This document shows, one piece after another, positions 1-64,000 of a stretch of DNA of 64,000 nt (within the stretch, counting starts at the first letter, position 1; the number at the start of each line of letters is the position of its first letter). The notes under the pieces were generated by a model, which saw only the letters and a program-made list of their open reading frames with translations, was not told the DNA's origin and made no database searches. Origin of the DNA: [Archangium] primigenium (lineage in GTDB: Bacteria; Myxococcota; Myxococcia; Myxococcales; Myxococcaceae). The position numbers and the translations under genes were made by a program. The stretch covers positions 7,305,224 to 7,369,223 of the forward strand of contig NZ_JADWYI010000001.1 in assembly GCF_016904885.1 (NCBI RefSeq), given 5' to 3'.

Positions 1-350
1 GGCCTCGAGGTTCGCGGGCTCCGCGCGCCGGTCCGTGTCCAGGCCCACGGAGGTATAGAAGTGGTGGCTCGTGGCCCACATGCCGAGAAAGCCCAGGCAG
101 GGCGCCCAGGCGAGCCCTCGCCACCACTCACGTGCTCGCCCTTGATGTCCGCGCGTCCGACCACCCACCATGCCCGGACTGTAGCGCGGGCCTTCCCGGG
201 GCGGACGCCTTCCCGCTCGTCCGCCCTCCAGCGGTCCCGGAACGAGCGGCGCTGGCCCGTCGTCTTCTCCCGCATTCCCCCGCCCACTCCGTTACTGTGG
301 CCCGCGTCGCGCCCGCTCCTCGTCATGACGGGCCGCGTCAGGAGTCCTTC

Positions 351-1220
351 GTGAAGTCGTTCGTGATGGTCGCGGCGGGAGCCGCGCTCTGGGGGTGCTG
401 GTCCCTGTTCCTGCGGCCCGCCGGGCTGTCGGGTCCCCAGAGTGCCTGGCTCTCCATGCTCTTCATGGCGCTGCCCGCGCCCTTCGTGCTGCGCCGCGAG
501 GCGTTCCGGGATCGGCGCGCCACGGTGGCGCTCGGGGTGCTCGCGGTGTGTGACGCCGCGAACGCCGCGCTCTTCTTCGCCGCCATCCAGCGCGGTCCCG
601 TGGCCGTGGCCGTGCTCACGCACTACCTGGCGCCGCTGTTCATCGCGCTCGCGGCGCCGGTGCTCATCGGGGAGCGGCGCTCGATGCGGGCCGTGGTGGG
701 CGCGCCGCTCACGCTCGCCGGGCTCGCGCTGCTGTTGGGGGCGGCCCCGGGTGGCTTCTCCGACCCGCGCACGGCCCTGCTCGGGGGCGCCAGCGCCCTG
801 TTCTTCATGGCCAACGTGCTGGCCATCAAGGAGGCGGGCCGCGCGTTCTCGCCCCTGGCCATCAGCGCCCTGCACGCGCCCCTGTCCGCCGGGGTGCTGC
901 TGTTGGCGTTCGGACACGACGTGCTGCCCCCGGCGCTCGACGCGCGCGTGCTGTGGGTAGGCGGGGGCGCCCTGCTGTGTGGACTCGTGGGCAATTCGGT
1001 GTTCACCGCCGGACTGCGCCAGGTGCCCGCCGCCTCGGCCGCGGCGCTCACCTACCTGGAGCCCCTGACGGCGGCGCTCGTGGGCTGGCTCGTCTTCGGG
1101 GAGCGCCTGGGGGCCCCGGGGCTGCTCGGAGGGGTGCTGGTGCTCGTGGCCGGGGTCTGGGTGGCCAGTGAGGCGCGCGGGTCCCCACGCCCCGCGCCCC
1201 TGGCGCCCGAAGCGGGCTGA
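351..1220 (+). CDS. DMT/EamA-family membrane transporter
   Basis: About 10 predicted TM segments with two EamA-like halves (LTHYLAPLFIALAAPVLIGER motif). GTG at 351 lies 7 nt after GGAG. The longer ORF upstream from 132 is Pro/Arg-rich and looks like junk. Confidence 0.6.
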   Translation: MKSFVMVAAGAALWGCWSLFLRPAGLSGPQSAWLSMLFMALPAPFVLRREAFRDRRATVALGVLAVCDAANAALFFAAIQRGPVAVAVLTHYLAPLFIALAAPVLIGERRSMRAVVGAPLTLAGLALLLGAAPGGFSDPRTALLGGASALFFMANVLAIKEAGRAFSPLAISALHAPLSAGVLLLAFGHDVLPPALDARVLWVGGGALLCGLVGNSVFTAGLRQVPAASAAALTYLEPLTAALVGWLVFGERLGAPGLLGGVLVLVAGVWVASEARGSPRPAPLAPEAG

Positions 1221-1330
1221 CCCACAAATGGACGCCCTCCCTCAAATCCCCGCTTGCGCTCGGGGCCAGGGGAGTGGTCCTCTTTTCCCTTCCACCCCAC
1301 GCGTTCGCGCCACGGAAACGCTGTACCCGT

Positions 1331-1876
1331 ATGGAACCCTCCGTCGACAGCCGTGAGTACCGCGTCGTCTTCTTCTGCCCGACCTCGAGCGCGCAGCTCG
1401 AGCACATCGAGGCACCCGTGCGCCGCGTGCTCACGCGCATCTCGGCTCCCCCGGCGGAGCTCGCGCCGCTCGAGGCGGCCGGGACGCTCGGCGAGGCGGG
1501 CTGGCGCGTCTACCTGGTGCGCTCCATGACCGAGCGCTCCGCCGCGCTCGCGCTCGCCGCGCACGTGACCGAGGCCGCGGCCGCCATCTCCACCGAGCTG
1601 GACACCGAGGTGCTCGGGCTCTACGTGGACGTGGCGAGCGACACCGCGCGGGTGTGCCGCTGCATGCCCGAGGAGAACCCCGAGACGTTCTCCGGCCAGC
1701 GCCGCAACGTGCTGGATCGCACCGCCGAGTGGCTGGACATCAACCCCGCGCACCTCTCCGCGCTCTTCCAGCTCGCCCTGGACACGGACGAGGAGATGGA
1801 CGCGGAGGATCGCTTCGTGGAGACGAAGCTGCGCGAGGCGCGCGAGTTCATGCAGCGCTATCGCCAGCGGCGATGA
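1331..1876 (+). CDS. hypothetical protein
   Basis: ORF with coding-like composition. Its stop overlaps the start of the downstream DTW gene (ATGA). No recognisable domain. Confidence 0.4.
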   Translation: MEPSVDSREYRVVFFCPTSSAQLEHIEAPVRRVLTRISAPPAELAPLEAAGTLGEAGWRVYLVRSMTERSAALALAAHVTEAAAAISTELDTEVLGLYVDVASDTARVCRCMPEENPETFSGQRRNVLDRTAEWLDINPAHLSALFQLALDTDEEMDAEDRFVETKLREAREFMQRYRQRR

Positions 1877-2487
1877 GATCCCGGACGCCCGCGGATTTCG
1901 CGGGCCGCTGCCGGGACTGCTACATGCCGCTCGCGTTGTGCCTGTGCGCCGAGGTGTCTCGCGTGCACACGCGCACCGAGGTGGTGATCGTCCGCCACAA
2001 CAAGGAGACCCACAAGTCCACCAACACGGCGCGGCTGGCGGAGCTCATGCTCGAGCGCTGCCGCATCGTGACGTACGGCGCGCCGGGCGGGGACTTCGTG
2101 CCGGAGTCACTCGCCACGCCCCGGACGTGGATCGTCTTTCCCGAGGCCCCGCTCCCCGCGCCGGACGCGCCCCCACCCGAGCGGCTGCTGCTGCTCGATG
2201 GCAGTTGGGCCCAGGCGCGGCGCATGTACCAGCGCATCCCCGGGCTCCTGCGCCTGCCAGGCATCCGGCTGCCCCCGCCCGCGCCCGACTCGCGGCGCCT
2301 GCGCCAGCCGCCCCACCCCTACGGCATGTCCACCGTGGAGGCCATCGCGGGGGCGCTCGGCCTGCTGGAGGGCGAGGCCGTGGCGCGCCCGCTGCGCGCC
2401 CTGCACGAGGTGATGATCGACCGGGTGCTGGCCAGCCGGGGCGTGGGCACCGTGCCCGAGGTCGAGGACGACGGAGACACGCCGTGA
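1873..2487 (+). CDS. DTW-domain protein (tRNA-uridine aminocarboxypropyltransferase-like)
   Basis: N-terminal CxxC...CLC cysteine cluster and a DGSW (DTW-like) motif (LLLLDGSWAQARRMY). ATGA overlap with the upstream ORF. Confidence 0.6.
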   Translation: MRSRTPADFAGRCRDCYMPLALCLCAEVSRVHTRTEVVIVRHNKETHKSTNTARLAELMLERCRIVTYGAPGGDFVPESLATPRTWIVFPEAPLPAPDAPPPERLLLLDGSWAQARRMYQRIPGLLRLPGIRLPPPAPDSRRLRQPPHPYGMSTVEAIAGALGLLEGEAVARPLRALHEVMIDRVLASRGVGTVPEVEDDGDTP

Positions 2488-3038
2488 GCGACGCGCCCCG
2501 CGAGTGGATCGTCTTCGACTACACCATGGAGTCGCTGCTGCGGGTGCTGGGCCAGCCCCTGCTGCCCGAGCACGTGGCGGGGCTGATGGCGCTCGGGGTC
2601 AACCCGCGCCGGCTCGAGCCCGCCTTCCCGGTGGCGGTGTACATCCGGGTGCTCGACTTCATCGGCCAGCAGCTGTGGCCCGGGCTCTCCCGGGAGGAGG
2701 CCGCCTTCGCGGTGGGCCGGGCCTTCATGGTCGCCTACCGGCAGACGCTGATGGGCAAGGCGGTGTTCTCCATCACGCGGGTCATCGGGCCCCACCGGGC
2801 GCTCGACCGCATGAGTCGCAACTTCCGCAGCGCGAACAACTACACCGAGACCCGCCTGACCCCGCTGGGCCCCAACCGCTACGCGCTGTGGTTCAACCAC
2901 GCGACGAACACGGGCTTCTTCCGGGGACTGCTCACCGAGGCCCTGGAGGGCATTGGCGTGCGGGGGCTGAGCGTGACGCTGATGGACAGCGGCGGGCAGG
3001 AGCCGGGCGCCACCTTCCTGGTGTCCTGGTCGGAGTAG
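2484..3038 (+). CDS. TIGR02265/DUF2378-family protein (myxobacterial paralog family)
   Basis: GTGA overlap with the DTW gene. The sequence (VLDFIGQQLWPG...AFMVAYRQTLMGKAVFSITRVIG...) is clearly homologous to a second in-window paralog at 41974..42594. Confidence 0.55.
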   Translation: MSDAPREWIVFDYTMESLLRVLGQPLLPEHVAGLMALGVNPRRLEPAFPVAVYIRVLDFIGQQLWPGLSREEAAFAVGRAFMVAYRQTLMGKAVFSITRVIGPHRALDRMSRNFRSANNYTETRLTPLGPNRYALWFNHATNTGFFRGLLTEALEGIGVRGLSVTLMDSGGQEPGATFLVSWSE

Positions 3039-3065
3039 CGCCCCGGCGAGGACCGGGGCCCGCAA

Positions 3066-3112
3066 AGAGCGAGGCCCGCCTCCCGGTGCCTCGCGGCGAC
3101 GGGAAGCGGGCC
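3066..3112 (+). terminator. stem-loop terminator after the DUF2378 gene
   Basis: GAGGCCCGC...GCGGGCCTC, a perfect 9-bp inverted repeat, 28 bp past the stop codon. Confidence 0.4.
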
Positions 3113-3394
3113 TCGTAGAATCCCGCCTGCCCCCCGGCACACGGGAACCCGGAGGCGGAGGGGCCACGCACGTGGTCCACCACACCCGGGAGCGGGTCGC
3201 CACCGCACGAGCCCCCTCGTCCGGAACGGCCTTCCTTTGTTCTGGAACGCACCCTCTCACGGCCCCCCGCCGCCGCGCTGTGAAGCCCTTCACTCGATTC
3301 CTGTGAGGTGCGTCACCCCCGCTGTCACCCTCCGTGCGGCCCCGCCTCCACTCCGCCCTTCGGGGACCGGGGCGGCTGCGCTAGCGTGCCCGCC

Positions 3395-5626
3395 ATGCCG
3401 CGCACCCTGTCCTTCCGTGGTTTCCTAACCCTGGGCCTCGTGGCCTGGACGGCCTCGGCGGCGCCCGCCGCTCCCGCCCCGGCCCTGCCCTCCGCCGAGG
3501 AGCGCCTGGCCCACCTGGCCCGGCTCTGGGGTCAGGTGAAGTACCGCCACCCGGCCCTGGCCTCCCGGGACATCGACTGGGACGCGGCGCTCGTGGCCGC
3601 CCTGCCCCAGGTGGAGGCCGCCGGGGACGCCGACGCCTACGCCCGCGCGGTGCAGGAGCTGTTGGAGACGCTCAAGGATCCCGCCACGCGCGTGCTCCGT
3701 CCGGAGGAGGCCGCTCCGGCCGAGGACACGGGAGCCTCTGGCGCGGGCCGCGAGCAGGCCGCGCGCTGGGCCGCCAAGGACGTGCTCCTGCTGGACCTGG
3801 GCGCGCCGTGGACCGAGACGCCCCGGAGCGAGCTGGCGCGCGCCAAGGCCGTGCTCGTGGACCTGCGGGCCCGGGGCCTGGACGCCCGCGCCCCCGAGCG
3901 CATGGCCCAGGCGCTCGGCGGCGTGCTGCCGCTGCTCCTGACCCAGCCCCTGCAGGTGCCCGGCTCGCGCTCGGTGTTCCACTCGGGCCACCGCGCGCAC
4001 ACCCTGCCCGCCGACGGCCGCTACACGAGCGCGCTGCTCACCACCTCGGGCGAGGTGGTGCCGCCCCAGGGACAGGGCAAGCCCCGGCCCATCCTCTTCG
4101 TGCTGGACGACCGCTCGCCCGTGGACGCGCGCGTGCTGACGATGAAGGCGCAGGGCCTGGCGCAGGTGCTCACCGAGGGCCGGCTGGATGACGGCGCGAG
4201 CGCCGAGACGACGCGGGTGGAGCTGGGCGCGGGGCTGGTGGCCAGCGTGCGCCTGAGCGAGCTGGGCGTGCCGCTGCGCGCCGACGCCGTGCTGCCCCGG
4301 CGCGCCCGGAGCGAGGGCAAGGACGACACGCTGCAGAAGGCGCTGGAGCTGGCGCGCAAGCCCGTGCGCAAGGTGAAGGTGCGCGAGGTGGAGCTGCCCC
4401 CGGGCCGCTGGCGCACGGACAACGCCTACCCGGACATGACGTACCCCACGCGCGAGTACCGCCTGCTCGCGCTCTTCCGGCTGTGGAACGCCATCGAGCT
4501 GTTCTACCCCTACAAGCACCTGATGGACGGCGACTGGGACGATGCCCTGCGCGCCGCCGTGCCGCGCTTCGCGGGCGCCCAGGACGCCGCGCAGTACGCG
4601 CTCGCCGTGGCCGAGCTGAGCACGCGCCTGCAGGACGGCCAGGTCACCCTCGCGGGACACCCGGAGCTGGAGCGGCGCGGCATCTCCGGCAGCCCCGCGC
4701 CCTTCGAGGTGCTGGAGCTGGAGGGCAAGCCGGTGGTGGTGCGCGTGGGCGACGCCGAGGCCGCCTCGGGCCTCAAGCGGGGCCAGATCGTCGAGACGCT
4801 CGACGGCCAGCCCCTCGCCCAGCGCCTGGAGGCCCTCAAGCCCTACGTCACGGCCTCGCAGGGCACGGCGCTGCGCCAGCGGCTGTGGACCCAGGCGCTG
4901 TCGGGCCCGGACGGCTCCCAGGCCACGGTGGGCGTGCGCGACGCGGACGGCCAGCTCAAGCAGGTGCGCTTCACCCGGGGCCCGCGCCGGGAGTCCCCCT
5001 CGGGCGAGGCGTGGCGGATGGGCCCGGACAACATGGGCTACGTGGACTTGACGCGGCTGCGGCCCACCGAGGTGGCCGCCCTGTTCGAGAAGATGAAGAA
5101 CACCCGGGCGCTGGTGCTCGACCTGCGCGGCGCCTCCCCGGGCACGCGCTGGGCCCTGACGCCCTTCCTCACCACGCGCAAGGCGCGCCACGGCGCGGTG
5201 CTCGAGCGCAACCTCGTGTCCGCGGACCACACGGGCCGCTACAAGTTCTCCGAGGAGCTGCCCCCTGCCGGCGCGGCGCCCTACCGCGGCCGCACCGTGC
5301 TGCTCATCGACGAGCGCACCCTCGGCGCGGCGGAGGACACGGGCCTGTTCCTGGAGGTCGCCAACGGCACCACGTTCGTCGGCGCGCCCAGCGCGGGCGC
5401 CACCGGCGGCGTGACGGACCTGGTGCTGCCCGGCGGCATCTCCCTGCGCTTCTCCGGCGAGGACGTGCGGCACGCGGACGGCCGGCAGTTGCAGCGCGTG
5501 GGCCTCAAGCCCCAGCTCTACGCGCGGCCCACGCTGGCGGGCCTGCGCGCGGGCAAGGACGAGGTCCTGGAGCAGGCCTACGGCTGGCTCAAGGGCAAGG
5601 GCGGCCCGGTGGGCGCGCCCCGCTAG
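3395..5626 (+). CDS. secreted S41-family (tail-specific/C-terminal processing) peptidase with PDZ-like region
   Basis: Signal peptide MPRTLSFRGFLTLGLVAWTASAAPAAPA. The C-terminal region (VLLIDERTLGAAEDTGLFLEVANGTTFVGAPSAGATGG) is typical of the S41 catalytic domain. A PDZ-like segment (GQIVETLDGQPL) is present. Confidence 0.6.
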   Translation: MPRTLSFRGFLTLGLVAWTASAAPAAPAPALPSAEERLAHLARLWGQVKYRHPALASRDIDWDAALVAALPQVEAAGDADAYARAVQELLETLKDPATRVLRPEEAAPAEDTGASGAGREQAARWAAKDVLLLDLGAPWTETPRSELARAKAVLVDLRARGLDARAPERMAQALGGVLPLLLTQPLQVPGSRSVFHSGHRAHTLPADGRYTSALLTTSGEVVPPQGQGKPRPILFVLDDRSPVDARVLTMKAQGLAQVLTEGRLDDGASAETTRVELGAGLVASVRLSELGVPLRADAVLPRRARSEGKDDTLQKALELARKPVRKVKVREVELPPGRWRTDNAYPDMTYPTREYRLLALFRLWNAIELFYPYKHLMDGDWDDALRAAVPRFAGAQDAAQYALAVAELSTRLQDGQVTLAGHPELERRGISGSPAPFEVLELEGKPVVVRVGDAEAASGLKRGQIVETLDGQPLAQRLEALKPYVTASQGTALRQRLWTQALSGPDGSQATVGVRDADGQLKQVRFTRGPRRESPSGEAWRMGPDNMGYVDLTRLRPTEVAALFEKMKNTRALVLDLRGASPGTRWALTPFLTTRKARHGAVLERNLVSADHTGRYKFSEELPPAGAAPYRGRTVLLIDERTLGAAEDTGLFLEVANGTTFVGAPSAGATGGVTDLVLPGGISLRFSGEDVRHADGRQLQRVGLKPQLYARPTLAGLRAGKDEVLEQAYGWLKGKGGPVGAPR

Positions 5627-7042
5627 CTAGTCGACCTTCTTCATCTCCTCCACGAAGGGACGGGCCTTGAGAAAGCCCGTCACCCGCGGCGCGCGCAGGC
5701 TCTCGCCCTTGGACGAGACGAACGCCACCGTGGGCAGGCCCTCCACCTCGAAGCGCTCCATCAGCGCGTCCAGGGCGTCGCTCGCCCGCGTGGCGTCCAC
5801 CTTCACGTTGAGGAAGCGCTCGGACTCGGAGATGACCTCCCCGGCCGGGTACGTCTCCCGGTCCAGCTCCTTGCAGGCCGCGCACCAGTCCGCGAAGAAG
5901 TCGATCATCACCGGCTTGCCCTCGCTCCGGGCGCGCACGAGCAACTGCTCGAAGGCCTCGGGGGAGAACTCCTGGCCGTGCGCGGGCAGCACCGCGCTCC
6001 AGGCGAACGTGGGCGCCCGGGCCGGCTCGGCCCACCCGAGCTTCACCCAGAGCTCGCCCGCGCCCTTCTCGTCCAGGGCCCCACCGCGCAGGACGAGCGC
6101 CAGCACCACCAGCGACACCCCGAAGGTCTTGAAGGTGAAGTCCCGGGGCCCCTCCTTGAAGGACAGGTGGATGGCGCCCAGCACCACGCCCAGGCCCGCG
6201 AGCCCCGCGGCCAGGACGGTGCCCGGCGTCTGGCCCACCTGCGCGAGCACGCCCTTGAGCGCCCCGCCCACCGCCGGGAACGCGTCCTTGAGGTAATTGA
6301 AGGCGAGCGCCACCAGGACGATGCCCAGCACGCTCTTCACCCACTCCATCCACACCCCGCTGCGCGGCAGGCGCACGGTGAAGACGCCAATGAGGAAGAA
6401 GGGCACGCCGATGCCCAGCGCGTAGACGAAGAGCAGCGCCGCGCCGAGCCCGGTGCTCTGCGACTTGGCCACGAAGGCGAGCAGCCCCGTGAGCACGGGC
6501 CCGGTGCACGGCGCCGCGAGGAAGCCGGACACGCTGCCCATGAGGAAGGCGCCCGTCACGCCCGAGCCACCCACCGTGGTGAGCCGCTCCTGCACGGCGC
6601 TCGGCAGCGCCAGCTCGAAGGCGCCGAACATGGAGCACGCCAGCGCCAGGAGGAACACCGCGAGCCCCGTCACCACCACGGGACTGCCCAAGAGCGAGCC
6701 GAAGGCCTGGCCCGTCTTGGCCGCCAGCACGCCCAGGGCGCTGAACACCACGCCCATGCCGACGATGTAGGCGCTCGTCAGCAGCAGCGCCTTGCCCCGG
6801 CCCTCCGCCTGCCGCGCGCCGAAGACGGACACGGTGATGGGGATGAGCGGATAGACGCACGGCGTCATCGCGGTGAGCAGGCCGCCGGCGAACACCACCG
6901 CCGCGCCCAGCGCCAGACTGCCCGACTCCAGGAAGCGCGCCGCGTCCAGCCCCGCGCTCGGCCCGGTGGGCACCAGCCAGGGAATGACCGCCACGCCCAG
7001 GGCCATCACCGCCGCGAGGCCCACCTTCTTCTTCGTGTCCAT
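5627..7042 (-). CDS. thiol:disulfide interchange protein, CcdA-like membrane domain fused to C-terminal thioredoxin (DsbD beta+gamma-like)
   Basis: Multiple TM segments with paired Cys (MTPCVYPLIPI, LAAPCTGPVL) and a C-terminal thioredoxin fold with a WCAAC motif (FFADWCAACKELD). Start taken at MDTKKK. Confidence 0.7.
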   Translation of the reverse strand: MDTKKKVGLAAVMALGVAVIPWLVPTGPSAGLDAARFLESGSLALGAAVVFAGGLLTAMTPCVYPLIPITVSVFGARQAEGRGKALLLTSAYIVGMGVVFSALGVLAAKTGQAFGSLLGSPVVVTGLAVFLLALACSMFGAFELALPSAVQERLTTVGGSGVTGAFLMGSVSGFLAAPCTGPVLTGLLAFVAKSQSTGLGAALLFVYALGIGVPFFLIGVFTVRLPRSGVWMEWVKSVLGIVLVALAFNYLKDAFPAVGGALKGVLAQVGQTPGTVLAAGLAGLGVVLGAIHLSFKEGPRDFTFKTFGVSLVVLALVLRGGALDEKGAGELWVKLGWAEPARAPTFAWSAVLPAHGQEFSPEAFEQLLVRARSEGKPVMIDFFADWCAACKELDRETYPAGEVISESERFLNVKVDATRASDALDALMERFEVEGLPTVAFVSSKGESLRAPRVTGFLKARPFVEEMKKVD

Positions 7043-7141
7043 GAGGCTCCTTCGACCGCCAGGAGCCCCTTTATACCCAGGCCCGGGCCGGGAGGAACGC
7101 GCCACGCGGCACGCTCCCCCGGCTGGTGGCCCTCCCGCGCC

Positions 7142-7444
7142 TCAGCGCGCGCCGAACGTCTTCACCATCTTCGTGTACACGCCCATGATGAGCAGCGGCG
7201 CCACCCACATGCCGGTGAACCGGGCGGCGCGCTCGCGGCCGGTGAGCTCCGCGCCCAGCGAGAAGGCCATGCAGCAGAAGCTCGCGAAGAGGAACACGTC
7301 GGAGGGCACCTTGGCCGCCTGCTGCTCGAGCAGCAGCGTCAGCGAGCTCTCCGTGTGCTCCGCGCGCATCACCGTGGCGGCCCGGTAGTCCTGCTTCGAC
7401 TTCTGGCTCGCCGGATTGACGTCCTGCCTCACGTTCACGGTCAT
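7142..7444 (-). CDS. small membrane protein, hypothetical
   Basis: 100-aa ORF with two hydrophobic segments. Start at MTVNVRQ. Weak support. Confidence 0.35.
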   Translation of the reverse strand: MTVNVRQDVNPASQKSKQDYRAATVMRAEHTESSLTLLLEQQAAKVPSDVFLFASFCCMAFSLGAELTGRERAARFTGMWVAPLLIMGVYTKMVKTFGAR

Positions 7445-7545
7445 TCCCACCCTCCCCACCCGTCTGGCGGAGCCGCCTGGGCTCCGTGCGCCCCCGGGCG
7501 CCGGTGAGCAATATGTGCTCCGTCAACGTGGACGGGGAGGTGGGG

Positions 7546-8163
7546 ATGGAGGGCGTGCAGGCGAACGAGCGGCTCCAAGACGGATTGCAGTGCGCGACGG
7601 ACGGGGCCGGCCCCCTGCTGCAGCGGGACTACTGGGCCCTCATCGAGCGCAGCCGGTACACCCCCGAGGAGGTGATGGAGTTCGTGTCCGCGCGCTTCCC
7701 CGAGTTCCCCCCCGAGGCGCTGGTCGTCTTCGAGCGGCTGGGCGGGGGAGACGGGCCGCTGGAGGTCGGCGAGGAGCTGAAGGTGGACATCCGGGGCGCG
7801 GGCGAGTGTCGGGTGCGCATCATCCACCGGGACGCCCAGAGCTTCACCATCGCCACCCTGCCGGGACACCCCGAGGCGGGCCGCATCACCTTTGGCGCCT
7901 ACCGGAATGACGAGGGCGACGTCATCTTCCACATCCGAAGCCGGGCGCGCTCCGGCTCGGGGATCATCTACCTGGGGTTCTACAGCGGCGGCGAGGCCAT
8001 GCAGACGAACACCTGGACCGACTTCGTCAACAACGTGGCGCTCACGTGTGGCGAGGGCGTCATCGGCTTCATCCACGCGGAGACCACCGTGATGGAGAAG
8101 GCGCACGAGGACGCGGACGACATCCAGGGACCCACCTATCTCGCGCGTGGAGACGAGGCATGA
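7546..8163 (+). CDS. DUF1990-family protein
   Basis: Recognisable DUF1990-like sequence (GHPEAGRITFGAYRNDEGDVIFHIRSRARSGSGIIYLGF). Stop overlaps the next gene's start (ATGA). Confidence 0.5.
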   Translation: MEGVQANERLQDGLQCATDGAGPLLQRDYWALIERSRYTPEEVMEFVSARFPEFPPEALVVFERLGGGDGPLEVGEELKVDIRGAGECRVRIIHRDAQSFTIATLPGHPEAGRITFGAYRNDEGDVIFHIRSRARSGSGIIYLGFYSGGEAMQTNTWTDFVNNVALTCGEGVIGFIHAETTVMEKAHEDADDIQGPTYLARGDEA

Positions 8164-9395
8164 CGAACGTCGAGTGGCGTTGGAAGTCGGGCTGGTCGGA
8201 CCCGGAGCTGCTGTCCCGACTGGGCCGGGCCACCACCCTCCCCCTCAACTTCGAGGGCGAGGAGAAGGGCATGACGGCCGAGAACGGCTGGAGCGTGGTG
8301 GAGTCCCAGGCCGTCATCGGCGTGGACAAGCCGGGCCCGCCCAAGGGGGAGGACGGCTTCGCGCTGCTCAAGCACGCGGTGACGGAGCTGGGCTTCTCCG
8401 ATCCGCGCATCGTGCGTGGCCACTTCGACAGCGCCATGCCCCTGCTCGGCCGCCCCATGCTGTTGGAGCTGCGCCCGCTGCGCTTCCTGCGCTACCTGTG
8501 TCCGGTGCGCGTGCGGGCCGTGCGCTCCGAGCAGGACGAGACCCACACGGCCTACGGCTTCAGCATCGACACGCTCGCCGGGCACGTGGAGTCGGGCCGG
8601 GAGTGGTTCCTGTTGAGCAAGGACCACCGCACGGGTGAGCTGCGCTTCCACATCCGGGCCACGTGGCGCGAGGGCGAGTTCCCCAACTGGTGGAGCGCGG
8701 TGGGCTTCGAGGTGATGGGCCGCCGCTACCAGCGCGCCTGGCACCACCTGGCGCACCTGCGCCTGCGCGAGCTGCTCGCCAAGGGCCACCTGGCGGCGCA
8801 CCCCTCGGGCGAGACGATGCAGGACACGCCGCTGGAGGTGAGCCGGCTGCCGGTGCAGTTCCACTCGCAGCGCGGCATGAGCCGGGCGCTGGCGAAGGTG
8901 GAGCACGAGGCGGAGAGCGAGCGGGGCCAGGACTGGCTGACGACGGTGGGCTTCGGGGTGCTCGCGGGCATGCGGAGCATGAGCGCGCCGGCGGTGCTCG
9001 CCTACCAGTACTCGGTGGAGCCCAAGGCGGTGCCCGGAGGCTGGGGCGAGCGGGTGCCGTGGAAGAAGACGGCGGCGGTGCTGGGCGTGCTGGCCGCGGG
9101 CGAGCTCGTGGCGGACAAGACGCCGTGGATTCCCGCGCGCATCGCGCCGCCGGCGCTGCTGGGCCGGGTGCTGTCGGGCGCGCTGACGGGCGCGGCGGTG
9201 GCGGCGCCGGGCCGCAAGCTGTCGCCGACCCGCGCGGTGGTGGGCGCCACGGCGGCGGTGGTCGCGACGCTGGGCTTCTACACCCTGCGCCGCTTCGCCA
9301 CGCGCCGCCTGGGCGTGCCCAACGTGGTGGCGGGCCTCATCGAGGACGCCGCGGCCGCCGCGATGGGCGGTAAGCTCTTCGCCTCGCTGCGCTGA
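8160..9395 (+). CDS. fusion protein: DUF1990-like N-terminal domain + DUF4126-like C-terminal membrane domain
   Basis: The N-terminal half resembles the upstream DUF1990 protein (GHFDSAMPLLGRPMLLELRP..., ELRFHIRATWREGEFPNWW). The C-terminal 150 aa are hydrophobic and Gly/Ala-rich (TAAVLGVLAAGELVADKTPWIP...), DUF4126-like. Confidence 0.5.
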   Translation: MTNVEWRWKSGWSDPELLSRLGRATTLPLNFEGEEKGMTAENGWSVVESQAVIGVDKPGPPKGEDGFALLKHAVTELGFSDPRIVRGHFDSAMPLLGRPMLLELRPLRFLRYLCPVRVRAVRSEQDETHTAYGFSIDTLAGHVESGREWFLLSKDHRTGELRFHIRATWREGEFPNWWSAVGFEVMGRRYQRAWHHLAHLRLRELLAKGHLAAHPSGETMQDTPLEVSRLPVQFHSQRGMSRALAKVEHEAESERGQDWLTTVGFGVLAGMRSMSAPAVLAYQYSVEPKAVPGGWGERVPWKKTAAVLGVLAAGELVADKTPWIPARIAPPALLGRVLSGALTGAAVAAPGRKLSPTRAVVGATAAVVATLGFYTLRRFATRRLGVPNVVAGLIEDAAAAAMGGKLFASLR

Positions 9396-9401
9396 ACCCG
9401 C

Positions 9402-9434
9402 GAGGCCCCGCCGTCCATCCAGCGACGGGGCCTC
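9402..9434 (+). terminator. hairpin terminator after the DUF1990-DUF4126 gene
   Basis: GAGGCCCC(GCCGTC)...(GACGG)GGGCCTC inverted repeat 7 nt after the stop codon. Confidence 0.4.
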
Positions 9435-9443
9435 GGGAGGACG

Positions 9444-9719
9444 TCAGTTGCCAAATTCAGCATCGAACGCGGCGATTGCCTCCTCGATGGAAGCAGACGG
9501 TCCAGAGCGCTGCTCTGGAGCCTCCTCACAAAAGAACTCCCAGAGCTGTCGCTCATGCTGGCGCATCGCGTCCGAGTCCACGGGCAGCCGGATCCAGTCG
9601 GCGCTTTGAACGACAAAACCACCTTCCGGAATCAGTTCGAAGCAGCGATAGACAATCGCTTTCTCGGCACTGATGCGACGGAAGACATTGATCAGCTTGT
9701 ATAACCTTGAATCATTCAT
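9444..9719 (-). CDS. small hypothetical protein in a low-GC patch (likely horizontally acquired)
   Basis: 91-aa ORF in a roughly 55% GC segment, against about 70% flanking. No recognisable domain. Confidence 0.35.
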   Translation of the reverse strand: MNDSRLYKLINVFRRISAEKAIVYRCFELIPEGGFVVQSADWIRLPVDSDAMRQHERQLWEFFCEEAPEQRSGPSASIEEAIAAFDAEFGN

Positions 9720-9734
9720 CCTGGGGCACCCACT

Positions 9735-9797
9735 TTCCGCATGGAGGCCGCCGCGGATGCCGCGCTCGGCGGCGGGCTGTTCGCCTCGCTGCGCTGA
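9735..9797 (+). pseudogene. orphan 3'-end fragment (copy B) of the DUF4126-gene terminus
   Basis: In-frame MEAAADAALGGGLFASLR-stop closely matches the real gene end ...EDAAAAAMGGKLFASLR-stop at 9340..9395, including the nucleotide string ttcgcctcgctgcgctga. Confidence 0.5.
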
Positions 9798-9821
9798 GCG
9801 CGGCGCGGTCCGCCCCGGGCC

Positions 9822-10547
9822 CTACGGACAACCCAGTCCGTTGCACGCGCCCGTGGGCGGGCAGTAGTTGTAGGCGGCGGTGCAGGTCGCGAGGCCCCCG
9901 CCGCAGGAGGAGTTGTAGAAGGAGAACCGCGTCACGTCGCTCGTCAGCCCGCCCACGACGACGTAGTTCTCCCAGCCGCCCAGGTTCGGCGTGTCGCAGG
10001 CCATGGGGGCGCTCGTCGGGTAGGAGAAGGTCAGGGTGCCACTGGCCGGAATCACGGACCCGCTGATGCCCGTGTCCTTCCACCAGATGGCCGCCGGACC
10101 ACACGAGGCGTGACGGTTGTACTTCACCACGCTGGCCCCCGGCTTGCCGGAGATCATCACGCGGAGGAACGCACCCGGGCTCGGGTGGGCCACGCTGCCA
10201 TTGGAGCCACACGCCGGAAAGCCTCTGTCATTGATGAGGATGATCTGCGGCTTCGTGCAGTTCCCAACGGCACCACTCCCCTCTTGCGCCGAGCAGTACG
10301 TGCCGGGAACATCCTTGCAATGACAATCCGCGGTACAGGCATTGGGGGCGGGAGGACCTGGGACGAGAACCCCAACACAGCGCCCCGCGCTGCATATGTT
10401 CCCGGGCTGGCACTGGCAGTTGGACGAGCAGAGCCCCTGCGTGGCTTCTCCGACGACCTCCGCCGGTTCGGCCGTGGGCGCCTCTCCGCCCGCACAACCC
10501 GTCATCAGAACGCCAGACAAAAACACGAGCACCATCTTGAGCTTCAT
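9822..10547 (-). CDS. Cys-rich secreted lipoprotein with EGF-like cysteine knots
   Basis: Start MKLKMVLVFLSGVLMTGC (signal peptide with lipobox-like LMTGC). GGGAGG lies 10 nt upstream. Mature part has about 22 Cys in C-x3-C-x-C-x5-C-x4-C patterns. Confidence 0.5.
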   Translation of the reverse strand: MKLKMVLVFLSGVLMTGCAGGEAPTAEPAEVVGEATQGLCSSNCQCQPGNICSAGRCVGVLVPGPPAPNACTADCHCKDVPGTYCSAQEGSGAVGNCTKPQIILINDRGFPACGSNGSVAHPSPGAFLRVMISGKPGASVVKYNRHASCGPAAIWWKDTGISGSVIPASGTLTFSYPTSAPMACDTPNLGGWENYVVVGGLTSDVTRFSFYNSSCGGGLATCTAAYNYCPPTGACNGLGCP

Positions 10548-10764
10548 GCGGGGTACGCCTCCCGTGGGGTGAACACGCTCCAGTGGACACGCCATCCGAC
10601 TGGCAGCCAACACATCACCCTAGGCCCAATGGCCTCGGAGGTGGTGCGGACGGACCTGCTCCTCCCAATAGTTGACACTCCAAGTGAATCCTGTCAGCCC
10701 CAGACGCGCTGTTCCAGCCGACATGGGAGTGCGCCAGCACCCGTCGGACCGCGGCGCGGTCCGC

Positions 10765-11493
10765 TCAAGGACAGGAACGACCCCTGATGGCTGGAAAGCG
10801 CACATAGGCGAGACGGAGCGCGTCCAGATGCCGGGGGTTGTCCAGGTCCAGGGGCTCTTCCGTGAGGGGCACCACCCAGCCGCCCGAGGCCGTGCGCCGC
10901 GAGCGCGCGAGCAGTAGCCCGTCTCGCGAGAGGTCGGGAAACCCCAGGAGTTGGGCGGTGGCGGCCGACCAGTAGTTCACCCATCCCAGGCGGTACGGAA
11001 TCAAGGGGGAGTCGAATTCGTCCGGGGGCTTGAGCAGGGGAAGTCCAAGCGGCGGCGTATGGGGCGCGGAGAACGGATGCCAGACTTGCTCCGCGACCAT
11101 GAGCACCACGGCACTGGGGCTCATGTCTCCCCACCAGCCGCGAGCGGCTTCACCCACCCCCTCCAACGTGCCCACCGCCGCCCGAATGGCTTGTGATTCC
11201 AATGGCAATTTCCCATGGATGCTCAGCGCGGACTGACCCGCCGGAGAAACAGCGTCTCTTGGGATTCCGTAAACCATCACCGGGTAAGACTCGTCACCAT
11301 TGCAGACGAGCGGAAAATCGCCACGCGCGACCGCCTCGGAAAACCATTGCTCGCGCCGTGGCAATTTCAGGAGTTGTCCGTCCTCGGTAACATCCCAGAC
11401 CAGGTGAAGCCCAGGGAAGGAGTGCTCCATGGCCTGGACCACGGCCAGAGGGCGACCATCACCTCTTTCAAGGGGGGTCGTGAAAACAGTCAT
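10765..11493 (-). CDS. hypothetical protein (GC about 62%)
   Basis: Start at MTVFTTPLERGDG. No domain recognised. Lower GC than the core genome. Confidence 0.4.
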   Translation of the reverse strand: MTVFTTPLERGDGRPLAVVQAMEHSFPGLHLVWDVTEDGQLLKLPRREQWFSEAVARGDFPLVCNGDESYPVMVYGIPRDAVSPAGQSALSIHGKLPLESQAIRAAVGTLEGVGEAARGWWGDMSPSAVVLMVAEQVWHPFSAPHTPPLGLPLLKPPDEFDSPLIPYRLGWVNYWSAATAQLLGFPDLSRDGLLLARSRRTASGGWVVPLTEEPLDLDNPRHLDALRLAYVRFPAIRGRSCP

Positions 11494-11559
11494 GACCAAC
11501 TGGTCGCTCGCGCTTGGCATTTCAGCACCCTGTCACAACGACCTTCAAGGTGGCATCTT

Positions 11560-11800
11560 CTTTGAGCAATGCTTCTCGGTGCGAGGCATGACGGATCCCC
11601 ACCACGAGTTGGTAACCACAGGCACCAAGCCCATGGCCCATCCACCTCTATCACGTGCACCTCGCCCATCTTGTGCTGGAAGGCCGCCGCCACCGGCGGC
11701 AGTTGTCGCGCCAGCACCAGTCGGATGAACTCGGGCGACGCCGCGATGCCAGCGTCTGCCGCTCGAGCAGCGGCGTCTCCGCCCGCGGGACCATCGTCCA
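11560..11800 (-). pseudogene. diverged 3'-proximal fragment of a flotillin-family gene
   Basis: Minus-strand translation PEFIRLVLARQLPPVAAAFQHKMGEVHVIEVDG aligns with the C-terminal region of the intact flotillin gene (PESIQLVLAQQLPQVAAAFQQKMGEVHVTAVDG). Nucleotides 11650-11760 align with 14280-14390. Confidence 0.5.
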
Positions 11801-11955
11801 CCGCGCGTGAGCCACCCGCGCGACCTCCACCTTCTGCCGCAGCCACATCCGCGCCAGCGTGCCCTTGGCTGCGCCGCCGCCACGGCCCGCCCAACGTGAG
11901 GGCGAACTTTATGGTGACACCTCCGCGGCCGCGATCGGCGGCAAGCTGTTCGCCT
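11800..11955 (+). pseudogene. orphan 3'-end fragment (copy C) of the DUF4126-gene terminus
   Basis: ...cccaacgtg...gcggccgcgatcggcggcaagctgttcgcctcgcggtgctga aligns with 9290..9395 (...GVPNVVAGLIEDAAAAAMGGKLFASLR-stop). Confidence 0.5.
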
Positions 11956-12841
11956 CGCGGTGCTGAACGTGGCACGGTCCGCCCCCAAGGCCCGGGGCGG
12001 ACCGAGGTCCCGGCTAAGGATCGACCGATGTCGGCGGCCTGGGGGATTCTCGCACGGGGACGTAGCAGCGCCCCTGGTGTTCGTAGAACTGGCCACACGG
12101 AGGACGCCGCTCCATGCGGCTCCAGCACCCTCCGTTGATCTCCTCGTCACCTGTCGACGCCGGAAGACAGGGAGATGCCTGCTGTTTCTCTAGGCGCTTG
12201 GGCGGCATGGGCACCGCGATGGTGCCGCCGTCACGCGACAGCCAGTCGGTGGCGATGGACTCGAACTCGGGCCGCTCCGGTGCAGCATCCATGCGGATGG
12301 GCTTGGGATGCGGCGCGAGCAGGCCCCACAGAGCGATGCCCACGGCCAGAACCCCCAGCGCACGTGGGGGCCACGTGGCGGGGACGTCCCACGTCGACCA
12401 AGCCTTCCGCTCTCGACGGGGATTGAGTCGCGACACCACACGCAAAGCCACGAGGAGGGGAATCGTACTGCCCGTACTCCGTGCGCACGCGATGGAAAAA
12501 AGGAGGATTTTCAGCCTGCGGAATCCGTGATGCCTGGCACCAATGAAGATCCGGGCCCATTGCCGCCGTTTCTTGAGGGTCATTCAGGGGAAACTACTTA
12601 CTGCGTCGTGCACGATTGCGTCCACAGTCCAGGGCCGCGGACGCAGCCGCTCGACGTCAAATAAGTAGCCAGGCGTGCTTGCCTTGAAATCTACGCCCGA
12701 CTGACCTTGTCGATTGAAGCCCTCGTTCCGATTCACCCCAGGAACGGATGGAGCGGAAGCCACTGCGGACTCGCCGTTCCAACCGTCATTGGAGTGCGCC
12801 AGCACGGTAAGGCGCGTCATGGCCACCGCCTGCCTGGGTGG

Positions 12842-14026
12842 TCAGTAGTCGTAAAAGTAGAACGCCGCGATGTCCGCCTTGCCGTCACCCGTGAAATCCC
12901 CTGCCACCGGCCGACCTCTGTTCCAGTCCCATTGGCCCAGCCCACTCAACCACGGTCGGGAGAGTGAAAACGCACCTGTCCCCGTCGCGGTGAACAACCA
13001 GAGGCCCGTGTTCGCGTTGCCGTAGTTGTAGAACGCCGCGATGTCCGCCTTGCCATCGCCCGTGAAGTCACCGGCGACGGGAGAGGCGTTTTTCCATATC
13101 CAATTACCCGGGCCACTCAACCACGGCCGGGAGAGGGAAAACGCACCCGTCCCCGTCGCGGTGAACAACCAGAGGCCCGTGTTCGCGTTGCCATAGTCGT
13201 AGAACGCCGCGATGTCGGCCCTGCCATCGCCCGTGAAGTCACCGGCGACGGGAGAGGCGTTTTTCCATATCCAATTACCCGGGCCACTCAACCACGGCCG
13301 GGAGAGGGAAAACGTGCCCGTCTCCGTCTGAGTGAACAACCAGAGGCCCGTGTTCGCGTTGCCGTAGTCGTAGAATGCCGCGATGTCGGTCCTCCCATCG
13401 CCCGTGAAGTCGCCGGCGACCAGTTGGCACTGACTCCAGATCCAGTTCCCAGGGCCACTCGTCCAGACCAGGGACGCAGAGAAGGACCCTTTACCCGTCG
13501 CCCGGAAGATCCAGAGGCCCGTGTTCGCGTTGCCATAATCGTAGAACGCCGCGATGTCTTCCTTCCCATCACCCGTGAAATCACCAGAGACCAGCTTGGT
13601 TCTGTCCCACGCCCAACCGCCAGCACCGCTCTTCCAAAGCAGCGAAGGAGAGAAAGCGCCTGATTCTGTCGCGGTGAGCAGCCAGAGGCCTGTGTTCGCG
13701 TTGCCATAATCATAGAACGCCGCGATGTCGGCCTGACGATCGTTCGAGAAGAGGCCCGCCACCTCCTTGCTCGCGGCCCAGGCCCAATTTCCCGCACCAC
13801 TCCACCAAGCGGAGTAAGGAGAGGAGAAACCTGATCCCGTCGAAGGGAACATCCAGACTCGGGTATTGGCCGTCGCAGCGGAAACGTGTTCATGAGGAAC
13901 CGTCTCGACCGCGGCTGCTCCAGCAGGGCTTGGTAGGAAAAAAAGGCCTCCCAGAACAAACACCGAGAATGCCCTGCGCCCATGACTCCAGAGGAACAGC
14001 GGACTCGAATCACTCGTCCTGGCCAT
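12842..14026 (-). CDS. secreted FG-GAP/VCBS-like repeat beta-propeller protein
   Basis: Signal peptide (RRAFSVFVLGGLFFLPSPAGAAA) followed by at least six tandem 57-aa repeats, each with GDFTGDGKADIAAFYDYGNANTGLW. Start choice (MARTSDSS) is tentative. Confidence 0.6.
   Translation of the reverse strand: MARTSDSSPLFLWSHGRRAFSVFVLGGLFFLPSPAGAAAVETVPHEHVSAATANTRVWMFPSTGSGFSSPYSAWWSGAGNWAWAASKEVAGLFSNDRQADIAAFYDYGNANTGLWLLTATESGAFSPSLLWKSGAGGWAWDRTKLVSGDFTGDGKEDIAAFYDYGNANTGLWIFRATGKGSFSASLVWTSGPGNWIWSQCQLVAGDFTGDGRTDIAAFYDYGNANTGLWLFTQTETGTFSLSRPWLSGPGNWIWKNASPVAGDFTGDGRADIAAFYDYGNANTGLWLFTATGTGAFSLSRPWLSGPGNWIWKNASPVAGDFTGDGKADIAAFYNYGNANTGLWLFTATGTGAFSLSRPWLSGLGQWDWNRGRPVAGDFTGDGKADIAAFYFYDY
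12850..13900 (-). repeat. 171-bp tandem coding repeats inside the FG-GAP gene
   Basis: Adjacent units are near-identical at the DNA level. Units at about 13010-13180 and 13181-13350 share blocks of about 95 identical nt. Confidence 0.7.
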
Positions 14027-14179
14027 CACGAACCCTCCACGACAACAGTGCTCTCCTGTCCGTACCAACAGGAGGGAGCGCGCTGGACTTGCCTGCACAA
14101 CACCAAAACCCACACACTCCGTGTGGCCTGGCTATCTGGCAGGCAGGCAAGTTTCTGTCGTGTCACACCAGACGGTCGC

Positions 14180-15832
14180 TCACCCCTTCTTCTCCGGCAC
14201 CTGGAGGCCCGCCGAGCGCGCCAGACCCATGACGCCCTCCACCGCCGCGGCGATGTAGCCAAAGGGATTGGCCCCATCCACCGCCGTCACGTGCACCTCG
14301 CCCATCTTCTGCTGGAAGGCCGCCGCCACCTGCGGCAACTGCTGCGCCAGCACCAGCTGGATGGACTCGGGCGACAGCGTGTTGTCGATCTCCTTGAGCG
14401 CCTTGGCCCGCGCCAGCTCCGGCTCCTGCGCCATGCGCGCCTTGCGCGCGTCCATCTCCGCCAGCGACAGCTCCGCCTCGGCGATGGCGCACCGGGCCTC
14501 CGCCGCCCGCGCCTGCGAGCGCGCCCGCTCCTCCTCCTGGTGCAGCTCCGCCATGCGCGACTCGTGCCGCGACGCCAGCGCCTGCCGCTCGAGCAACAGC
14601 GCCTCCGCCTCCGCCTGCGCCTGGAGCGCCTTCATCCGCCGCTCGTGCTCCACCCGCGTGGCCTCCGCCTCCTGCTCCAGCTGCATCCGCTCCAGCGCGC
14701 CCTTGGCCTGCGCCGCCGCCAGGGCCCGCTCGTTCTCCTGCTGCGCCTCCGCCATGCGCCGCTCGGACTCCAGCCGCGTCAGCGTCTGCGCCTCCTCCGA
14801 GCGCGCCTTCTGCTCGCGCACCTCGCGCTCGGCGTTGAGCTTCGCCAGGGCCACCTCGCGCTCCAGGGACACCTGCGCCTGCCGCGTGCCCCGCTCCTTG
14901 GCCACCCGCGCCTCCTCCACGCGCGACTCCACCGCCAGGGACTCGAGCTTCGCCTGCTCCTCGGCCTCCTGCCGCTTCTGGCGGACCTCCTCCTCCGTCG
15001 CCAGGCGCGTGAGGGAGATCTGCCGCTCCACCTCCGCCTCCTCGCGGCGGATGAAGCGCTCCTTGGCCAATTCCGCCTCGCGCGCCACCCGCTCCTGCTC
15101 CTGGCGGTAGCGCGCCTGCATGTTCGCGAACACCACCTCCGACAGCACCCGCACGTCCTGAATCTCAATCGTGTCCAGGACCACGCCCCAGCCCGTGTCC
15201 GCGCGGTCCTCCAGCCGCCCCCGCCCCGACACCACCGGGGCGATCTCCCGCATCAGCTCCTCGGCCAGGCCCTCCTTGCGCCGCGTGAGGCACTCCTCCA
15301 CGGTGAGGTTGGCCACCAGGCGCCGCACCGCGCCCACGAACATCTCCCCGAGCAGCTCGGCCAGCTTCTGCTGCGCCCGCTCGGGAAAGGAGAAGTTGAG
15401 CATCCGGAAGGCCACCAACGGGTCGACGATCCGGTAGACCGCCAGCCCCGTCACCTGCACGCCGACCTTCTCGCTCGTCACCTGATCCGCCGTGAAGCGC
15501 AGCCGCTGCACGCTCGTGGGCACGATGGCCACCGCGTCCCCGGGCAGCTTGAAGCAGGAGGCGCCCTGCCCGCTCACCTCGCGCACCCGGCCCCGGCGCA
15601 TGTGGATGAGGAACTCGCTCGGGCGGGCGGTGATGAGGCCCCACTTCTTCATCTTCTCCGGATCCTCCTCCGGCTTGCCGGCCCGCCAACCGTTCGGGTA
15701 GCGCCCCTCGGGCTCCACCCGGGCCAGGTCCTGGCGCACCTCGTTGCGCGGCAGGGGCGGCGGCTCTCCCACCGACACCGCCAGGGAACCCGCCGCGTTC
15801 ACCTTCACCATCCGCTTGTCGTTCGTGCTCAT
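14180..15832 (-). CDS. flotillin/SPFH (band 7) family protein with long coiled-coil
   Basis: SPFH domain (GLAVYRIVDPLVAFRMLNFSFPERAQQKLAELLGEMFVGAVRRLVANLTVEECLTRRKE). About 250 aa of Ala/Glu/Arg-rich coiled coil and a conserved flotillin C-terminus. Start at MSTNDKRMVKV. Confidence 0.7.
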   Translation of the reverse strand: MSTNDKRMVKVNAAGSLAVSVGEPPPLPRNEVRQDLARVEPEGRYPNGWRAGKPEEDPEKMKKWGLITARPSEFLIHMRRGRVREVSGQGASCFKLPGDAVAIVPTSVQRLRFTADQVTSEKVGVQVTGLAVYRIVDPLVAFRMLNFSFPERAQQKLAELLGEMFVGAVRRLVANLTVEECLTRRKEGLAEELMREIAPVVSGRGRLEDRADTGWGVVLDTIEIQDVRVLSEVVFANMQARYRQEQERVAREAELAKERFIRREEAEVERQISLTRLATEEEVRQKRQEAEEQAKLESLAVESRVEEARVAKERGTRQAQVSLEREVALAKLNAEREVREQKARSEEAQTLTRLESERRMAEAQQENERALAAAQAKGALERMQLEQEAEATRVEHERRMKALQAQAEAEALLLERQALASRHESRMAELHQEEERARSQARAAEARCAIAEAELSLAEMDARKARMAQEPELARAKALKEIDNTLSPESIQLVLAQQLPQVAAAFQQKMGEVHVTAVDGANPFGYIAAAVEGVMGLARSAGLQVPEKKG

Positions 15833-16047
15833 CCGTGTGCCTCCAGAACTCGTGGAGATCCCGGATTGCAGACCCCTGGCCAACCGACGACTGCCCTGAA
15901 ATCGGGCACTTGGCGCCGGGGGGTGGGCCGGGGTGGCGCGACTGCCCCATTCTGGAGCGGGCCAGAGCAGGGCGGTGTCTGAAAGAGGACTGAATCGGTC
16001 CGATTCGGGGTTGATACCGGGCGGTCACCCCCGGCCCGCATGTCGCC

Positions 16048-16075
16048 TTGACCGAGGGGGGGTCGATTTTATAAT
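16048..16075 (+). promoter_or_regulatory. sigma70-like promoter of the isc operon (TTGACC-N16-TATAAT)
   Basis: TTGACC at 16048-16053 and TATAAT at 16070-16075, about 110 bp upstream of the iscS start. Confidence 0.45.
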
Positions 16076-16095
16076 TGACCAGTCCAGTCCACTTT
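16071..16095 (+). promoter_or_regulatory. candidate IscR/Rrf2-type operator overlapping the isc promoter
   Basis: ATAATTGACCAGTCCAGTCCACTTT matches 19 of 25 positions of the type-1 IscR consensus ATASYYGACTRwwwYAGTCRRSTAT, as recalled from memory. Confidence 0.25.
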
Positions 16096-16184
16096 AGGTG
16101 TGCCAATGTAGGCACCCCAGGGACGTCGCGGGGTTATCCACCCGAGGCGTCCCAGACCGACGGCTGTCTGGAAGGCTCTACGCG

Positions 16185-17549
16185 ATGCTGAAGCTGCCCA
16201 TCTACATGGACAACCACGCCACCACGCCGATGGACCCGCGCGTGCTGGAGGCCATGCTGCCCTACCTGCGCGAGGACTTCGGCAATGCCGCGTCGCGCAA
16301 TCACGCGTTTGGCTGGAAGGCCGAGGCGGCGGTGGAGCTGGCGCGCAAGCACGTGGGCGCGCTGATCGGCGCGTCGGACAAGGAGATCGTCTTCACCTCG
16401 GGCGCCACCGAGTCGGACAACCTCGCCATCAAGGGCGTGGTGGAGTTCTACAAGGACAAGGGCGACCACATCATCACGCTCAAGACCGAGCACAAGGCGG
16501 TGCTCGACACCTGCAAGCGCCTGGAGCGCGTGCGGCAGGAGCGGCTGGACGAGCTCAAGATGCTGCGGCTCATGCAGCTCACGGGCGGCCCGGTGTCGCG
16601 CGAGGATCTGGCCACGCTCGCCATCAAGCACGACCTGGACAACGACGCGGCCTACCAGCAGTGGGCGGCGCTGCCCACGGGCGGCGCGCGCGTGACGTAC
16701 CTGGAGGTGGAGAAGGACGGCCGGGTGGACCTGCGCAAGCTCGAGGCGGCCATGACGGACAAGACCATCCTGGTTTCCATCATGCTGGCCAACAACGAGA
16801 TCGGCACCGTGCAGCCCATCGCGGAGATTGGCCGGATGTGCCGCCAGCGCGGCATCCTCTTCCACTGCGACGCGGTGCAGGGCGTGGGCAAGGTGCCCTT
16901 CGACGTGGAGGCGATGCAGGTGGACCTGGTGTCGCTCTCCGCGCACAAGATGTATGGCCCCAAGGGCGTGGGCGCGCTGTACGTGCGCCGCAAGCCGCGG
17001 GTGCGCATCGCGCCGCTCATCGACGGCGGTGGGCATGAGCGCGGCATGCGCTCGGGCACGCTCAACGTGGCGTCCATCGTGGGCTTCGGCGAGGCGGCGC
17101 GCCTCGCCCGCGAGGAGATGGCCGAGGAGGCGGTGCGCCTCAACCGGCTGCGCGAGCGGCTGCGCAAGGGCATCGCGGAGAAGTTGGATCTGCTCACGGT
17201 GAACGGCTCGCAGGAGCACCGGCTGCCGGGCAACCTGAACATCTCCTTCGCCTACGTGGAGGGCGAGGCGCTGATGATGGCCATCAAGGACGTGGCGGTG
17301 TCGTCGGGCTCGGCGTGCACGTCGGCCTCGCTCGAGCCGTCCTACGTGCTGCGCGCCTGCGGCGTGGAGGAGGAGATGGCGCACAGCTCCATCCGCTTCG
17401 GCCTGGGCCGCTTCAACACCGAGGAAGAAGTCGACTTCGTCATCCAGCTCATGGTGGACAAGGTGAACCGTCTGCGCGAGATGAGCCCGCTGTACGAGAT
17501 GGCCAAGGAAGGCATCGACCTCAAGAGCATCGAGTGGACGGCGCACTGA
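16185..17549 (+). CDS. iscS: cysteine desulfurase IscS (with a 50-aa insertion)
   Basis: Conserved class-V aminotransferase/IscS sequence ([45 protein letters not shown]). GGAAGG lies 9 nt before the ATG. 454 aa, about 50 more than the E. coli enzyme. Confidence 0.85.
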
Positions 17550-17594
17550 GTCCCTCCCCCACCCCTTCTGTTCCCCCCCTTTTCGGAGCCCCCC

Positions 17595-17990
17595 ATGGCC
17601 TATAGCGACAAAGTCATCGACCACTACGAGAACCCCCGCAACGTCGGCTCGCTCGACAAGGCGGACCCCAACGTCGGCACGGGCCTGGTCGGCGCGCCGG
17701 CGTGCGGCGACGTGATGCGCCTGCAGCTGAAGATCAGCGACGAGGGCATCATCGAGGACGCGCGCTTCAAGACGTTCGGCTGCGGCTCGGCCATCGCGTC
17801 CAGCTCGCTGGTGAGCGAGTGGGTGAAGGGCAAGACGGTGGACGAGGCGCTGACCATCTCCAACAAGGACGTGGCCCGGGAGCTGGCGCTGCCGCCGGTG
17901 AAGATCCACTGTTCGGTGTTGGCCGAGGACGCCATCAAGGCGGCCATCGACGACTTCAAGAAGAAGCGCCAGGCGCGCAACAAGGCCTGA
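17595..17990 (+). CDS. iscU: Fe-S cluster scaffold IscU
   Basis: MAYSDKVIDHYENPRNVGSLDKADPNVGTGLVGAPACGDVMRLQLK is a canonical IscU sequence. Confidence 0.9.
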   Translation: MAYSDKVIDHYENPRNVGSLDKADPNVGTGLVGAPACGDVMRLQLKISDEGIIEDARFKTFGCGSAIASSSLVSEWVKGKTVDEALTISNKDVARELALPPVKIHCSVLAEDAIKAAIDDFKKKRQARNKA

Positions 17991-18018
17991 GTCCAGACGG
18001 CACGCGAGGAGACGCGGG

Positions 18019-18414
18019 ATGAACGAGCAGGCGACAGGACAGACGGGCCAGACGACGGCGCCTGCCACCCCGGCCCCCAAGCCGGCGCGGGGCATCACGC
18101 TGCATGACAGCGCGGTGGTGCAGTTGCGCCGGCTGCTGGAGGAGCGGCGCACGCCCGAGGCGGGGCTGCGCATCGCGGTGCGGGGCGGTGGGTGCTCGGG
18201 GCTCGCGTACGTGATGGAGTGGTCGGAGAAGGCGCGCGAGAAGGACAAGATCTTCGAGCGCGAGGGCGTGCGCGTCTTCGTGGACCCGAAGAGCTACCTG
18301 TACCTGCTCGGCACGGAGATCGTGTACGAGTCCACGCTGATGGCCAGCGGCTTCAAGCTCAACAACCCCAATGTGAAGGGCGCGTGCGGCTGCGGCGAGA
18401 GCTTCTCCATCTGA
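18019..18414 (+). CDS. iscA: Fe-S cluster insertion protein IscA (A-type carrier)
   Basis: Carries GCSGLAYVMEW and C-terminal CGCGESFSI motifs. Confidence 0.85.
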   Translation: MNEQATGQTGQTTAPATPAPKPARGITLHDSAVVQLRRLLEERRTPEAGLRIAVRGGGCSGLAYVMEWSEKAREKDKIFEREGVRVFVDPKSYLYLLGTEIVYESTLMASGFKLNNPNVKGACGCGESFSI

Positions 18415-18505
18415 GCGCTGTCGCCTGAACGCAGTCCCATCGGGGGGCCCGGCCGCGACAGGTCGGGCCCTCGTCGTTTTTCGTCCGTCGGGAAGGACGC
18501 CACCT

Positions 18506-19135
18506 GTGAAGTGCTGGAACTGTGACAAGGAGTCGGAGGGCCGCCCGTTCTGCAACGCCTGCGGGAAGATCGCGGGCCGGATCGCGGGCACCTCCCACTT
18601 CGCCATCTTCGGGCTGCCGCCGAGCCATGACGTGGCCGTGGAGTCGCTGGAGCGGCAGTACCGGGAGCTGTCGTTGAAGCTGCACCCGGACCGCTTCGCC
18701 CAGGCCGAGGCGCGCGAGCGCCGCCTGTCGCTGGAGCAGACCACCGCGCTCAACGACGCCTACAAGACGCTCAAGGACACCACGCGCCGCGCCTTCTACC
18801 TGCTCTCCCTGCACGGGGTGGACCTGGACCGCGAGGACACGGACGCCCAGAAGCGCATGCCCCTCGAATTCCTCGAGGAGGTGATGGACCTGCGCGAGGC
18901 GCTCGACGCGGCCATCGCGGCCCGGGACGCCGGGCGCGTGCAGCGCATGGCCCAGGACGTGGGCACGCGGCGCTCCGGGGCGCTCCAGGAGGCGGTGGAG
19001 GCCCTGCGGGGGCTGGAGAAGTCGCCCGGGGAGCCCGAGACGGTGAAAAAGGCGTCGCACGCCCTGGGTCGGGTGCGCTACTTCACGCGCTTCCTCGAGC
19101 AGGTGGACGCGTTCGAGGAGGAGATGCTGGCGTGA
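18506..19135 (+). CDS. hscB: co-chaperone HscB with N-terminal CxxC-x10-CxxC zinc-finger
   Basis: J-domain (LKLHPDRF...) plus HscB C-terminal domain. N-terminal [21 protein letters not shown] start 9 nt after GGAAGG. Confidence 0.75.
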
Positions 19136-20976
19136 GCAAGAACGGCTACCTGCAGATTCATGACCCGCTCAAGCCCAAGGGGCACGCGGTGGGGATCGAC
19201 CTGGGCACCACCAACTCGCTCGTGGCGAGTGTGCTCCAGGGCAAGCCCCGCTGCTTCGTGGCGGACGAGGGGGACAGCCTGCTGCTGCCCTCGGTGGTGC
19301 ACTACGGCAAGGACGGCGGCGTGGTGGTGGGCGCGCGCGCCCGGGGGCTCGTGGCCGAGCACCCCACGGACACCATCGTCTCCGTGAAGCGCTTCATGGG
19401 CCGCGGCCCGGACGACCCCGAGACGCGCAAGCTCGGCGCCTACCAGTTCGTGCCCGGCGGCAAGGTGGTGCGCTTCCAGGTGGCCGGAGGCCAGCCGGTG
19501 ACGCCCATCGAGGTGTCCGGCGAAATCCTCCGCGCCCTCAAGCGCCGCGCGGAGACGCACTTCTCCGGTCGCGTGGAGCAGGCCGTCATCACCGTGCCCG
19601 CCTACTTCGATGACGCCCAGCGTCAGGCCACCAAGGACGCGGGGCGGCTGGCGGGCCTGGACGTGCTGCGCCTGCTCAACGAGCCCACCGCGGCGGCGCT
19701 CGCCTACGGCCTGGACAAGGGCAGCCAGGGCACCTTCGCGGTGTACGACCTGGGCGGCGGCACCTTCGACATCTCCATCCTCAAGCTGGTGGACGGCGTC
19801 TTCGAGGTGAAGAGCACCGGCGGCGACTCGGCGCTCGGCGGCGACGACTTCGACCGGGCCATCGCCCAGCGCGTGTTGGAGGCGCTCGGGGAGACGGCGC
19901 CCGGCGCGGGCCTCGTGGCCGAGGTGCTCGCCACCTCCCGCCGGGCCAAGGAGGCCCTCACCCTCCAGGCCGAGGTGGAGGTGGCCGTGGGCGCCCACCG
20001 CCAGACGGTGCGGCGCGAGGACCTGGAGACGTGGATCCGCCCCCTGCTGCAGAAGACGGGCGCGGTGTGCCGCCGGGCCCTCAAGGACGCGGGCGTGCAG
20101 GCCTCGGAGCTCGACGGCGTCATCCTCGTGGGCGGCTCCACCCGGGTGCCCGCCGTGCGCGCCTACGTGGCGGAAATCTTCGGCCGCGAGCCCCTGGGCG
20201 ACATCGACCCGGACCAGGTGGTGGCGCTCGGCGCCGCCGTCCAGGCGGACCTTCTCACCAACGAGGACCGCCAGGACGAGGTGCTGCTCCTCGACGTGAA
20301 CCCCCTGTCCCTGGGCCTGGAGACCATGGGCGGAATCGTGGAGCGGCTGATTGCCCGCAACTCCACCATCCCCGCCGCCGCCGCCCAGGTCTTCACGACC
20401 TTCAAGGACGGCCAGACGGGCCTGGACATCCACGTGCTCCAGGGCGAGCGCGACCTCGTGGAGGACTGCCGGAGCCTCGCCCGCTTCACGCTGAGTGGCA
20501 TTCCGCCCATGACGGCGGGTATGGCCCGGGTGGAGGTGCGCTTCCAGGTGGACGCGGACGGCATCCTGTCCGTGAGCGCCAAGGAGCAGAGCACCGGCGC
20601 CACCCAGACCATCACCGTCAAGCCGAGCCATGGCCTGTCCGACGAGGAGATCGAGACCATGCTGCTCGACTCCATCGACCACGCCGAGGACGACATCCAG
20701 GCGCGCCAGGTGCGCGAGCAGCGGGTGGAGGCCGAGCGCGTGCTCACCGAGGCCCAGCGGCAGCTCGGGCAGCACGCCACCCTGCTCGAGGAGGGGGAGC
20801 GCGCCCGCATCGAGGCCGACATGGCCCGGGTGCGCGAGCGGGCCCAGGGCAACGACTCCCAGGCCATCAAGGACGCCATCCACGCCCTGGACGAGGGGTG
20901 CAAGCCCTTCGTCGAGCGCATCATGAACCATGCCGTGACGCAGGTCGTCGCGGGCCACTCGGTCGAGGAGTTCTGA
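19132..20976 (+). CDS. hscA: Fe-S chaperone HscA (Hsp70-family)
   Basis: [12 protein letters not shown] and [10 protein letters not shown] Hsp70 signatures. GTGA overlap with hscB. Confidence 0.9.
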
Positions 20977-20977
20977 C

Positions 20978-21355
20978 GTGCCCAAGGTCCACTTCAAGAG
21001 CCCCCTGGATGACGTCACCGTGGACGTCGCCCCCCACACCACCCTCTTGGACGCCGCCGAGAAGGCCGGCGCCCACGTGGGCCACTCCTGTGGCGGCGTC
21101 TGCGCCTGCTCCACCTGCCACATCTGGATCCGCAAGGGCATGGAGTCCCTGTCCGAGCAGCGCGACGACGAGGCGGACCGGCTGGACATGGGCTTCGACG
21201 TGCGCCCCTACTCCCGCCTGTCCTGCCAGACGGAGGTGGGCGCGGAGGACGTCCAGGTGGAGATCACCGAGGAGTCCATCACCGCCTACCTGGACGAGAA
21301 CCCGGTCCTGCGCCGGCAGCTCACGTCCGAGGGAAAATGGCCCCTGAAGAAGTAG
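20978..21355 (+). CDS. fdx: [2Fe-2S] ferredoxin of the ISC system
   Basis: CGGVCACSTCH...C cysteine pattern of adrenodoxin-type Fdx. GTG start 2 nt after the hscA stop. Confidence 0.8.
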   Translation: MPKVHFKSPLDDVTVDVAPHTTLLDAAEKAGAHVGHSCGGVCACSTCHIWIRKGMESLSEQRDDEADRLDMGFDVRPYSRLSCQTEVGAEDVQVEITEESITAYLDENPVLRRQLTSEGKWPLKK

Positions 21356-21370
21356 GTTGAAACAAGGTGC

Positions 21371-21399
21371 TTGACGGGGGCCGAAGAGGCATCTATACA
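21371..21399 (+). promoter_or_regulatory. sigma70-like promoter for tRNA-Leu (TTGACG-N17-TATACA)
   Basis: TTGACG at 21371-21376 and TATACA at 21394-21399, about 70 bp upstream of the tRNA. Confidence 0.4.
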
Positions 21400-21469
21400 C
21401 CGCCCCCGTCGACGCAATGCACCGCCGAGACGCCGCAGCGACGCAGCAACAGCCGTAGCCGTACCACCC

Positions 21470-21554
21470 GCCCAGGTGGTGGAATTGGTAGACACACTAG
21501 ATTCAGGGTCTAGCGCCTGCAAGGGCATGGAGGTTCGAGTCCTCTCCTGGGCAC
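21470..21554 (+). tRNA. tRNA-Leu (anticodon CAG), CCA not encoded
   Basis: Cloverleaf: acceptor GCCCAGG/CCTGGGC; D arm with GGAATTGGTAGAC; anticodon stem ACTAG/CTAGC... with loop TTCAGGG; long variable arm; T-arm GGAGGTTCGAGTCCTC. Confidence 0.85.
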
Positions 21555-21558
21555 AAAG

Positions 21559-21590
21559 AAGGCCCCCGCTGAAAAGCGGGGGCCTTTTTC
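21559..21590 (+). terminator. rho-independent terminator after tRNA-Leu
   Basis: AAGGCCCCCGCTGAAAAGCGGGGGCCTTTTTCTTTTTCC: a 10-bp GC stem followed by a T-tract. Confidence 0.8.
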
Positions 21591-21612
21591 TTTTTCCGCC
21601 TCCCCCCGGGCC

Positions 21613-22695
21613 TCACGCCGGGCTGTGGTGCGGACTCACCGATTCGTGGGCCACGTGGTTGGCCGCGTCCCGGGCCAGGCTGCCGCCCTTGCGCAGGTCG
21701 CGGATCCGGATGCCGCGCAGGCGCACGGACAGGGCCCCGAGCGACACCTGGGAGAAGGCCGTGCCCAGGTGGGTGAGGGCCGCGAACGCCGCCGCGTCCT
21801 CGTCCGAGGCCCCCAGGGAGCGCGCCGCCCAGCTGGTGACGAAGTAGTAGATGCCCATGCCCGCGGGCACGCCGGGGATGGCCTGGCCGAGCGCGATGGC
21901 CCCCAGGACCACGGCGCCCGCGAACAGCCCCCCCTTCACCCCCAGGCCGTGCAACGCCAGCCCATAGGCCAGGGCGGGCGCCAGGACGGGCCCCACGGAG
22001 AAGACGAGCGCCCGGGCCATGCCCCGGAAGCTGCGCGCGGTGCCCAGGCCCTCGGACACGTGGGCCAACAGGTTGCTCGCCCGGGGCAGCCGGCGCTTGC
22101 GGTCCAGCCAGCGGGCCATCGGCAGCGCGTAGTGGGCCAGGACCACCACCAGGGCCATGAGGCCCACGCACACCCCCAGGGCGATGCGCAGCGGCCCCGC
22201 GAAGCTCGCCATGGTGTCGCCGAAGGGTCCCAGGAAGGACACGAACACGAGCACCATGAGGGCCACGAACTCCAGCAGCTTGCACACCGCCACCGAGCCC
22301 AGCGCCTGCACGAAGGGAATGCGCTGGGTGCGCGACAGCAGGAAGCAGCGGATGAAGTCCCCCAGCTTGCCGGGCAGCGCGTTGTGGGTGAAGGCGCCGA
22401 TGGCCACCAGGTGGTAGCGCTCCAGCAGGGGCACCCGCTTGCTCAGCGTCGTCTGCCACTGGATGGCCCGCAGCGGGAGCATGGCCGCGGACAGGATGAG
22501 GAACGGGATGAACCACGCCAGGTGCGAGGGCAGCTCCCGCAGGAAGCGCCCCCAGGAAAAGCGCGGCACGAGCAAGGGCCCCGGGCCCCCCGGGTTCCAG
22601 GTGAAGAACGCGCTGGCCACGAGGATGACCGACAGCACCACCCCCACCACGACCAGCAGCGCCTTGAGCACGGCACGTCCGCCGGGTTGTTTCAT
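21613..22695 (-). CDS. UPF0104/lysylphosphatidylglycerol-synthase-TM-region family membrane protein (flippase-like)
   Basis: Eight predicted TM helices. Start at MKQPGGRAVLKALLVVVGVVL, with ATGA overlap to the upstream gene. Confidence 0.55.
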   Translation of the reverse strand: MKQPGGRAVLKALLVVVGVVLSVILVASAFFTWNPGGPGPLLVPRFSWGRFLRELPSHLAWFIPFLILSAAMLPLRAIQWQTTLSKRVPLLERYHLVAIGAFTHNALPGKLGDFIRCFLLSRTQRIPFVQALGSVAVCKLLEFVALMVLVFVSFLGPFGDTMASFAGPLRIALGVCVGLMALVVVLAHYALPMARWLDRKRRLPRASNLLAHVSEGLGTARSFRGMARALVFSVGPVLAPALAYGLALHGLGVKGGLFAGAVVLGAIALGQAIPGVPAGMGIYYFVTSWAARSLGASDEDAAAFAALTHLGTAFSQVSLGALSVRLRGIRIRDLRKGGSLARDAANHVAHESVSPHHSPA

Positions 22696-24299
22696 GGATG
22701 GGCCTCCTCCCATTCCAGGAGCCCCGCCTCCCGCCGGGGACGGGGCCCGTCGCGATAGACGCTCGACAACCGCTCATGCAGCTCGGCGCAGTGGCCCAGG
22801 GACGACAGGTCCACCGGCAACGAGCGTGGCCAGCAGATGAGGCTGCCCGTTTCCGTGCGGGTGAGCCCGCCGTGCGAGCCGAACTCCCAGGCGAAGCCCA
22901 CCGTGCCGCCCTGGGGCACCGCCTGCCCGAAGAGCACCAGGTCGCCCGCCGTGGGCATGTGGGGCAGCTCCCGCAGGTAGTCCGCCACCGCCCGGGGCGA
23001 GAACTCCGCGGGCAGGGGCGCGTAGACGACGTCCTCCGCCCCGTAGACTTGGCCGCCAATGAGGGCCACCGCCTCGTCGCGCCGGCGCACCACCACGATG
23101 CCGATGTCCGGATGGCGCGTGGCCCGGCCCAGCACGTCCGGGAAGTGCGCGAGCAGCTCGGCGGCCTCCAGCGGCTGCCGCTCCCGCGTCAGGTAGACGT
23201 GCGAGAAGTTGCCGGACTCCACCACCACGGGCTCCGAGGGCGCGCGCGGGGCCAGGGAGGCCTCGGGGCTCCGCCCATCGAGCAGCCCTCGCCGCACGTC
23301 CTCGGCCACGGGCAGGGGCGCGCCCTCCAAGAGGAGCTTCTCCAGGCGCTGGCCGGTACGCTTCTCGATGGCCTCGCTGTCCACGTGGCCGTGGTCCGAG
23401 AGAATGACCACGTCGTAGCCGGGCTCGACCGCGTGGGCCACGGCGTGCAATTCGCCGAGGTATGCATCCACGCGCCGCAGCTCCTCGAGCGCCTGCTCGG
23501 AGCGGGGCCCGCGGCGGTGGGCGACCTCGTCATAGTTGCCATAGACGAGGTAGACGATGGGCACCCCCCGCACCATGTCCACCATCGCCTTGGTGTGCGC
23601 GAAGCTCCAGCCGAGCCGCTGCAGGAAGACGCGGCTCAGGAGATAGCCGTGCTCGTGGCGCCAGTCGCCCTGGGCGCGCGCCCACCGGCGCACCTCGTGG
23701 AAGGCGTTCCACGCGTCCCGGCCCAGCGAGCGCAGATAGTCGAGCGGCCCCCGGGTGCGGCCCGCGAGCACGCCGTCCATCTCGTAGCGCAGGCTGCGCT
23801 TCATGACCTTGAAGTCCGCCAGGGTGCTCATGCACAGGCGGTTGGTGGCCTGGGCCTGGAAGAGCGAGAAGTAGGTGTGGCCGCCCTCGGACAGCAGGCT
23901 CGTGCCCGGGCGAGCCCCCAGCCGCGCCTCGATGGCGAGCGCGTCCGCTGGGGTGTTCATCTGCACCCGGCGGCCCAACTCCCGATCGAACCAGCTGTAG
24001 GCGGGCAGGTTGGGATGGCGGTGGCCGTAGAGGAACCCGCCCTGGAAGGCCGGCGTGGATGCGGGCGAGCCCCAGAAGGCCTCGTCCAGCGCGTAGGCCC
24101 CCGAGTTCACCAGGCCCGCGAGGAAGGGCATCTGCCGCGAGCGCAAGGCCTCTTCCAGGGCCGTCTTGGGCACGCCGTCGAGGTGGACGACGAGCAGCTT
24201 GCGCCGTCGGGAAGCCGACACCGGACGGACCCGCGAGGCCACTTGACGCACGTAGCGCCGTGCCCAGGACTGAAGTTGCGCCTCCATCACCTCGTTCAC
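22692..24299 (-). CDS. alkaline-phosphatase-superfamily (type I phosphodiesterase/nucleotide pyrophosphatase-like) protein
   Basis: AP-superfamily motifs (VVHLDGVPKTALEE, YGNYDEVAHRRG, VVILSDHGHV). GTG start 8 nt after GGGGAGG. Confidence 0.55.
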   Translation of the reverse strand: MNEVMEAQLQSWARRYVRQVASRVRPVSASRRRKLLVVHLDGVPKTALEEALRSRQMPFLAGLVNSGAYALDEAFWGSPASTPAFQGGFLYGHRHPNLPAYSWFDRELGRRVQMNTPADALAIEARLGARPGTSLLSEGGHTYFSLFQAQATNRLCMSTLADFKVMKRSLRYEMDGVLAGRTRGPLDYLRSLGRDAWNAFHEVRRWARAQGDWRHEHGYLLSRVFLQRLGWSFAHTKAMVDMVRGVPIVYLVYGNYDEVAHRRGPRSEQALEELRRVDAYLGELHAVAHAVEPGYDVVILSDHGHVDSEAIEKRTGQRLEKLLLEGAPLPVAEDVRRGLLDGRSPEASLAPRAPSEPVVVESGNFSHVYLTRERQPLEAAELLAHFPDVLGRATRHPDIGIVVVRRRDEAVALIGGQVYGAEDVVYAPLPAEFSPRAVADYLRELPHMPTAGDLVLFGQAVPQGGTVGFAWEFGSHGGLTRTETGSLICWPRSLPVDLSSLGHCAELHERLSSVYRDGPRPRREAGLLEWEEAHP

Positions 24300-24459
24300 C
24301 GTGTGTCCTCCCCGTGGCCCCGGGAGAAGATGCACACGCGGTGAGCCGCCAGCCGGGCGGTCGGGGATCCAACGAGGGCTCCTCTGGAGAGCAACCAGGG
24401 GAACAGCACCCGGCCGGGGACGATAGTGCGGTGAGCGCGGGGCATGGCACCTTGGCGGG

Positions 24460-25644
24460 ATGCTCTCGACCGCGCTGCTGCTGACAACGCTGGCCACGGC
24501 CCCCTCCCCTTCCCTGGAGCTGCCCGCCCCGGCCACCGCGCCGGCGCCGGTCGCGCCCCGGAAGGAGAACGGCGCGGATGCCATCGTGCTGCCGCTCGTG
24601 GCCTACAACTCGGACCTGGGCTTCACCTATGGCGGCGTGGCCGGCGCGTACCTGTATGGCTCGGGCTACGCGCCCTACCGGCACGCCATCGCCATCCAGG
24701 CGCTGTTCACCAGCCGGGGTCAGCAGAACCACTACCTGCGCTATGACGGGCCGCGCCTCATTGGCCCCTTGCGGCTGGAGATGCGCCTGGAGTACCGGCG
24801 CGAGCTGCGCAGCCCCTTCTATGGCGCGGGCAACGTGTCCGCGCAGGACTTCTCCGGCAACGAGAACCAGGAGCGCTTCAACTACAGCAAGGGCTCGCCG
24901 GGCGCGTGGCTGCGGCTGCGCGGCAAGCCCTGGGGCGAGACGCACCCCTTCCAGTCCTACGTGGGCTACGGCTGGCGCTACACCCAGGTGTCCCCCTTCG
25001 ACGCCTCCATCCTCCAGGACACCAAGCCCGTGGGCTACGAGGGCGGCGCCACCGGACAGCTCACCGTGGGCGCGCTCTGGGACACGCGCGACAACGAGTC
25101 GGATCCCGTGCGCGGCGGCGTGGAGGAGGTGAGCCTGCGCGTGTCGGGCAGCGCCACCGGCAGCCGCTACCAGTATGGCGGCCTCACCCTGAGCGAGCGG
25201 CGCTTCTGGCAGGTGGGCTCGCGCGTGGTGCTCGCCCAGCGGCTGACCTTGGACGCGCTGTTCGGCGAGGTGCCCTTCTTCGAGTGGGTGAACACCGGCG
25301 GCGTCACCTTCACCGAGGGCATTGGCGGCATGAGCAGCGTGCGCGGCATCGAGCGCAACCGCTTCGCGGGCAACGTCAAGGCCTTCTCCAACACGGAGGT
25401 GCGTGTGCGGGCGTTCGATTTCAACCTGTTCGGCGCGCCGGTGTACACGGGCGGCGTGGCGTTCGTGGACGTGGGCCGCGTGTGGCACCCGGGCACGGTG
25501 GATGGTCCGTGGTGGAAGTGGCACCCCGGCGTGGGCGCGGGCGTGCGGGTCGCCCGGCGCGCGGCCGTGGTGCGCTTTGACTGGGCCATGTCCCCCGAGA
25601 CGCTGCGCCACCGCATCTACCTCAACTTCGGCCACATGTTCTAA
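24460..25644 (+). CDS. Omp85/surface-antigen-family outer-membrane beta-barrel protein
   Basis: Signal peptide, alternating amphipathic strands, and a C-terminal aromatic signature ...IYLNFGHMF. Confidence 0.55.
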   Translation: MLSTALLLTTLATAPSPSLELPAPATAPAPVAPRKENGADAIVLPLVAYNSDLGFTYGGVAGAYLYGSGYAPYRHAIAIQALFTSRGQQNHYLRYDGPRLIGPLRLEMRLEYRRELRSPFYGAGNVSAQDFSGNENQERFNYSKGSPGAWLRLRGKPWGETHPFQSYVGYGWRYTQVSPFDASILQDTKPVGYEGGATGQLTVGALWDTRDNESDPVRGGVEEVSLRVSGSATGSRYQYGGLTLSERRFWQVGSRVVLAQRLTLDALFGEVPFFEWVNTGGVTFTEGIGGMSSVRGIERNRFAGNVKAFSNTEVRVRAFDFNLFGAPVYTGGVAFVDVGRVWHPGTVDGPWWKWHPGVGAGVRVARRAAVVRFDWAMSPETLRHRIYLNFGHMF

Positions 25645-26273
25645 TAGACGAACAGGTAGGGCGGCTTGCGCTCCGCGCCGAAGAAGTCGGGATAGAGCGC
25701 CACGAAGCCCGTGCCGTCCTCGAAGCGGTAGTCTCCGCTCGGCGTCACGGACACCAGGTTGCCGCCCCGCGTGCCCGTGAGCTCCACGTGCGAGGGATAG
25801 AGCAGCAGACGGCTCACCTCCGCGAACCCGGGCACCGCCGCCGCGCCCGGAGTCGACGTCCACCCCGCCGAGACCCATTCCCAGCGCAAGCTCGCCAGGG
25901 AATGGGGATCCAGACGCTGCAGGCACGTCACAGCGTAGGTGCCCACGCCCCGGACGGAGTGCTTCTCGGTATAGGCCACCACGAGCCCCCGCGCGTCGAC
26001 CGCGATCGCGATGCGCGGCTCGAGTGGGGACGTGGCCAGCTCGATGCTCCGGGCCGCCAGCACGCAGCTGCCCCCCGGAACCGCCGTGCTGCGCACGGAG
26101 ATCCGATAGAACGGCCGCGGAGAGGGAATGGGATTGAGATCCTGCTCCACCCGGAGGGCGTAATCACAGCCTTCCCAGACGGCGTGGACCTCCTGGACGA
26201 CGGACGGCTGCGCCCAGACCGATGAACCCCACAACGCCACGATGGTCACGACACTCATTGCGAGAACGCGCAT
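25641..26273 (-). CDS. secreted hypothetical protein, paralog 1 (ends PPYLFVY)
   Basis: Signal peptide MRVLAMSVVTIVALWGSSVWA. About 40% identical to the next ORF. Confidence 0.5.
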   Translation of the reverse strand: MRVLAMSVVTIVALWGSSVWAQPSVVQEVHAVWEGCDYALRVEQDLNPIPSPRPFYRISVRSTAVPGGSCVLAARSIELATSPLEPRIAIAVDARGLVVAYTEKHSVRGVGTYAVTCLQRLDPHSLASLRWEWVSAGWTSTPGAAAVPGFAEVSRLLLYPSHVELTGTRGGNLVSVTPSGDYRFEDGTGFVALYPDFFGAERKPPYLFVY

Positions 26274-26471
26274 GGACGAAGTCCCCCCTGACAGGTGGGC
26301 CCTCCGCGGGAAGGGAGGGCCCCTGCGAACCTAAGGAGGCCCCCGCGGGAAGGAGGTGCCCGGGCAACGCGCACCTCCGTCTCCAGGGAGGAGTGGACAT
26401 CTGCTCCCAGGGGAATGACGGGCCACAAGCCCCCGCCCCTCCCTCCAGGACGGGACGGGGTTCAATCCCTA

Positions 26472-27122
26472 TCAGTAGGCGTACAGATAGGGCGGCTTCT
26501 GGTTCACTCCGAAAAAGTCGGGGAAGAGGACCGCGAAGCCCGTGCCCGTCTCCTCGAAGCGGTAGTCGCGGTCCGGGTTCGTGTAGTCGCTGTCCACGTA
26601 CAGGAAGTTGCCTCCGCGCGTGCCCCGAACCTCGACATGCTTGGGGAAGATCGTGAGACGCGTCACCCGCGCGCTCCCCGGCCCCCCCGCCGCGCCCGGG
26701 TACGGGACGTTGCCCACCCGGATCCACTCCGTGCGCCGGATCGCCAGGGTGGTCGGATCCCACCGGAGCAGCTTGGTCCACATGTCGGGGCCCAGCGTCC
26801 GGACATAGGTGCCGTAGGAGTGGGCCGTCACGAGCCCCTGTTCTCCGGCCGCGATCGCGATGCCCGGCTCGAGCTTGGACGTGCCCAGCTCGATGCGCTG
26901 GGGCGGCAGCGTGCACGTGTCCGCCGACACCACCGTGCTGCGCAGCACGATGCGGTAGAGCGGCTGGGGATAGGGAATCGGGTCGACGTCCTGCTCCACC
27001 TGGATGAAGTAGCCGCAGCCCCCCCAGGTCGTCTGGGCTTGCTGGACGATGGGCAGATCGGCGGACGCCTCCGAGCCCAGCAAAGACATCAGACCAACGA
27101 CGAACGCTCCGGACATGCGCAT
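26472..27122 (-). CDS. secreted hypothetical protein, paralog 2 (ends PPYLYAY)
   Basis: Signal peptide MRMSGAFVVGLMSLLGSEASA. Shares W-GC-Y, RISVRST/RIVLRST, GTRGGN and LYPDFFG / LFPDFFG blocks with paralog 1. Confidence 0.5.
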   Translation of the reverse strand: MRMSGAFVVGLMSLLGSEASADLPIVQQAQTTWGGCGYFIQVEQDVDPIPYPQPLYRIVLRSTVVSADTCTLPPQRIELGTSKLEPGIAIAAGEQGLVTAHSYGTYVRTLGPDMWTKLLRWDPTTLAIRRTEWIRVGNVPYPGAAGGPGSARVTRLTIFPKHVEVRGTRGGNFLYVDSDYTNPDRDYRFEETGTGFAVLFPDFFGVNQKPPYLYAY

Positions 27123-27189
27123 GGTGAAAGCCTCTCGCGGGGGGGTGGTGCCGCGAGGGAGACGTTACACGGCGCGCGCGGGCGCGTAT

Positions 27190-28062
27190 TCACCAGCGGC
27201 GCAACGCGGTCCAGGGAAAGGGCTTCCAGAACGGCGTGGCCACCGTGTCCCCATCGAGGGAGAACCACGGCGCCGAGTCCCCGCCCGGCGAGAGCACGTG
27301 GAAGTCCTGCGCGGGAATGAAGCCCTGGCCGAGCAGCGCCACGCGTCGACCGCGCGCGTCACGTGCCACGTCCAGCACCAGCACCGCGTGGCCCGGGCTG
27401 CCCCCCAGGACGAAGAAGTCCCCGGGCCGCACGTCCTCGCGCGAGGGCCGCTGTTTCACGGTCTCTAGCGACAGCGTCCCCGCGTAGGTGAAGACCAGGT
27501 CCAGGTAGCGCTGGAAGGCGGCGCGTGACGCGTCCACCGGGCCGTTCTTCACCCACGTCACCTTGCTGCCGGACACCCGCGCGCGCTCGCCCGCCGCGTA
27601 CTTCGACCAGGCCGCCACGTCCCCACTGGTGAAGCGGTAGGCGATCTTCTCCGGCTCGCGCCGGGACCACAGCCACTCGGCATGCAGGCGGATGATGGAG
27701 TCCGCGCACTGCTGGAGGTTGACCGGCGCCACGTCCAGCTCGGCCACCGCGCCCAGCGCCGGGTGCCCGGCCGGGAGGATCTCCTCCCCGCGGAAGTCGC
27801 GCACCGGCGTCCCCGGGGGGCGCACGGGCAGGCCCCGCAGCCACGCCCCGAAGGACCCCGGCTCCACGGGCAGGCGCGTGGAGCCCTCGGGGGCGGGCAA
27901 GGCCTCGGCCAGTGGGAGGACGGCGCGTGTCGGCGTCAGCCAGGCGTACCGGGCCCGCTCCTCGCGCGTGGGCACCCGCGGCTCGGAGGAGGCCGCCACG
28001 CCCGGCACGCAGCCCAGCAGCACCAGGGCGAGCCCCAGGAGGCGACCCGGGCGCGGCGTCAT
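27190..28062 (-). CDS. secreted DUF4846-family protein, last gene of the mevalonate operon
   Basis: Start MTPRPGRLLGLALVLLGCVPGVAASS (signal peptide) overlaps the PMK stop (ATGA). The longer 660-aa ORF is a shadow frame over the PMK gene. Confidence 0.5.
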   Translation of the reverse strand: MTPRPGRLLGLALVLLGCVPGVAASSEPRVPTREERARYAWLTPTRAVLPLAEALPAPEGSTRLPVEPGSFGAWLRGLPVRPPGTPVRDFRGEEILPAGHPALGAVAELDVAPVNLQQCADSIIRLHAEWLWSRREPEKIAYRFTSGDVAAWSKYAAGERARVSGSKVTWVKNGPVDASRAAFQRYLDLVFTYAGTLSLETVKQRPSREDVRPGDFFVLGGSPGHAVLVLDVARDARGRRVALLGQGFIPAQDFHVLSPGGDSAPWFSLDGDTVATPFWKPFPWTALRRW

Positions 28063-29138
28063 CGGACGGCGTCGAGCCAGGAGCGCAGGGCCGGCTCCAC
28101 GTGGGACTCTCCCCGCACCCCGGGCTCCAAGTCGAGCTCCAGGGTGTGGAAGCCCCGCGCGCGGATGCCCTCCAGCAGCGCGGCCCGCTTCTGCGCGTCG
28201 GGGGCGAACAGGATGCACCCGTCCCCTCCCCCGGCGCCGGACTGCTTGCCCGCGCAGTCGTAGGACGCGGCGAGGCTCAGCACCCGCCGCATGGACTCGG
28301 TCTCCAGGGGGCCCAGTTCCAGCAAGAGCGCCTGCTGCTCGCGCACCGCCTCGGCGAAGGCGCGGAAGTCCCCGCCGCCCAGGCCGCGCTCGATCTCCTG
28401 GCCCACCGCGTCCGAGCGCCGCACGAAGTCCTGGCGGCCCGTCTCGCCCCACTTCGCCTCCACCTGGGAGATGAGCACGCGCGTCGAGGCGCTCTCCCCC
28501 GTGAAGGCATAACCCAGGGACACCTGGGGCGGAGGCAGCCGCCACACGTCCACCGACGGGGCGGCGTCCACCGCCGCGCGATAGCCCCCGGCGCTCGAGG
28601 CCTCGATGAGGCCGGACACGGGGTAGCGCCGGTAGCGCACCATGCCGCCCGCGTGACTCGTCGCCACGTCGCCGCCGCTGCCCTTGCCGTTCTGCTGCGC
28701 GGTGTGCGCCACGAGCGCCAGCTTGAGCGCGTCGAAGCGCTCCTCCAACACGAAGCGCACCGCGTCCGCCGCGAGCACCGTGGCGCACGCGCTGCCGCCC
28801 ATACCCAGCTTGAGGCCGTTGGGCCCCACCGCCGAGGGCGCCAGCGCCAGATCGAAGCCCACGCTCTCGCGCCCGTGCAGCCGCAGGGCCTCGTCGAGCG
28901 TGCGCGCCACGAAGGAGAAGCCCGGAGGCACCTCGCGCTCCCACTTCACGCCCAGGGGCGTGGTGCGGCCCGCGAGCGTGCCCTCCTCCAGGCACACGTG
29001 CACGCGGCTGTCCGGGCGACGGCGCACGAGCGCTCCCGTCCGGGGACCGATGGCCGCCACGCGCGACACGCCGCCCCACAGCACGGCGTACTCGCCCGAC
29101 ACGAACAGCTTTCCCGGGGCCGAGAGCGCGCGCTCCAT
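28059..29138 (-). CDS. mvaK2: phosphomevalonate kinase (GHMP kinase family)
   Basis: SAPGKLFVSGEYAVL N-terminal motif and a GHMP ATP-binding region (LKLGMGGSACATV). Confidence 0.7.
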   Translation of the reverse strand: MERALSAPGKLFVSGEYAVLWGGVSRVAAIGPRTGALVRRRPDSRVHVCLEEGTLAGRTTPLGVKWEREVPPGFSFVARTLDEALRLHGRESVGFDLALAPSAVGPNGLKLGMGGSACATVLAADAVRFVLEERFDALKLALVAHTAQQNGKGSGGDVATSHAGGMVRYRRYPVSGLIEASSAGGYRAAVDAAPSVDVWRLPPPQVSLGYAFTGESASTRVLISQVEAKWGETGRQDFVRRSDAVGQEIERGLGGGDFRAFAEAVREQQALLLELGPLETESMRRVLSLAASYDCAGKQSGAGGGDGCILFAPDAQKRAALLEGIRARGFHTLELDLEPGVRGESHVEPALRSWLDAVR

Positions 29139-30130
29139 CAGAACAGGTGCTCCTCGAGCAGCCGCGCGTCACCGCCCGGCACGCACCGCACCACCTCGGT
29201 GGCGCCGCAGGCGCGGGCCACGGCCTCGGCCGCCACCTCGTGGGCCGCGTCCGTGAGGATGCAGGGGTTGGGACCGGCGTCCAGGGTGAACCACACCGGC
29301 ACGCCCTTCTTGCGCTGCTCGCGCAGCGAGTGGATGAGCGCGAGCGTGGCCGGCATGAGGTAGCAGAGGGGCGGATCCGCCGCGAGCGACGTGGCGTGCA
29401 TCCGCCACGCGTTGCGCTCGCACATCTCGCCGAGCGCCTGCAAGTCCTTGCGCGCGATGTAGTCGCGGGCGTGCAGCACCTCGGCCTCGGCGTCCTTCGT
29501 CCACGCCGCGTAGTAGGGGCTCGTCTCCACGGCGTTCTTCATGCCGTCGCGCGACTTCACTTCCTTCTCGTCGCGGCTGACGATGGCCACCACCATGCGC
29601 AGCTCCGGCCAGTGCTTCTCGTCGAAGCGCTGCACCGCGTAGCTGTCCGTGCCATCCGGACGCTCGCCGCGCATCCACTCGCACAGGCCGCCCTGCACGC
29701 TGCGGCACGCCGAGCCGCTGCCCAGGCGCGCCAGGAGGCTCGCCGCGCGGGGGTCCGCCGGAAGGCCCGCCGCCGCGCGCGCCGCCACCGCGAGGGCCGC
29801 GAAGCCCGCCGCGCTGCTCGCCAGCCCCGCGGACGCCGGGAAGTCGCCGCGCGACACCATGCGCGCCGCCCCCAGCTTCTTGTCCTTGGCCTCGGCGCGC
29901 ACGTGGTCCAGCACGCGCAGCACGCGGTCCCGCTCGCTGCCCCGGGCCACGTAGCCGTTGAGCTCCACGGCGTCGGACTCGCCCACGCCGAAGGCCACGG
30001 ACGTGCGCACCGCCAGGGGCGAGAGCGTCAGCGACAGGCTCGACTGGTGGGGCAGGATGAGCGCGTCGTCGCGCTTGCCCCAGTACTTCACCAGCGCGAG
30101 GTTGGGATGCGCCAGGGCGGTGGCCTTCAT
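29138..30130 (-). CDS. mvaD: diphosphomevalonate decarboxylase
   Basis: AHPNLALVKYWGKRDDALILPHQSSLSLTL is the canonical MVD N-terminus. Confidence 0.8.
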   Translation of the reverse strand: MKATALAHPNLALVKYWGKRDDALILPHQSSLSLTLSPLAVRTSVAFGVGESDAVELNGYVARGSERDRVLRVLDHVRAEAKDKKLGAARMVSRGDFPASAGLASSAAGFAALAVAARAAAGLPADPRAASLLARLGSGSACRSVQGGLCEWMRGERPDGTDSYAVQRFDEKHWPELRMVVAIVSRDEKEVKSRDGMKNAVETSPYYAAWTKDAEAEVLHARDYIARKDLQALGEMCERNAWRMHATSLAADPPLCYLMPATLALIHSLREQRKKGVPVWFTLDAGPNPCILTDAAHEVAAEAVARACGATEVVRCVPGGDARLLEEHLF

Positions 30131-31080
30131 GCCGCGCCCCGCGCGCCCTCGGAGCGAGGCCCCGCGAGCTGGCTGTCGAAGCAGCGGTAGCCCTGACGGG
30201 TCAGCTCGTGCACCACCGGCTCCGTCTCGGGGAACAGGCCGATCACCGCGCCGCCATCACCGCCGGCGCCCGTGAGCTTGGCGCCCAGCGCGCCCATGCC
30301 GCGCAGCCGGTGCACCATGTCGTCCAGGCCCGGCGAGGACAGGCCCAGCGCCGCGAGCAGGCCGTGGTTGACGTTCATCACGTCCCCCAGCCCCTCCAGG
30401 TCGCCCTCCTCCACCGCCTCGGCGCCCTCGGAGGCCAACAGGCCGATCTCCCGGAAGACGCGCTGGTAGCGATCCGACCAGCGCTTCTGGCGCTCGCGCA
30501 GCGCGCCCACGGTCGTCTTCGTGGGGCTGCGCGCGCCGGCCATCACCACCACCAGCCGCACCGGCTTGGGGCTCTCCACCACCTTGGCCCGGCCCGTCTC
30601 GGCGCCCGGCTTGCGGCGGTAGAGGATGAGCTGCTCCATGGTGCTCGTCGTGTGATCCACCCCGGACGGCGTGCCGTGGAACTCCTGCTCCATCTCCCAG
30701 GCCACGCTGGCGACCTCGGCCGGCGAGCCCTTGCGCCCGGCGGCCTGCAGGAGCACCCGCGCGCACGCCACCGACAGGGCGCCGGAGCTGCCCAGGCCCA
30801 TGGACAGGGGCAGGTCCGTGTTGAACGTCACCTTGACGCCCGGCTCGTCACACACCGCCATGGCGCGGCCGAACGCGGCCTTGAGCACCTTGCGCTGCTC
30901 GGGCATCAGCGCGTCCGGAATGACGAGCTGGCACTTGTTGGACGCCTCGCCCCGCGCCGTCACGCCGCGCGAGAGCGGGCCGGCCAGCGCCGGGTAGCCG
31001 TACACCACGCTGTGCTCGCCCAGCAGGATGACCTTGCCGGCACCAAAACCCACGAAACCGCTGTTCTTGTCCATCGTCAT
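30127..31080 (-). CDS. mvaK1: mevalonate kinase
   Basis: GKVILLGEHSVVYGYPALA motif and GHMP motif LSMGLGSSGALSVA. ATGA overlap with HMGR. Confidence 0.75.
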   Translation of the reverse strand: MTMDKNSGFVGFGAGKVILLGEHSVVYGYPALAGPLSRGVTARGEASNKCQLVIPDALMPEQRKVLKAAFGRAMAVCDEPGVKVTFNTDLPLSMGLGSSGALSVACARVLLQAAGRKGSPAEVASVAWEMEQEFHGTPSGVDHTTSTMEQLILYRRKPGAETGRAKVVESPKPVRLVVVMAGARSPTKTTVGALRERQKRWSDRYQRVFREIGLLASEGAEAVEEGDLEGLGDVMNVNHGLLAALGLSSPGLDDMVHRLRGMGALGAKLTGAGGDGGAVIGLFPETEPVVHELTRQGYRCFDSQLAGPRSEGARGAA

Positions 31081-32408
31081 CAACCCTCGGTCCCCGTGGC
31101 CGCGCGGAAGTCCTCTTCCGACAGCGAGGCGATGAGTTCCCGGGCCTTCTCCACCTTCACGTGTCCCGCGGTCACCAGCAGCTCGGCGATCTTCTCCACC
31201 CAGTCACCGCGCGCGCCCGCCGTCACCGCCACGCACCGGGCATGCAGCGCCATGTGGCCCTTCTGGATGCCGATGGAGCCCAGGGCGCGCACCGCCGCGA
31301 AGTTCTGCGCCAGGCCCACCGCGGCGAAGATCATGGACAGCTCGCGCGCCGAGGTGATGTTGAGGATCTTCATGTTCACCTGGACGCCGGGGTGCACCTT
31401 GATGGGGCCGCCCACCGTGCCCAGCGCCATGGGCAGCTCGATGCGGCCCACGAGGAAGCCCTCGTCCACGTGCCACGTGGACAGCGGCCGGTACTGCCCG
31501 TCGCGGCACGCGAAGGCGTGGGCGCCCGCCTCGATGGCGCGCCAGTCCTGACCCGCGGCGATGGCCGCCGAGTCGATGCCGTTCATGATGCCCTTGTTGT
31601 GCGTGGCCGCCCGGTAGGGGTCCGCCAGCGCGAAGCGGCTCGCCTGATAGATGCCCTCGGCGATGACCGAGCCCGGCATGTCGAAGTCGGCGAGCGCCTC
31701 CAGCGGGATGCGGCACGTGGCGCGCGCGAGCCGACGGTCGGCCAGGTTGGACAGGATGCGCAGGAAGACCTTGCCGCCGGTGAGCTGCTCGATGAGCGGC
31801 GCCACGCCCTCGGCCATGGTGTTGATGAGGTTGGCCCCCATGGCGTCCTGGGTGTCGATGATGAGGTGCACCACGAGCAGGGGCTCGCCGCGCGGACCCT
31901 CGGGCGCCGGCAGCACGCGCACCTGGATGTCCCGGCAGCCTCCGCCGCGCTTCACCATGGACGGGTGGAAGCTGTTGGCCAGCGCCAGCAGCGCCTCGCG
32001 CGCGGCGTAGATCTTCCGGGTCGCCTCGGTGGGGTCGCCGTAGCCGGTGAGCTGCACCTGGCCCACCATGATGGGCTCATCGGTCTCGGCGCTGAAGCCG
32101 CCCGACTCGCGGACGATCTTCGAGGCGAAGGACACCGCGGCCACCACCGACGGCTCCTCCACCGCCATGGGCACGAGGTAGTCCTTGCCGTTGACCTGGA
32201 GGTTGAGCCCCAGGCCCAGCGGCAGCGAGAACGTGCCCACGGCGTTCTCGATCATCTGGTTGGCCAGGCCGGGCTGCAGCGCGCCAATGCCCTGCAGTTG
32301 TGCCAGGTCCGCGTCGTCCAGGCCCAGCATCTGCGCCAGCTTCTCGTGCCGGGCCACCATGGACAGCTTGTGGAACCCCGCCAACCGGGACGTCAACGTT
32401 TCGGACAT
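31080..32408 (-). CDS. mvaA: HMG-CoA reductase (class I-like catalytic domain)
   Basis: ENAVGTFSLPLGLGLNLQVNGKDYLVPMAVEEPSVVAAVS and DAMGANLINTMAEG. Start MSETLTSRL with GGAG 10 nt upstream. The longer upstream frame is junk. Confidence 0.8.
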   Translation of the reverse strand: MSETLTSRLAGFHKLSMVARHEKLAQMLGLDDADLAQLQGIGALQPGLANQMIENAVGTFSLPLGLGLNLQVNGKDYLVPMAVEEPSVVAAVSFASKIVRESGGFSAETDEPIMVGQVQLTGYGDPTEATRKIYAAREALLALANSFHPSMVKRGGGCRDIQVRVLPAPEGPRGEPLLVVHLIIDTQDAMGANLINTMAEGVAPLIEQLTGGKVFLRILSNLADRRLARATCRIPLEALADFDMPGSVIAEGIYQASRFALADPYRAATHNKGIMNGIDSAAIAAGQDWRAIEAGAHAFACRDGQYRPLSTWHVDEGFLVGRIELPMALGTVGGPIKVHPGVQVNMKILNITSARELSMIFAAVGLAQNFAAVRALGSIGIQKGHMALHARCVAVTAGARGDWVEKIAELLVTAGHVKVEKARELIASLSEEDFRAATGTEG

Positions 32409-32458
32409 GATCTGTTCTTCTCCACGGAGGTGCGTCGCGCGCACCGCTCGGACAATTC

Positions 32459-33514
32459 CTACAGTGTCGCGAGCCAATCCTTCAACTGGCCCACGATGAT
32501 TCGAGGCCGGCGCTGCAATTCCACGCAGGACGCACTGCCCGTCAGAACGAGGGCCTGTCGCAATCCTGACAGGATCACGCCGAGCGCGCGCTCGGCCCCC
32601 TCCAGCCCTCCTGCCTGCTGGGCACGGAAGAGCGGCAGCGCCATGCCGGCCACGTTGGCGCCCAGGGCGATCACCTTGGCCGCGTCCAGGCCCGTGCGCA
32701 GGCCGCCGGAGGCCACCAGCCGGGGCTCGGGACCCACGGCGCGCCGCACCGAGGCGATGGCCGCGGCGGTGGGGATGCCCCAACTGGAGAACTCGGCGCC
32801 CACTTCGGCCTGGATGCCCGAGGCGCGCAGCTGCTCCACGCGCACCCAGGACGTGCCGCCGAGCCCCGAGACGTCCACGTTGTGCACGCCCAGCTCCACC
32901 AGCCGACGCGCCACCTCGGGACCGATGCCGCAGCCCGTCTCCTTCACGAGCAGGCGCGCGCCGAAGGCCTTCACCAGCGCCTCCACGATCGTGTAGCCGC
33001 CCCGGAAGTCGCGGTCGCCCTCGGGCTGGGTCAATTCCTGGCCGGCGTTGAGGTGCAGCGCCATGCCGTCGGCGCCGATGGCGTCCGCCAGCCGCCGCAC
33101 GCCGTCCACGCCGATCTGCACCGCCTGGTACAGGCCGATGTTGCCCAGCAGCGGCACCGTGGGCGCCACCTGCCGCACCTGGAAGGTGCTCCCCAGATCG
33201 GGCTTCTCCGCCATGGCGCGCTGGCTGCCCACGCCGAAGGCCAGGCCGTGCCGCTCGGCCAGCAGCGCCAGGTCCCGGTTCACCACCCCGGCGCGCTCGG
33301 TCCCACCCGTCATGCCGGTGATGAGCAGCGGATGGCGCAGCCGCTTGCCGAGGAACTCCGTGGACAGGTCCACGTCCTCCACGGCCATCTCCGGCATCGC
33401 GCAGTGCACGAGCCGCACATCCTCCAGCAGCGTGCTGTTGCCCGCCGGCTCGACGTCGCCCGTCGCGCAGAGGTCAAGGTGGGCGTCCTTCCGCTTCGCC
33501 GTCGCCTCTTCCAT
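32459..33514 (-). CDS. fni: type 2 isopentenyl-diphosphate isomerase (FMN-dependent)
   Basis: RKDAHLDL N-terminal motif and TIM-barrel FMN-binding segments (ASGGLRTGLDAAKVIALGANVAGMA). Start chosen at MEEATAKRKDAHL. Confidence 0.8.
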   Translation of the reverse strand: MEEATAKRKDAHLDLCATGDVEPAGNSTLLEDVRLVHCAMPEMAVEDVDLSTEFLGKRLRHPLLITGMTGGTERAGVVNRDLALLAERHGLAFGVGSQRAMAEKPDLGSTFQVRQVAPTVPLLGNIGLYQAVQIGVDGVRRLADAIGADGMALHLNAGQELTQPEGDRDFRGGYTIVEALVKAFGARLLVKETGCGIGPEVARRLVELGVHNVDVSGLGGTSWVRVEQLRASGIQAEVGAEFSSWGIPTAAAIASVRRAVGPEPRLVASGGLRTGLDAAKVIALGANVAGMALPLFRAQQAGGLEGAERALGVILSGLRQALVLTGSASCVELQRRPRIIVGQLKDWLATL

Positions 33515-33691
33515 CTCGTCCCGCCTGCCCTCTGTCCGAGCCATCTGTCTGGAAAAATGCAAGAACGCCAAGATTATCCGACCACACGTGTGCCTAGCAA
33601 GGAGGCACTACCGGCGCAAGCCACGACTCCTTGTCGCATGAAGGCGCCCCGCCGGTGGACGCGTCCGTGACACGACGGTAAGGAGGGCGCC

Positions 33692-34102
33692 GTGAACGCT
33701 CCCGCATCCAAGGTGGCCGTCTTCCTCCACAGCGGCGACTACGACCGCGTGCACCAGGGACTGGCCATCGCCGCGGCGGCCGTGGCGTCGGGGCGGCGCG
33801 CGGAGGTGTACCTCTTCTGGTGGGCCCTGGAGCGCTTCCTCCAGGGGCGGCTGGACGCGCCCGACTTCCACCCCCCGCGCGAGGACGTGGCGGATCGCTT
33901 CGAGACGCGCCGCATCCCCACGTTGCGCGAGTTGCTGGAGCACCTGGCGGACTCGGGGCTGTGCACCATCCAGGGGTGCACGGGCTCGCTGGGGGCACTG
34001 GGCGCCGAGCGCTCGACCGAGGGCGCGCCCATCGACGGCTGGGTGGGCTGGAGCGCCATCCTGCAGCGCACCGCGGGCGTGGTGGACCGCTTCTACCTGT
34101 GA
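33692..34102 (+). CDS. DsrE/DsrF-like sulfur-relay family protein
   Basis: KVAVFLHSGDYDRVHQGLAIAAAAVASGRRAEVYLFWWAL is a DsrE-like fold signature. AAGGAGG RBS. Confidence 0.5.
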   Translation: MNAPASKVAVFLHSGDYDRVHQGLAIAAAAVASGRRAEVYLFWWALERFLQGRLDAPDFHPPREDVADRFETRRIPTLRELLEHLADSGLCTIQGCTGSLGALGAERSTEGAPIDGWVGWSAILQRTAGVVDRFYL

Positions 34103-34190
34103 GGGCCGCCGCCGCCATTTGACGTGTCCTTTCGCCTGCTTAGGTTGGTTCCAGAACCAAGCAACGGGAAAGGAAAGTCGAGGCGTGTCC

Positions 34191-35123
34191 ATGAGCGCGG
34201 GTGACAAGCGCATCTCCGAGAATTGGGGCCACCGGCTGAGCAACGCGTTGAAGACGACCGTGCTGCTGGCGGGTCTCACGGCGCTGCTGTTGTGGGTGGG
34301 TGCCCGGCTGGGCGGGCCGCAGGGCCTCGTCATCGCGGGCGTCTTCGTCGTGGTGATGAACTTCGGCTCGTACTGGTTCAGCGACCGCATCGCCCTGGCC
34401 ATGCACGGGGCGCGGCCGGTGGCGTACGCGGATGCGCCCTGGCTGCACCAGATGGTGGAGCGGCTGGCCGCGCGCGCGGGCATTCCCAAGCCCCAGGTGT
34501 ACGTGCTGCCCACCCGGACGCCCAACGCGTTCGCCACGGGCCGCAGCCCCGCGCACGCCGCGGTGGCCGTGACCGAGGGCATCGTGGAGATCCTCGACCG
34601 GCGGGAGCTCGAGGGGGTGCTCGCGCACGAGATTGGCCACGTGAAGAACCGCGACACGCTCATCGGCACCGTGGCGGCCACGATCGCGGGCGTCATCAGC
34701 TACGCGGCGCAGTCGCTCTTCTGGTTCGGCGGCTCGCTGCTCAGCCGCGACGACGAGGAGGACGGCCTGGGCCACGCGCTCGGCAACCTGGGCGTGCTGC
34801 TGGTGGCCCCCCTCGCGGCCACGCTCCTGCAGCTCGCGGTGAGCCGCTCGCGGGAGTATGGGGCGGACGCCACGGGCGCCGAGCTGTGCGGGGATCCGGA
34901 CGCGCTCGCCGACGCGCTGATGAAGCTGGAGCGGGGCGCGGAGCTGATGCCCTACGACCGGGCGCCGGCCACCTCGCACCTGTTCATCGTCAACCCGCTG
35001 TCCGGCGGCGCCATCATGGGGCTGTTCTCCACGCACCCGCCCATGGACGAGCGGGTGCGGCGCCTGCGCGCGATGAGCGCCCCGCGCGGTGGAGGCCGCG
35101 CCTGGCGCAGCGCCTGGGCGTGA
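34191..35123 (+). CDS. htpX: zinc metalloprotease HtpX (M48)
   Basis: HEIGHV zinc motif (HExxH), two N-terminal TM segments, and EYGADATGAELCGDP. Confidence 0.8.
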   Translation: MSAGDKRISENWGHRLSNALKTTVLLAGLTALLLWVGARLGGPQGLVIAGVFVVVMNFGSYWFSDRIALAMHGARPVAYADAPWLHQMVERLAARAGIPKPQVYVLPTRTPNAFATGRSPAHAAVAVTEGIVEILDRRELEGVLAHEIGHVKNRDTLIGTVAATIAGVISYAAQSLFWFGGSLLSRDDEEDGLGHALGNLGVLLVAPLAATLLQLAVSRSREYGADATGAELCGDPDALADALMKLERGAELMPYDRAPATSHLFIVNPLSGGAIMGLFSTHPPMDERVRRLRAMSAPRGGGRAWRSAWA

Positions 35124-35144
35124 GGCTCCGCCCCTAGACCGCCC

Positions 35145-36023
35145 CTACCCCGCCACCGCGAGCGGGGTGGGGGCATCCTTCTGGGCGGGCACCTCGTCGA
35201 GCGGATCGAAGTGCGCGAAGGGGTCCTCCAGGAGCTCGCGCAGCGTCTTGGACAGGATGGCGGCGTGCAGGCCGTCGATGAAGCGGTGATCGAACGTGGC
35301 GTTGATGTTCATCACCTTGCCGGGCACCACCTGGCCGTTCTCCACCACGGGCGCGTCCTTCACCGCGCCCGGCGCGATGAGGATGGGCACGCGCGAGTAG
35401 GGCACGAGCGGCACGTAGGCCGTGTCCAGGCCCAGCGAGCCGATGTTGGTGAGGATGGCCGAGCCGAACGCGTCATGGGGCATGCCCGCCCAGCGCATGT
35501 CCCAGTTGAGCGTGTACATGAAGAAGGACATGAGCCAGGTGAAGAGGTTGAGCAGCGGGTAGGGCACCTTCTGCACCGTGCCCTTGCCCTTCTCCATCAT
35601 GGAGTCCTTGCGCTCGCGCACCCGCTGGAACGCCAGCTCCATCTCCGTGGCGATGTCCCGCAGGCTCTTCTGCTCCGCGTCGTCGACCTTCGCCGAGCTC
35701 AGGTCCACCTTGCCGCCGTCCGTCTGCACCACCAGCATGGAGATGGTGATGCGCTTGCGCAGGTAGATCTTGTTGAAGCGCAGGATGGCGTTGGCCTCGG
35801 GGCAGCGGCGCAGCGCCTCCGCCATGGCCTTGGCCACCAGGTGGGTCACCGTCAGGCGGATGCCCGTCTTCTGGCGGAAGGCCTCGATGTAGGCCAGGGC
35901 CTTCTCCATGCGCAGCGTCATCGTCCCGTACACCGTCGGGTCGTACGCCGTCTTCCAGCTGCCAATGGCGAGCTTGCGGAAGCTGGAAATGTTGTCCTTC
36001 GGGGTGAGCTCCAGGTGCGCCAT
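35145..36023 (-). CDS. 2-oxoacid dehydrogenase E2-type acyltransferase catalytic-domain protein (no lipoyl domain)
   Basis: C-terminal DHRFIDGLHAAILSKTL (catalytic His motif of the E2/CAT fold). Confidence 0.5.
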   Translation of the reverse strand: MAHLELTPKDNISSFRKLAIGSWKTAYDPTVYGTMTLRMEKALAYIEAFRQKTGIRLTVTHLVAKAMAEALRRCPEANAILRFNKIYLRKRITISMLVVQTDGGKVDLSSAKVDDAEQKSLRDIATEMELAFQRVRERKDSMMEKGKGTVQKVPYPLLNLFTWLMSFFMYTLNWDMRWAGMPHDAFGSAILTNIGSLGLDTAYVPLVPYSRVPILIAPGAVKDAPVVENGQVVPGKVMNINATFDHRFIDGLHAAILSKTLRELLEDPFAHFDPLDEVPAQKDAPTPLAVAG

Positions 36024-36242
36024 GAGGCGGGGGTTCCTCCGAGACGAGAGCGGAGCCCGGAGCATCGCGTGTTCCGCCGCCCGGAGATAGCCCCCCACCC
36101 AAGCCGCGCCGCGTCATCCCAGGGCGACCCCCCGGCGAGCGTCCGGCCCGTCCCCAGGAGGGCGAGCGACGACTCCTATTGACGTCCCCCCGGCCGACGT
36201 TAGGCTGCGCCGCTTTTTGCATTGTCCCTGGAGATCCCCCTC

Positions 36243-37310
36243 GTGCTGGAAATACTCCTCGTCGCCGTCTCGATCGGCTTTCTGACCACGCTTGGCCTCT
36301 TGATTTTCCGCAAGGCCCCGGACGCGCCCGCCCTGCCCGCCTCCTCCTCGTCCTCCTCCCGGAGCGACGCGGCCGAGTCCGAGGCGAAGGCGCGTGCGCG
36401 ACTGGAGTCGGAGGTCGAGCGCAAGAACAAGGAGCTGAGCGAGCAGCGCACTCAGTTGCAGGAGGTCAAGGAGCAGCTCAAGCAGGCCAAGCGCAAGAAC
36501 TACGATCAGAAGGAGTCCGAGAAGGGCGAGCGGGAGCTGGCGCGCGCGCGCGCCGACGTGGAGCGCGGCGCGTCCCTGCAGCTCGAGGCCGTCCGGGGCG
36601 AGCTGTCCCAGGCCGAGTCGGAGCTGTCCCGCCTGCGCTCGGAGCTGGAGCTGGCCCGGGGCAACCGCCGCGCCGCCCCCGCCCCGGCCCCCGCCCCCGT
36701 GGCCCCCACCCCCGCGCCCGTGGTGCCGACCCAGCAGTTGTCCGCGCCCGCCCAGCCCGGCGAGACCGTGGTGGCCGCCGCCACGACCGTGACGCCCAAC
36801 GCCTCGGCCGAGGCCCCCGCCGCCGACAAGGGCCCCCGCCGCTACCGGGAGCTCAACGACGCGGACCGCGAGAAGATGGAGCGGCTGGAGACCACGGCCA
36901 ACAAGGAGCGCACCCGCGCCTCCGAGCTGGAGCGCGAGCTCAAGCGCATCAAGGGCCGCGCCGACTCGCAGCAGCGCATCTTCTCCGCCGGCTCGCGTGA
37001 GCTGGACCTGGTGAAGGACAAGTACAAGGCGCTGGAGAAGCGACTCAACCGCACCCTGCTGGAGCGCGACCTGCTGCGCCGCGCCATCAAGGACCTGGAG
37101 AAGAAGACGGGCATGCTCGCCGAGCGCACGGAGCTGACGCCGGACGAGATGGCCGCCAGCGACCGCAAGGTGGAGGAGGCCACCCAGGCCCGCGCCGCCG
37201 CCGAGGCCGCGCAGCAGCAGGCCGCCGCCGCCGCCGAGCCCCAGGCCGCCGCCACCGAGCCGGCCCCGTCCTCCGAGGCCCCCGCCGAGGAGAAGCCCGC
37301 GACGACGTAG
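36243..37310 (+). CDS. membrane-anchored coiled-coil protein, Pro/Ala-rich linker
   Basis: GTG start 10 nt after GGAG gives an N-terminal TM helix (VLEILLVAVSIGFLTTLGLLIF), followed by about 300 aa of charged coiled coil. Confidence 0.5.
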   Translation: MLEILLVAVSIGFLTTLGLLIFRKAPDAPALPASSSSSSRSDAAESEAKARARLESEVERKNKELSEQRTQLQEVKEQLKQAKRKNYDQKESEKGERELARARADVERGASLQLEAVRGELSQAESELSRLRSELELARGNRRAAPAPAPAPVAPTPAPVVPTQQLSAPAQPGETVVAAATTVTPNASAEAPAADKGPRRYRELNDADREKMERLETTANKERTRASELERELKRIKGRADSQQRIFSAGSRELDLVKDKYKALEKRLNRTLLERDLLRRAIKDLEKKTGMLAERTELTPDEMAASDRKVEEATQARAAAEAAQQQAAAAAEPQAAATEPAPSSEAPAEEKPATT

Positions 37311-37316
37311 TTCCCC

Positions 37317-37347
37317 GCTGGCTCGCTCCTTCCGCGGAAGGAGCGAG
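37317..37347. terminator. bidirectional hairpin between convergent genes
   Basis: GGCTCGCTCCTTCC-GCG-GAAGGAGCGAGCC, a perfect 14-bp inverted repeat. Confidence 0.6.
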
Positions 37348-37353
37348 CCGCGC

Positions 37354-38886
37354 TCAGTCCAGCGGGGGAGGCGTGTAGACGAACAGGTCGCCGAGCGTCG
37401 CGCGCTCGCCCCCGTCGTCCGTCACCCCGCCCGCGACGAGCACCGCGCCGTCCCGCAGCACCGTGCACGTGTGCTGGTAGCGCGACAGCGTCAGGTTCGG
37501 CATCCCGAGCAGCCCCGAGGCCTCCCCCGCCCCGCCCGGAACCAGCAGCTCCGCGTGCGCGTCGCTCACCAGGCCCCCGGGCCCGAAGCCCCGCCCGCCC
37601 AGCACCACCACGCGCCCATCCAGCAGGGTCACCGCGCACGGCTCGCTCCGGGCGAACACCTGGGGCGTCGCGCCCGCCGTCGGCTCCTCGGAGGCGAACA
37701 CGAACTCCGAGGAGGCCAGCACCGAGTCCGTCTGGGTCTCGCCGGGCGCGGAGCTGCCGCCCACGTACACGAGGCGCCCCGAGGGACCGAAGGCCGCGAG
37801 CGCCCCGTCCCGGCGGGGCTCGCGCAGCACGCCCCCGCCCGCCACCGGCGCGAAGCCGTCCTCCTGGTACGCGAGGACCAGCACTTCCGGCTGGAGCTCC
37901 AGCCCATCCGAGCCCCCCACCACCGCGATGCGCTGCCCATCGCCCAGCAGGTACGCCGCCATGCCCACGCGCGGCACCGGCGTCGCCACGGGGAACAGCC
38001 GCCCGGAGGCGCTGTCGTAGCCTTCCGCCTCGGCCACCACGGCCCCGTCCGCCCCCACGCCCCCCAGCACGAGCACCCGCCCCCCCGAGTCCACCACCGC
38101 CACGTGACGGCTGCGCTCCCGGGCCCACTCCACACGCGAGGAGGCCTGGCCCGTCTCGTCCAGCACCTCGGCCACGCGCAGCGGGAGCGGACCGTCCTCC
38201 GTCTGGGTCTCGCCCCCCACCAGCATCACCTGGCCCCCGGACAGCCGCGTCGCCGTGTGGAAGGCGCGCGCCGGGTTCAGCGCCGGCAGGGCCCTCAGGG
38301 TCCCCCCCGCGGGATCGAGGACCTGGACCACGCCCAGGGGGGTGGACCGACCGTCCTTGTCCAGCGCGAAGCCGCCGGCGAGCAGCACCCGCCCATCCTC
38401 CAGCAGGGTCGCCGTGTGGGCCGCGCGGGCGGTCCCGAGCGACAGGCACTTGCCCTGCGCGTCGACCGGCGGCGCGTACTCGCCCACCCGGCGCAGCACG
38501 ATCCGCACCGCGGCCCCGTCCCCCGACGTCCGGGCGACGGTGTCCGCGCGGCCCAGGGCCACGACCCGTCCGCCCGCGCGCGGCAGCTCCGTGTACCCCC
38601 GGACTTCCAGGGTCCGACCGCCCCCCGCCAGGGAGGGCGCGCCCGCCGCCCCCTCCTCCACGGGCGTGAAGACCACCTGGGGCTCCAGATCCGGGCCCGT
38701 CACCCGCCAGCGCAGGTAGCGCACCCCCTGCAACACGGGCGTCCCGGCGCACGCCCGGGTCTCCAGGAGGACGGTGGGCCCGTCCTCGCCCGTCGACGCG
38801 CAGCCTGGCACCCAACACCCCAGCGAGAGGGCAAGCGCCTTCCAGCCCAGCCGTCGTCCTCGTCCCCGGGCCATCCCACGCCTCAT
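37354..38886 (-). CDS. Kelch-repeat beta-propeller lipoprotein
   Basis: Lipobox ALSLGCW. Repeated GG..LVLGG / RVLLAGG Kelch-like blades. Confidence 0.55.
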   Translation of the reverse strand: MRRGMARGRGRRLGWKALALSLGCWVPGCASTGEDGPTVLLETRACAGTPVLQGVRYLRWRVTGPDLEPQVVFTPVEEGAAGAPSLAGGGRTLEVRGYTELPRAGGRVVALGRADTVARTSGDGAAVRIVLRRVGEYAPPVDAQGKCLSLGTARAAHTATLLEDGRVLLAGGFALDKDGRSTPLGVVQVLDPAGGTLRALPALNPARAFHTATRLSGGQVMLVGGETQTEDGPLPLRVAEVLDETGQASSRVEWARERSRHVAVVDSGGRVLVLGGVGADGAVVAEAEGYDSASGRLFPVATPVPRVGMAAYLLGDGQRIAVVGGSDGLELQPEVLVLAYQEDGFAPVAGGGVLREPRRDGALAAFGPSGRLVYVGGSSAPGETQTDSVLASSEFVFASEEPTAGATPQVFARSEPCAVTLLDGRVVVLGGRGFGPGGLVSDAHAELLVPGGAGEASGLLGMPNLTLSRYQHTCTVLRDGAVLVAGGVTDDGGERATLGDLFVYTPPPLD

Positions 38887-39012
38887 GTCATTCCCTTTCG
38901 CGCCCAACCAGTCCCGGCCCGGACGAAAGAGGGCTTGCGCTCGGACCGGCGCGAGCGTAGCGATGGCTTCTGGCCCCGGTCAACGCGACCGTCCGCCCCT
39001 CGTGACGCTCCC

Positions 39013-40554
39013 GTGAAGCTCTCGCTCGCCACCCGCATCTTCCTGGGCTACGCGGTGGTGCTCGTCACCTTCGGTGCCGTGTCGCTCTTCAGCGTGGCGG
39101 AGCTGCACCGCAACCAGTTGGAGATCCGGCTCGTCAGCCAGGGCTACCTCCAGCTGTCCCAGGACGCCGCCGCGCTCGAGTCCTTCCACACCAACCAGGA
39201 GAAGGACACCGAGCGCATCCTCGAGGAGCCCCTCGCGGAGACCCGGCGGGGCTTCATCCGCCTGGCGCGGCTCTACGTGCCCTCGCTCATGCTGGAGCGC
39301 CTGCGCGAGGCCCAGGCCCGTGCCCAGGAGGTCCGCGCGCTCGCGCCCGCGGGTGAGGTGCGCTTCGTGGCGGATCTGGAGTCGCGCCTGCGCGAGCTCA
39401 CCCAGCGCGCCCAGGGCTACGGGCGGGCCGCCGAGGCGGTCTTCACGGTGCTCGCCCGGGAGGCGCCCGCGCCAGACGAGGTGGCGCGCGTGGGCGCCGA
39501 GCTGCGCCAGCAGGAGACGGCCATCGGCCGCGACATCCGCTTCCTGCGCGCCGCGCTCAACAACCGCATCCGCGAGCGCGTGGACGGCGCCGAGGAGCGC
39601 GAGCGCAGGACGGGCCTGGCCATCATCACCCTGTCCGTGCTGGCCATCATCGTGGGGCTCATGGCCACCGCCTGGTCGGCGCGCACGCTGCGGCCGGTGC
39701 GCACCCTCATCGAGGCCGTGTCGCGCATCGGCCGGGGGGACTACAGCGCCCAGCTCGGCGTGGCGGGCCAGGACGAGGTGGCGGTGCTCGCCCGCGAGTT
39801 CGACGCCATGGCGCGCTCGCTCCAGGCGCGCGAGGCCCAGCTCAAGGCCCAGGCCGAGGCGCTCATGCGCGCCGAGCAGCTCGCCGCCGTGGGCCGCATC
39901 TCCGCCCAGGTGGCCCACGAGGTGCGCAACCCCCTGTCCTCCATCGGCCTCAACGCCGAGCTGCTCCAGGACGCCTTCGAGCACGCCACCTTCGACACGC
40001 CCGCCGAGGCGCGCGAGGCCCGGGAGATCCTCGGCGCCGTCACGCGCGAGGTGGACCGGCTCGCCGAGGTGACCGAGCAGTACCTGCGCATGGCCCGGCC
40101 GCCCCGCCCCAGCCTGGAGCCCACCGACGTCACCGAGGTGCTCGCCAGCGTGCTGGACTTCTCACGCGAGGAGCTGGAGCGCGCCGGCGTGGAGGTGGTG
40201 CGCGAGCTGTCCCCGACCAACCCCCGCGCCCTCGCCGACGAGGGCCAGCTGCGCCAGGTCTTCCTCAACCTGCTGAGAAACGCGCGCGAGGCCATGCGCG
40301 AGGGCGGCCGGCTCACCATCACCACCCTGGCCCACGCGCGCGAGGTGGAGGTGGCCCTGCGCGACACGGGCCACGGCATGAGCGAGGCCGTGCGCTCGCG
40401 GCTCTTCGAGCCCTTCTTCACCACCAAGGAGGACGGCACGGGCCTGGGCCTGGCCGTCTGTCAGCAGATCCTCAAGGCCCATGGCGGCGAGCTCTCGTGT
40501 CAGAGCGCGCCCGGCCAGGGCACCACCTTCTTCGTCAGGCTTCCCCGCGCATGA
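39013..40554 (+). CDS. sensor histidine kinase (TM-HAMP-HisKA-HATPase)
   Basis: N-terminal TM helix, HAMP (RPVRTLIEAVSRIGRGDYSAQL), H-box (AQVAHEVRNPLSSI), and N/G boxes (LLRNAREA, DTGHGM, GTGLGLAV). GTG start is uncertain. Confidence 0.7.
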   Translation: MKLSLATRIFLGYAVVLVTFGAVSLFSVAELHRNQLEIRLVSQGYLQLSQDAAALESFHTNQEKDTERILEEPLAETRRGFIRLARLYVPSLMLERLREAQARAQEVRALAPAGEVRFVADLESRLRELTQRAQGYGRAAEAVFTVLAREAPAPDEVARVGAELRQQETAIGRDIRFLRAALNNRIRERVDGAEERERRTGLAIITLSVLAIIVGLMATAWSARTLRPVRTLIEAVSRIGRGDYSAQLGVAGQDEVAVLAREFDAMARSLQAREAQLKAQAEALMRAEQLAAVGRISAQVAHEVRNPLSSIGLNAELLQDAFEHATFDTPAEAREAREILGAVTREVDRLAEVTEQYLRMARPPRPSLEPTDVTEVLASVLDFSREELERAGVEVVRELSPTNPRALADEGQLRQVFLNLLRNAREAMREGGRLTITTLAHAREVEVALRDTGHGMSEAVRSRLFEPFFTTKEDGTGLGLAVCQQILKAHGGELSCQSAPGQGTTFFVRLPRA

Positions 40555-41846
40555 GCTTCACCTACCACCGCGACGCGCTGTCCAACGGCCTGCGGGTCGT
40601 CACCGTCGAGACCCCCCACCTGCACACCGCCCTGCTCGCCGTGTACGTGCGCGCCGGCAGCCGCCACGAGACGCCGGCCAACAACGGCGTGAGCCACTTC
40701 CTCGAGCACCTCTTCTTCCGCGGCTCGGAGGGCTGGCCGGACACCGTGCGGATGAACTCCGCGGTTGAGGAGGTGGGCGGCAACCTCAACGGCGTCACCA
40801 CGCGCGACCACGGCTACTACTACACCCCCCTGCACCCGGCGCACCTGGACGTGGGCATGGCCATCCTCGGCGACATGCTCACCCGCCCCCGGCTCACCGA
40901 CATGGAGGTGGAGCGCAGCATCATCCTCGAGGAGATGCTCGACGAGGTGGACGAGAAAGGCCGGGACATCGACATCGACAACCTGTCCAAGCGCGCGCTC
41001 TTCCCGGAGCACTCCCTGGCCTTCAAGATCGCCGGCACGCGCGAGTCCGTCTCCCGGCTCACCCACGCCCAGGTGCTCGAGCACTTCGCGCGCCACTACG
41101 TCACCGGCAACCTGGTGGTGACGGCCGCGGGCCGGGTGCAGCGCGAGCAGGTGCTGGAGCTCGTCCACCGGCACTTCTCCGGGCTGCCCCAGGGCCCCGC
41201 GAGCCAGGACGTCCCCCCGCCCCCGACGCCCCGGGGGCCCCGGCTGCACGTGGTCACCCACGACGAGGCCCAGACGGAGTTCCGCCTGAGCTTTCGCACC
41301 GTGCCCGAGCACCACCCGGACTGGCCCGCCCTGCAACTGCTGCGCCGCTTCCTGGACGACGGCCTGTCCTCCCGCCTGCCCTTCGAGATCGTCGAGAAGC
41401 GGGGGCTGGCCTATTCCGTCCACGCCTCGCTGGAGGCCTTCCACGACGCGGGCATCTTCGAGATCGAGGCGGCGAGCGCCCCGGAGCGCGCCTCGCTCGT
41501 GGTGGCCGAGACCTTCCGGGTCCTCGGCGAGCTGTCCACCCAGTGTGTCACCGAGGAGGAGCTCACCCGGGCCAAGCGGCGCCACCGGATGCTGCTGGAG
41601 TTCTCCCAGGACTCGCCCGGCGAGCTGTCCGGGTGGTTTGGCGGCACGGAGCTCTTCCGCGCTCCGGAATCCTTCGGCCAGCGGGCCGACTGGGTGGACG
41701 CCGCCAGCGCCGAGCAGGTGCGCGCGGTGGCCCGGCGCTACTTCGCTCGGGACAACCTGACGGTGGTGGCGGTGGGCCAGCGCAAGGGAATCAAGGCCTT
41801 GGAGAAGGTCGTGGACGCCGCCGAGGCCCTGCCATCCGCCAGATGA
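40551..41846 (+). CDS. M16-family (pitrilysin-like) zinc peptidase
   Basis: HFLEH inverted zinc motif (HxxEH) and M16 fold. ATGA overlap with the HK gene. Confidence 0.7.
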   Translation: MSFTYHRDALSNGLRVVTVETPHLHTALLAVYVRAGSRHETPANNGVSHFLEHLFFRGSEGWPDTVRMNSAVEEVGGNLNGVTTRDHGYYYTPLHPAHLDVGMAILGDMLTRPRLTDMEVERSIILEEMLDEVDEKGRDIDIDNLSKRALFPEHSLAFKIAGTRESVSRLTHAQVLEHFARHYVTGNLVVTAAGRVQREQVLELVHRHFSGLPQGPASQDVPPPPTPRGPRLHVVTHDEAQTEFRLSFRTVPEHHPDWPALQLLRRFLDDGLSSRLPFEIVEKRGLAYSVHASLEAFHDAGIFEIEAASAPERASLVVAETFRVLGELSTQCVTEEELTRAKRRHRMLLEFSQDSPGELSGWFGGTELFRAPESFGQRADWVDAASAEQVRAVARRYFARDNLTVVAVGQRKGIKALEKVVDAAEALPSAR

Positions 41847-41973
41847 CGATGTGGGCGTCTTTCTCTCGTGGGCGGTGGTCGGAGCCCCCCCCAGGGGGGT
41901 ACCCTGCCCGCGCAGCGTAGCGCGGCGGGGGCCAGACGTTCCGGGGGCCGCCGTGCGGGGGATTCAGCGAGTC

Positions 41974-42594
41974 ATGACCGGACCGAGAGAGCCCGTGGTC
42001 TTCAGCACGATGGTGGAAGCGCTCATCAAGCTCGTGGGCGGGCGGGAGCGCTTCGACTCCGAGAAACGCAAATGGCTCAAGGCCATCGGGATTGATCTGG
42101 ATCAACCCTTGCTCGTCGCCTATTCGCTGCCCACCTGGTTCGGCTTCGTCCGGGTGTGCGCGGAGTTGCTCCATCCCGGCCTGGACCCTGCGCGGGCCCA
42201 CTACCGCGTCGGCTTCGCGTTCGTGGCGGCCTATGGCCGGACCACCATGGGCCGGGCGGTCTTCATGATGATGCGCATGTTGGGCTTCGAGCACTCGCTC
42301 TCGCGCATCAACAAGGGATTGAACTCCGGCATCAACTTCCTCTCGGCCCGGACGCGCTTCCTGGAGGATGGCTCGCTCGAGATGACCTTCGAGGTGCTGC
42401 CCGAGTTCCATGCCGCGCTCGGTCCCACCTCGGGCATCGATCCCCACTTCATGAACGGCAACATGGACGCGATGATGGCCCTGGTGGACGCCCCCTTCCA
42501 GCCCGGCAAGCTCCAGCACTGGGAGCCCCACTCCCAGCGCGCCGTCTTCGTGATGGAACGCAAGGTGCCTCTTCCTCGAGCCTCGAACTCCTGA
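41974..42594 (+). CDS. TIGR02265/DUF2378-family protein (second paralog)
   Basis: Aligns along its length with the 2484..3038 product (FVAAYGRTTMGRAVFMMMRMLG vs FMVAYRQTLMGKAVFSITRVIG). Confidence 0.55.
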   Translation: MTGPREPVVFSTMVEALIKLVGGRERFDSEKRKWLKAIGIDLDQPLLVAYSLPTWFGFVRVCAELLHPGLDPARAHYRVGFAFVAAYGRTTMGRAVFMMMRMLGFEHSLSRINKGLNSGINFLSARTRFLEDGSLEMTFEVLPEFHAALGPTSGIDPHFMNGNMDAMMALVDAPFQPGKLQHWEPHSQRAVFVMERKVPLPRASNS

Positions 42595-42604
42595 GCGCGC
42601 GGTC

Positions 42605-43567
42605 ATGACCCCCCCGAGCGTGGACTGGCGCGCGCGTCTGGAAGCCCTGGGCATCTCGGAGGGCGCGGACGTGCCCGCGAGCCTGGGCGCCCAGCTGCTG
42701 CGCTCGTGGGGCGAGCCCCTGGCCGCCGAGGCCGCGCTGCGCGAGCACCTGGAGCTTCAACCCGAGGACAAGGACGCCCTCAAGACGCTCGTGGCCGTGC
42801 TGCGCGAGTTGGGCCGCGCCGACGAGGAGTCCGCCGTGCGCCGCCACCTCCTCGAGCGGCGCTGCGAGCAACTGGGCGTACCCGAGCAAGAGCGGGACGC
42901 GGTGGCCGCCTACCTGGAGGCGGCCGAGACGGGCCTGGGCGCCCCGGCGCGCTCGGTCGCGGCCTACGTGACCGCCCTGTTCAACGTCTACGCGCCCTCC
43001 TTCGACGACAGCCTCCGCGGCCTGCTGGCGTACCGCGCCCCGGAGTGCCTGATGGAAGCCGTCCAGGAGGTGCTGGGCCCCCGCCGCCACCTCGACGTGC
43101 TGGACCTGGGCTGTGGCACCGGATTGGCGGGCCCCCTGCTGAGGCCCCTCGCCCGCCTCCTGGAGGGGCTCGACCTGTCCCCGCTGATGATCGACAAGGC
43201 CCGCGAGCGGCGGGTGTACGACACGCTGCGGGTGGCGGAGATCTCCGCGGACCTGGAGGCCGGCACCTCCCGGTACGATCTGATCACCGCCGTGGACGTG
43301 CTCGTCTACTTCGGCGCACTGGAAGCGGTGATGGCCGGGGTGGCCCGGCGACTCGCACCCGGAGGCGTGTTCGCCTTCACCGTGGAGAAGGGTGAAGCGC
43401 CCGGCTACCGGCTCCAGCCGAGCGCGCGGTATGCGCACCACCTGGACTACGTGCGGCGGTGCGCCCATGACGCGGGCCTGCGTCCCGTGGTGGAGTGGGA
43501 GCGCGGTCTGCGGCGGCAGGCGGGGCAGCCCGTCCAAGGCCATGTGGTGGTGCTCGCCGGCCGTTGA
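42605..43567 (+). CDS. class I SAM-dependent methyltransferase with N-terminal TPR-like region
   Basis: Motif I VLDLGCGTG and post-I acidic residue. FAFTVEKGE. Confidence 0.6.
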   Translation: MTPPSVDWRARLEALGISEGADVPASLGAQLLRSWGEPLAAEAALREHLELQPEDKDALKTLVAVLRELGRADEESAVRRHLLERRCEQLGVPEQERDAVAAYLEAAETGLGAPARSVAAYVTALFNVYAPSFDDSLRGLLAYRAPECLMEAVQEVLGPRRHLDVLDLGCGTGLAGPLLRPLARLLEGLDLSPLMIDKARERRVYDTLRVAEISADLEAGTSRYDLITAVDVLVYFGALEAVMAGVARRLAPGGVFAFTVEKGEAPGYRLQPSARYAHHLDYVRRCAHDAGLRPVVEWERGLRRQAGQPVQGHVVVLAGR

Positions 43568-43590
43568 CGTGCCCGACAAGGAAGAACCGC

Positions 43591-44079
43591 ATGCGCCTGC
43601 GCGACGAGATTCCCCCCGACACCGCCGCCGTCCGCCACGTCCACACCCAGGCCTTCGGCCGCGCGGACGAGGCCCGGCTGGTGGACACCCTGCGCGAGCG
43701 GGGCGAGGCGGTGGTGTCGCTCGTGGCGCAGGAGGGCGGCGCCGTCATCGGTCACGTGCTCCTGTCGCCCCTGGACGCGCCCTTCCGGGCCCTGGGCCTG
43801 GCGCCCGTGGCGGTGCTGCCCGAGGCCCAGCGCCGGGGCGTGGGCGCGGCGTTGATCCGCGAGGGGCTCGCCCGGGCGCGGCAGGCGGGCTGGGAGGCGG
43901 TGTTCGTCCTCGGCGAGCCGCGCTACTACGAGCGCTTCGGCTTCAGCGCGGCGACGGCCTCGGGCTTCAGCTCCCCCTACGCGGGCCCCCACTTCCTGGC
44001 GCTGTCCCTGCGGGGCGCCCGGCTGATTCCCGGCGAGGGCAGCGTGGCCTACGCGCCGCCCTTCCAGGAACTCGGCTGA
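43591..44079 (+). CDS. GNAT-family N-acetyltransferase
   Basis: Acetyl-CoA binding motif AQRRGVGAALIREGLARARQAG. AAGGAAG RBS. Confidence 0.6.
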   Translation: MRLRDEIPPDTAAVRHVHTQAFGRADEARLVDTLRERGEAVVSLVAQEGGAVIGHVLLSPLDAPFRALGLAPVAVLPEAQRRGVGAALIREGLARARQAGWEAVFVLGEPRYYERFGFSAATASGFSSPYAGPHFLALSLRGARLIPGEGSVAYAPPFQELG

Positions 44080-44088
44080 GCGGCGCGC

Positions 44089-45411
44089 TCAGCGCCGGCC
44101 GCCGCGGATGATGAGCGGCCCCGAGGACTTCTTGGCGGGCTGGGACTTCTTCAGCTCCCGCTCGATGGCCTGGTAGCGCGTGTTCTTCGGCTCCTGCTTG
44201 AGCGCCTCGGCGATGAGCTTGAGGCCCAGGTCCGTGCGCGTGCGCGCCTGGGCGTACATCTCCGCGAGCGTCACCTTGTCCTCCAGCGAGCCCGCGCCCA
44301 GGTTCACCAGCCGCTCCAGGGACTCGCGCGCCAGGATGACGTCCCCCGCCTGCCGGTGGATGCGCCAGAGCTTGTTGAGCGCGGGGATGAAGCGGCCGTT
44401 CTCGTCGAGCGCCATGCCGAAGTCGCGCTTGGCGCGTGGCAGATCCCCCGCCGTCTCCGCGATGAGGCCCCGGACGTAGAGGGCACGCGCGCTGCCGGGC
44501 TGGGCCCGGAGCGCCTGCTCCACCCGGGCCAGGGCCTCGGGCGGGTTGCCCAGCTCGAGTTGAATCTGGCCGAGCCGCGCCAGCAGGTCCGCGTTCTGCG
44601 GGTACTGGGCCACCGCCTGACCCAGCAGCGTTTCCGCCTCCGGCCGACGGTCCAGCGCCGAGAGCACCTCCACGCGCAGGGTGACGATCTCCGGCCGCAG
44701 GGAGACCTCGGGCGCGAGCTGCTCCAGGTCCTGCTGGGCGTACTCGGCGTAGCCGCTGCGCAGGAAGTAGCGGGCCCGCAGCACGCGCGCCGCCGTCAGA
44801 CCGGGTTGCTCCTGCAGCAGCCGGTCCATCAGCTTGGCGGCCAGCACCTCCTCGCCCTTGGCCAGGAGGATCTCCGCCTCCACCACCTTGGCGTCCAGGT
44901 CGTCCGGACGGTTCTTCTGGATGCGCTCGAGCGTCTTGAAGGCGGCGTCGTGCTGGCCATCCTGGGTCTGCAGGTGCGCGAGCCGCAGGAGATCCAGGTC
45001 CCCGAGTTGCTCCGCCTCGCGCATCTCCATCAGCACGGCGATGGCCTGGCGGGGCAGGCCGTCGCGCTCGTAGCGCTCGGCGAGCTTGCGCTTGATGTCG
45101 GGCGCCTCGGCGGGGTTGACGGACATGGCCTGCTTGAGCGCGAGGATGGCCGCGCCCGAGTTGCCCGCGCGGTGGTGCGCCTCGGACATGCGCAACAGGG
45201 GCTCGGTGCGGTCCGGCGCCATGCCCGAGGCCTGCATGAAGGACTTGGCGGCCAGGGCGGGCTGCTCACTGGCCATGAGCGCGCGGCCCTCGTCCATCTT
45301 CGCCTGGTACTTCTTCTCCTGGGAGTCGGAGGAACGGGTGTCGGCGTCCTTACAGGCAAGCGACAGCAACAAGGGTAGGGCCCAGAGCGGGCGAAGGAGT
45401 CTCAAATGCAT
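44089..45411 (-). CDS. TPR-repeat lipoprotein
   Basis: Lipobox LSLAC after MHLRLLRPLWALPLLL. Multiple 34-aa TPR units. Confidence 0.6.
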   Translation of the reverse strand: MHLRLLRPLWALPLLLSLACKDADTRSSDSQEKKYQAKMDEGRALMASEQPALAAKSFMQASGMAPDRTEPLLRMSEAHHRAGNSGAAILALKQAMSVNPAEAPDIKRKLAERYERDGLPRQAIAVLMEMREAEQLGDLDLLRLAHLQTQDGQHDAAFKTLERIQKNRPDDLDAKVVEAEILLAKGEEVLAAKLMDRLLQEQPGLTAARVLRARYFLRSGYAEYAQQDLEQLAPEVSLRPEIVTLRVEVLSALDRRPEAETLLGQAVAQYPQNADLLARLGQIQLELGNPPEALARVEQALRAQPGSARALYVRGLIAETAGDLPRAKRDFGMALDENGRFIPALNKLWRIHRQAGDVILARESLERLVNLGAGSLEDKVTLAEMYAQARTRTDLGLKLIAEALKQEPKNTRYQAIERELKKSQPAKKSSGPLIIRGGRR

Positions 45412-45451
45412 CGCTGAGATGCAGGGTAGCGGATGTTATCCTGCCGCGTCG

Positions 45452-45787
45452 ATGGACCCATTCGTGCGGCGCCTCGTGGAGAGGCTCCATGACCCAGCGC
45501 GTCCCCTGTCGCGCAACCGCCACTTCCACACGTTCGACACGCCCGAGGGCCGCCTGGCCCTCAAGGTGTCGAAGCGGCTCAAGAGCCTGCATCAGGACAT
45601 CCTCGCGTGTGTGCGCGAGGGGCGCCGGGCGCGGCTCTTCCGTCACCTCGAGCCCGGAGGCGAGCACCGGCTCGAGCTGCACTTCGAGCGCATCGCCGGC
45701 CGCCGCGTGTCCCACCTCAAGAAGGCCGAGCTGGAGCTGCTCGCCCAGCTGCCAGGCGTGAGCGAGGCCCTCGCGGGCGACCTCTGA
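45452..45787 (+). CDS. hypothetical protein
   Basis: 111-aa ORF with coding-like composition. No domain recognised. Confidence 0.4.
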   Translation: MDPFVRRLVERLHDPARPLSRNRHFHTFDTPEGRLALKVSKRLKSLHQDILACVREGRRARLFRHLEPGGEHRLELHFERIAGRRVSHLKKAELELLAQLPGVSEALAGDL

Positions 45788-45814
45788 AACCCGGCCGAGG
45801 CCCGGGCGCCGCGG

Positions 45815-46072
45815 CTACGGCGCCGAGGGCGTGGCGATGCGCGCGGGCTGGGGAATGCCGGGCATCAAGGGCGTGGGGTTGAGCGCGAGCACGAGCAGGC
45901 TGCGCAGCGCGTCCTTCAAGTCCTCGCCCACGCTGACCGAGCCCGCGGGCGCGTCCTGGAGCTCGGGCGGCACCTCGTGGCCCAGCACCACCACCGGCAG
46001 GCGGATGTCCCAAGCGAGGAAGTGCGCGAGCTTCACCGCCGCCTCGGTGGTGTCGAACAGGAGCGCCCCCAC
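45815..46072 (-). pseudogene. displaced 3' fragment (last 85 codons) of the response-regulator gene
   Basis: 85-aa ORF identical, bar a few residues, to the C-terminus of the 48767..50269 product. It lacks the receiver and DUF4388 domains. Confidence 0.7.
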
Positions 46073-46104
46073 GGCCCCGGAGCTGAAGGGCCGCCACAGG
46101 GGCC
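45815..46104. repeat. left 290-bp direct repeat (duplicate of the response-regulator gene 3' end)
   Basis: About 98.5% identical to 48767..49056. Both copies begin CTACGGCGCCGAGGGCGTGGCG and end GCCGCCACAGGGGCC. Confidence 0.85.
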
Positions 46105-46217
46105 ATAGCCGAAGAGTCTAGCGTCGGGGAAACAACGCCCTCTGACGCATGCCTCCAAATTCCAGCACTAAACTACACCCCAAACAAGCCCACATCCACT
46201 ACTCACCCAAGCAGTAA

Positions 46218-46778
46218 TCACCGCGCACGAGAAAGCACGCGAGCATCAACTGAGTAGAACTCCCATCCCTCGGCTGGACTTGGCCGTAATTTGGAGGGAA
46301 GCACATGCTCCGCCCTCGACAAATGAGAAGGCCCGTCCAGCAACATTAGAACAGGCCCTGGGCCAGCAGGGTTCAACTCCTGCGAAAGCAGCGCATTAAC
46401 CAAAACAACCAACTCCTCAGAGAAACCATCAAAGTCGCGGCCCGCGTCTCTACTCAAGCGACCCGCGATATCTCGATACTGCACACCAAGCTGAACGAAC
46501 AAGTCGAAGAACCACCTTCGATTTGTTCCCCCCAAATCCAACAGAGGGAGAGTTCGAAGGTCCATTACCCAGCGGGGCCGCAAATCACGCAACAGAGAAA
46601 CAAATGGCGCAGCTGGCATCGCAGCCATATCAATAAAACACAACAACTTAGGACTGGACATCAAAAACAACGGCAACTGCAACGGCTCTCGAAAAGAACG
46701 AGGCGAACTCGCCGATACGTCCAATCTCTCAGGAGAAACAATCAGCTTGAGGTGCGAAACGGCATTGCCCCTAGACAT
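46218..46778 (-). CDS. hypothetical protein encoded in the low-GC islet
   Basis: Overlaps or abuts the deaminase gene stop. No recognisable domain. Start is ambiguous (MSRGNAV or internal MSSPKLL). Confidence 0.4.
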   Translation of the reverse strand: MSRGNAVSHLKLIVSPERLDVSASSPRSFREPLQLPLFLMSSPKLLCFIDMAAMPAAPFVSLLRDLRPRWVMDLRTLPLLDLGGTNRRWFFDLFVQLGVQYRDIAGRLSRDAGRDFDGFSEELVVLVNALLSQELNPAGPGPVLMLLDGPSHLSRAEHVLPSKLRPSPAEGWEFYSVDARVLSRAR

Positions 46779-48417
46779 TCGAAGGCCCCGGTTCAAGCAG
46801 TTTTGCTTCCATTTCGGCGTGACTCAGTTTGCTAATATCCCAGGCGGATCCCCAATCAGGTTCTCCAATGCTCATCGCGCCATCGTCCTTGCTCTTAAAT
46901 TCCCGGTCTTTAAGGAAGGCACGCCAATAGAGCCGCGGCGCAACACCAGTGAAAGGAAGGAATGGGATTTTCTTCCCTTTTTCATGAGCCCGGTGACTAA
47001 TCGAATCACCATGAAGCTTTAGAGCGCGGCTTTTGGGGTAAGGCTCAATGTATTGAACCTCATCTACTCCAGCACTAACAATATGTCGGGCGCAGTAGTG
47101 ACAAGGATAAGTGGTTACAAACAGTCGACATCCCTGAGGAGAAGCACCCTGGCGCGCGGCACTCAGTAGGGCATCCATCTCGGCATGAACTGCACGACTA
47201 AACTCGATCAATTCTCCGACTGGGGAATTATCTCTAAGTTTGGCTTTAAGCGCGTCACGCTCTGCTGCGCTTAGCGGTTTTTCCTCGTGAATAACTTCGA
47301 GGACTTTCTCAATAATGTCGGCTTGCTCGCGAGTATTACTGCAGTACTTCTCGGGACGAAATGCGCAGCGATTATCGTTCGACGGTGCAATTTCGTCGGA
47401 ATCCTGAGCATACACGCCTCCCCCCGCCCTAGGGACTTCATTTGCTCCTGTCGAAACGATATTACCTGTCGCATCAATCAGGGCGGCCCCAACTTGACGA
47501 GACAAGCACGCGCTACGCATTTGGGCTCCATATGCCGCATGCATAGCCGTCTCGCTTGAAGTTGGTCGCTCAATACTCGATTGCGTAATTATACGCACCA
47601 ATCGAACCAGATGTTCATCTACTCGCCAGTTCGGATTATCTTTAAGCTGCCCCCCATCCTCTAGTTGACGCTCCTCACTATTATCAACAAAGAAGTCCGC
47701 TAGATGGAAGGCGTCCGAGACGCGCTGGCCGTGCTTCTTCTTTTTTGGGTCCTTCTCTTTAGCATCACGTTCCATGAACTTTTTGATGTGGACTTGACCC
47801 GCATCAGTAAATTTCGTCTTTTGCAAACGTTCCAGACGAATGTCTTCTTGACACACAACCCCAACAAGCGCGAATGCGTTCCGATACAAGCTTCGCAGCA
47901 GATGTGCTTCCGCCGGATGCCGTATAGCGTCGATGATGTAAGCGCGAGGTTTTCCATCTGGAAGAACAGCTCCAACGCCAGGGTTTTCTATACGTTGCAT
48001 TCGGGCCCTAGCCAGTCGGATTCTTTCGACCATCGAACGAGCGACAGCAGTAGCATCACTGCTGCGCATCTCATCTCCCCAATCCTGCAGATTGATAGCG
48101 TGCTTTAAATCTGTCTTTTTGGGCTCTTCTGTTAGTTTGCCGCTCCGGCGTGCCCAATCAACAATTACTTCTCGTGCCTTTAGCATCTCAACTTCGTAAC
48201 CCTTTCGGCTCGATAGTAGGTTTTGGAGTGCCTCGGCGATAAACGAGGTTCCTGAGCCGACATGGCCGACGACAGCGAAGACAAGTTCGTTGGACGCGTG
48301 CTCTTTGAACAGCTCTTGAGCGCCGGTACCCGGGCGCCTTCTACTTTGGAGGGACACAACGGTTTCGGCAGCGGACATGACGAAATCGTACCAGATTAAG
48401 ATGCTGGTTTCGGGCAC
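46771..48417 (-). CDS. kinase-like N-domain + CMP/dCMP-type zinc deaminase C-domain protein (dCTP-deaminase antiphage defense family candidate)
   Basis: N-terminal P-loop-like motif VFAVVGHVGSGTSFIAEAL. C-terminal zinc-deaminase motifs HAEMDAL...PCHYCARHIV. 548 aa. Low GC. Confidence 0.6.
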   Translation of the reverse strand: MPETSILIWYDFVMSAAETVVSLQSRRRPGTGAQELFKEHASNELVFAVVGHVGSGTSFIAEALQNLLSSRKGYEVEMLKAREVIVDWARRSGKLTEEPKKTDLKHAINLQDWGDEMRSSDATAVARSMVERIRLARARMQRIENPGVGAVLPDGKPRAYIIDAIRHPAEAHLLRSLYRNAFALVGVVCQEDIRLERLQKTKFTDAGQVHIKKFMERDAKEKDPKKKKHGQRVSDAFHLADFFVDNSEERQLEDGGQLKDNPNWRVDEHLVRLVRIITQSSIERPTSSETAMHAAYGAQMRSACLSRQVGAALIDATGNIVSTGANEVPRAGGGVYAQDSDEIAPSNDNRCAFRPEKYCSNTREQADIIEKVLEVIHEEKPLSAAERDALKAKLRDNSPVGELIEFSRAVHAEMDALLSAARQGASPQGCRLFVTTYPCHYCARHIVSAGVDEVQYIEPYPKSRALKLHGDSISHRAHEKGKKIPFLPFTGVAPRLYWRAFLKDREFKSKDDGAMSIGEPDWGSAWDISKLSHAEMEAKLLEPGPSNV

Positions 48418-48766
48418 ATCGGGGAAGTGCGCATTGAAGCAACGAACTCAACGCTGTCCCGTTCCGAACTCTCCATCAACCAGCGCGATGTAGGAAAAGG
48501 GGATTTGCGAACACACATAAGGCCACAGAACGAGCGAACGAAGTCCCCGAGCGAGACCTAATACTCGAAGAGGTTTCGGGGCTGCATTCTTGATGCCATG
48601 ACCACTCACGCTCTGATTTACGTAAGTCCCCGTAACTACTGTGGATGGAACGTACGCATTGAGCAATTTAGCGTTTTAAGGGGTTAAGCTTCGGGCGGCA
48701 GGCGGACGGATCAGGACAAAGAGCCGGACTCCTACAAATAGATTGAGTCCTATGTGTTCCCATAAA

Positions 48767-49056
48767 CTACGGCGCCGAGGGCGTGGCGATGCGCGCGGGC
48801 TGGGGAATGCCGGGCATCAGGGGCGTGGGGTTGAGCGCGAGCACGAGCAGGCTGCGCAGCGCGTCCTTCAAGTCCTCGCCCACGCTGACCGAGCCCGCGG
48901 GCGCGTCCTGGAGCTCGGGCGGCACCTCGTGGCCCAGCACCACCACCGGCAGGCGGATGTCCCAGGCGAGGAAGTGCGCGAGCTTCACCGCCGCCTCGGT
49001 GGTGTCGAACAGGAGCGCTCCCACCGCCCCGGAGCTGAAGGGCCGCCACAGGGGCC
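48767..49056. repeat. right 290-bp direct repeat (3' end of the intact response-regulator gene)
   Basis: See the left repeat. Confidence 0.85.
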
Positions 49057-50269
49057 GGGCCGCCTCGGCGGGCGGCAGCACGCAGAAGTCCAGGTGCAGC
49101 AGCTCGTTGAGCTCCATGCGGCCGAGCGTGCCGAAGCCGCTGCGCACCGCGGGCGGCTCGGCGGCCACGGCGGCGAGCTCCGCGAGCTGGGAGAGCACCC
49201 GCCGGGCCACGGCCGGGCCGCTGCCACACACGAAGAGCTTCGCGGTGGCCTCGCGCGACACGCCCCGGCCCCGGAGGATGCGGCCGCGCAGCGCGTGCAG
49301 CTCGGCGGGCGCGAGCAGGGGCGCGCTGGTGCCGGCGTCCGCGTCGCCCTCGGCCATGCGCGCCACGCCCTTCTGCAAGAGCGCGTGCAGCACGCCCACC
49401 ACTTCCAGATCCGTGGCGGGCGCCAGGTCCAACACCTCGTTCACGGCCCGGGGCTGGCGCAACAGCTCCACCACCTGCGCCGTCACCGGGTGCTGGTCGC
49501 CCGCCAGGTCCATGTCCGGCGCGAGCACCAGGCGCGTGTGGCGCGGCGGCAGGCCGGGCAGCAGCCGGTTCACCTCGTCCGCCTGGCGCATGGCCTCCAG
49601 CAGCGCGCTGTCCATGGCCCGCTGGATGCGCGGCTTGCCGGAGGTATTGCCGGGCGCGAAGGTGAAGGTGCCCTCGGTCCACACGAGCAGCCGGAACAGG
49701 GCCTTCTCCCCTTCCGCGCGGCCCACCCGGGCGTTGAAGGGGCGACCCTCCACCACGACGATCTCCCCGCGCTCGTTGCCCCGCTCCAGCGTCAGCTTGC
49801 CGCTGCGCTTGTTCATCCCGAGGATCTGCATCAGGTCCGGGATGCTCAGCTGGCTCAGCGAGCCCTCGATCTCCTGGGCCTCGCTCTTGAGATCCTTGGC
49901 CGCGTCGCTGCGGCGGAAGACGTGCTCGATGCGCGAGAGCACCTCGTCCAGGTTGAAGGGCTTGCGCAGGAAGCCATCGCGCAGGCCGCGCATCTTGTCG
50001 GCCTCGAGCTGGCTGGTGGACACCACCACGGGGATGTCGTCCGTGCGCGGGTTGGTGTGCAGGATGTTGATGAAGGTGCGCGCGTCCAGCATCCGGCACG
50101 CCTCGTCGAAGAGGATGAGGTCGGGGTGGCGCAGCACGGCGACCTCCAGCGCGCGCGAGCCGTCCGGCGCGTAGTGCACCTGGTAGCCGCGGGTGCGCAG
50201 GGCGCGCGACAGCGGACGGACGGACTCGAGGTCGGGGTCGGCGATGAGGATTTTTCGGACCTGGGCCAT
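48767..50269 (-). CDS. response regulator with receiver domain + DUF4388 (PatA-like) domain + C-terminal uncharacterised domain
   Basis: Receiver (KILIADPDLESV...DLILFDE...KPF). DUF4388-like segment (LSQLSIPDLMQILGMNKRSGKLTLERGNERGEIVVVEGRPFNARVG). Confidence 0.7.
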   Translation of the reverse strand: MAQVRKILIADPDLESVRPLSRALRTRGYQVHYAPDGSRALEVAVLRHPDLILFDEACRMLDARTFINILHTNPRTDDIPVVVSTSQLEADKMRGLRDGFLRKPFNLDEVLSRIEHVFRRSDAAKDLKSEAQEIEGSLSQLSIPDLMQILGMNKRSGKLTLERGNERGEIVVVEGRPFNARVGRAEGEKALFRLLVWTEGTFTFAPGNTSGKPRIQRAMDSALLEAMRQADEVNRLLPGLPPRHTRLVLAPDMDLAGDQHPVTAQVVELLRQPRAVNEVLDLAPATDLEVVGVLHALLQKGVARMAEGDADAGTSAPLLAPAELHALRGRILRGRGVSREATAKLFVCGSGPAVARRVLSQLAELAAVAAEPPAVRSGFGTLGRMELNELLHLDFCVLPPAEAARPLWRPFSSGAVGALLFDTTEAAVKLAHFLAWDIRLPVVVLGHEVPPELQDAPAGSVSVGEDLKDALRSLLVLALNPTPLMPGIPQPARIATPSAP

Positions 50270-50283
50270 GGGACGCTCGCGAG

Positions 50284-52134
50284 TCAGTACGGCTGCAGGT
50301 CGTACTCGGCCTGCAGGCGGGTGATGAGCCCATCCACCACGGCGGTGTCGGACGAGTGGAAGCCCCAGGTGGCGCCGAGCCCCCGGCGCTGGATGAGCGC
50401 GTAGGCGGCGTTCTCCGACAGCCAGAGGATGAACTCGTGGCGGCCCATGCGCTCGTCGCCCTCGAGGAACACCGGGGTGAGCGCGCGGTGCGACTCCAGG
50501 TCCACGCGCCGCCCGAGCAGGTAGATGCGCGAGGCCAGGTCGGGCGAGGCCGACTCCAGCCCCTGGGCGATGGGCAGGTCCGAGCGGATCTCCGGGCCGC
50601 CCACGTAGAGCAGGCCGCGCGAGCTCGGGTCGCGCATCAGCTCCCGGGCGATCTCCGTCTGCAGCTCGTCGAAGAGCACGTCGGACACCTTGCCCCGGCG
50701 GCTCGGCTCGGCGTGCTCCTCCACCGGCAGCTTGGGGCTGGAGGCGTTGCCCAGCAGCAGGTCCACCTCGTCCCAGAAGGGCAGCGTGTCGAGCATCAGC
50801 TTGCGCTGCAGGGAGGCGCGCCGCTCGTCCATGCGCCGGCGGCAGCGGTACATCAGCTCGTCGAAGTCCTCGCCGTCCTTGGGGAAGGTGCTCGCCCCGC
50901 CCACGAGCGCCAGCGGCAGCCGCGCCTCCACCTCCTGGGCCTCGGGCTCCTCGCGCACGGCCGCCAGGGCGCGGCGCACGAACATCATCGCGCCGAAGAA
51001 GTCCGTCTCCGGCAGCAGCAGGTAGAACTCCTGCTCGCTCGCCTTGGCGATGACGTCCGAGTCGCGCACGATGCGCGAGAGCGCCTTGATGATGCCGCGC
51101 ACCGCGAGCTTGGCGTCCGCGGGCCCCAGGCGCATGCGCACCAGGGGCAGGTTGTCCACGGAGAAGGTCAAGAGCGAGAACATGCGGCCGTAGCGGCGCG
51201 CCTTGTAGATTTCCTTGGAGGCGTAGTCGGTGAAGTAGCTGAGGTTGTACGCGGCGGTGTCCCGGTCGCGCAGGCCCAGCCGCTGCAGGGCCAGCATCTT
51301 GCGCCCGTTCTTCACGCCCACCGCCGCCGAGTCCCCGAGGATCTTCGCGTAGCGCAGGTGCTCGATGCGGAAGTCCCCGGCGAGCGGATCCGACAGCTGG
51401 GCGAGGCCCATCAGCTCCCCGTTGCTCACGAAGGGGACATAGAGGATGGGCGTCTTGCCCTCGCGCACCACCCAGGGCAGGGCCTCGCGCATGCGGTTGC
51501 CCAGCGGGCCTTCCGGGCTCAGCCGGTCCGCGAGGAAGTGGCGGTCGAGCAGGCCCCGGTAGGCGCGCAGCACCAGGGGGCCCCGATCATCGGAGATCCA
51601 CAGCGCGGCGCTCTGGGCGTCACACACGGAGGCCAGCTCCGCGGCCACGCGCTCCTGCAACCACTCCAGGTCCGGCTGGGAGAGGAACTCCAGGCAGCGC
51701 TGGTGCAGGTCCTGGTAGCGGGCGAACTCCAGGTTCTCGTTCTGCAACTGGGCGCGCTCGTGGCGCAGCTGGGCGCGCTCCAGGCTGCGCTCGGTGGCCA
51801 GCAGCAGGTCCGCCTCGTCCACGGGCTTGGTGAGCACCACGGACACGCCCGCGCTCAGGGCCATGGTGGAGCCCTTCACGTCCGTGCGCGTGCTCACGAG
51901 GATGACTTCCTGCGCGGGGTCGTGCTCGCGCAGCCGCTCGGTGAGCGCGAGTCCGTCCATGCCGGGCATCACCACGTCGGAGATGACCAGATCGAAGGCC
52001 TCGCGGCCCGCCACCTCCAGCGCCTCGGCGGCGCTCGCCGCGGAGACGACGCGGTAGCCCCGCTTGGTGAGCATGTCGGAGGCGACCTGCCGGAAGAAGT
52101 TGTCGTCGTCGACGACGAGGATGGGACCGGCCAC
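50284..52134 (-). CDS. response regulator receiver-GAF-GGDEF-like(degenerate)-C-terminal sensory domain protein
   Basis: Receiver (ILVVDDDNFFRQ...DLVISDVVMPGMDG). GAF-like middle region. GGDEF-like region lacking an obvious GG(D/E)EF motif (FSLLTFSVDN). Confidence 0.65.
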   Translation of the reverse strand: MAGPILVVDDDNFFRQVASDMLTKRGYRVVSAASAAEALEVAGREAFDLVISDVVMPGMDGLALTERLREHDPAQEVILVSTRTDVKGSTMALSAGVSVVLTKPVDEADLLLATERSLERAQLRHERAQLQNENLEFARYQDLHQRCLEFLSQPDLEWLQERVAAELASVCDAQSAALWISDDRGPLVLRAYRGLLDRHFLADRLSPEGPLGNRMREALPWVVREGKTPILYVPFVSNGELMGLAQLSDPLAGDFRIEHLRYAKILGDSAAVGVKNGRKMLALQRLGLRDRDTAAYNLSYFTDYASKEIYKARRYGRMFSLLTFSVDNLPLVRMRLGPADAKLAVRGIIKALSRIVRDSDVIAKASEQEFYLLLPETDFFGAMMFVRRALAAVREEPEAQEVEARLPLALVGGASTFPKDGEDFDELMYRCRRRMDERRASLQRKLMLDTLPFWDEVDLLLGNASSPKLPVEEHAEPSRRGKVSDVLFDELQTEIARELMRDPSSRGLLYVGGPEIRSDLPIAQGLESASPDLASRIYLLGRRVDLESHRALTPVFLEGDERMGRHEFILWLSENAAYALIQRRGLGATWGFHSSDTAVVDGLITRLQAEYDLQPY

Positions 52135-52173
52135 GGCGGGACACTCGGCGAGCAGGAGTGGAGACCCCGCAGG

Positions 52174-53025
<852 letters not shown>

Positions 53026-53040
53026 GGGCGATGACTCACT

Positions 53041-56000
53041 TCAGCCGGGCTCCTCGGATTTCGAGGAGGGGGAGGCGGGCGACGATGTTCCCCCCTTGGG
53101 GCGGCGAAGCAACTCATTCTTCACCGCGTTGAGTTCGGCGTTGGCCCGCGCGTAGATATCCTGGACGGAGTCCGGCGCCCGTGCCAGGGCGGTGGGCGGG
53201 GCCTCCAGGGACAAGAGGCGCTCCTCGGCCCGCTCCCGGGCCGCCTGCGCCTCGGCGAGCTCGGTCTTGAGCTGCTCGGACTCGGCGGAGAGCCGGGCCG
53301 TGTCCGCCTCCAGTCGCGCCAGCCGCTCCTCGGCGGCGACCCGCGCCGCGCGCGCCTCCTCCAGCGCCGTCTCGAGCGAGGTGGCCTTGCCCGCGATGCG
53401 CCGGGCCGTCTCCAGCTTCACGGCCAGCAGGTCCTGGTGCTCGCTCTCCGAGGAGAGCTTGGCCTTGGTCTCGACGAGCTGCGTCTGGAGGTCCTCCACC
53501 AGCAACTCGCGCTCGCGCAGGGTCATGTGGGCCTGCTGCAGGGCCATGGAGGCCTGATGGGCCTGGAAGCGGAAGGCCTCCAGCTGGGTGGCGGCCTCGC
53601 GCGCCTGGGTGAGCTCCTCGCGCAGCCCCTCCAGCTCCATGCGCGACTCCACGGCCTCGCGCTTGCGGGCCTCGCGCTCCAGGGTGGTGGCGGCCTCGCG
53701 CGCCTGGGCGGTGGCGAGCGTGTCCCGCTCCGAGGCGAGCCGGACCTCGAGCGACTCGACGAGCTGCCGGAGCACCCCGCGCGACGCCTCCAGCTCCGCC
53801 CGCTCCGACCGGGCGGCCTCCAGCTCGGCGCGCACCGCGGCCAGCACGGACTCGGCCTCCTCACGCTCGGCGGCGAACAGGCCTTCCGTCTCGGCGCGCT
53901 GGCGCCGCTCGGTGTCCAGCTCCGCCTGGAGCCGGGCCAGCGACTCGCGCTCCTCCGCCTGGGCCGTGCCCAGCGCCGCCTCGGCCCGCGCCCGCGTCTC
54001 GCGCTCCACGTCCCACGCGGCGCTCATGGACGCCAGGGAGGTCTCGAGCTCGGCGCGCTGCTTGCGTTCGGTGCCCAGCTCCGCCTGGAGCTTCGCGCGG
54101 GACACCTCGACCCGGGCCTTGCCCGCGCGCTCCGCGTCGAGCTCGGCGCTCCACTCCGCCTGGGCGCGCGCCTGGGCCTCGTCCTTCTCCTCGAGCGCCA
54201 CCTCGAGCGCGGCGCGCCGCCGCTGTTCGGCCGCGAGTTCCTCCTGGAAGATGGACAGGGAGCGGGTGCCGTCGGCGCGCTGCTCGCGCTCGCCCTCCAG
54301 CTCCACGCGCGCCTGGGTCAGCGCGTCCTCGGCGAACACGCGCTGCTCGCGCTCGCCCTCCAGCTCCTCGCGGGCCGCCGCGAGTTGGGACCGCTCGGCG
54401 GCGAGGGCCGCGTCCCGCCCGGCCAACGACGCCTCGGCCTCGGAGCGTCGCAGCCGCTCGGCCTCCAGCGCCTCGTCCTTGCCGGTGAGCGAGGCATCCG
54501 TCTCGGCGAGCCGCAGCCGCTCGGTGTCCCGCTCCGACCGGACGCGGGACAGGGACTGCTCGGCCCGCTCGCGCTGCTCGCGCTCGGCCTCCAGCTCGGA
54601 GCGGGTGCCCGTGAGCGACTCCTCCGCGAACGCGCGCCGCTCGCGCTCGGCCTCGAGCTCCCCCTCGGTGTTCGCCAGGGACACCTCGACGTCCGCGCGC
54701 TGGCGCTGCTCCGCCTCCAGTTCCTGCTGGGTGAGCCCCCACGAGGCCTCGGCGCGGGCCCGGTGCGCGCGCTCGGTGGCCAGCGAGGCCTCCCACGAGG
54801 TCGTGCTCTCGGTGCCGCGCCGCCGCTCGGCCTCCAGCGCCTCACGGGCCTGGGCGAGAGCCTCCTCCGAGCCGCTCCGGGCCCCCTGCTCCGCCTCCAG
54901 CGCGATCCGAAGCTCCGCCAGGGCCTCGTCCACCTGGGCGCGCTGGCGCCGCTCGGCCTCCAGCCCCCGCTGGGCCTCCGCGAGGGCCGCCTCCACCTGG
55001 GCACGCTGCTGCCGGCCCGTCTTCACGACGCCCCGCGTCTCCTCCAGGGCCTCGTCGACCTGGGCACGCTGCTGCCGCTCGGCGTCCAACGTCCCCTGGA
55101 TCTCCAGCAGGGCCGCCTCGACCTGGGCGCGCTGCCGCTGCTCGGCTTCCACCGTGGCCTGGAGCGCGAGCAGGCCCGTATCCCCTTGGGCACGCTGTTG
55201 ACGCTCGGCCTTCAATGCCTCCTGAAGCGCGCGCAGCTCCGCGTCCCGCTGGGCGCGCTGTTGACGCTCTGCCTCCAGCGCCGCCTGGAGTTCGCGCGAG
55301 CCCGCGTCCCCCTGGGTCCGCTGCCGCCGCTCGGCCTCCAGGGCCTCCTGGAGCTCGCGCGCGCCCGCCTCGAGGTGGGCGCGCTGCTGCCGCTCGGCCT
55401 CCAGGGCCTTCTGGAGCTTCGTGCCCTCCTCGAGCGCCAGGAGCCGCCGCTGGTGTTCGGCCTTGGCCTCGGCGCGCACGCGCGCGAGCTGCTCCTGGGC
55501 CTCGGCCATGTGCTGGCGCTCGGTGGTGAGGCCTGCCTGGAGCTGGGTGAACGACGCATCCAGGGCCGCGCGGGCCTCGACCTCCAGGGAGAGCTCCACG
55601 TGGGCCCGGTCCCGCTCCACCTCGGCCTGGAGCCGGGCGTCCCGCTCGGCGGAGATGCCGCCCTGGGTCGCCTGGAGTTCGCCGTCGAGTCGGGCGATGG
55701 ACTCCACGTCCGAGGCGCGCACCCGCTCCAGCTCCGCGAGCGAGGCCTCGACCTCGGCCAGGCGCCGCCGCAGCACGCCGCGCTCGTCCGCCCAGTCCTG
55801 CCGCTGCTCCTTCAAGGCGGCGACGGAGTGCGTGGCCTCCTCGCGCGCGGCCTCCTCCATCCGGAGCTGATGCTCGAGCGCGGCGGCGGCCTGCTCCAGG
55901 GCCTCGCGCGCGGAGCGCTCGCGGGACGCCTCGTCCCGGGCCTCCTGCGTGCGGGCCCGCTCCTCGGTGAGGGCCCGCGCCAGCCGCTGCTCGGCGTGCT

Positions 56001-57717
56001 GGCGCTCCTCCTCGATGGTGTCCTCCAGCTCGGCCGCGGCCCGGACCCGCTCCTCTTCCAGCGAGGCCGAGCGCGTCCGCGTCTCGTGCAGCTCCTGCTC
56101 GAGCCGCGCCGCCAGCTCGCGCGCCTGGGCCTGGAGGCGGGTGCTCTCCTGGACCTCGGCCGTCAGCCGCTCGCGCTCGGCGCGCGCCGCGGTGAGCTCC
56201 GTGACCTGCCCGCGCAGCTCGGCCTCGCGCGTGGTGAGGTGCATCTCCGCGTCCCGCCGGGCGGCCTCGGCCGTGGACAGCCGCCGGGCCAGGGCCTCGG
56301 TCTCGCGCGTGAGCCGGGACACGTCCGCGTCCTGCAGGCGCAGCGACTTCTCCGACGCCTCGCGTCCCTGCTCGACGCGGGCCACCTCGGCCTGGAGCGA
56401 CTCCACCGCGGCGAGCGCCGTCGAGTGCTGCTCGGCCAGCCTCACCTCGCGCTCGCGGGCGGCCTCCGCCTCGCGGCGCAGGGCCTCGGCCTGCTCGCGC
56501 GCGCGATCCGCCGCGAGCCGGTCCCTTTCCCGCTCCACGCGCAGACCGGCCTGCTCGTCGCGCAGGCCGCGCTGCTCGGCGTAGGCCTGGGTGAGCCGCT
56601 CCCGGGACTCCTCCAGCGAGGTGTGCAGCTCCTCGCGGCGCGCGCGCTCCAGGCGCACGGCCTCCTGGGCGGCCAGGGCCTGGACCTCGGACTCCTTGCG
56701 GGCGCGCTCGGCGGTCTCCACCTCCAGGCGCTGCTGGGCGAGGCGCCGGTCCGCGTCACCCAGTCGCTCCTGGGCCACCTGCAGCTCCAGGCCGGTGCGA
56801 CGCAGGCGCGAGGCCAGCTCATCCCGCTCGCGCAGGGAGTCGGGCGAGCCCCGCGCCAGCTCGAGCTGGGCGGACAGCCGCGCCACGTCCTCGCGCGAGG
56901 ACTCCAGCGCGGGTTTGATCGACACGAGCTCGGTCTCGCGCTCGGTGAGCTCGGCGCGCACGCGGGTGAGGGACTCCTTGAGCCGTCCGGCGCGCTCCTC
57001 CCAGCCCTTGCCCCGCTGGGCCACCTCGTCCAGCTTGCCGCGCGTGAAGGCCAGGGGCTCGGGGGGCAGTTGCACCCAGGTGGGGTCCACGACACGGGCG
57101 GGCTCCTGGCCGGCCACCACGAGGAAATAGGCCGCCTCGCCGCCGCGGATGAGCGAGCCGTCCACCTGCAGCCCGTCCCCCTTCTCGAAGGCGAGCTGGT
57201 AGCCCAGGACGGGGGACTGGGTGGCGACCTCCACGTGGGAGAAGTGCGGCGAGAGCGCGTCGAGCAGCTGGCCGTACGTGGGCGGCGCGCCCTCGTCCAC
57301 CTCCATCAACTGCCAGAGGGCCAGACCCGCCACGTTGCGCAGGCCGCCGATCAGGTGCCCCTGCCGGCCCACCAGGCGCGTCAGCTCGGCGAGCAGCATG
57401 GGGGCGCGCACATAGGGCGCCAGGTCCGCCACGAGCACGAGGTCGAAGCTGCCCGGCTCCAGGTCGTCGTAGACGTTGGCGCGAAAGCGCAGCGCGGGGC
57501 CGCCATGGGCCTTGTGCGCGGCCTCCACGGCCTGGAGGTCGGCATCACACGCCACGACGGAGCGGGCGCCGCGCTCCAGAAGGAAGCGCGCGCTCTCCCC
57601 ACCGGTGGTGGCGATCGCGTCCACTTCCAGGACGCGGCGGCGGGCGAAGAGGCTCTCCGCGAAGATGTACCGGGGCAACAGCTCACTGGTCCCCAGGCGG
57701 CGGAATGTAGGATGCAT
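53041..57717 (-). CDS. giant (about 1558 aa) coiled-coil protein with N-terminal Rossmann/methyltransferase-like domain
   Basis: N-terminal 230 aa has an MTase-like fold (RRVLEVDAIATTGGESARFLLERGARSVVACDADLQ...FDLVLVADL). Then about 1300 aa of Ala/Glu/Arg/Gln coiled coil, including about 20 tandem 21-aa LEAERQQRAQ-type repeats. Start set at MHPTFRR to leave a 100-bp divergent promoter region. Confidence 0.6.
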   Translation of the reverse strand: MHPTFRRLGTSELLPRYIFAESLFARRRVLEVDAIATTGGESARFLLERGARSVVACDADLQAVEAAHKAHGGPALRFRANVYDDLEPGSFDLVLVADLAPYVRAPMLLAELTRLVGRQGHLIGGLRNVAGLALWQLMEVDEGAPPTYGQLLDALSPHFSHVEVATQSPVLGYQLAFEKGDGLQVDGSLIRGGEAAYFLVVAGQEPARVVDPTWVQLPPEPLAFTRGKLDEVAQRGKGWEERAGRLKESLTRVRAELTERETELVSIKPALESSREDVARLSAQLELARGSPDSLRERDELASRLRRTGLELQVAQERLGDADRRLAQQRLEVETAERARKESEVQALAAQEAVRLERARREELHTSLEESRERLTQAYAEQRGLRDEQAGLRVERERDRLAADRAREQAEALRREAEAAREREVRLAEQHSTALAAVESLQAEVARVEQGREASEKSLRLQDADVSRLTRETEALARRLSTAEAARRDAEMHLTTREAELRGQVTELTAARAERERLTAEVQESTRLQAQARELAARLEQELHETRTRSASLEEERVRAAAELEDTIEEERQHAEQRLARALTEERARTQEARDEASRERSAREALEQAAAALEHQLRMEEAAREEATHSVAALKEQRQDWADERGVLRRRLAEVEASLAELERVRASDVESIARLDGELQATQGGISAERDARLQAEVERDRAHVELSLEVEARAALDASFTQLQAGLTTERQHMAEAQEQLARVRAEAKAEHQRRLLALEEGTKLQKALEAERQQRAHLEAGARELQEALEAERRQRTQGDAGSRELQAALEAERQQRAQRDAELRALQEALKAERQQRAQGDTGLLALQATVEAEQRQRAQVEAALLEIQGTLDAERQQRAQVDEALEETRGVVKTGRQQRAQVEAALAEAQRGLEAERRQRAQVDEALAELRIALEAEQGARSGSEEALAQAREALEAERRRGTESTTSWEASLATERAHRARAEASWGLTQQELEAEQRQRADVEVSLANTEGELEAERERRAFAEESLTGTRSELEAEREQRERAEQSLSRVRSERDTERLRLAETDASLTGKDEALEAERLRRSEAEASLAGRDAALAAERSQLAAAREELEGEREQRVFAEDALTQARVELEGEREQRADGTRSLSIFQEELAAEQRRRAALEVALEEKDEAQARAQAEWSAELDAERAGKARVEVSRAKLQAELGTERKQRAELETSLASMSAAWDVERETRARAEAALGTAQAEERESLARLQAELDTERRQRAETEGLFAAEREEAESVLAAVRAELEAARSERAELEASRGVLRQLVESLEVRLASERDTLATAQAREAATTLEREARKREAVESRMELEGLREELTQAREAATQLEAFRFQAHQASMALQQAHMTLRERELLVEDLQTQLVETKAKLSSESEHQDLLAVKLETARRIAGKATSLETALEEARAARVAAEERLARLEADTARLSAESEQLKTELAEAQAARERAEERLLSLEAPPTALARAPDSVQDIYARANAELNAVKNELLRRPKGGTSSPASPSSKSEEPG
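54250..55550 (-). repeat. 63-bp tandem coding repeats (21-aa LEAERQQRAQ units) inside the giant coiled-coil gene
   Basis: Repeated GAGGCCGAGCGGCAGCAGCGCGCCCAGGT-like units on the coding strand. Coordinates are approximate. Confidence 0.6.
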
Positions 57718-57819
57718 GCGGTAGAGCGGCCGAGTATAGCCCCGGGGAGGGATGTCCCTAAGGAATGCACCCGGGCTTGTGCCTGGCCGCATCGCCCGGA
57801 CGAGGGGAGAGCAAGCGAT

Positions 57820-58602
57820 ATGAACTCGACGATGAATCCGCGCCCGGGACTGGGCCATCGGGCCGCGACGGCCTTCACCCGGCTGCTCGTCACCCTGCTC
57901 GTGCTGGGCCTGGGGGGAGCGGTGGCCTTCCTGCTGTCCCAGCTCAATGCCCGCACCTTCTCCTTCGCCCAGGAGAACGGCCAGCTCGTGGTGATGAAGG
58001 GCCGGATGCTGCCCATGGGGGCCCTGCCCTACCAGCCCGGGGACGCGCGCCAGGCGGACGCCTATGCCCCCCTGACGGTGGAGGGCCAGGACGTGTCCGG
58101 GCTGGTCGAGCGCCGGTTCTCCGAGCGGGACGAGCTGGACCGGGCGCTCTTCTCGCTCCTGGAGTCGCTCGCCCGCTACAAGGTGCTCTCGGACAAGCCG
58201 GCCGAGCTGGAGCGGGGGCTGTACTACCTGCGGCGCGCCGAGCTGCTCTCGGGCCTCACGGACGAGCAGCGCCGCTCGCTGGCGTCGATGAAGGCGGACG
58301 TGGCCTTCTTCCAGGCCAAGCAGAAGCTGGAGGAGGCGCGCCGGGGCGTGAGCGAGGCCATGGTCCAGCTCAAGCTCGCGGCGGAGAGCCGCAACCGCAA
58401 CACGCCCCTGGCCAACCAGTTCCTCACCACGGTGGGGCCGGCCGCCCAGGCGCTGGAGCAGGCCCTGCGCGCCGCCGAGGCCAGCCTGGGCAACACCCCG
58501 GCCGAGCAGCCGCCCCGGGAGACGCCCCCCGCCGCGACGCCCACCGCGGCCCCCGAGACCCAGCCCACGCCCGACGCCTCCACCCCCCCCAACGCCCCAT
58601 GA
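57820..58602 (+). CDS. membrane-anchored hypothetical protein with Pro/Thr-rich C-terminus
   Basis: GGGGAGAG RBS 8 nt upstream. N-terminal TM helix (LLVTLLVLGLGGAVAFLL). Divergent from the giant coiled-coil gene. Confidence 0.5.
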   Translation: MNSTMNPRPGLGHRAATAFTRLLVTLLVLGLGGAVAFLLSQLNARTFSFAQENGQLVVMKGRMLPMGALPYQPGDARQADAYAPLTVEGQDVSGLVERRFSERDELDRALFSLLESLARYKVLSDKPAELERGLYYLRRAELLSGLTDEQRRSLASMKADVAFFQAKQKLEEARRGVSEAMVQLKLAAESRNRNTPLANQFLTTVGPAAQALEQALRAAEASLGNTPAEQPPRETPPAATPTAAPETQPTPDASTPPNAP

Positions 58603-59066
58603 CGACGACCCCGGTGCCCCCCGAGATGAAGCGGCTCGCGCCCTTCGAGAAGACCCTGCGCGAGGCGGCCCGTGCCTACCCCGAGACGACCGAGGACTTC
58701 CCCTGGGGCCACCCCACGGTGAAGGTCAAGGGCAAGGCGTTCGTGTTCTTCTCGCTCAGCGCGGAGGGCCTCTCCCTGTCCGTGAAGCTGCCCCACTCCC
58801 ACGAGGCGGCCTTGATGCTGCCGTTCGCCCAACCCACCGGCTATGGCCTGGGCAAGAGCGGCTGGGTGTCGGCGCGCTTTGGCGCCAAGGACACGCCCCC
58901 CCTGGAGCTGCTGCGCCAGTGGCTCGACGAGAGCTACCGCGCGGTGGCGCCCAAGAAGCTCGTGGCGGGCCTGGACGGCGGAGGCACGCCCTCGGCCCGA
59001 AAGCCCCCGGCCGCCAAGAAGCCGCTGGCCGCCAAGAAGGCCGCTCGCCGCTCCCCCCGGTCCTGA
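58599..59066 (+). CDS. MmcQ/YjbR-family predicted DNA-binding protein
   Basis: EDFPWGHPTVKVKGKAFVFF is the family signature. ATGA overlap with the upstream gene. Lys/Ala/Pro-rich basic tail. Confidence 0.6.
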   Translation: MTTTPVPPEMKRLAPFEKTLREAARAYPETTEDFPWGHPTVKVKGKAFVFFSLSAEGLSLSVKLPHSHEAALMLPFAQPTGYGLGKSGWVSARFGAKDTPPLELLRQWLDESYRAVAPKKLVAGLDGGGTPSARKPPAAKKPLAAKKAARRSPRS

Positions 59067-59091
59067 TCTTCCGAGCAAGGAGTCTCTCCGC

Positions 59092-60048
59092 ATGGCTTCC
59101 CCTTCGCAGGTCCGCCCCGTGGTCCTCCTGGGCGCGCGTGACGATGCCCACGTCTCCCGCCTGGCCCAGCGGCTGGGGCAGGAGGGGGTGGTGGCGCTCG
59201 TCGTGGACACCCTCGCCTTCCCCGAGGACACGCGCCTGGCGCTCACGGACGCGCTCGACGGCATCCACGTGAACGGGGGCGCGCTGCCGACCCCGGGCGC
59301 CGTCTACCTGCGCGGCTACCATGGCCACCCCCTGGCCTTCGGCGTGGACGCGCGCGAGGCCATGGACGACGACTGGCGCACGACGCTGGTGGCCTTCCGC
59401 GAGAAGTCCACCCTGCTGCGGGGGCTGGTGGGCCGCTGGGAGGCGATGGGCATTCCCGTCTACAACCCCGAGTCCACGAGCTGGCGCATGCCCAAGCCGG
59501 TCCAGCTCGCGCTGCTGGCCCAGGCGGGGCTGCCGGTGCCCGAGACCCTCTGGACCAACGACTCCGTGGCGGTGCGCCGCTTCGCCGAGGGCCGGCGCGT
59601 GGCCTACAAGCCCGTGGACGGGGGCGCGGCCACGCTGGAGCTCGGCCCGGGAGACCTGAGCGACGAGCGGCTCGCCGCCCTGGAGGCCGCGCCGGTGACG
59701 TTCCAGGAGCTGCTCACGGGCGAGGACCTCCGCGTCTACGTGCTCGACGGGGAGATCATCGCCAGCGTGCGCATCCACTCGCGCGCGATCGACTTCCGCG
59801 GCCACGAGGAGCGGCTCGAGTCCATCACGCTGCCCGACGAGGTGGCCCGGCAGTGCCTGCTGGCCACGCGGGTGCTGGGCCTGCGCTGGACGGGGATGGA
59901 CCTCAAGCGCGATGCCCAGGGCACCTGGCGCTTCCTGGAGCTCAACGAGTCGCCCATGTTCCTCGGCTTCGATGCCCGGGCCGGCACGGACATCCTGGGG
60001 CACCTGGCCCGGGGACTCGCCCGCGCGGCTCGCCTGCCTGCTCCTTGA
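59092..60048 (+). CDS. RimK-like ATP-grasp ligase (candidate graspetide macrocyclase)
   Basis: AAGGAG RBS 9 nt upstream. ATP-grasp motifs (KPVQLALLAQAGLPVPET, VAYKPVDGGAA, ELLTGEDLRVYVLDGEIIAS, MDLKRDAQGTWRFLELNESPMF). 318 aa. Confidence 0.65.
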   Translation: MASPSQVRPVVLLGARDDAHVSRLAQRLGQEGVVALVVDTLAFPEDTRLALTDALDGIHVNGGALPTPGAVYLRGYHGHPLAFGVDAREAMDDDWRTTLVAFREKSTLLRGLVGRWEAMGIPVYNPESTSWRMPKPVQLALLAQAGLPVPETLWTNDSVAVRRFAEGRRVAYKPVDGGAATLELGPGDLSDERLAALEAAPVTFQELLTGEDLRVYVLDGEIIASVRIHSRAIDFRGHEERLESITLPDEVARQCLLATRVLGLRWTGMDLKRDAQGTWRFLELNESPMFLGFDARAGTDILGHLARGLARAARLPAP

Positions 60049-60233
60049 ACGAGGAAGGGAGCAAGGGGCCGACATGCCGTGGGCCTGCCGATCACGCCTG
60101 CCCGCCCATGCGCCCCGCTTGGTCTCCCCACCCCGAAGGCACAGCTTGTGTTCGAGGGCGCACAACGGACACGCGTGACGCCCTCGTCACCATGGGATGG
60201 ACCCGTGGGATTCAGTGGCTTCAGGAGGCGGTC

Positions 60234-60386
60234 ATGAAGCACGAGAAACAGGAGCAGAAGGTCAAGAAGATCAAGGAGCTGTTCGTGAAGGAGCTCGCCC
60301 GCGCCGAGGGCGACGTGCAACCGACTCACGCGGCGGCGATGGATCAGTACACCACGCTCGCCTTGGGTGAGGAATCGGGCAGATAG
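60234..60386 (+). CDS. candidate graspetide (group-2, TTxxxxEE) precursor peptide, 50 aa
   Basis: AGGAGG 5 nt before the ATG. MKHEKQEQKVKKIKELFVKELARAEGDVQPTHAAAMDQYTTLALGEESGR: Lys-rich leader and C-terminal TTLALGEE. Lower GC than the surroundings. Confidence 0.5.
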   Translation: MKHEKQEQKVKKIKELFVKELARAEGDVQPTHAAAMDQYTTLALGEESGR

Positions 60387-60477
60387 TTTCAGTCAAGCCG
60401 CGCCCAGGTCATGGGCACGGGACAGGCACGGCGGGGCTCCCCCGCCGGTCTGCCTGGGGCGCCTCGAGCCGCTCGCC

Positions 60478-61011
60478 CTATTTGCCCTTCATCAGGCCGA
60501 TGAACGGCAGGTTGCGGTAGCGCTCGGCGTAGTCCAGGCCATAGCCCACCACGAACACGTCATCGATGACGAAGCCCTTGTAGTCGATGGGGATCTTCGT
60601 CCGGGCGCGCGCGGGCTTCTCCAGCAGGGAGCACACCTTGAGCGACGCCGGGTGGCGGGCGCGCAGGTTCTCCAGCAGGAAGCTCATGGTGAGCCCCGTG
60701 TCGATGATGTCCTCGATGACGAGCAGGTGCTTGCCCGCCATGGGCTTGCTCACGTCGGTGGTGATGCGCACCTCGCCGGTCGTCTCGGTGCCTCCGTGGT
60801 AGGAGGACACCCCGAGGAACTCGACCGTCAGGGGCAGGTCCACGTAGCGCGCCAGGTCCATGGCGAAGAAGGCCGAGCCCTTGAGCACGCAGATGAGCGT
60901 GAGGTCCTTGCCCTGGTAGTCACGGGTGATCTGCTCGCCCAGCTCGCGCACGCGCGCCTGGAGCTTCTGCTCGTCGATGTGGATGCCGACGTCCTGCTCG
61001 TAGAAAGCCAC
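60478..61011 (-). CDS. hpt: hypoxanthine phosphoribosyltransferase
   Basis: PRTase motif LLVIEDIIDTGLTM. Overall HPRT sequence. Confidence 0.8.
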   Translation of the reverse strand: MAFYEQDVGIHIDEQKLQARVRELGEQITRDYQGKDLTLICVLKGSAFFAMDLARYVDLPLTVEFLGVSSYHGGTETTGEVRITTDVSKPMAGKHLLVIEDIIDTGLTMSFLLENLRARHPASLKVCSLLEKPARARTKIPIDYKGFVIDDVFVVGYGLDYAERYRNLPFIGLMKGK

Positions 61012-61050
61012 GGGATGACCCCTTCCACGCGTCCGCGTGGGTGATGAAGT

Positions 61051-61653
61051 TCAGTTGCCGAACAGCTCGAGCGTCTGAGGCGGCGTGGCCTCGGTGGGCT
61101 CGGCCCGGTGGCACTTGCGGCAGCGCGCCTCGTAGGCGCCGGCCGCGCCCACCACCACGCGCTCGCCGCGATCCACCAGCCGCTGCGAGCGATTGGCGGG
61201 ATTCCCACACACGACGCAGATGGCCAGTTGCTTCGTCACGTACTCGGCGATCGCCAGCAGCTGCGGCATCGGCTCGAAGGGACGGCCCTGATAGTCCTGA
61301 TCCAGCCCGGCCAGGATGACGCGCAGGCCCCTGTGCGCCAGTGCCTCACACACCGCCACCACCTCGCTGCCGAAGAACTGCACCTCGTCGATGCCCACCA
61401 CCTGCGTGTGGGGAGAGAGATGACGGAAAATTTCTTCAGCCCGTTCGATGGGAATGGAGGTCAATTTCAACTGGGAATGGCTGACCACCTGGGTCTCGTC
61501 GTAGCGGTTGTCGATCCTCGGCTTGAAGACCTGGACCGCTTGCTTGCCATAGACGGCGCGCTTGACGCGACGGATGAGTTCTTCCGTTTTTCCGGAGAAC
61601 ATCGACCCGCAGATGACCTCTATCCACCCGATGTCTTTGGGGAATTGGTGCAC
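61051..61653 (-). CDS. tdk: thymidine kinase
   Basis: P-loop GSMFSGKTEELIRR and C-terminal zinc ribbon CVVCG...CRKCH. The start is uncertain. The long upstream frame is unlikely to be translated. Confidence 0.7.
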   Translation of the reverse strand: MHQFPKDIGWIEVICGSMFSGKTEELIRRVKRAVYGKQAVQVFKPRIDNRYDETQVVSHSQLKLTSIPIERAEEIFRHLSPHTQVVGIDEVQFFGSEVVAVCEALAHRGLRVILAGLDQDYQGRPFEPMPQLLAIAEYVTKQLAICVVCGNPANRSQRLVDRGERVVVGAAGAYEARCRKCHRAEPTEATPPQTLELFGN

Positions 61654-61828
61654 GCGAGGAACTCGATCGGGGTGGGGGTTGGAGCGCGGGTCAGCTCTGA
61701 CACGCCCCTCCTGGCACGTCAACTTCCCGCCCCCCGCGACCCGAGGCCCCACACGCGCCGTCCGCCCCCGGCCCCGTGGCAAGCATCTTGAATGACGTTG
61801 CTTCGGGTTCAAACCGGGGAGGTCTTGG

Positions 61829-62197
61829 GTGGCGACGACGACGACGCAGACGCAGGTGGCGGGTTGGGGGATCGAGGGTGCATCTTTTCACATCACCCCC
61901 GCGGCGGCGCTCCTGCTCGTGCTCAACCTCTTCGATGGCCTGTTCACCCTCACCTTCCTGCAGATGAACGTGGCCGAGGAGCTCAACCCGCTCATGCGCG
62001 TGGCCTATGCGCACTCGCCCCTCTCGTTCATGGCCGCCAAGCTCACTATCGTGAGCCTGGGCCTGATGCTCCTGTGCCTGCACCGCTCCATGAACATGAG
62101 CCAGCGGGCGATCCAGGCAGGGGCCGCGCTTTACACCGTCATCGACATCTACCACCTGGCCTTCCTGACCCACCTGGTCCGGGAGACCGTCGTCTGA
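61829..62197 (+). CDS. small integral membrane protein, hypothetical
   Basis: Three predicted hydrophobic helices. The start codon is uncertain. Confidence 0.4.
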   Translation: MATTTTQTQVAGWGIEGASFHITPAAALLLVLNLFDGLFTLTFLQMNVAEELNPLMRVAYAHSPLSFMAAKLTIVSLGLMLLCLHRSMNMSQRAIQAGAALYTVIDIYHLAFLTHLVRETVV

Positions 62198-62288
62198 CAC
62201 ACAACCAAGCCCCGACAGACTTGCTTTTCCGGGCCGGTCTGACTCAGGCTCCCCCCAGCACTGGACCTGCGAGGTCCTTGGGGGGACC

Positions 62289-62591
62289 ATGAACATCACC
62301 GACGTGAAGGTGTATCCGGTTGAAGAAGACAAGCTGAAGGCCTACGTGACCATCACCCTGGACCACTGCTTCGTCATCCGTGACTTGAAGGTGATCCACG
62401 GGGCTTCGGGCCTGTTCATCGCGATGCCAGCCAAGCGGCGCAAGGATGGCACCTACAAGGACATCGCGCATCCGCTCAACGCCGACACGCGCACGCAGAT
62501 GGAGCGCGCCATCCTGCTGGAGTACGAGCGCCAGCAGCAGACGGGCCTGGGCGCCCTCGGCGCGTTCATGAGCGCGGCCGAGGCGGACTGA
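62289..62591 (+). CDS. spoVG: septation protein SpoVG
   Basis: MNITDVKVYPVEEDKLKAYVTITLDHCFVIRDLKVIHGASGLFIAMP is canonical SpoVG. Confidence 0.85.
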   Translation: MNITDVKVYPVEEDKLKAYVTITLDHCFVIRDLKVIHGASGLFIAMPAKRRKDGTYKDIAHPLNADTRTQMERAILLEYERQQQTGLGALGAFMSAAEAD

Positions 62592-62636
62592 GAGAACTCT
62601 TCCCTTCCGCCACGGGGCGCGCTAGGAGCGCGCCTC

Positions 62637-63587
62637 ATGGACGCGCGCGACTTCAAGGTGTTCGCCGGAAGCTCCAACCCGGTCTTGGCCCAGCGGATTT
62701 GCGATTACCTCAAGCGCCCGTTGGGCAAGGCCCACGTGGGCCGGTTCTCGGATGGGGAAATCCATATCGAGATCGGCGAGAACGTCCGGGGACAGGACAT
62801 CTTCATCGTCCAGTCCACGTGCCCGCCGGCCAATGATCACCTGATGGAGCTGCTCATCATGTGCGACGCGCTCAAGCGCGCGAGCGCCGCCTCCATCAAC
62901 GCGGTCATCCCCTACTACGGCTACGCCCGGCAGGACCGGAAGGTGGCGCCGCGCACGCCCATCACCGCCAAGCTCATCGCCGACCTGCTCGAGGTCGCGG
63001 GCGCCACGCGGGTGGTGTCCATGGACATGCACGCCGGGCAGATCCAGGGCTTCTTCGACATCCCCACGGATCACCTCTACGCCTCGCCGGTGTTCCTGGA
63101 GGACGTGCGCGAGCGCTTCCCGGACACGCACGAGCTCGTCATCGTGTCGCCGGACGCGGGCGGCGTGGAGCGGGCGCGCGCCTACTCCAAGCGGCTCAAC
63201 TGCGGCCTGGCCATCATCGACAAGCGCCGGCCCCGGCCCAACTCCTCCGAGGTGATGAACCTCATCGGGGACGTGTCGGGCAAGGACGCGCTGCTCATCG
63301 ACGACATGGTGGACACCGCGGGCACGCTCACCCAGGCGGCCATCGCGCTCAAGGAGCGGGGCGCGCGCCGGGTGCTCGCCTACGCGGTGCACCCGGTGCT
63401 CTCCGGGCCCGCCATCCAGCGCATCCAGGACTCGCCCCTGGAGGAGATCGTCTTCACCGACACCGTGCCCCTGTCCCCGGCGGCCCAGGCCTGCGGCAAG
63501 ATGCGTGTCATCAACACCGACCGGCTCTTCGGCGAGGCCATCGCGCGCATCCACCGCGCCGACTCGCTCAGCTCGCTCTTCGTGTAG
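62637..63587 (+). CDS. prs: ribose-phosphate pyrophosphokinase
   Basis: VFAGSSNPVLAQRICDYL, the PRPP-binding loop DDMVDTAGT, and GEIHIEIGENVRGQDIFIVQS. Confidence 0.9.
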   Translation: MDARDFKVFAGSSNPVLAQRICDYLKRPLGKAHVGRFSDGEIHIEIGENVRGQDIFIVQSTCPPANDHLMELLIMCDALKRASAASINAVIPYYGYARQDRKVAPRTPITAKLIADLLEVAGATRVVSMDMHAGQIQGFFDIPTDHLYASPVFLEDVRERFPDTHELVIVSPDAGGVERARAYSKRLNCGLAIIDKRRPRPNSSEVMNLIGDVSGKDALLIDDMVDTAGTLTQAAIALKERGARRVLAYAVHPVLSGPAIQRIQDSPLEEIVFTDTVPLSPAAQACGKMRVINTDRLFGEAIARIHRADSLSSLFV

Positions 63588-63767
63588 CCGGACGAGCGCG
63601 GTCTTGACTCCGGGCGCCCGGGCTGGCATGTGGCGTCCTCAACCCCCCACGCTCCTGTTCACGAGGAACGCGGGCGCTGCTCTTGGGGCCCGCCACGGGG
63701 GCGGGATGCCAGAGGCGCCGGGACGTGGCGAGGGCTCCACCGCAGTCCACACACCTGAGGAACTTCC

Positions 63768-64000
63768 ATGTCCACTGACAATCGCACGCTCGAGGTGAAG
63801 TCGCGTGAGGGCCACGGCAAGGGCGCCGCGCGCCGTCTGCGCGGCCAGGGCCTGGTGCCCGCCGTCGTCTACGGCAAGCACCTGGAGAAGCCCCTGTCCA
63901 TCGCCGTCGACCCCAAGGCGGTCCGCGCGGCCATCAACACCCCGCACAAGTTCAACACCCTGCTGACGCTCAAGGGCGTCGCGGGCGACCAGCAGGTGCT
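63768..64000 (+). CDS. rplY: 50S ribosomal protein L25 / general stress protein Ctc (5' partial, runs off the window)
   Basis: REGHGKGAARRLRGQGLVPAVVYGK is the L25 N-terminal signature. GAGG RBS. Confidence 0.8.
   Translation, partial: MSTDNRTLEVKSREGHGKGAARRLRGQGLVPAVVYGKHLEKPLSIAVDPKAVRAAINTPHKFNTLLTLKGVAGDQQV

Follow-up and report, generated by a model that had tools for sequence, protein, structure and literature searches.

The locus raises the question of how decayed copies of two gene ends came to lie between the intact parent genes, and where the DNA around them came from. In the window, i.e., the whole 64,000-nucleotide stretch of Archangium primigenium DNA that was analysed, a 4.8-kb patch, variable in content among strains, separates the convergent, housekeeping-type DUF1990-DUF4126 and flotillin genes. 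It contains decayed copies of both flanking gene ends, toxin-gene stumps, and two intact genes read as orphan immunity genes (Table 1). We propose that it is a strain-variable accessory patch formed by repeated illegitimate recombination, in which an old duplication was filled with toxin stumps and immunity genes and the orphans were kept; a probability of approximately 0.6 is given to this account as a whole. Though real, such a scar of illegitimate recombination, recurring within a toxin/immunity arms race, is fairly ordinary.

Table 1 Features of the patch and its flanking genes (positions in the window; a dot marks features without strand)
Feature	Position	Strand	Remarks
DUF1990-DUF4126 gene	8160..9395	+	Intact; Pfam DUF1990 + DUF4126; exact match WP_204492699.1 (Archangium primigenium); GC3 0.98
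Copy A	9318-9395	+	Last 78 bp of DUF1990-DUF4126 gene; parent of relics
GC-rich hairpin	9398..9440	.	Between DUF4126 stop and orf91 stop; RNA fold -31.3 kcal/mol
300-bp cassette	9441..9740	-	SitA5-family toxin stump + orf91 + 3 further bp
orf91	9444-9719	-	Intact, 91 aa, immunity-like; GC 54.7%, GC3 0.63
SitA5-family toxin stump	9720-9740	-	Last 21 bp of gene; DNA match to L085, L086, L087
Copy B	9737..9797	+	Orphan relic, last 61 bp of DUF4126 with stop codon; 82% to A, 86% to C
Cys-rich lipoprotein gene	9822..10547	-	241 aa, rare accessory; lipobox LMTGC
38-bp repeat copy 1	10703..10740	.	87% to copy 2
DUF5953 gene	10765..11520	-	Intact, read as orphan immunity gene; Pfam DUF5953, E 3.5e-91; GC3 0.72
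DUF6310 lipoprotein (putative toxin) gene stump	11525..11630	-	Last ~35 codons, fused to flot'; tblastn
flot'	11637..11890	-	Decayed 3'-proximal flotillin fragment; ~190-bp internal deletion, small indels, last 93 bp missing
Copy C	11891..11968	+	Decayed relic, last 78 bp of DUF4126; frameshift + in-frame stop; 77% to A
orf189	12014..12583	-	12017-12361 = membrane Ser/Thr kinase gene 3' end
38-bp repeat copy 2	12768..12805	.	Also in L088
FG-GAP repeat protein gene	12842..14113	-	Pfam FG-GAP + FG-GAP_3
Flotillin/Band 7 gene	14180..15883	-	Intact, parent of flot'; Pfam Band_7; GC3 0.96

Relics of the two gene ends

The original prediction was that the end of the DUF4126 gene recurs twice downstream. 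Both relics, copies B and C, are real, with C located at 11891-11968 and not at 11800-11955. Identity was 82% between copy B (9737-9797) and 9335-9395, and 86% between B and C over 11920-11985, the latter match continuing beyond the stop codon into a hairpin. This hairpin follows copy C at 11970-12008 (RNA fold, -31.2 kcal/mol), and half of it forms the flank of copy B (9798-9821); the flank 9791-9821 also accompanies the lipoprotein gene in an unrelated locus, L089. The hairpin following copy A looks like a bidirectional terminator; it is present in sister strain L091 and missing from sister strain L088, which shares just 4 nt past the DUF4126 stop.

A flotillin fragment had been placed at 11560-11800. 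A minus-strand homologue was indeed detected, at 11637-11890, and 11525-11630 turned out to be what is left of a DUF6310 (putative toxin) gene. In general, all three kinds of predicted fragment exist and are true homologues, with several positions off by up to ~90 bp. The fragment, flot', consists of two blocks, 11637-11739, which is 88% identical to 14273-14375 over 103 bp without gaps, and 11740-11890, which is 77% identical to 14566-14729; ~190 bp of flotillin sequence are absent between them. Mismatches at the three codon positions numbered 11/16/7 in flot', as against 10/3/28 between intact flotillin orthologues, indicating that flot' evolved without coding constraint; it decays neutrally, with frameshifts and deletions. 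Orthologues of the intact flotillin gene, which likely starts with the ATG at 15835, were found in 80 loci.

Low-complexity Ala/Gly coding bias had been named beforehand as a possible source of such similarities. The genome has a GC content of 70%, and coiled-coil repeats within the flotillin gene cross-match each other at 65-73%; however, mutual matches among A, B, and C scored 61-70 bits, whereas non-orthologous matches across 1.59 Mb of GC-rich DNA from myxobacteria did not exceed 39 bits, and the gap-free flot' block speaks against chance as well. The matches also take in the stop codon, the post-stop flank, and lineage-specific substitutions. For the 38-bp repeat, the local alignment score was 28, compared with 10.2 +/- 1.3 in shuffles. 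Chance likeness, to which we assign a practically negligible probability, is thus ruled out by the bit-score background, the repeat test, and the substitutions of the window lineage.

The endings of B and C, '...LFAS(LR)', are specific to this lineage, since other Archangium species end with '...RLLARIG', and flot' carries window-lineage substitutions that 14 relatives do not have. The relics thus derive from genes of this lineage itself. No extra copy of the gene end was found in any DUF4126-bearing relative.

This last result bears on serial site-specific integration, in which the last 60-80 bp of DUF4126 would be an attachment site, A, B, and C would be attL, internal att, and attR of accreted islands, and each integrating element would supply a replacement gene end. 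In its favour, the DUF4126 gene is intact, and the gene end is present in three direct copies, each with a hairpin and a minus-strand cargo block after it. Yet no integrase, recombinase, or transposase family was found in the ORFs tested from the interval 9396-14179; the copies share 77-86% identity and start at different points on the left (-61 and -78), their longest common exact run is about 10 nt, and copy C adjoins a flotillin fragment instead of an island end. With no integrase in the tested ORFs and no identical att-core direct repeats, this explanation is largely refuted and is regarded as very improbable.

The joint between flot' and copy C

The two relics meet at 11890/11891, and not near 11800 as first proposed, through their 5'-truncated ends. 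The joint sits in GC-rich microhomology, both parents sharing GCGCCGCC...GGGC (copy A, CGCGCCGCCTGGGCGTGCCC; flotillin antisense, TGCGCCGCCGCCAGGGCCCGC). As expected of a tandem duplication, the flotillin interior (distal) is joined in direct order to the DUF4126 interior (proximal start), and the parent sequences share microhomology at the joint. The 38-bp repeat lies at an equivalent relative position in both putative duplication copies, which share three short colinear markers only, namely the DUF4126 end with its hairpin, the 38-bp segment, and the flotillin end, and have nothing else in common. The tandem duplication suggested originally is supported to this extent by the abutting truncated ends, the microhomology, and the 38-bp marker, while copy B is not explained by one duplication. 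Two coincidences also count against it: L088 is broken near the joint, and homology between the window and L091 stops at 10739, a single nucleotide away from one end of the 38-bp repeat.

In L088, flot' is joined straight to 12660 (breakpoint 11892|12660), no more than 2 nt away from where flot' and C meet in the window; hence, copy C may be a later insertion rather than a partner in the duplication. A piecemeal origin can be built on this. Another tandem duplication, with a unit comprising the flotillin 3' part, the FG-GAP gene, and the downstream region to about 12660, would have produced flot', and a block of copy C, hairpin, and kinase stump (11893-12659) would have been inserted later from a donor genome in which a kinase gene converges on DUF4126. 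The 38-bp repeat would then fall inside the duplicated unit and be accounted for, and neither sister strain has copy C or the kinase stump. On the other hand, copy C is already decayed, with its frameshift and in-frame stop, which one would not expect if a functional gene end had been imported recently; a joint exactly where the DUF4126 and flotillin parents resemble each other is not predicted; and the homology expected to the left of the first 38-bp copy is not detectable. In addition, L088 has 'CC' after the flotillin homology, like copy C, where the parent flotillin has 'TC', although this is a single informative nucleotide. A piecemeal origin is considered rather unlikely, and duplication is preferred.

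Sister strains and wider relatives

The core of L088 is 97.7% identical to the window, and L091 is 96.8-98.2% identical to it. L088 has a 7-bp microhomology deletion and carries a different, internally deleted DUF6310 gene with a DUF5953b module; its flot' is 100% identical over 11779-11892 (114 bp). L091, a complete genome, retains A, orf91, a near-unchanged copy B, and the lipoprotein gene; where the window has 10740-14184, L091 carries an IS3 remnant and lacks the FG-GAP gene. The window itself encodes no IS3-like peptide. Copy C is absent from both L088 and L091 and, together with the kinase stump, occurs in the window genome only. Turnover at the patch is therefore ongoing, as the sister strains have lost or replaced different parts. 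Between strains, the accessory part has diverged by 7-17%, far more than the core (2-3%), so that dating the duplication by divergence is unsafe.

A chimeric or mis-joined assembly could be suspected from the short repeats, from the 171-bp tandem array nearby in the FG-GAP gene (TRF copy number, ~5.1 in the window, ~4.1 in L088), and from the restriction of copy C and the kinase stump to this genome. Against this, the source assembly is a single 9.47-Mb contig, L091 reproduces positions 4000-10739, including A, orf91, and B, and L088 reproduces part of flot' plus flanks. The fragments are not mis-placed reads, because they have diverged by 12-23% from their parents. An artefact, which the original prediction had allowed for, is excluded for most parts by these two independent assemblies and appears exceedingly improbable.

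Synteny comparison showed no direct convergence of DUF4126 and flotillin, as had been suggested, in any relative. In other Archangium species, the two are separated by a gene that carries a SEC-C motif and resembles methionine aminopeptidase, in most cases together with a small second gene, and a relative at 83% identity has an apparent sigma-54 activator gene there. In most Myxococcaceae, dsbD directly follows flotillin and DUF1990 genes are missing; of 62 loci, 42 had a flotillin-dsbD interval shorter than 300 bp, and the other 20 had insertions of 0.3-9.3 kb in it.

Composition and contents of the fill

As predicted, the fill is atypical in composition (GC3 of 0.63-0.81, compared with 0.93-0.98 in the flanking core genes). 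Calling it foreign, as was done originally, agrees with this GC3 and is too vague, since it consists of 5'-truncated toxin stumps, intact orphan immunity genes, and a kinase-gene stump.

The cassette with orf91 is 79-83% identical to DNA of L085, L086, and L087 across exactly 9441-9740. In these three loci, a SitA5 toxin gene lies directly upstream and overlaps the orf91 homologue (NCBIfam SitA5_escort, 349-369 bits), i.e., an intact sitA precedes it in one operon, as for SitI; the window, by contrast, has kept just 21 bp of sitA5, which makes orf91 an orphan there. A SitA5 escort domain was not found in the window, NCBIfam SitA5_escort being confined to neighbours of orf91 homologues. There were 47 such homologues of ~91 aa (50-86% identity), and in Cystobacter fuscus a SUKH immunity gene adjoins one. 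From its gene neighbourhood, orf91 is a putative orphan immunity gene.

For the DUF5953 gene, NCBI gives a start at 11493, and one UniRef entry names a homologue 'Immunity protein 52 domain-containing protein'. An AF2 model (pLDDT 78.7, pTM 0.82) was searched with Foldseek and matched 7drg_B (PA0821; E 6e-8) and two structures of TsiT, 9oz0_A (3.5e-5) and 7dym_B (1.4e-4), all with a probability of 1.0 and TM of just 0.45-0.59. TsiT is, we assume, an Imm52 member, and the toxin partner of PA0821 is presumably PA0822. Pfam Imm52 gave no match; with E up to 10, DUF5953 was the sole model found for the window protein and 10 homologues, and no sequence match to Imm52 or Tox-REase-5 was detectable for the DUF5953/DUF6310 pair.

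Homologues of DUF5953 always come after a lipoprotein gene with a C-terminal DUF6310 domain, such pairs being present in 3 other loci. The stump in the window was recognized by tblastn with the upstream proteins of L082 and L081 (50-52% over 30-33 aa, E 1e-6 to 7e-5). The DUF6310 domain has a D...E-x-K-like motif, DALQ...LWE[VI]KT, and from this motif it may be a nuclease or toxin; no PDB relative of the domain was found, and DUF6310 proteins matched no SitA family. DUF6310 and DUF5953 are a probable toxin-immunity pair. The TsiT/PA0821-like predicted fold and the gene neighbourhood lead us to read the DUF5953 gene as a putative orphan immunity gene. For the orphan genes, no site resembling a promoter was detected.

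The 12017-12361 part of orf189 represents the 3' ~115 codons from a gene for a membrane Ser/Thr kinase, encoding a transmembrane segment and a Cys-rich C-terminal domain (tblastn with the 470-505-aa kinases of L015, L016, and L024; 34-42% identity, E 1e-6 to 3e-9). This 3' third of the gene has no kinase domain, and an 80-codon stretch in frame with orf189 (12584-12826) is cut off by a TGA stop. The Cys-rich lipoprotein has just 8 homologues among 5.8 billion proteins; its gene occurs in unrelated contexts in L089 and L090 and is present in L088 (89% aa identity) and L091.

Proposed history

In the old duplication, a point ~550 bp before the 3' end of flotillin would have been joined to one 78 bp before that of DUF4126. 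The joining, at a short GC-rich microhomology, would have left flot' abutting copy C; either a tandem duplication or reinsertion of an excised circle could yield this joint. Copy B would have been left by a second event at the DUF4126 end. Remodelling is apparent from pieces of foreign loci, each starting inside a gene and running through its 3' end, which comprise the 21-bp sitA5 stump with orf91, the DUF6310 stump with the DUF5953 gene, and the Ser/Thr kinase stump. Later changes in the sister strains are microhomology deletions in one and a stretch with an IS3 remnant in the other. The gene-end relics would be functionless and decaying. By contrast, the two orphan immunity genes have probably been kept as protection from non-kin myxobacterial lipoprotein toxins; gene neighbourhood and predicted fold suggest that orf91 and DUF5953 probably have an immunity role.

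A bolder idea is that the DUF4126 3' end is a recurrent landing site that captures toxin-stump/immunity cassettes and is rebuilt each time, acting as a recombinase-independent 'immunity gene trap'. We regard it as a distinctly improbable speculation; if true, the trap would let myxobacteria resist a wider range of lipoprotein toxins from non-kin. No new mechanism is revealed by the patch, and the duplication scar as such amounts to ordinary wear of the genome.

Even so, the patch is a well-documented small case of a changing kin-discrimination repertoire in a social bacterium, with three ~97%-identical genomes carrying three different toxin-stump/orphan-immunity sets at one site. The breakpoints there can still be read: gene ends have decayed, joints show microhomology, and an IS3 remnant is left. 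The patch also connects two Pfam domains of unknown function, DUF6310 as a C-terminal domain of short lipoproteins and DUF5953 with a predicted immunity-protein fold.

Comparison with known systems

The distal-to-proximal joint, the microhomology, and the neutral substitutions and small deletions in redundant copies resemble microhomology-mediated tandem duplication followed by pseudogene decay. Unlike in a plain tandem duplication, the copies now share three short markers only, and the third gene-end copy, B, needs a further event.

Orphans of CDI cdiA-CT/cdiI and Rhs systems are found downstream of a full-length toxin gene from their own family, with which they have the recombination region in common. 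The patch is similar in that 5'-truncated toxin genes keep their 3' ends with an intact immunity gene next to them, and in its strain-variable content. It differs in the origin of its modules, which derive from two toxin families unrelated to each other, in their position between two non-toxin genes, and in what is repeated, namely the end of a gene for a membrane protein. Orphan CdiA-CT is mentioned in PMC5562445.

SitA/SitI is a myxobacterial lipoprotein toxin-immunity system whose toxins are delivered by outer-membrane exchange; sitAI loci number 25-80 per genome, are often on mobile DNA, and are functional after horizontal transfer (PMC5562445, PMC8546572). Homologues of orf91 likewise come directly after SitA5-family toxin genes, whereas the patch keeps 21 bp of sitA5, so that the toxin is absent and the immunity function of orf91 is putative.

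TseT is a PD-(D/E)xK effector and TsiT its immunity protein (PMC9635880). They form a pair of Tox-REase-5 nuclease and immunity protein of the Pseudomonas aeruginosa T6SS; a second pair of this T6SS is PA0822-PA0821. The DUF5953 model resembles TsiT and PA0821 in fold, and its partner DUF6310 has a D...E-x-K-like motif; however, this partner is a lipoprotein and not a T6SS effector, Imm52 and Tox-REase-5 are not matched in sequence, and the TM values are no higher than 0.45-0.59 (Foldseek results above).

Acquired interbacterial defence islands of Bacteroidales are larger, some with recombinases. In these islands, as in the patch, immunity genes accumulate without toxins and content varies among strains; compared with this general description, the patch has two immunity-like genes and no recombinase.

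The interval between the DUF1990-DUF4126 and flotillin genes is a real patch that varies between strains and combines relics of gene ends, stumps of toxin genes and two genes that are probably orphan immunity genes. The window has a GC content of approximately 70% and comes from an assembly consisting of a single 9.47-Mb contig; exact matches of its proteins assign it to Archangium primigenium. GC3 was 0.93–0.98 in the core genes versus 0.63–0.81 in every ORF of the interval, in keeping with the original prediction that foreign DNA had filled this site; what that prediction missed was the nature of the fill, which contains toxin stumps, probable orphan immunity genes and a kinase-gene stump.

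Table. Features of the interval and its flanking genes (window positions)
Feature	Position	Strand	Remarks
dsbD-like	5627-7105	-	
DUF1990	7486-8163	+	
DUF1990-DUF4126	8160-9395	+	
A	9318-9395		real DUF4126 gene end
Interval under study	9396-14179		
orf91 cassette	9441-9740		300 bp: last 21 bp of upstream gene, intact orf91 (91 aa), 3 bp
B	9737-9797		82% identical to A
Cys-rich lipoprotein gene	9822-10547		
38-bp segment, copy 1	10703-10740		
DUF5953	10765-11520		intact
DUF6310 lipoprotein stump	11525-11630	-	final ~35 residues
flot'	11637-11890	-	flotillin relic
flot' block	11637-11739	-	88% to 14273-14375
flot' block	11740-11890	-	77% to 14566-14729
C	11891-11968		77% identical to A
orf189	12014-12583		kinase-gene stump
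80-codon open frame	12584-12826		
38-bp segment, copy 2	12768-12805		
FG-GAP repeat array	12857-13823		171-bp (57-aa) tandem repeats, ~5.1 copies
Flotillin/Band 7	14180-15883	-	
iscS	16098-17549	+	

Gene-end relics

Self-comparison confirmed that the DUF4126 3′ end occurs three times (the real end A and relics B and C) and that a minus-strand relic of the 3′ part of the flotillin gene (flot') is present. The boundary between C and flot' had been placed about 90 bp too far left and lies at 11890/11891; positions 11560-11636, previously assigned to flotillin, are not flotillin. C and B were 86% identical over 11920-11985, with the match extending beyond the stop codon into a hairpin. Between the two blocks of flot' approximately 190 bp are deleted; small indels are also present, and the final 93 bp of the flotillin gene are missing.

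Coding bias, named at the outset as a possible source of these similarities, was ruled out by match scores and lineage-specific characters. Scores among A, B and C were 61–70 bits versus at most 39 bits for the best non-orthologous matches in 1.59 Mb of myxobacterial DNA. B and C carry the ending "...LFAS(LR)", as do A and L083, a metagenomic relative with 83% identity; other Archangium species have "...RLLARIG". Similarly, flot' carries window-lineage substitutions absent from 14 relatives. Its mismatches to the parent gene fell 11/16/7 at codon positions 1/2/3 versus 10/3/28 for intact orthologues, and it is thus an unconstrained relic.

In two states (CTCGG and CTG) B and C agree with outgroup Archangium, while A, L083 and L088, a sister strain of the window genome, share derived states. 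On this basis B and C, although very short sequences, may predate the gene end now in place.

The flot'/C joint

At their boundary flot' and C abut via 5′-truncated ends, and the parental sequences there are alike (DUF4126, CGCGCCGCCTGGGCGTGCCC/AACGTG; flotillin antisense, TGCGCCGCCGCCAGGGCCCGC/TCG). Judged from its sequence, the joint is that expected of a microhomology-mediated tandem duplication, and the originally proposed duplication geometry holds. The duplicated segment would run from 78 bp before the DUF4126 stop to approximately 550 bp before the flotillin stop; reinsertion of an excised circle would give an identical joint. Relic B needs an additional event beyond the duplication.

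A 38-bp segment occurs at corresponding positions in the two putative duplication copies (87% identity; alignment score 28 versus 10.2 ± 1.3 in shuffles), and tblastx and sensitive blastn between these copies gave no match beyond it. An Rfam search of 9000-14500 returned nothing relevant; therefore, the 38-bp repeat and the hairpins are not known RNAs. The repeat was also considered as an IS end, which was unsupported, as the IS remnant in sister strain L091 starts after the repeat and the window has no IS3-like peptide.

Toxin stumps and orphan immunity genes

The orf91 cassette was 79–83% identical to loci from Cystobacter fuscus and metagenomes, in which the gene upstream of and overlapping the orf91 homologue encodes a SitA5-family polymorphic lipoprotein toxin (NCBIfam SitA5_escort, 349–369 bits; cut-off, 160). 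The C. fuscus homologue is in turn followed by a SUKH immunity gene. SitA toxins reach their targets through outer membrane exchange, and cognate SitI proteins neutralise them (PMC5562445, PMC8546572). This biology, together with the position of orf91 homologues downstream of SitA5 toxin genes, identifies orf91 as a putative orphan sitI5-like gene. Pairing of orf91 with the Cys-rich lipoprotein as toxin and immunity protein was rejected, since relic B separates the two genes and the partner of orf91 at other loci is SitA5. A promoter scan found no sigma-70-like site. The C. fuscus locus L087:4716-8779 forms a compact toxin-immunity array: a pair of SitA5 toxin genes in tandem, each overlapped on its downstream side by a small gene (97 and 91 aa), and then a SUKH/SMI1 immunity gene.

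The DUF6310 stump forms a direct fusion with flot'; after it comes the intact DUF5953 gene, which in every other locus seen stands directly after a DUF6310 lipoprotein gene. The AlphaFold model of DUF5953 (pLDDT 78.7, pTM 0.82) matched the T6SS immunity proteins PA0821 (E 6e-8) and TsiT (E 1e-4 to 3e-5); TsiT neutralises the PD-(D/E)xK nuclease TseT (PMC9635880). From this neighbourhood and predicted fold, we infer an immunity function for DUF5953. A D...E-x-K-like motif was visible on direct reading of DUF6310 domains. DUF5953 had no sequence match to Pfam Imm52, and PDB sequence searches with DUF6310 and DUF5953 found no relatives. Lipoproteins of 177–334 aa with a C-terminal DUF6310 were always followed by DUF5953, with overlapping or abutting start (L081:4995-6765, L082:5291-6759, L088:4227-5154), and no NCBIfam SitA model matched them. 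The two may be the partners of a myxobacterial lipoprotein toxin-immunity system not yet described.

The third 5′-truncated stump, orf189, derives from a Ser/Thr kinase family of 470–505 aa but retains nothing except the transmembrane and Cys-rich C-terminal part. A single TGA interrupts the continuity in frame between orf189 and the 80-codon frame, which includes copy 2 of the 38-bp repeat and for which no homologue was detected. The Cys-rich lipoprotein gene is rare, with 8 homologues, and elsewhere lies in unrelated contexts; at one such locus its 31-bp downstream flank matches that in the window, the final 7 nt of relic B included. PADLOC and NCBIfam searches of the fill genes gave no defence or toxin names.

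Variation among sister strains

Two sister strains were decisive for the reality and turnover of the relics. L091, Melittangium boletus CP185340 (96.8–98.2% identical in the core), matches the window continuously over 4000-10739, so that A, the hairpin, the sitA5 stump, orf91, B, the lipoprotein gene and copy 1 of the 38-bp repeat are all present. Everything at 10740-14184, the FG-GAP gene included, is absent. The last matching position is 1 nt away from the edge of the 38-bp repeat, and exactly there begins a stretch of 1.43 kb before the flotillin stop, with a degenerate IS3-family transposase (L091:12586-13180; HTH_Tnp_1, orfA frameshifted, rve cut at 58/102). A 141-aa lipoprotein-like ORF follows the remnant (L091:13385-13810).

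L088 (97.4–97.7% identical in the core) lacks orf91 and B and has in their place a different DUF6310 gene, internally deleted to the signal peptide and last 49 aa, followed by a DUF5953 paralogue of 43% identity. Retained in L088 are the lipoprotein gene and the final 125 bp of the window-type DUF5953, the latter joined via 7-bp microhomology (CCGCCCG) to 114 bp of flot' that are 100% identical to the window and run directly into 12660 and onward. Its FG-GAP array has approximately 4.1 copies (L088:2143-2849). The break in L088 lies within 2 nt of the flot'/C joint. Deletion of 11893-12659 from L088 is weakly favoured, given that C is already decayed, that the joint lies in microhomology between its parents, and that one nucleotide is shared with L088 ("CC" rather than "TC"); gain of this block by the window at an older joint is less favoured.

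All relic classes except C and the kinase stump were thus reproduced in a second assembly. What separates the three strains is deletion, replacement and an IS remnant. The shared accessory stretch 9826-10739 (lipoprotein gene and its upstream region) was 7–17% diverged from L088 and L091 versus 2–3% for the flanking core, which points to relaxed constraint or to exchange of alleles with donors that are more distant. Because of this difference, divergence cannot date events, and dating of the duplication was dropped. Given core-gene identity of approximately 97–98% with M. boletus CP185340.1, the names Archangium primigenium and Melittangium boletus probably denote one species; UniRef brackets the genus name of the window genome.

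The flotillin-dsbD interval in other Myxococcota

In 42 of 62 Myxococcota loci, dsbD lies within 300 bp downstream of flotillin; the other 20 contain 0.3–9.3-kb insertions of unrelated genes, which points to a recurrent insertion site across Myxococcota. In the window, a perfect 18-bp palindrome (7319-7336) lies within a small conserved 100-aa gene adjoining dsbD. Eight other Archangium species have the DUF1990 pair in this interval, with 1.6–6.4 kb from flotillin to DUF4126. Between the two lies a SEC-C-motif gene that resembles methionine aminopeptidase, in most cases accompanied by one small gene; no fragment of either gene end was found in these species, and no SEC-C-motif gene remnant anywhere in the window. 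In L083, a putative sigma-54 activator gene converges on DUF4126, with no flotillin within 8 kb. Direct convergence of DUF4126 and flotillin, as originally expected in relatives, was seen in none.

Just downstream of flotillin, several Archangium carry 34–55-bp repeats, 88–95% identical and spaced approximately 65 bp (L002:11807-11943, L008:11866-11964, L011:11781-11884 and 16554-16730). Further copies occur 5 kb away in L011 in both orientations, and the element looks like a small dispersed repeat.

The patch at 9396-14179 arose through illegitimate recombination within an interval known for its plasticity and represents a new instance of known phenomena.

Follow-up and report, generated by a model that had tools for sequence, protein, structure and literature searches.

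We have characterised a small low-GC islet that lies in the 3′ end of a gene for a response regulator in [Archangium] primigenium. The window analysed here is a 64-kb stretch of this genome, in which a single long sequence occurs twice: a 290-nt direct repeat, present at 45815-46104 and, 2,952 nt further on, at 48767-49056, with 2,662 nt between the copies. On the plus strand both copies start exactly at CTA, the TAG stop codon of a minus-strand gene for an RR-DUF4388 (PATAN-type) response regulator (the RR gene). Each copy makes up 95 codons, the stop codon and 2 nt of this gene; a preliminary description of the locus, which counted '96 codons plus a few nt', was essentially right. The copies differ by four substitutions and no indels, an identity of 98.6% (about 98.5% had been claimed), and encode the same protein tail.

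The right copy (48767-49056, minus strand) completes the RR gene, an intact minus-strand ORF of 500 aa at 48767-50269 with Response_reg and DUF4388 domains, equal in length to its orthologue in Melittangium boletus. The left copy (45815-46104, minus strand) is a displaced gene tail consisting of the 95 codons and the stop, as had been proposed. Next to it lie a 27-nt spacer (45788-45814) and, on the plus strand at 45452-45787, a conserved hypothetical gene of 111 aa, HYP111, convergent with the RR gene. The HYP111 product has no match in Pfam or NCBIfam; an identical protein adjoins the RR gene in M. boletus, and the synteny is seen in about 40 loci.

Between the repeats (46105-48766) the GC content is 0.518, as compared with 0.74 for the repeats and 0.72 for the flanking DNA; this is the sole stretch of ∼50% GC in the 64 kb. 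The drop in GC and the presence of two minus-strand genes had both been noted previously and are borne out here. GC3 in these two genes is 0.48 and 0.55, versus 0.97 in the RR gene. The islet is foreign DNA. Its left end, 113 non-coding nt at 46105-46217 (GC 0.52), has no homology to other loci with the same genes and is joined at 46104/46105 to position −290 of the RR gene. At the right end, a non-coding region of 349 nt upstream of the larger gene (48418-48766, GC 0.51) directly abuts the RR stop codon. Presumably, this region holds the promoter of the larger gene; scans for promoters and terminators gave counts not above those in shuffled sequence.

Judged from its protein sequence, the larger islet gene (46771-48417, minus strand) encodes an AvcD-like anti-phage dCTP deaminase. 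The protein is 548 aa long if started from GTG at 48417; the NCBI annotation has 535 aa from ATG at 48378. The product matches the PADLOC dCTPase model (508 bits), the full-length curated equivalog NF041025 of NCBIfam (437.4 bits, cutoff 400) and the Pfam domain dCMP_cyt_deam_1, and a 100% identical protein carries the name 'anti-phage dCTP deaminase [Archangium primigenium]'. It has the motifs GHVGSGTS51, HAE411 and PCHYC438, the latter two aligning to the zinc motifs of T4 dCMP deaminase (HxE, PCxxC).

The AvcID, or anti-phage dCTP deaminase, systems were reportedly described by Hsueh et al. and by Tal et al. in 2022. The islet deaminase resembles AvcD in combining an N-terminal P-loop-like domain with a dCMP-deaminase domain bearing the HAE and PCxxC motifs, and from this family membership it is expected to deplete dCTP upon phage infection. 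AvcD is restrained by a small RNA, AvcI (PMC10511110), whereas upstream of the islet deaminase no conserved or structured RNA was detectable. Rfam gave no match there; the upstream regions show no conservation among five cassettes; and folding z-scores of −0.57 and +0.16 show no excess folding energy on either strand. On these three grounds an AvcI-type inhibitory RNA was rejected, although a divergent RNA could escape such searches.

Instead, the islet deaminase has a translationally coupled protein partner. The second islet gene, ORF192 (46218-46778, minus strand), encodes 186 aa from ATG at 46778, or 192 aa from TTG at 46796, and its start overlaps the deaminase stop (ATGTCTAG). ORF192 belongs to an unannotated family with at least 421 cluster representatives that has no match in Pfam, PADLOC or PDB and no phage match. 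The family recurs beside dCTP deaminases, with a member downstream of the deaminase in seven of the eight loci examined. Other relatives are fused or adjacent to TIR domains; the fusions are not to DNA-binding or recombinase domains, and ORF192 itself has no recombinase domain or motif. Most likely, the ORF192 protein is a regulator of the deaminase or its sensor of infection. The association of the family with deaminases and TIR domains suggests that AvcD-like enzymes are controlled by a protein in place of the RNA used in Vibrio.

The locus was compared with its counterparts in related genomes. In M. boletus (CP185340.1), 98.1% identical at the nucleotide level over 12.5 kb of the locus, the site is empty: 27 nt separate the RR stop from the convergent 111-aa gene. 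This is exactly the arrangement of the left repeat copy, its spacer (the same length as in M. boletus and near-identical in sequence) and HYP111, so that the left junction is the native one. The same empty site was found in four other near relatives and in at least 11 more distant species, as the preliminary description had predicted. It had also considered an old, fixed duplication common to close relatives, which was not seen: none of about 70 related loci carries the duplication or the cargo, and the tail duplication is absent from 65 orthologous loci and from four other sites of the cassette.

Since the structure is present in one genome only, we considered a false duplication around a real insertion, produced in assembly or consensus calling. 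The genome was assembled with HGAP from PacBio long reads (PMC8307915) that exceed the 3.2-kb structure in length. This, and the four substitutions without indels that separate the copies, make such an artefact unlikely. Furthermore, both junctions are coherent in reading frame, with the 500-aa gene intact, and the left junction reproduces the native spacer. We thus regard an artefact as extremely improbable.

All four differences between the repeat copies are synonymous, a pattern with P = 0.006 if neither copy is constrained and P = 0.035 if the intact copy alone is constrained. When polarised against M. boletus, three changes fall on the intact tail and one on the displaced tail (P = 0.034, or P = 0.009 when the single change on the displaced tail is required to be synonymous as well); all of these values are based on only four substitutions, and the polarised ones on a single close relative as the reference. 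The three states of the intact tail, G, A and C at repeat positions 32, 38 and 237, are all present in other alleles of the Melittangium clade. Because the displaced copy matches M. boletus at three of the four differing sites, it appears to be the resident allele, and the intact gene seems to end in a second allele, brought in with the islet.

These counts also bear on an event in situ, in which break repair or template switching would have duplicated the 290 nt with no imported tail, the differences arising later. Such an event needs no recombinase; no donor arrangement was found, and the copies are each other's closest relatives, with seven derived states relative to M. boletus common to both. 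Still, the unconstrained displaced copy should then have gathered most of the changes, mostly non-synonymous ones, whereas the observed changes are all synonymous and three of the four lie on the constrained copy (P = 0.035 unpolarised, 0.009-0.034 polarised), in states that coincide with alleles of other relatives. Nor do we know of any insertion mechanism that produces a 290-nt target duplication. We consider an in situ origin improbable. If the intact tail was imported, the seven common derived states imply that the donor was very close or that gene conversion has blurred the picture.

The extent of the imported sequence was also considered. The mismatch density relative to M. boletus is 2.9% in 49913-48767, higher than further upstream, which might have marked an imported tract extending upstream of the repeat. 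This was rejected: the displaced resident tail differs from M. boletus just as much (8 of 290 nt), and the raised density therefore reflects the region and not import.

The preliminary description had stated that no integrase or transposase remains. Domain searches agree: the islet has two genes only, and neither they nor the rest of it represent an integrase, excisionase, transposase or remnant of one. The lower-GC stretches of the window at 10-14 kb and 60-63 kb carry DUF5953, FG-GAP, SPFH and thymidine kinase genes and no recombinase.

A cassette of the deaminase and ORF192 genes is also present at three other genomic sites, where it has low GC, a similar size (2.4-2.7 kb) and no flanking repeats, thus suggesting that it moves without a fixed att site. 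Nucleotide homology among the cassettes is limited to the two ORFs, so conserved cassette termini were rejected. In no collection searched did the islet immediately follow an RR stop, as it would in a donor; metagenomes and viral contigs searched for the cargo yielded only proteins of 24-51% identity and no such arrangement.

The repeats have host composition and the islet has low GC3; therefore, the tail would have been captured recently from a host-type gene. The host-like GC3 of the added tail, the repeat-free cassette at three sites and the lack of a recombinase favour homology-driven insertion over a dedicated integrase, and we infer that the islet was joined by host recombination. The reading to which we give an even chance of being correct is that a foreign cassette entered with a linked RR tail, by a homology-driven insertion with one illegitimate joint. 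The 2.66-kb two-gene cassette would have arrived physically linked to the last 290 nt of an RR gene whose donor was a close relative of Melittangium type. [quoted passage not shown] The expected outcome would be, in order, an intact regulator with an imported tail, the cassette, the displaced resident tail, the native spacer and the neighbour gene. With 290 nt and 98.6% identity, the repeat offers RecA sufficient length, and it coincides with the homology carried. The differences between the copies all lie 3′ of repeat position 31, the first 31 nt being identical; for a RecA crossover placed uniformly within the repeat this has a probability of ∼0.11, and an exchange further upstream, outside the repeat, would account for it equally well.

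In topology, this insertion would be the same whether a 2,952-bp circle integrated by a Campbell-type single crossover or linear DNA underwent homology-facilitated illegitimate recombination. Campbell-type integration is that of suicide plasmids, as used in Myxococcus genetics; homology-facilitated illegitimate recombination was reportedly described by de Vries and Wackernagel in 2002. On the favoured reading, the islet would share with both the cargo set between direct repeats equal to the carried homology, and one homologous exchange combined with one illegitimate joint without a dedicated recombinase. It differs in that both are known chiefly from laboratory constructs and transformation experiments. 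To our knowledge, there is no described class of natural defence cassettes fixed in this way, where the repeat reaches precisely to the stop codon and leaves the gene intact.

The overall insertion architecture is already known. The preliminary description had seen in the repeats the attL/attR-like footprint of an element carrying a surrogate 3′ end, and the empty site, the four synonymous differences and the match of the displaced copy to M. boletus at three of four sites support such a footprint. In e14/icd, the gene is completed by an element-borne end, the original C-terminal fragment is displaced, the copies differ mainly synonymously and excision recombines them (PMC13626634). The islet is like e14 (and phage 21) in E. 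coli icd, with its icdC pseudogene, in that foreign DNA lies in the 3′ end of a protein gene together with a substitute end and a displaced fragment; repeats at the gene 3′ end, a restored gene and an empty site are all present, and a recombinase beside the att site is absent. Element e14 is ∼15 kb long with its own integrase and excision functions, whereas the islet is 2.66 kb without a recombinase, and the substitute end of the islet is near-identical to that of the host, has host composition and leaves the protein unchanged.

A site-specific integrative element whose attP contained a surrogate 3′ end, decayed or mobilised in trans, is a possible but rather doubtful source of the islet. Its integrase could have been lost by an internal deletion between attL and attR, or the islet could be a satellite that depends for its movement on an integrase gene located elsewhere. 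The CIMEs of streptococci are short islands at gene 3′ ends that keep attL/attR-type direct repeats without integration or transfer genes (PMC5704250), and the islet, short, repeat-bounded at a gene 3′ end and with no integration genes, fits this picture. The synonymous differences resemble those of icd/icdC, and the identical first 31 nt with all differences 3′ of them are what a site-specific crossover located at the 5′ border of the homology would give. CIMEs, however, have short att cores as repeats and derive recognisably from ICEs or IMEs with the same target, whereas the islet repeat is 290 nt of coding sequence and no parent element, integrase for the site, or related or autonomous element using the same att was found, the search having covered 70 RR loci as well as metagenome and viral collections scanned for the cargo. 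The similar size of the cassette at three other sites, repeat-free, is unlike the stump of a larger element. A surrogate tail with host-type GC3 and three to four synonymous differences is unexpected for an attP carried for long, and its composition argues against one. The preliminary description had rightly left the mechanism open. It had not recognised the cargo as a dCTP-deaminase defence cassette, the repeat-free occurrence of this cassette at other sites, or the host-like composition of the surrogate tail.

The islet is a clean example from nature, with an empty site 98% identical for reference, of a defence cassette fixed in a gene 3′ end without a recombinase, and it is relevant to the ways in which GC-rich soil bacteria pass small defence islets from strain to strain. 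We infer that the 290-nt repeats still permit the islet to loop out. More speculatively, and we hold this to be unlikely, the cassette may spread among myxobacteria without a recombinase of its own on captured pieces of host genes, RecA looping out a 2.95-kb circle that would re-insert in RR-bearing strains with the gene kept intact; separately, ORF192 may represent a new immune regulatory or sensor domain, common to dCTP-deaminase and TIR systems, that replaces the AvcI RNA. The displaced RR tail is annotated in GenBank as a hypothetical protein of 85 aa (WP_204492768).

Two direct repeats of 290 nt (45815-46104 and 48767-49056), spaced 2,952 nt apart, are the sole long two-copy repeat within the 64-kb window and differ at four substituted positions, with no indels. 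Read on the minus strand, each copy corresponds to the final 95 codons and the TAG stop of a 500-aa response-regulator gene with Response_reg and DUF4388 domains (RR gene, 48767..50269, minus strand; protein WP_204492773, neighbour protein WP_204492766 in the [Archangium] primigenium genome). The stop codon of the RR gene is the exact start of the repeat. The second copy, at 45815-46104, is a displaced tail, annotated in this genome as an 85-aa hypothetical protein. Between the copies lies an islet of 2,662 nt (46105-48766) with a GC content of 0.518, compared with 0.74 in the repeats and 0.72 in the flanks; GC of ∼50% is reached nowhere else in the window. The GC and codon-usage profile proposed in the preliminary description also sets the two islet genes (GC3 of 0.48 and 0.55) apart from the RR gene (0.97), and the repeat, ORF and GC data bear out, in every material respect, its account of RR 3′ ends enclosing a low-GC islet. 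An assembly artefact, in which the second tail would not exist in the genome, is highly improbable, as the sequencing method (PacBio long reads, PMC8307915) and the coherent junctions speak against it.

Scanning a single genome for each species yielded 65 orthologous loci with a conserved order: GGDEF regulator, RR-DUF4388 gene, gap, convergent gene for a conserved hypothetical protein of 111 aa (45452..45787, plus strand, in the window) and TPR gene. None of the 65 carries the deaminase gene of the islet, its partner ORF192 or a duplicated RR tail, and in 11 of them the distance from the RR stop to the 111-aa gene is −4 to 91 nt. Nearer relatives were found via the 90% protein cluster. The closest, Melittangium boletus CP185340.1 (locus L076), shares 98.1% identity with the window across 12.5 kb, and in it the RR stop is followed by 27 nt and then by the 111-aa gene; this spacer is the same as the one behind the displaced copy in the window. 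The empty site, predicted as a direct convergence of the two genes, thus exists in L076 and also in M. boletus DSM 14713 and three metagenome contigs. The finding runs against an old duplication with repeats and insert shared by close relatives. Since the near relatives are empty, the insertion is specific to this lineage and later than the split from L076, or else it was lost in all other relatives.

Other genera have 0.4–6.5 kb of assorted genes in the corresponding gap, among them those for Rhs toxins, a DACNV sensor-domain protein and a UvrA-like ATPase with a methyltransferase; thus the position behind the RR gene is a plasticity region. The inserts of other genera show no repeats and no tail duplication. 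In other Myxococcaceae and Archangiaceae (L009 11606-12976; L035 11501-18213, same in L041; L042 12030-14855; L044 12471-17288) the inserts are lower-GC DNA encoding either the DACNV protein, or the UvrA-like ATPase (PADLOC mad3-like) with the methyltransferase and a TauD protein, or large Rhs-repeat toxins.

The larger islet gene (46771..48417, minus strand) is an ORF of 548 aa (535 aa in the NCBI call), whose product has a 100% identical counterpart in [Archangium] primigenium. With a bit score of 508 it matches the PADLOC dCTPase model, and with 437 bits (cutoff 400) NCBIfam NF041025, ‘anti-phage dCTP deaminase’. Its motifs are a P-loop-like GHVGSGTS (residue 51) and the zinc motifs HAE and PCHYC, the latter two alignable with T4 dCMP deaminase. 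By these matches the cargo belongs to a known defence family. In the described AvcID system the deaminase AvcD is inhibited by an RNA, AvcI (PMC10511110), whereas the islet cassette has a conserved protein partner in that place; no AvcI-like RNA was detectable at the islet.

This partner, ORF192 (46218-46778, minus strand; 186 aa), begins with an ATG overlapping the stop codon of the deaminase gene (ATGTCTAG), and its gene was left unannotated by GenBank in A. primigenium, Myxococcus sp. RHSTA-1-4 and Corallococcus sp. AB004. Pfam, PADLOC, NCBIfam and PDB sequences contain nothing that matches it; a word-indexed search gave only two relatives, and a profile run against 1.84 billion representatives gave a family of 421 (E ≤ 1e-3) with the conserved core RP.W..DLR..P.fD.G..nR..fF...Y.D..G. 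By tblastn, the ORF192 gene stands directly behind the deaminase gene at all four closest cassette loci, and two deaminases from metagenomes, with just 51% identity to that of the window, have a family member immediately downstream. Members were located at L072 11619-12197, L073 1945-2514, L074 ∼11607-12179, L075 ∼11066-11629, L084 ∼3247-3897, L085 ∼4994-5644 and L081 5001-5570. Many members are proteins of 620–1139 aa with the ORF192 domain ahead of a TIR domain; one is fused to GNAT and PIN, one to DUF2188, one stand-alone member immediately precedes a TIR gene, and the sole plasmid match is a TIR protein. Structure models are of modest confidence (pLDDT 63–69), with generic fold matches. 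We infer that the partner may regulate the deaminase or sense infection for it. One further member (L083 1144-1650) sits among many small same-strand genes (neighbours to 5676), including a Gad2-family (anti-Gabija) protein and an IS605 OrfB gene; the setting resembles an accessory region of a phage or mobile element, so mobile elements may use the family too.

Three further genomic sites hold the pair of deaminase and ORF192 genes. In two Myxococcus genomes it lies between bioB and radA, in a Corallococcus it is flanked by the genes for a peptidase M16 and aspartate kinase, and on a short contig its neighbour is a KAP NTPase. At every site the cassette is lower in GC than the surrounding DNA; the three loci from genome assemblies are blocks of 2.4–2.7 kb with 45–58% GC in genomes of ∼70% GC. 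Flanking repeats are present at none of them, and nucleotide similarity among cassettes is limited to the two ORFs; therefore the cassette itself appears to be the mobile unit, bringing no fixed attachment site. At the bioB-radA site, shared by two Myxococcus species, identity is only 68% in the cassettes (L072 10001-12197 versus L074 10001-12179) and 82–90% in the flanks, reflecting either fast defence-gene evolution or independent acquisition at one hotspot.

The four differences between the repeat copies, at positions 32, 38, 92 and 237, are all synonymous (P = 0.006 if both copies drift freely; P = 0.035 if constraint acts on the intact copy alone). L076 has the state of the displaced copy at 32, 38 and 237 and that of the intact copy only at 92; seven further differences from L076 are common to both copies. 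Polarised in this way, three changes fall on the constrained, intact copy and one on the unconstrained, displaced copy (P = 0.034, or 0.009 if the single displaced-copy change must be synonymous too), and all three intact-copy states are present in other Melittangium-clade alleles. In this small sample of four sites, the pattern suggests that the resident allele survives as the displaced copy and that the intact tail is a second allele, which may have been shaped by selection in a very closely related donor before it arrived with the islet. The same substitution pattern speaks against an in-situ duplication of the tail, which we consider unlikely.

We favour, with about half of our confidence, a route through host recombination, because the islet has no recombinase, because the cassette moves elsewhere without repeats, and because the tail is host-type in GC3 and near-identical to the resident tail. 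Any route has to account for one joint linking the far cassette end to RR position −290 and for one exchange within the tail or further upstream; in the favoured one, either a 2,952-bp circle would have integrated through a single crossover, or linear DNA would have entered through homology-facilitated illegitimate recombination. A site-specific recombinase with the tail in its attP, since lost or acting in trans, would give the architecture of e14/icd or a CIME and is a possible, distinctly less probable explanation. In favour of this second route, every difference lies 3′ of the first 31 nt of the repeat, a pattern with a probability of ∼0.11 under a uniformly placed crossover within it, but an exchange upstream of the repeat yields the same pattern. 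The GC3 and near-identity of the tail fit recent capture from a Melittangium-type gene, not a long-carried attP. Elements completing a gene with their own 3′ end are a known architecture; unusual here are a 2.66-kb unit between 290-nt coding repeats without any recombinase, a host-like substitute tail, and a conserved protein partner in place of the RNA of AvcID.

Elsewhere in the window, a thymidine kinase gene (61051-61812, minus strand) lies in a stretch of 65% GC (60–63 kb), and the ORFs on either side of it have no Pfam match. Six to seven tandem 171-nt units of 60–92% identity (12751-13905) sit inside a gene for a 423-aa FG-GAP repeat protein (12842-14113, minus strand), in a stretch of 61–66% GC, to which a DUF5953 gene (10765-11520) belongs as well. 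A 66-nt C-terminal block (...LFASLR*) is common to three short ORF ends (9335-9400, 9737-9802 and 11906-11971), and a 112-nt segment occurs twice, 2.6 kb apart, at 86% identity (11637-11748 and 14273-14384); both look like paralogous gene fragments in a lower-GC region at 9–15 kb, unrelated to the islet. At 53850-55560, a dense array with a 63-nt period (up to 16 copies, 60–79% identity, 74–77% GC) presumably encodes a repetitive coiled-coil-type protein, the orthologue of which varies from 1431 to 1537 aa in L076–L079.

Follow-up and report, generated by a model that had tools for sequence, protein, structure and literature searches.

In this study, we show that a deaminase gene within a 64,000-nucleotide stretch of [Archangium] primigenium DNA (hereafter the window) falls, by sequence comparison, in a large branch of the anti-phage dCTP deaminase family whose members are always accompanied by a second small, unnamed protein. 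The deaminase alone is ordinary and adds nothing new, because RefSeq already names it; the new part is the 186-aa open reading frame (ORF) of its partner. We propose, with a probability of roughly 0.7, that the two genes form a horizontally acquired anti-phage cassette in which the partner acts as a regulatory or sensing subunit, perhaps by way of the beta sliding clamp. The features concerned are collected in Table 1.

Table 1. Features of the cassette and its surroundings, in window positions
Feature	Position	Strand	Description
Direct repeat copy A	45815..46104	.	Orphan duplicate of the final 290 nt of the DUF4388 response-regulator gene
Low-GC islet	46105..48766 (2,662 bp)	.	Delimited by composition; contains only the two-gene cassette
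Partner gene, unnamed family	46218..46778	minus	186 aa; homologues directly 3' of deaminase
Partner motif 2, QLPLF	46665..46679	minus	aa 34-38; fits beta-sliding-clamp-binding consensus
Partner motif 1, HLKLI	46740..46754	minus	Family pattern [HYF]L[RK]LV, about residue 9
Start/stop overlap ATGTCTAG	46771..46778	minus	Partner ATG overlaps deaminase TAG
Anti-phage dCTP deaminase gene	46771..48378	minus	535 aa from Met14; identity from NCBIfam, PADLOC and RefSeq
C-terminal zinc CMP/dCMP deaminase domain	46954..47559	minus	aa ~274-475
Zinc-binding P-C-H-Y-C	47092..47106	minus	Cys426, Cys429; P, C and C invariant in 122/122 homologues
Catalytic H-A-E	47179..47187	minus	His398, Glu400; invariant in 122/122 homologues
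N-terminal nucleotide-kinase-like (P-loop) domain	47575..48297	minus	aa ~28-268
P-loop-like motif GHVGSGTS	48244..48267	minus	Within VVGHVGSGTSFIAEAL; canonical Lys absent
5' leader/promoter region	48379..48766	minus	Low-GC, 388 nt; expected place of an AvcI-like RNA
Direct repeat copy B	48767..49056	.	3' end of the intact response-regulator gene
Intact DUF4388 response-regulator gene	48767-50269	minus	

Identity of the deaminase

The first-pass annotation had placed a candidate 548-aa defensive dCTP deaminase at 46771-48417, and both the reading frame and the identity hold. The longest ORF, on the minus strand, runs for 548 codons from a GTG at 48417, and the plus-strand translation of the same stretch is full of stops; since the 100% identical RefSeq protein ('anti-phage dCTP deaminase [Archangium primigenium]') is 535 aa long, we place the start at Met14, an ATG at 48378. 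The product matches the NCBIfam equivalog model NF041025 over model positions 1-437 of 437 (437.4 bits, E=5.8e-131), passing the cut-off of 400 bits, as well as the PADLOC dCTPase model PDLC02373 (E=1.2e-152), both at levels that chance does not explain. By these matches, it is a genuine member of the AvcD/DcdV family of anti-phage dCTP deaminases.

The kinase-like and deaminase domains foreseen in the first-pass annotation were both found, and the two-domain fold is confirmed in the predicted structure (pLDDT 90.7). The P-loop-like stretch is present as described, with G38, G41 and G43 invariant and T44 and [ST]45 conserved among 122 aligned homologues, and the reported lack of the Walker-A lysine is both real and conserved, the column having no lysine in 120 of the 122. 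The deaminase signature (HAEMDAL...PCHYCARHIV) had also been read correctly. E384A, the equivalent of Glu400, abolishes the activity of V. cholerae DcdV, and the equivalent Cys-to-Ala exchanges make the enzymes of both V. cholerae and E. coli AW1.7 lose function.

Compared with the characterised defensive dCTP deaminases, the window enzyme has the same two-domain layout. This applies to AvcD/DcdV-AvcI of V. cholerae VSP-1, with its homologues in V. parahaemolyticus, Proteus mirabilis and ETEC, which belongs to the same family, has the same HAE and PCxxC catalytic residues (mutating them abolishes activity) and presumably shares the same chemistry (dCTP/dCMP to dUTP/dUMP), although identity to the gammaproteobacterial AvcD type is ~32-37% and the P-loop there reads GAVGSG[VI]KS. 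It also applies to the E. coli AW1.7 and U09 enzymes, in which a kinase-like N-domain and a zinc deaminase C-domain are both needed for defence (Tal et al.). In contrast, the housekeeping and viral dCMP deaminases ComEB, T4 Cd, human DCTD and PBCV-1 bi-DCD, like human CDADC1, have no such kinase-like N-domain and no partner gene, and they miss the family cut-off (50 bits against 219 for ComEB).

A coupled partner gene

The longest ORF of the partner opens with a TTG at 46796 and would encode 192 aa, while its ATG overlaps the stop codon of the deaminase. This 8-nt RTGNNTAG start/stop arrangement is kept in 8 of 10 loci, and the partner is, judging by the overlap, translationally coupled to the deaminase. 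The window protein has no match in Pfam, NCBIfam, PADLOC or PHROGs, and its family amounts to 421 clusters at 50% identity. We rejected DUF488 (PF04343) as its name: 6 of 53 family members match weakly (best E 0.0026), and neither the window protein nor the family consensus has a match. Annotation pipelines leave the gene 'hypothetical' or uncalled; of the four relatives that were inspected first, two had no call.

At each of 10 related loci from genomes or contigs and at 75/75 evaluable metagenomic loci, the gene directly 3' of the deaminase encodes a partner homologue, which is absent from six of six distant deaminase loci, AvcD-type ones included; in the gammaproteobacterial distant loci, a small 5' ORF occupies the place of AvcI and there is no 3' partner. 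In our sample, the two architectures exclude each other (all 85 evaluable clade loci against 0/6), and by this count the partner is obligatory in this deaminase clade. A profile search of genome contigs for further relatives of the partner returned only the already known Myxococcus locus, and the phage collection contained no partner and just four full-length AvcD-type deaminases.

It has to be considered whether the locus is instead a classical AvcID type III toxin-antitoxin system, in which an antitoxin sRNA would be encoded in the 388-nt leader and the downstream ORF would be separate or accessory. In AvcID, the non-coding AvcI RNA (~150-175 nt; also DifV) lies immediately 5' of the deaminase on the same strand and is co-transcribed with it, and the leader here, which belongs to the imported low-GC islet, contains a 72-aa small ORF, as do AvcD-type loci. 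The Rfam scan of 45500-49300 found no known RNA, the leader folds no better than shuffled sequences (z=-0.31), an alignment of five leaders showed no conservation, all-against-all blastn of 69 leaders matched only near-identical loci and revealed no common element, and no sigma-70-like promoter was found in the leader. AvcI homologues themselves share no sequence similarity, so that an unconserved leader does not imply that the RNA is absent. However, AvcD-type loci combine a small 5' ORF or sRNA with the lack of a 3' partner, whereas the window clade always has a coupled 3' protein partner and no detected conserved 5' element. The window and its clade do not have the two-component form of an AvcID-style locus, in which the RNA and the deaminase stand without any protein partner, and with the distribution and the translational coupling of the partner both against it, we consider this explanation rather unlikely.

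The partner domain in other immune systems

The partner domain (~180 aa) also forms the N-terminal module of some TIR-APAZ proteins, with PADLOC E-values as low as 7e-138, and of a TIR-APAZ-pAgo fusion. Among 79 deaminase loci, the partner is fused to TIR-APAZ in 17, 15 of them with pAgo, in the order deaminase, partner-TIR-APAZ, short pAgo; TIR-APAZ and short pAgo occur together in several relatives, among them L013 and the metagenomic L017-L019. One such three-gene locus lies on Rhizobium gallicum pRGM101a, at 263376-268399. A subset of SPARTA systems (PADLOC Aga_TIR-PNTD1-PNTD2 with pAgo_I) shares the domain as an N-terminal extension of ~180 aa. The characterised SPARTA proteins are not known to have it. 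Elsewhere, the domain adjoins SoFic or is fused to GNAT-PIN. Since it is fused to SPARTA TIR-APAZ and adjoins SoFic, we infer that the domain behaves as an effector-independent control module. The window itself contains a stand-alone partner domain only and no TIR, APAZ or pAgo gene; with both TIR-APAZ and short pAgo missing, the locus was not assigned to SPARTA. In the literature searched, we found no report of a genetic link between nucleotide depletion and Argonaute/TIR immunity.

The E. coli AW1.7 and U09 genes were cloned and were functional as single genes under their native promoters, and 'dCTPdeaminase' is catalogued in DefenseFinder and PADLOC as a single-gene system. The window clade, in contrast, is organised genetically in units of two genes, or of three where SPARTA is present.

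Two short motifs mark the N-terminus of the partner. The pattern of motif 1 is present in 129 of 164 family members and in 39/67 of an independent set, in a region predicted with pLDDT below 50. Motif 2 fits the beta-clamp-binding consensus Q-L-x-L-F (PMC4549789) and reads QLSLF in the family HMM consensus, with Q34 at least 90% conserved. QxxLF is found in 96/164 family members and in 43/67 of the independent set, compared with 1.8% in shuffled sequences, and ~40% of the family have no strict clamp motif. Motif 2 is retained in the TIR-APAZ fusions. It lies in a disordered stretch (pLDDT below 50), as clamp-type pentapeptides lie in unstructured regions, and as in the clamp-binding polymerases, Hda, MutS and transposases, Q1, L4 and F5 are conserved and the terminus is unstructured, but in the partner the motif is internal, ~34 residues from the N-terminus, and not at the extreme terminus. 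The partner N-terminus thus bears a putative motif resembling a clamp docking site.

Clamp motifs typically bring enzymes to replication forks (PMC4549789), and the partner might accordingly be a localisation adaptor, neither inhibitor nor sensor, which tethers the deaminase, or SPARTA at other loci, to the clamp at forks and so lets the effectors act at the sites of invading-DNA replication; the position of the motif in a disordered N-terminus and its persistence in the TIR-APAZ fusions would suit such a role. We regard this as unlikely, since the dCTP pool is diffusible and nothing obvious would be gained by local tethering, since the SoFic and GNAT-PIN effectors with the same domain have no evident link to forks, and since clamp binding is itself putative.

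The imported islet

The low-GC islet reported in the first-pass annotation is borne out by composition, with 51.8% GC against 71.3% across the remaining window. The flanking repeat copies A and B are 99% identical, with four mismatches and sharp junctions (repeat search, alignment); this is foreign low-GC DNA inserted with target duplication. From its low GC and the flanking repeat, we conclude that the islet was acquired horizontally. The same cassette is carried by other myxobacteria at differing chromosomal sites, and a search for flanking repeats as a general insertion signature at other loci found none. The islet, 2.7 kb of chromosomal DNA, has no mobility genes. Promoter and terminator predictions within it were at chance level and none was usefully placed. 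No defence genes adjoin the cassette within this window; the neighbours in relatives include KAP NTPase, SLFN/AlbA (SLFN_AlbA_2), HEPN, NERD-kinase, integrase and pAgo genes. Sporadic distribution arising from horizontal transfer has been described for dCTP deaminases (Tal et al.), and the sporadic, horizontally transferred, defence-island setting expected of anti-phage dCTP deaminases is what we observe.

A minimal mobile islet of this kind could also be mainly an addiction module, maintaining itself or mobile DNA by post-segregational killing with no real anti-phage role here. AvcID does show toxin-antitoxin behaviour, and homologues are found on ~4.6 kb ColE1-type Klebsiella plasmids which carry little else. 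However, those members of the family that have been assayed give protection from phage, relatives in the clade occur in defence islands and adjoin SPARTA, and a chromosomal islet of 2.7 kb without mobility genes offers little to stabilise, all of which makes this explanation quite improbable. The last alternative, a fusion of a nucleotide kinase with a ComEB/Dcd-like dCMP deaminase that serves housekeeping pyrimidine metabolism, can practically be dismissed: the closest solved structures to the deaminase domain are indeed housekeeping and viral dCMP deaminases, but the protein scores 50.3 bits with ComEB TIGR02571 against a cut-off of 219 while the anti-phage model NF041025 passes its own, there is an extra kinase-like domain and no RibD reductase domain, and the gene sits in foreign low-GC DNA with a target duplication, varies in site among relatives and is coupled to a domain common to TIR-APAZ proteins.

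Proposed mechanism and implications

In the two-gene cassette that we favour, the first gene is an AvcD/DcdV-family dCTP/dCMP deaminase with kinase-like nucleotide-binding and zinc deaminase domains. Experimental proof of defence by dCTP deamination is confined to relatives from E. coli and Vibrio, which deaminate dCTP/dCMP, require both domains and are activated by phage-induced transcription shut-off together with loss of a labile antitoxin. Because the window enzyme belongs to this family, it may, once unleashed, convert deoxycytidine to deoxyuridine nucleotides and so starve phage DNA replication of dCTP. The second gene, coupled to the first, would be the regulatory or sensing subunit, a role that we infer for the partner: taking the place of the Vibrio-type AvcI antitoxin RNA, it would either restrain the deaminase or report infection, with sensing possibly achieved by docking on the beta sliding clamp through the disordered N-terminal QLPLF.

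A wider reading, which we advance tentatively and think more probably wrong than right, is that the partner domain is an unnamed, effector-independent immune control module which docks on the beta sliding clamp of the host by its QLxLF and couples the state of the replisome to effector release. If so, the effectors released would be, at this locus, the dCTP deaminase and, elsewhere, SPARTA TIR-APAZ/pAgo, SoFic and GNAT-PIN; a large branch of the 'single-gene' dCTP-deaminase systems would be protein-regulated two-component systems; and about one-fifth of the branch would be hard-wired to Argonaute, pairing depletion of nucleotides with that of NAD+.

The branch is environmentally widespread, with a coupled protein partner at every locus examined, and it alters the picture of a defence that has been catalogued as single-gene (DefenseFinder, PADLOC) or as RNA-regulated (AvcID). 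For immunity by dCTP deaminases, the partner represents a candidate regulator or sensor that is a protein, and its domain forms a genetic link between nucleotide-depletion immunity and Argonaute/TIR immunity. Moreover, its clamp-like motif provides a testable hypothesis, that the replication clamp may be monitored, or bound, by defence effectors.

Results

The minus-strand ORF that the first-pass annotation had read as a dCTP-deaminase-like antiphage gene, with a kinase-like N-terminal and a deaminase C-terminal domain, exists as a 548-aa frame containing the quoted P-loop-like, HAE and PCHYC motifs, and the plus-strand translation of the same interval is riddled with stops. The RefSeq entry identical to it is 535 aa long, which places the start at Met14 (ATG 48378) rather than at the GTG of the longer frame. 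The curated NCBIfam equivalog NF041025, "anti-phage dCTP deaminase", matches over its full length (437 bits against a cut-off of 400 bits, model positions 1-437 of 437), as does the PADLOC dCTPase model (E=1.2e-152). The deaminase has more than 4,500 homologues; in an alignment of 122 of them H398-A-E400 and P425-C426-x-x-C429 are invariant and the P-loop G38-x-x-G41-S42-G43-T44-[ST]45 is conserved. The protein is a member of the defensive family with an intact catalytic site and a two-domain fold, an identity that is correct yet already known, since RefSeq annotates it. The Pfam comparison bears out the deaminase domain (dCMP_cyt_deam_1, E=1.3e-15) and gives the N-terminus only a weak AAA_18 match. 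The canonical P-loop lysine is indeed missing, as it is from 120 of the 122 homologues, and its absence therefore characterises the clade and does not point to decay. Both gammaproteobacterial AvcD-type (Vibrio-type) deaminases in the alignment have GAVGSG[VI]KS as their P-loop, and P-loop point mutants of relatives are inactive (DcdV S52K; AW1.7 G29A/C30A).

Coordinates of the features in the window
Feature	Position	Strand	Remark
Deaminase ORF	46771-48417	-	548-aa frame
P-loop-like GHVGSGTS	48244-48267	-	deaminase product
Catalytic HAE	47179-47187	-	deaminase product
PCHYC	47092-47106	-	deaminase product
Partner ORF	46218-46796	-	directly downstream of deaminase
Partner motif 1, [HYF]L[RK]LV, here HLKLI (aa 9-13)	46740-46754	-	disordered N-terminus
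Partner motif 2, Q-x-x-L-F, here QLPLF	46665-46679	-	about 24 residues after motif 1
Low-GC islet	46105-48766		2,662 bp
Leader	48379-48766	-	388 nt
Direct repeat, copy A	45815-46104		290 nt
Direct repeat, copy B	48767-49056		290 nt
DUF4388 response-regulator gene	48767-50269	-	intact
Second lower-GC patch	10765-11520; 12842-14113	-	61-66% GC
tRNA-Leu (CAG)	21470-21554	+	sole tRNA in window
Thymidine kinase gene	61051-61812	-	third lower-GC patch, about 65% GC

Directly 3' of the deaminase lies a small ORF, hereafter the partner, and in this clade the two are obligatorily paired and translationally coupled. Partner translation probably starts at ATG 46778, where start and deaminase stop codon overlap in ATGTCTAG; the resulting 186-aa product matches nothing in Pfam, NCBIfam, PADLOC or PHROGs. 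Of 5.8 billion proteins searched at first, just two were homologous to it, each encoded directly after a close deaminase relative. With tblastn, intact copies that had escaped gene calling were located in two other myxobacterial genomes (L003 7634-8212 and L004 7607-8194); under-annotation of the family in public genomes is probable. Five additional genomic or contig loci also have the partner. Eight of 10 loci keep the RTGNNTAG overlap of start and stop, which indicates translational coupling. For a census, all ORFs of 80 metagenomic loci, whose deaminases share 43-55% identity with that of the window, were scored with the partner-family HMM. Wherever 450 nt or more of sequence followed the deaminase (75 loci), the partner domain lay directly 3' on the same strand (E 1e-12 to 1e-55); of the five loci with less, four had it too. 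With all filters off, the same HMM found nothing at six distant deaminase loci (30-37% identity; Photobacterium, Klebsiella, E. coli, Vibrio, Mycobacterium and Rhodococcus). At the position of AvcI, the antitoxin RNA, those of E. coli, Klebsiella and Photobacterium instead have a small annotated ORF (56-61 aa), and no 3' partner; the two architectures are mutually exclusive within the sample examined. As a separate observation, very small, non-mobilizable ColE1-type Klebsiella plasmids of about 4.6 kb (L015, H8-H17) have as their main cargo an AvcD-type deaminase accompanied by a small 5' ORF, which fits addiction-like behaviour.

The partner domain also recurs with other effectors. When 1.84 billion representative proteins were searched exhaustively with the family profile, 421 partner-family clusters emerged (197 at E <=1e-10), mostly of 165-205 aa, with many of 620-1,140 aa in which the domain is N-terminal. 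These long forms carry TIR_2 and score against the PADLOC model Aga_TIR-PNTD1-PNTD2, which represents the TIR-APAZ protein of the short prokaryotic Argonaute (pAgo) system SPARTA (E down to 7e-138); in one protein, P0172, the partner-TIR-APAZ chain runs on into short pAgo (E=3.8e-173). Among the 79 census loci with a partner match, 60 encode a stand-alone partner as in the window, two have another form, and 17 encode partner-TIR-APAZ (L017-L019, L021, L025, L027, L031, L032, L035, L038, L039, L043, L045, L052, L058, L088, L095), with pAgo adjacent or fused in 15; in L027 and L045 the ORF exceeds 1,000 aa and extends into pAgo. The order deaminase, partner-TIR-APAZ, short pAgo is found on Rhizobium gallicum plasmid pRGM101a (L013, 4971-9994), whose deaminase is 54% identical to that of the window. 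In the annotation that deaminase is split into a pair of overlapping ORFs, 4971-5957 and 5932-6588, and it may be frameshifted or a pseudogene. Elsewhere a family member adjoins an Aga-type TIR gene (L008) or a SoFic-like gene (L009, 5001-5991), or the domain is fused to GNAT and PIN_3 (P0202, 878 aa) or to DUF2188 (P0163, 387 aa); no deaminase was found in the DNA examined around L009, P0202 and P0163. Given its recurrence with SPARTA, TIR, SoFic and GNAT-PIN, the partner domain behaves as an effector-independent defence module.

Two short motifs mark the partner N-terminus, and both are retained in the TIR-APAZ fusions. About 60-80% of members have the [HYF]L[RK]LV peptide, possibly a second signal for docking or degradation. 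Q34 of the second motif ranks within the 15 or so best conserved family positions, although the linker in which it lies varies in length. With N-terminally truncated fragments counted as members, 96 of 164 have strict QxxLF; in an independent set, it is found in 43 of 67 distinct metagenomic partners versus 1.8% of shuffled controls. The family HMM consensus is QLSLF. The bacterial beta-sliding-clamp-binding motif is Q-L-x-L-F, with the full consensus QLSLF; Q1, L4 and F5 vary least in it, and its usual site is an unstructured region (PMC4549789). By this sequence definition, the partner carries a putative clamp-binding motif. No link of the clamp to TIR-APAZ or dCTP deaminases was found in the literature searched, which lay mostly outside subscription journals.

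The deaminase locus was acquired horizontally. The low GC content proposed for its surroundings is real (51.8% versus 71.3% across the remaining window), and the islet contains only the deaminase-partner cassette and its leader. It is bracketed by a direct repeat, copy B of which is the 3' end of the DUF4388 gene, while copy A, an orphan duplicate, leads into native downstream DNA. The copies differ by four mismatches; their translations are identical across 84 shared residues and the fourth mismatch falls at a third codon position in the frame as read, so that all four are silent. This pattern would be expected of a copy A derived from a functional allele, and suggests such an origin in a donor genome. 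We infer a Campbell-type single crossover of a circle of about 2.95 kb, which fits the repeat geometry. There is no integrase within the islet, and flanking repeats of this kind are absent from the other loci checked. In Pyxidicoccus parkwayensis (L006, 6405-7861) a tyrosine integrase and an excisionase-like HTH_17 gene lie beside the cassette, and a DDE transposase adjoins it in L007 (2498-3745); these are possible vehicles for its mobility. Elsewhere in the window, the second lower-GC patch holds a DUF5953 protein (E=3.5e-91), an FG-GAP-repeat protein and ORFs without a family match; such ORFs also flank the thymidine kinase gene (PF00265, E=9e-53) of the third patch. The tRNA is far from the islet.

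Discussion

The assayed enzymes of the deaminase family are all gammaproteobacterial. DcdV/AvcD deaminates dCTP and dCMP, needs both domains, and is inhibited post-translationally by the small RNA AvcI/DifV (about 152-174 nt), encoded directly 5' in the same orientation and co-transcribed; its homologues have no mutual sequence similarity. AvcD is activated once the labile AvcI is lost through phage-induced transcription shut-off. Cloned with their native promoters, the E. coli AW1.7 and U09 genes confer defence, which T7 evades via gp5.7, a host-transcription inhibitor. By analogy with the family, infection would trigger dCTP and dCMP deamination by the window's enzyme and starve phage DNA synthesis. 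In its clade, the partner would be a regulatory or sensing subunit that takes over the function of AvcI, and the clamp-like motif suggests that it may read or dock on the replisome. The association is asymmetric: the clade deaminase never occurs without the partner domain, whereas the partner domain is found with other effectors and no deaminase, which supports a controlling role for the partner over that of a substrate or passenger. The N-terminal fusion to TIR-APAZ, too, is more in keeping with a sensor or regulator than with a classical antitoxin.

A less likely possibility is an AvcI-like RNA encoded in the leader. The leader has no Rfam match and a fold z-score of -0.31, and 69 leaders compared share no common element, all of which is negative but weak evidence. 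Other improbable alternatives are that the partner is a pure localisation adaptor, or that deaminase and partner form an addiction module. A housekeeping role for the deaminase is very unlikely, as it scores 50 bits against the NCBIfam cut-off of 219 for ComEB but exceeds that of the anti-phage model, and has the kinase-like domain; the result that would have refuted the first-pass reading, a housekeeping match with no such domain, was not obtained.

Judged from the databases and literature searched, the latter mostly outside subscription journals, the partner architecture is undescribed. This locus owes its interest to the architecture of its clade. Catalogues list the system as single-gene or RNA-regulated; the variant here has two genes, or three with SPARTA, and centres on an unnamed domain bearing a clamp-binding-like motif.
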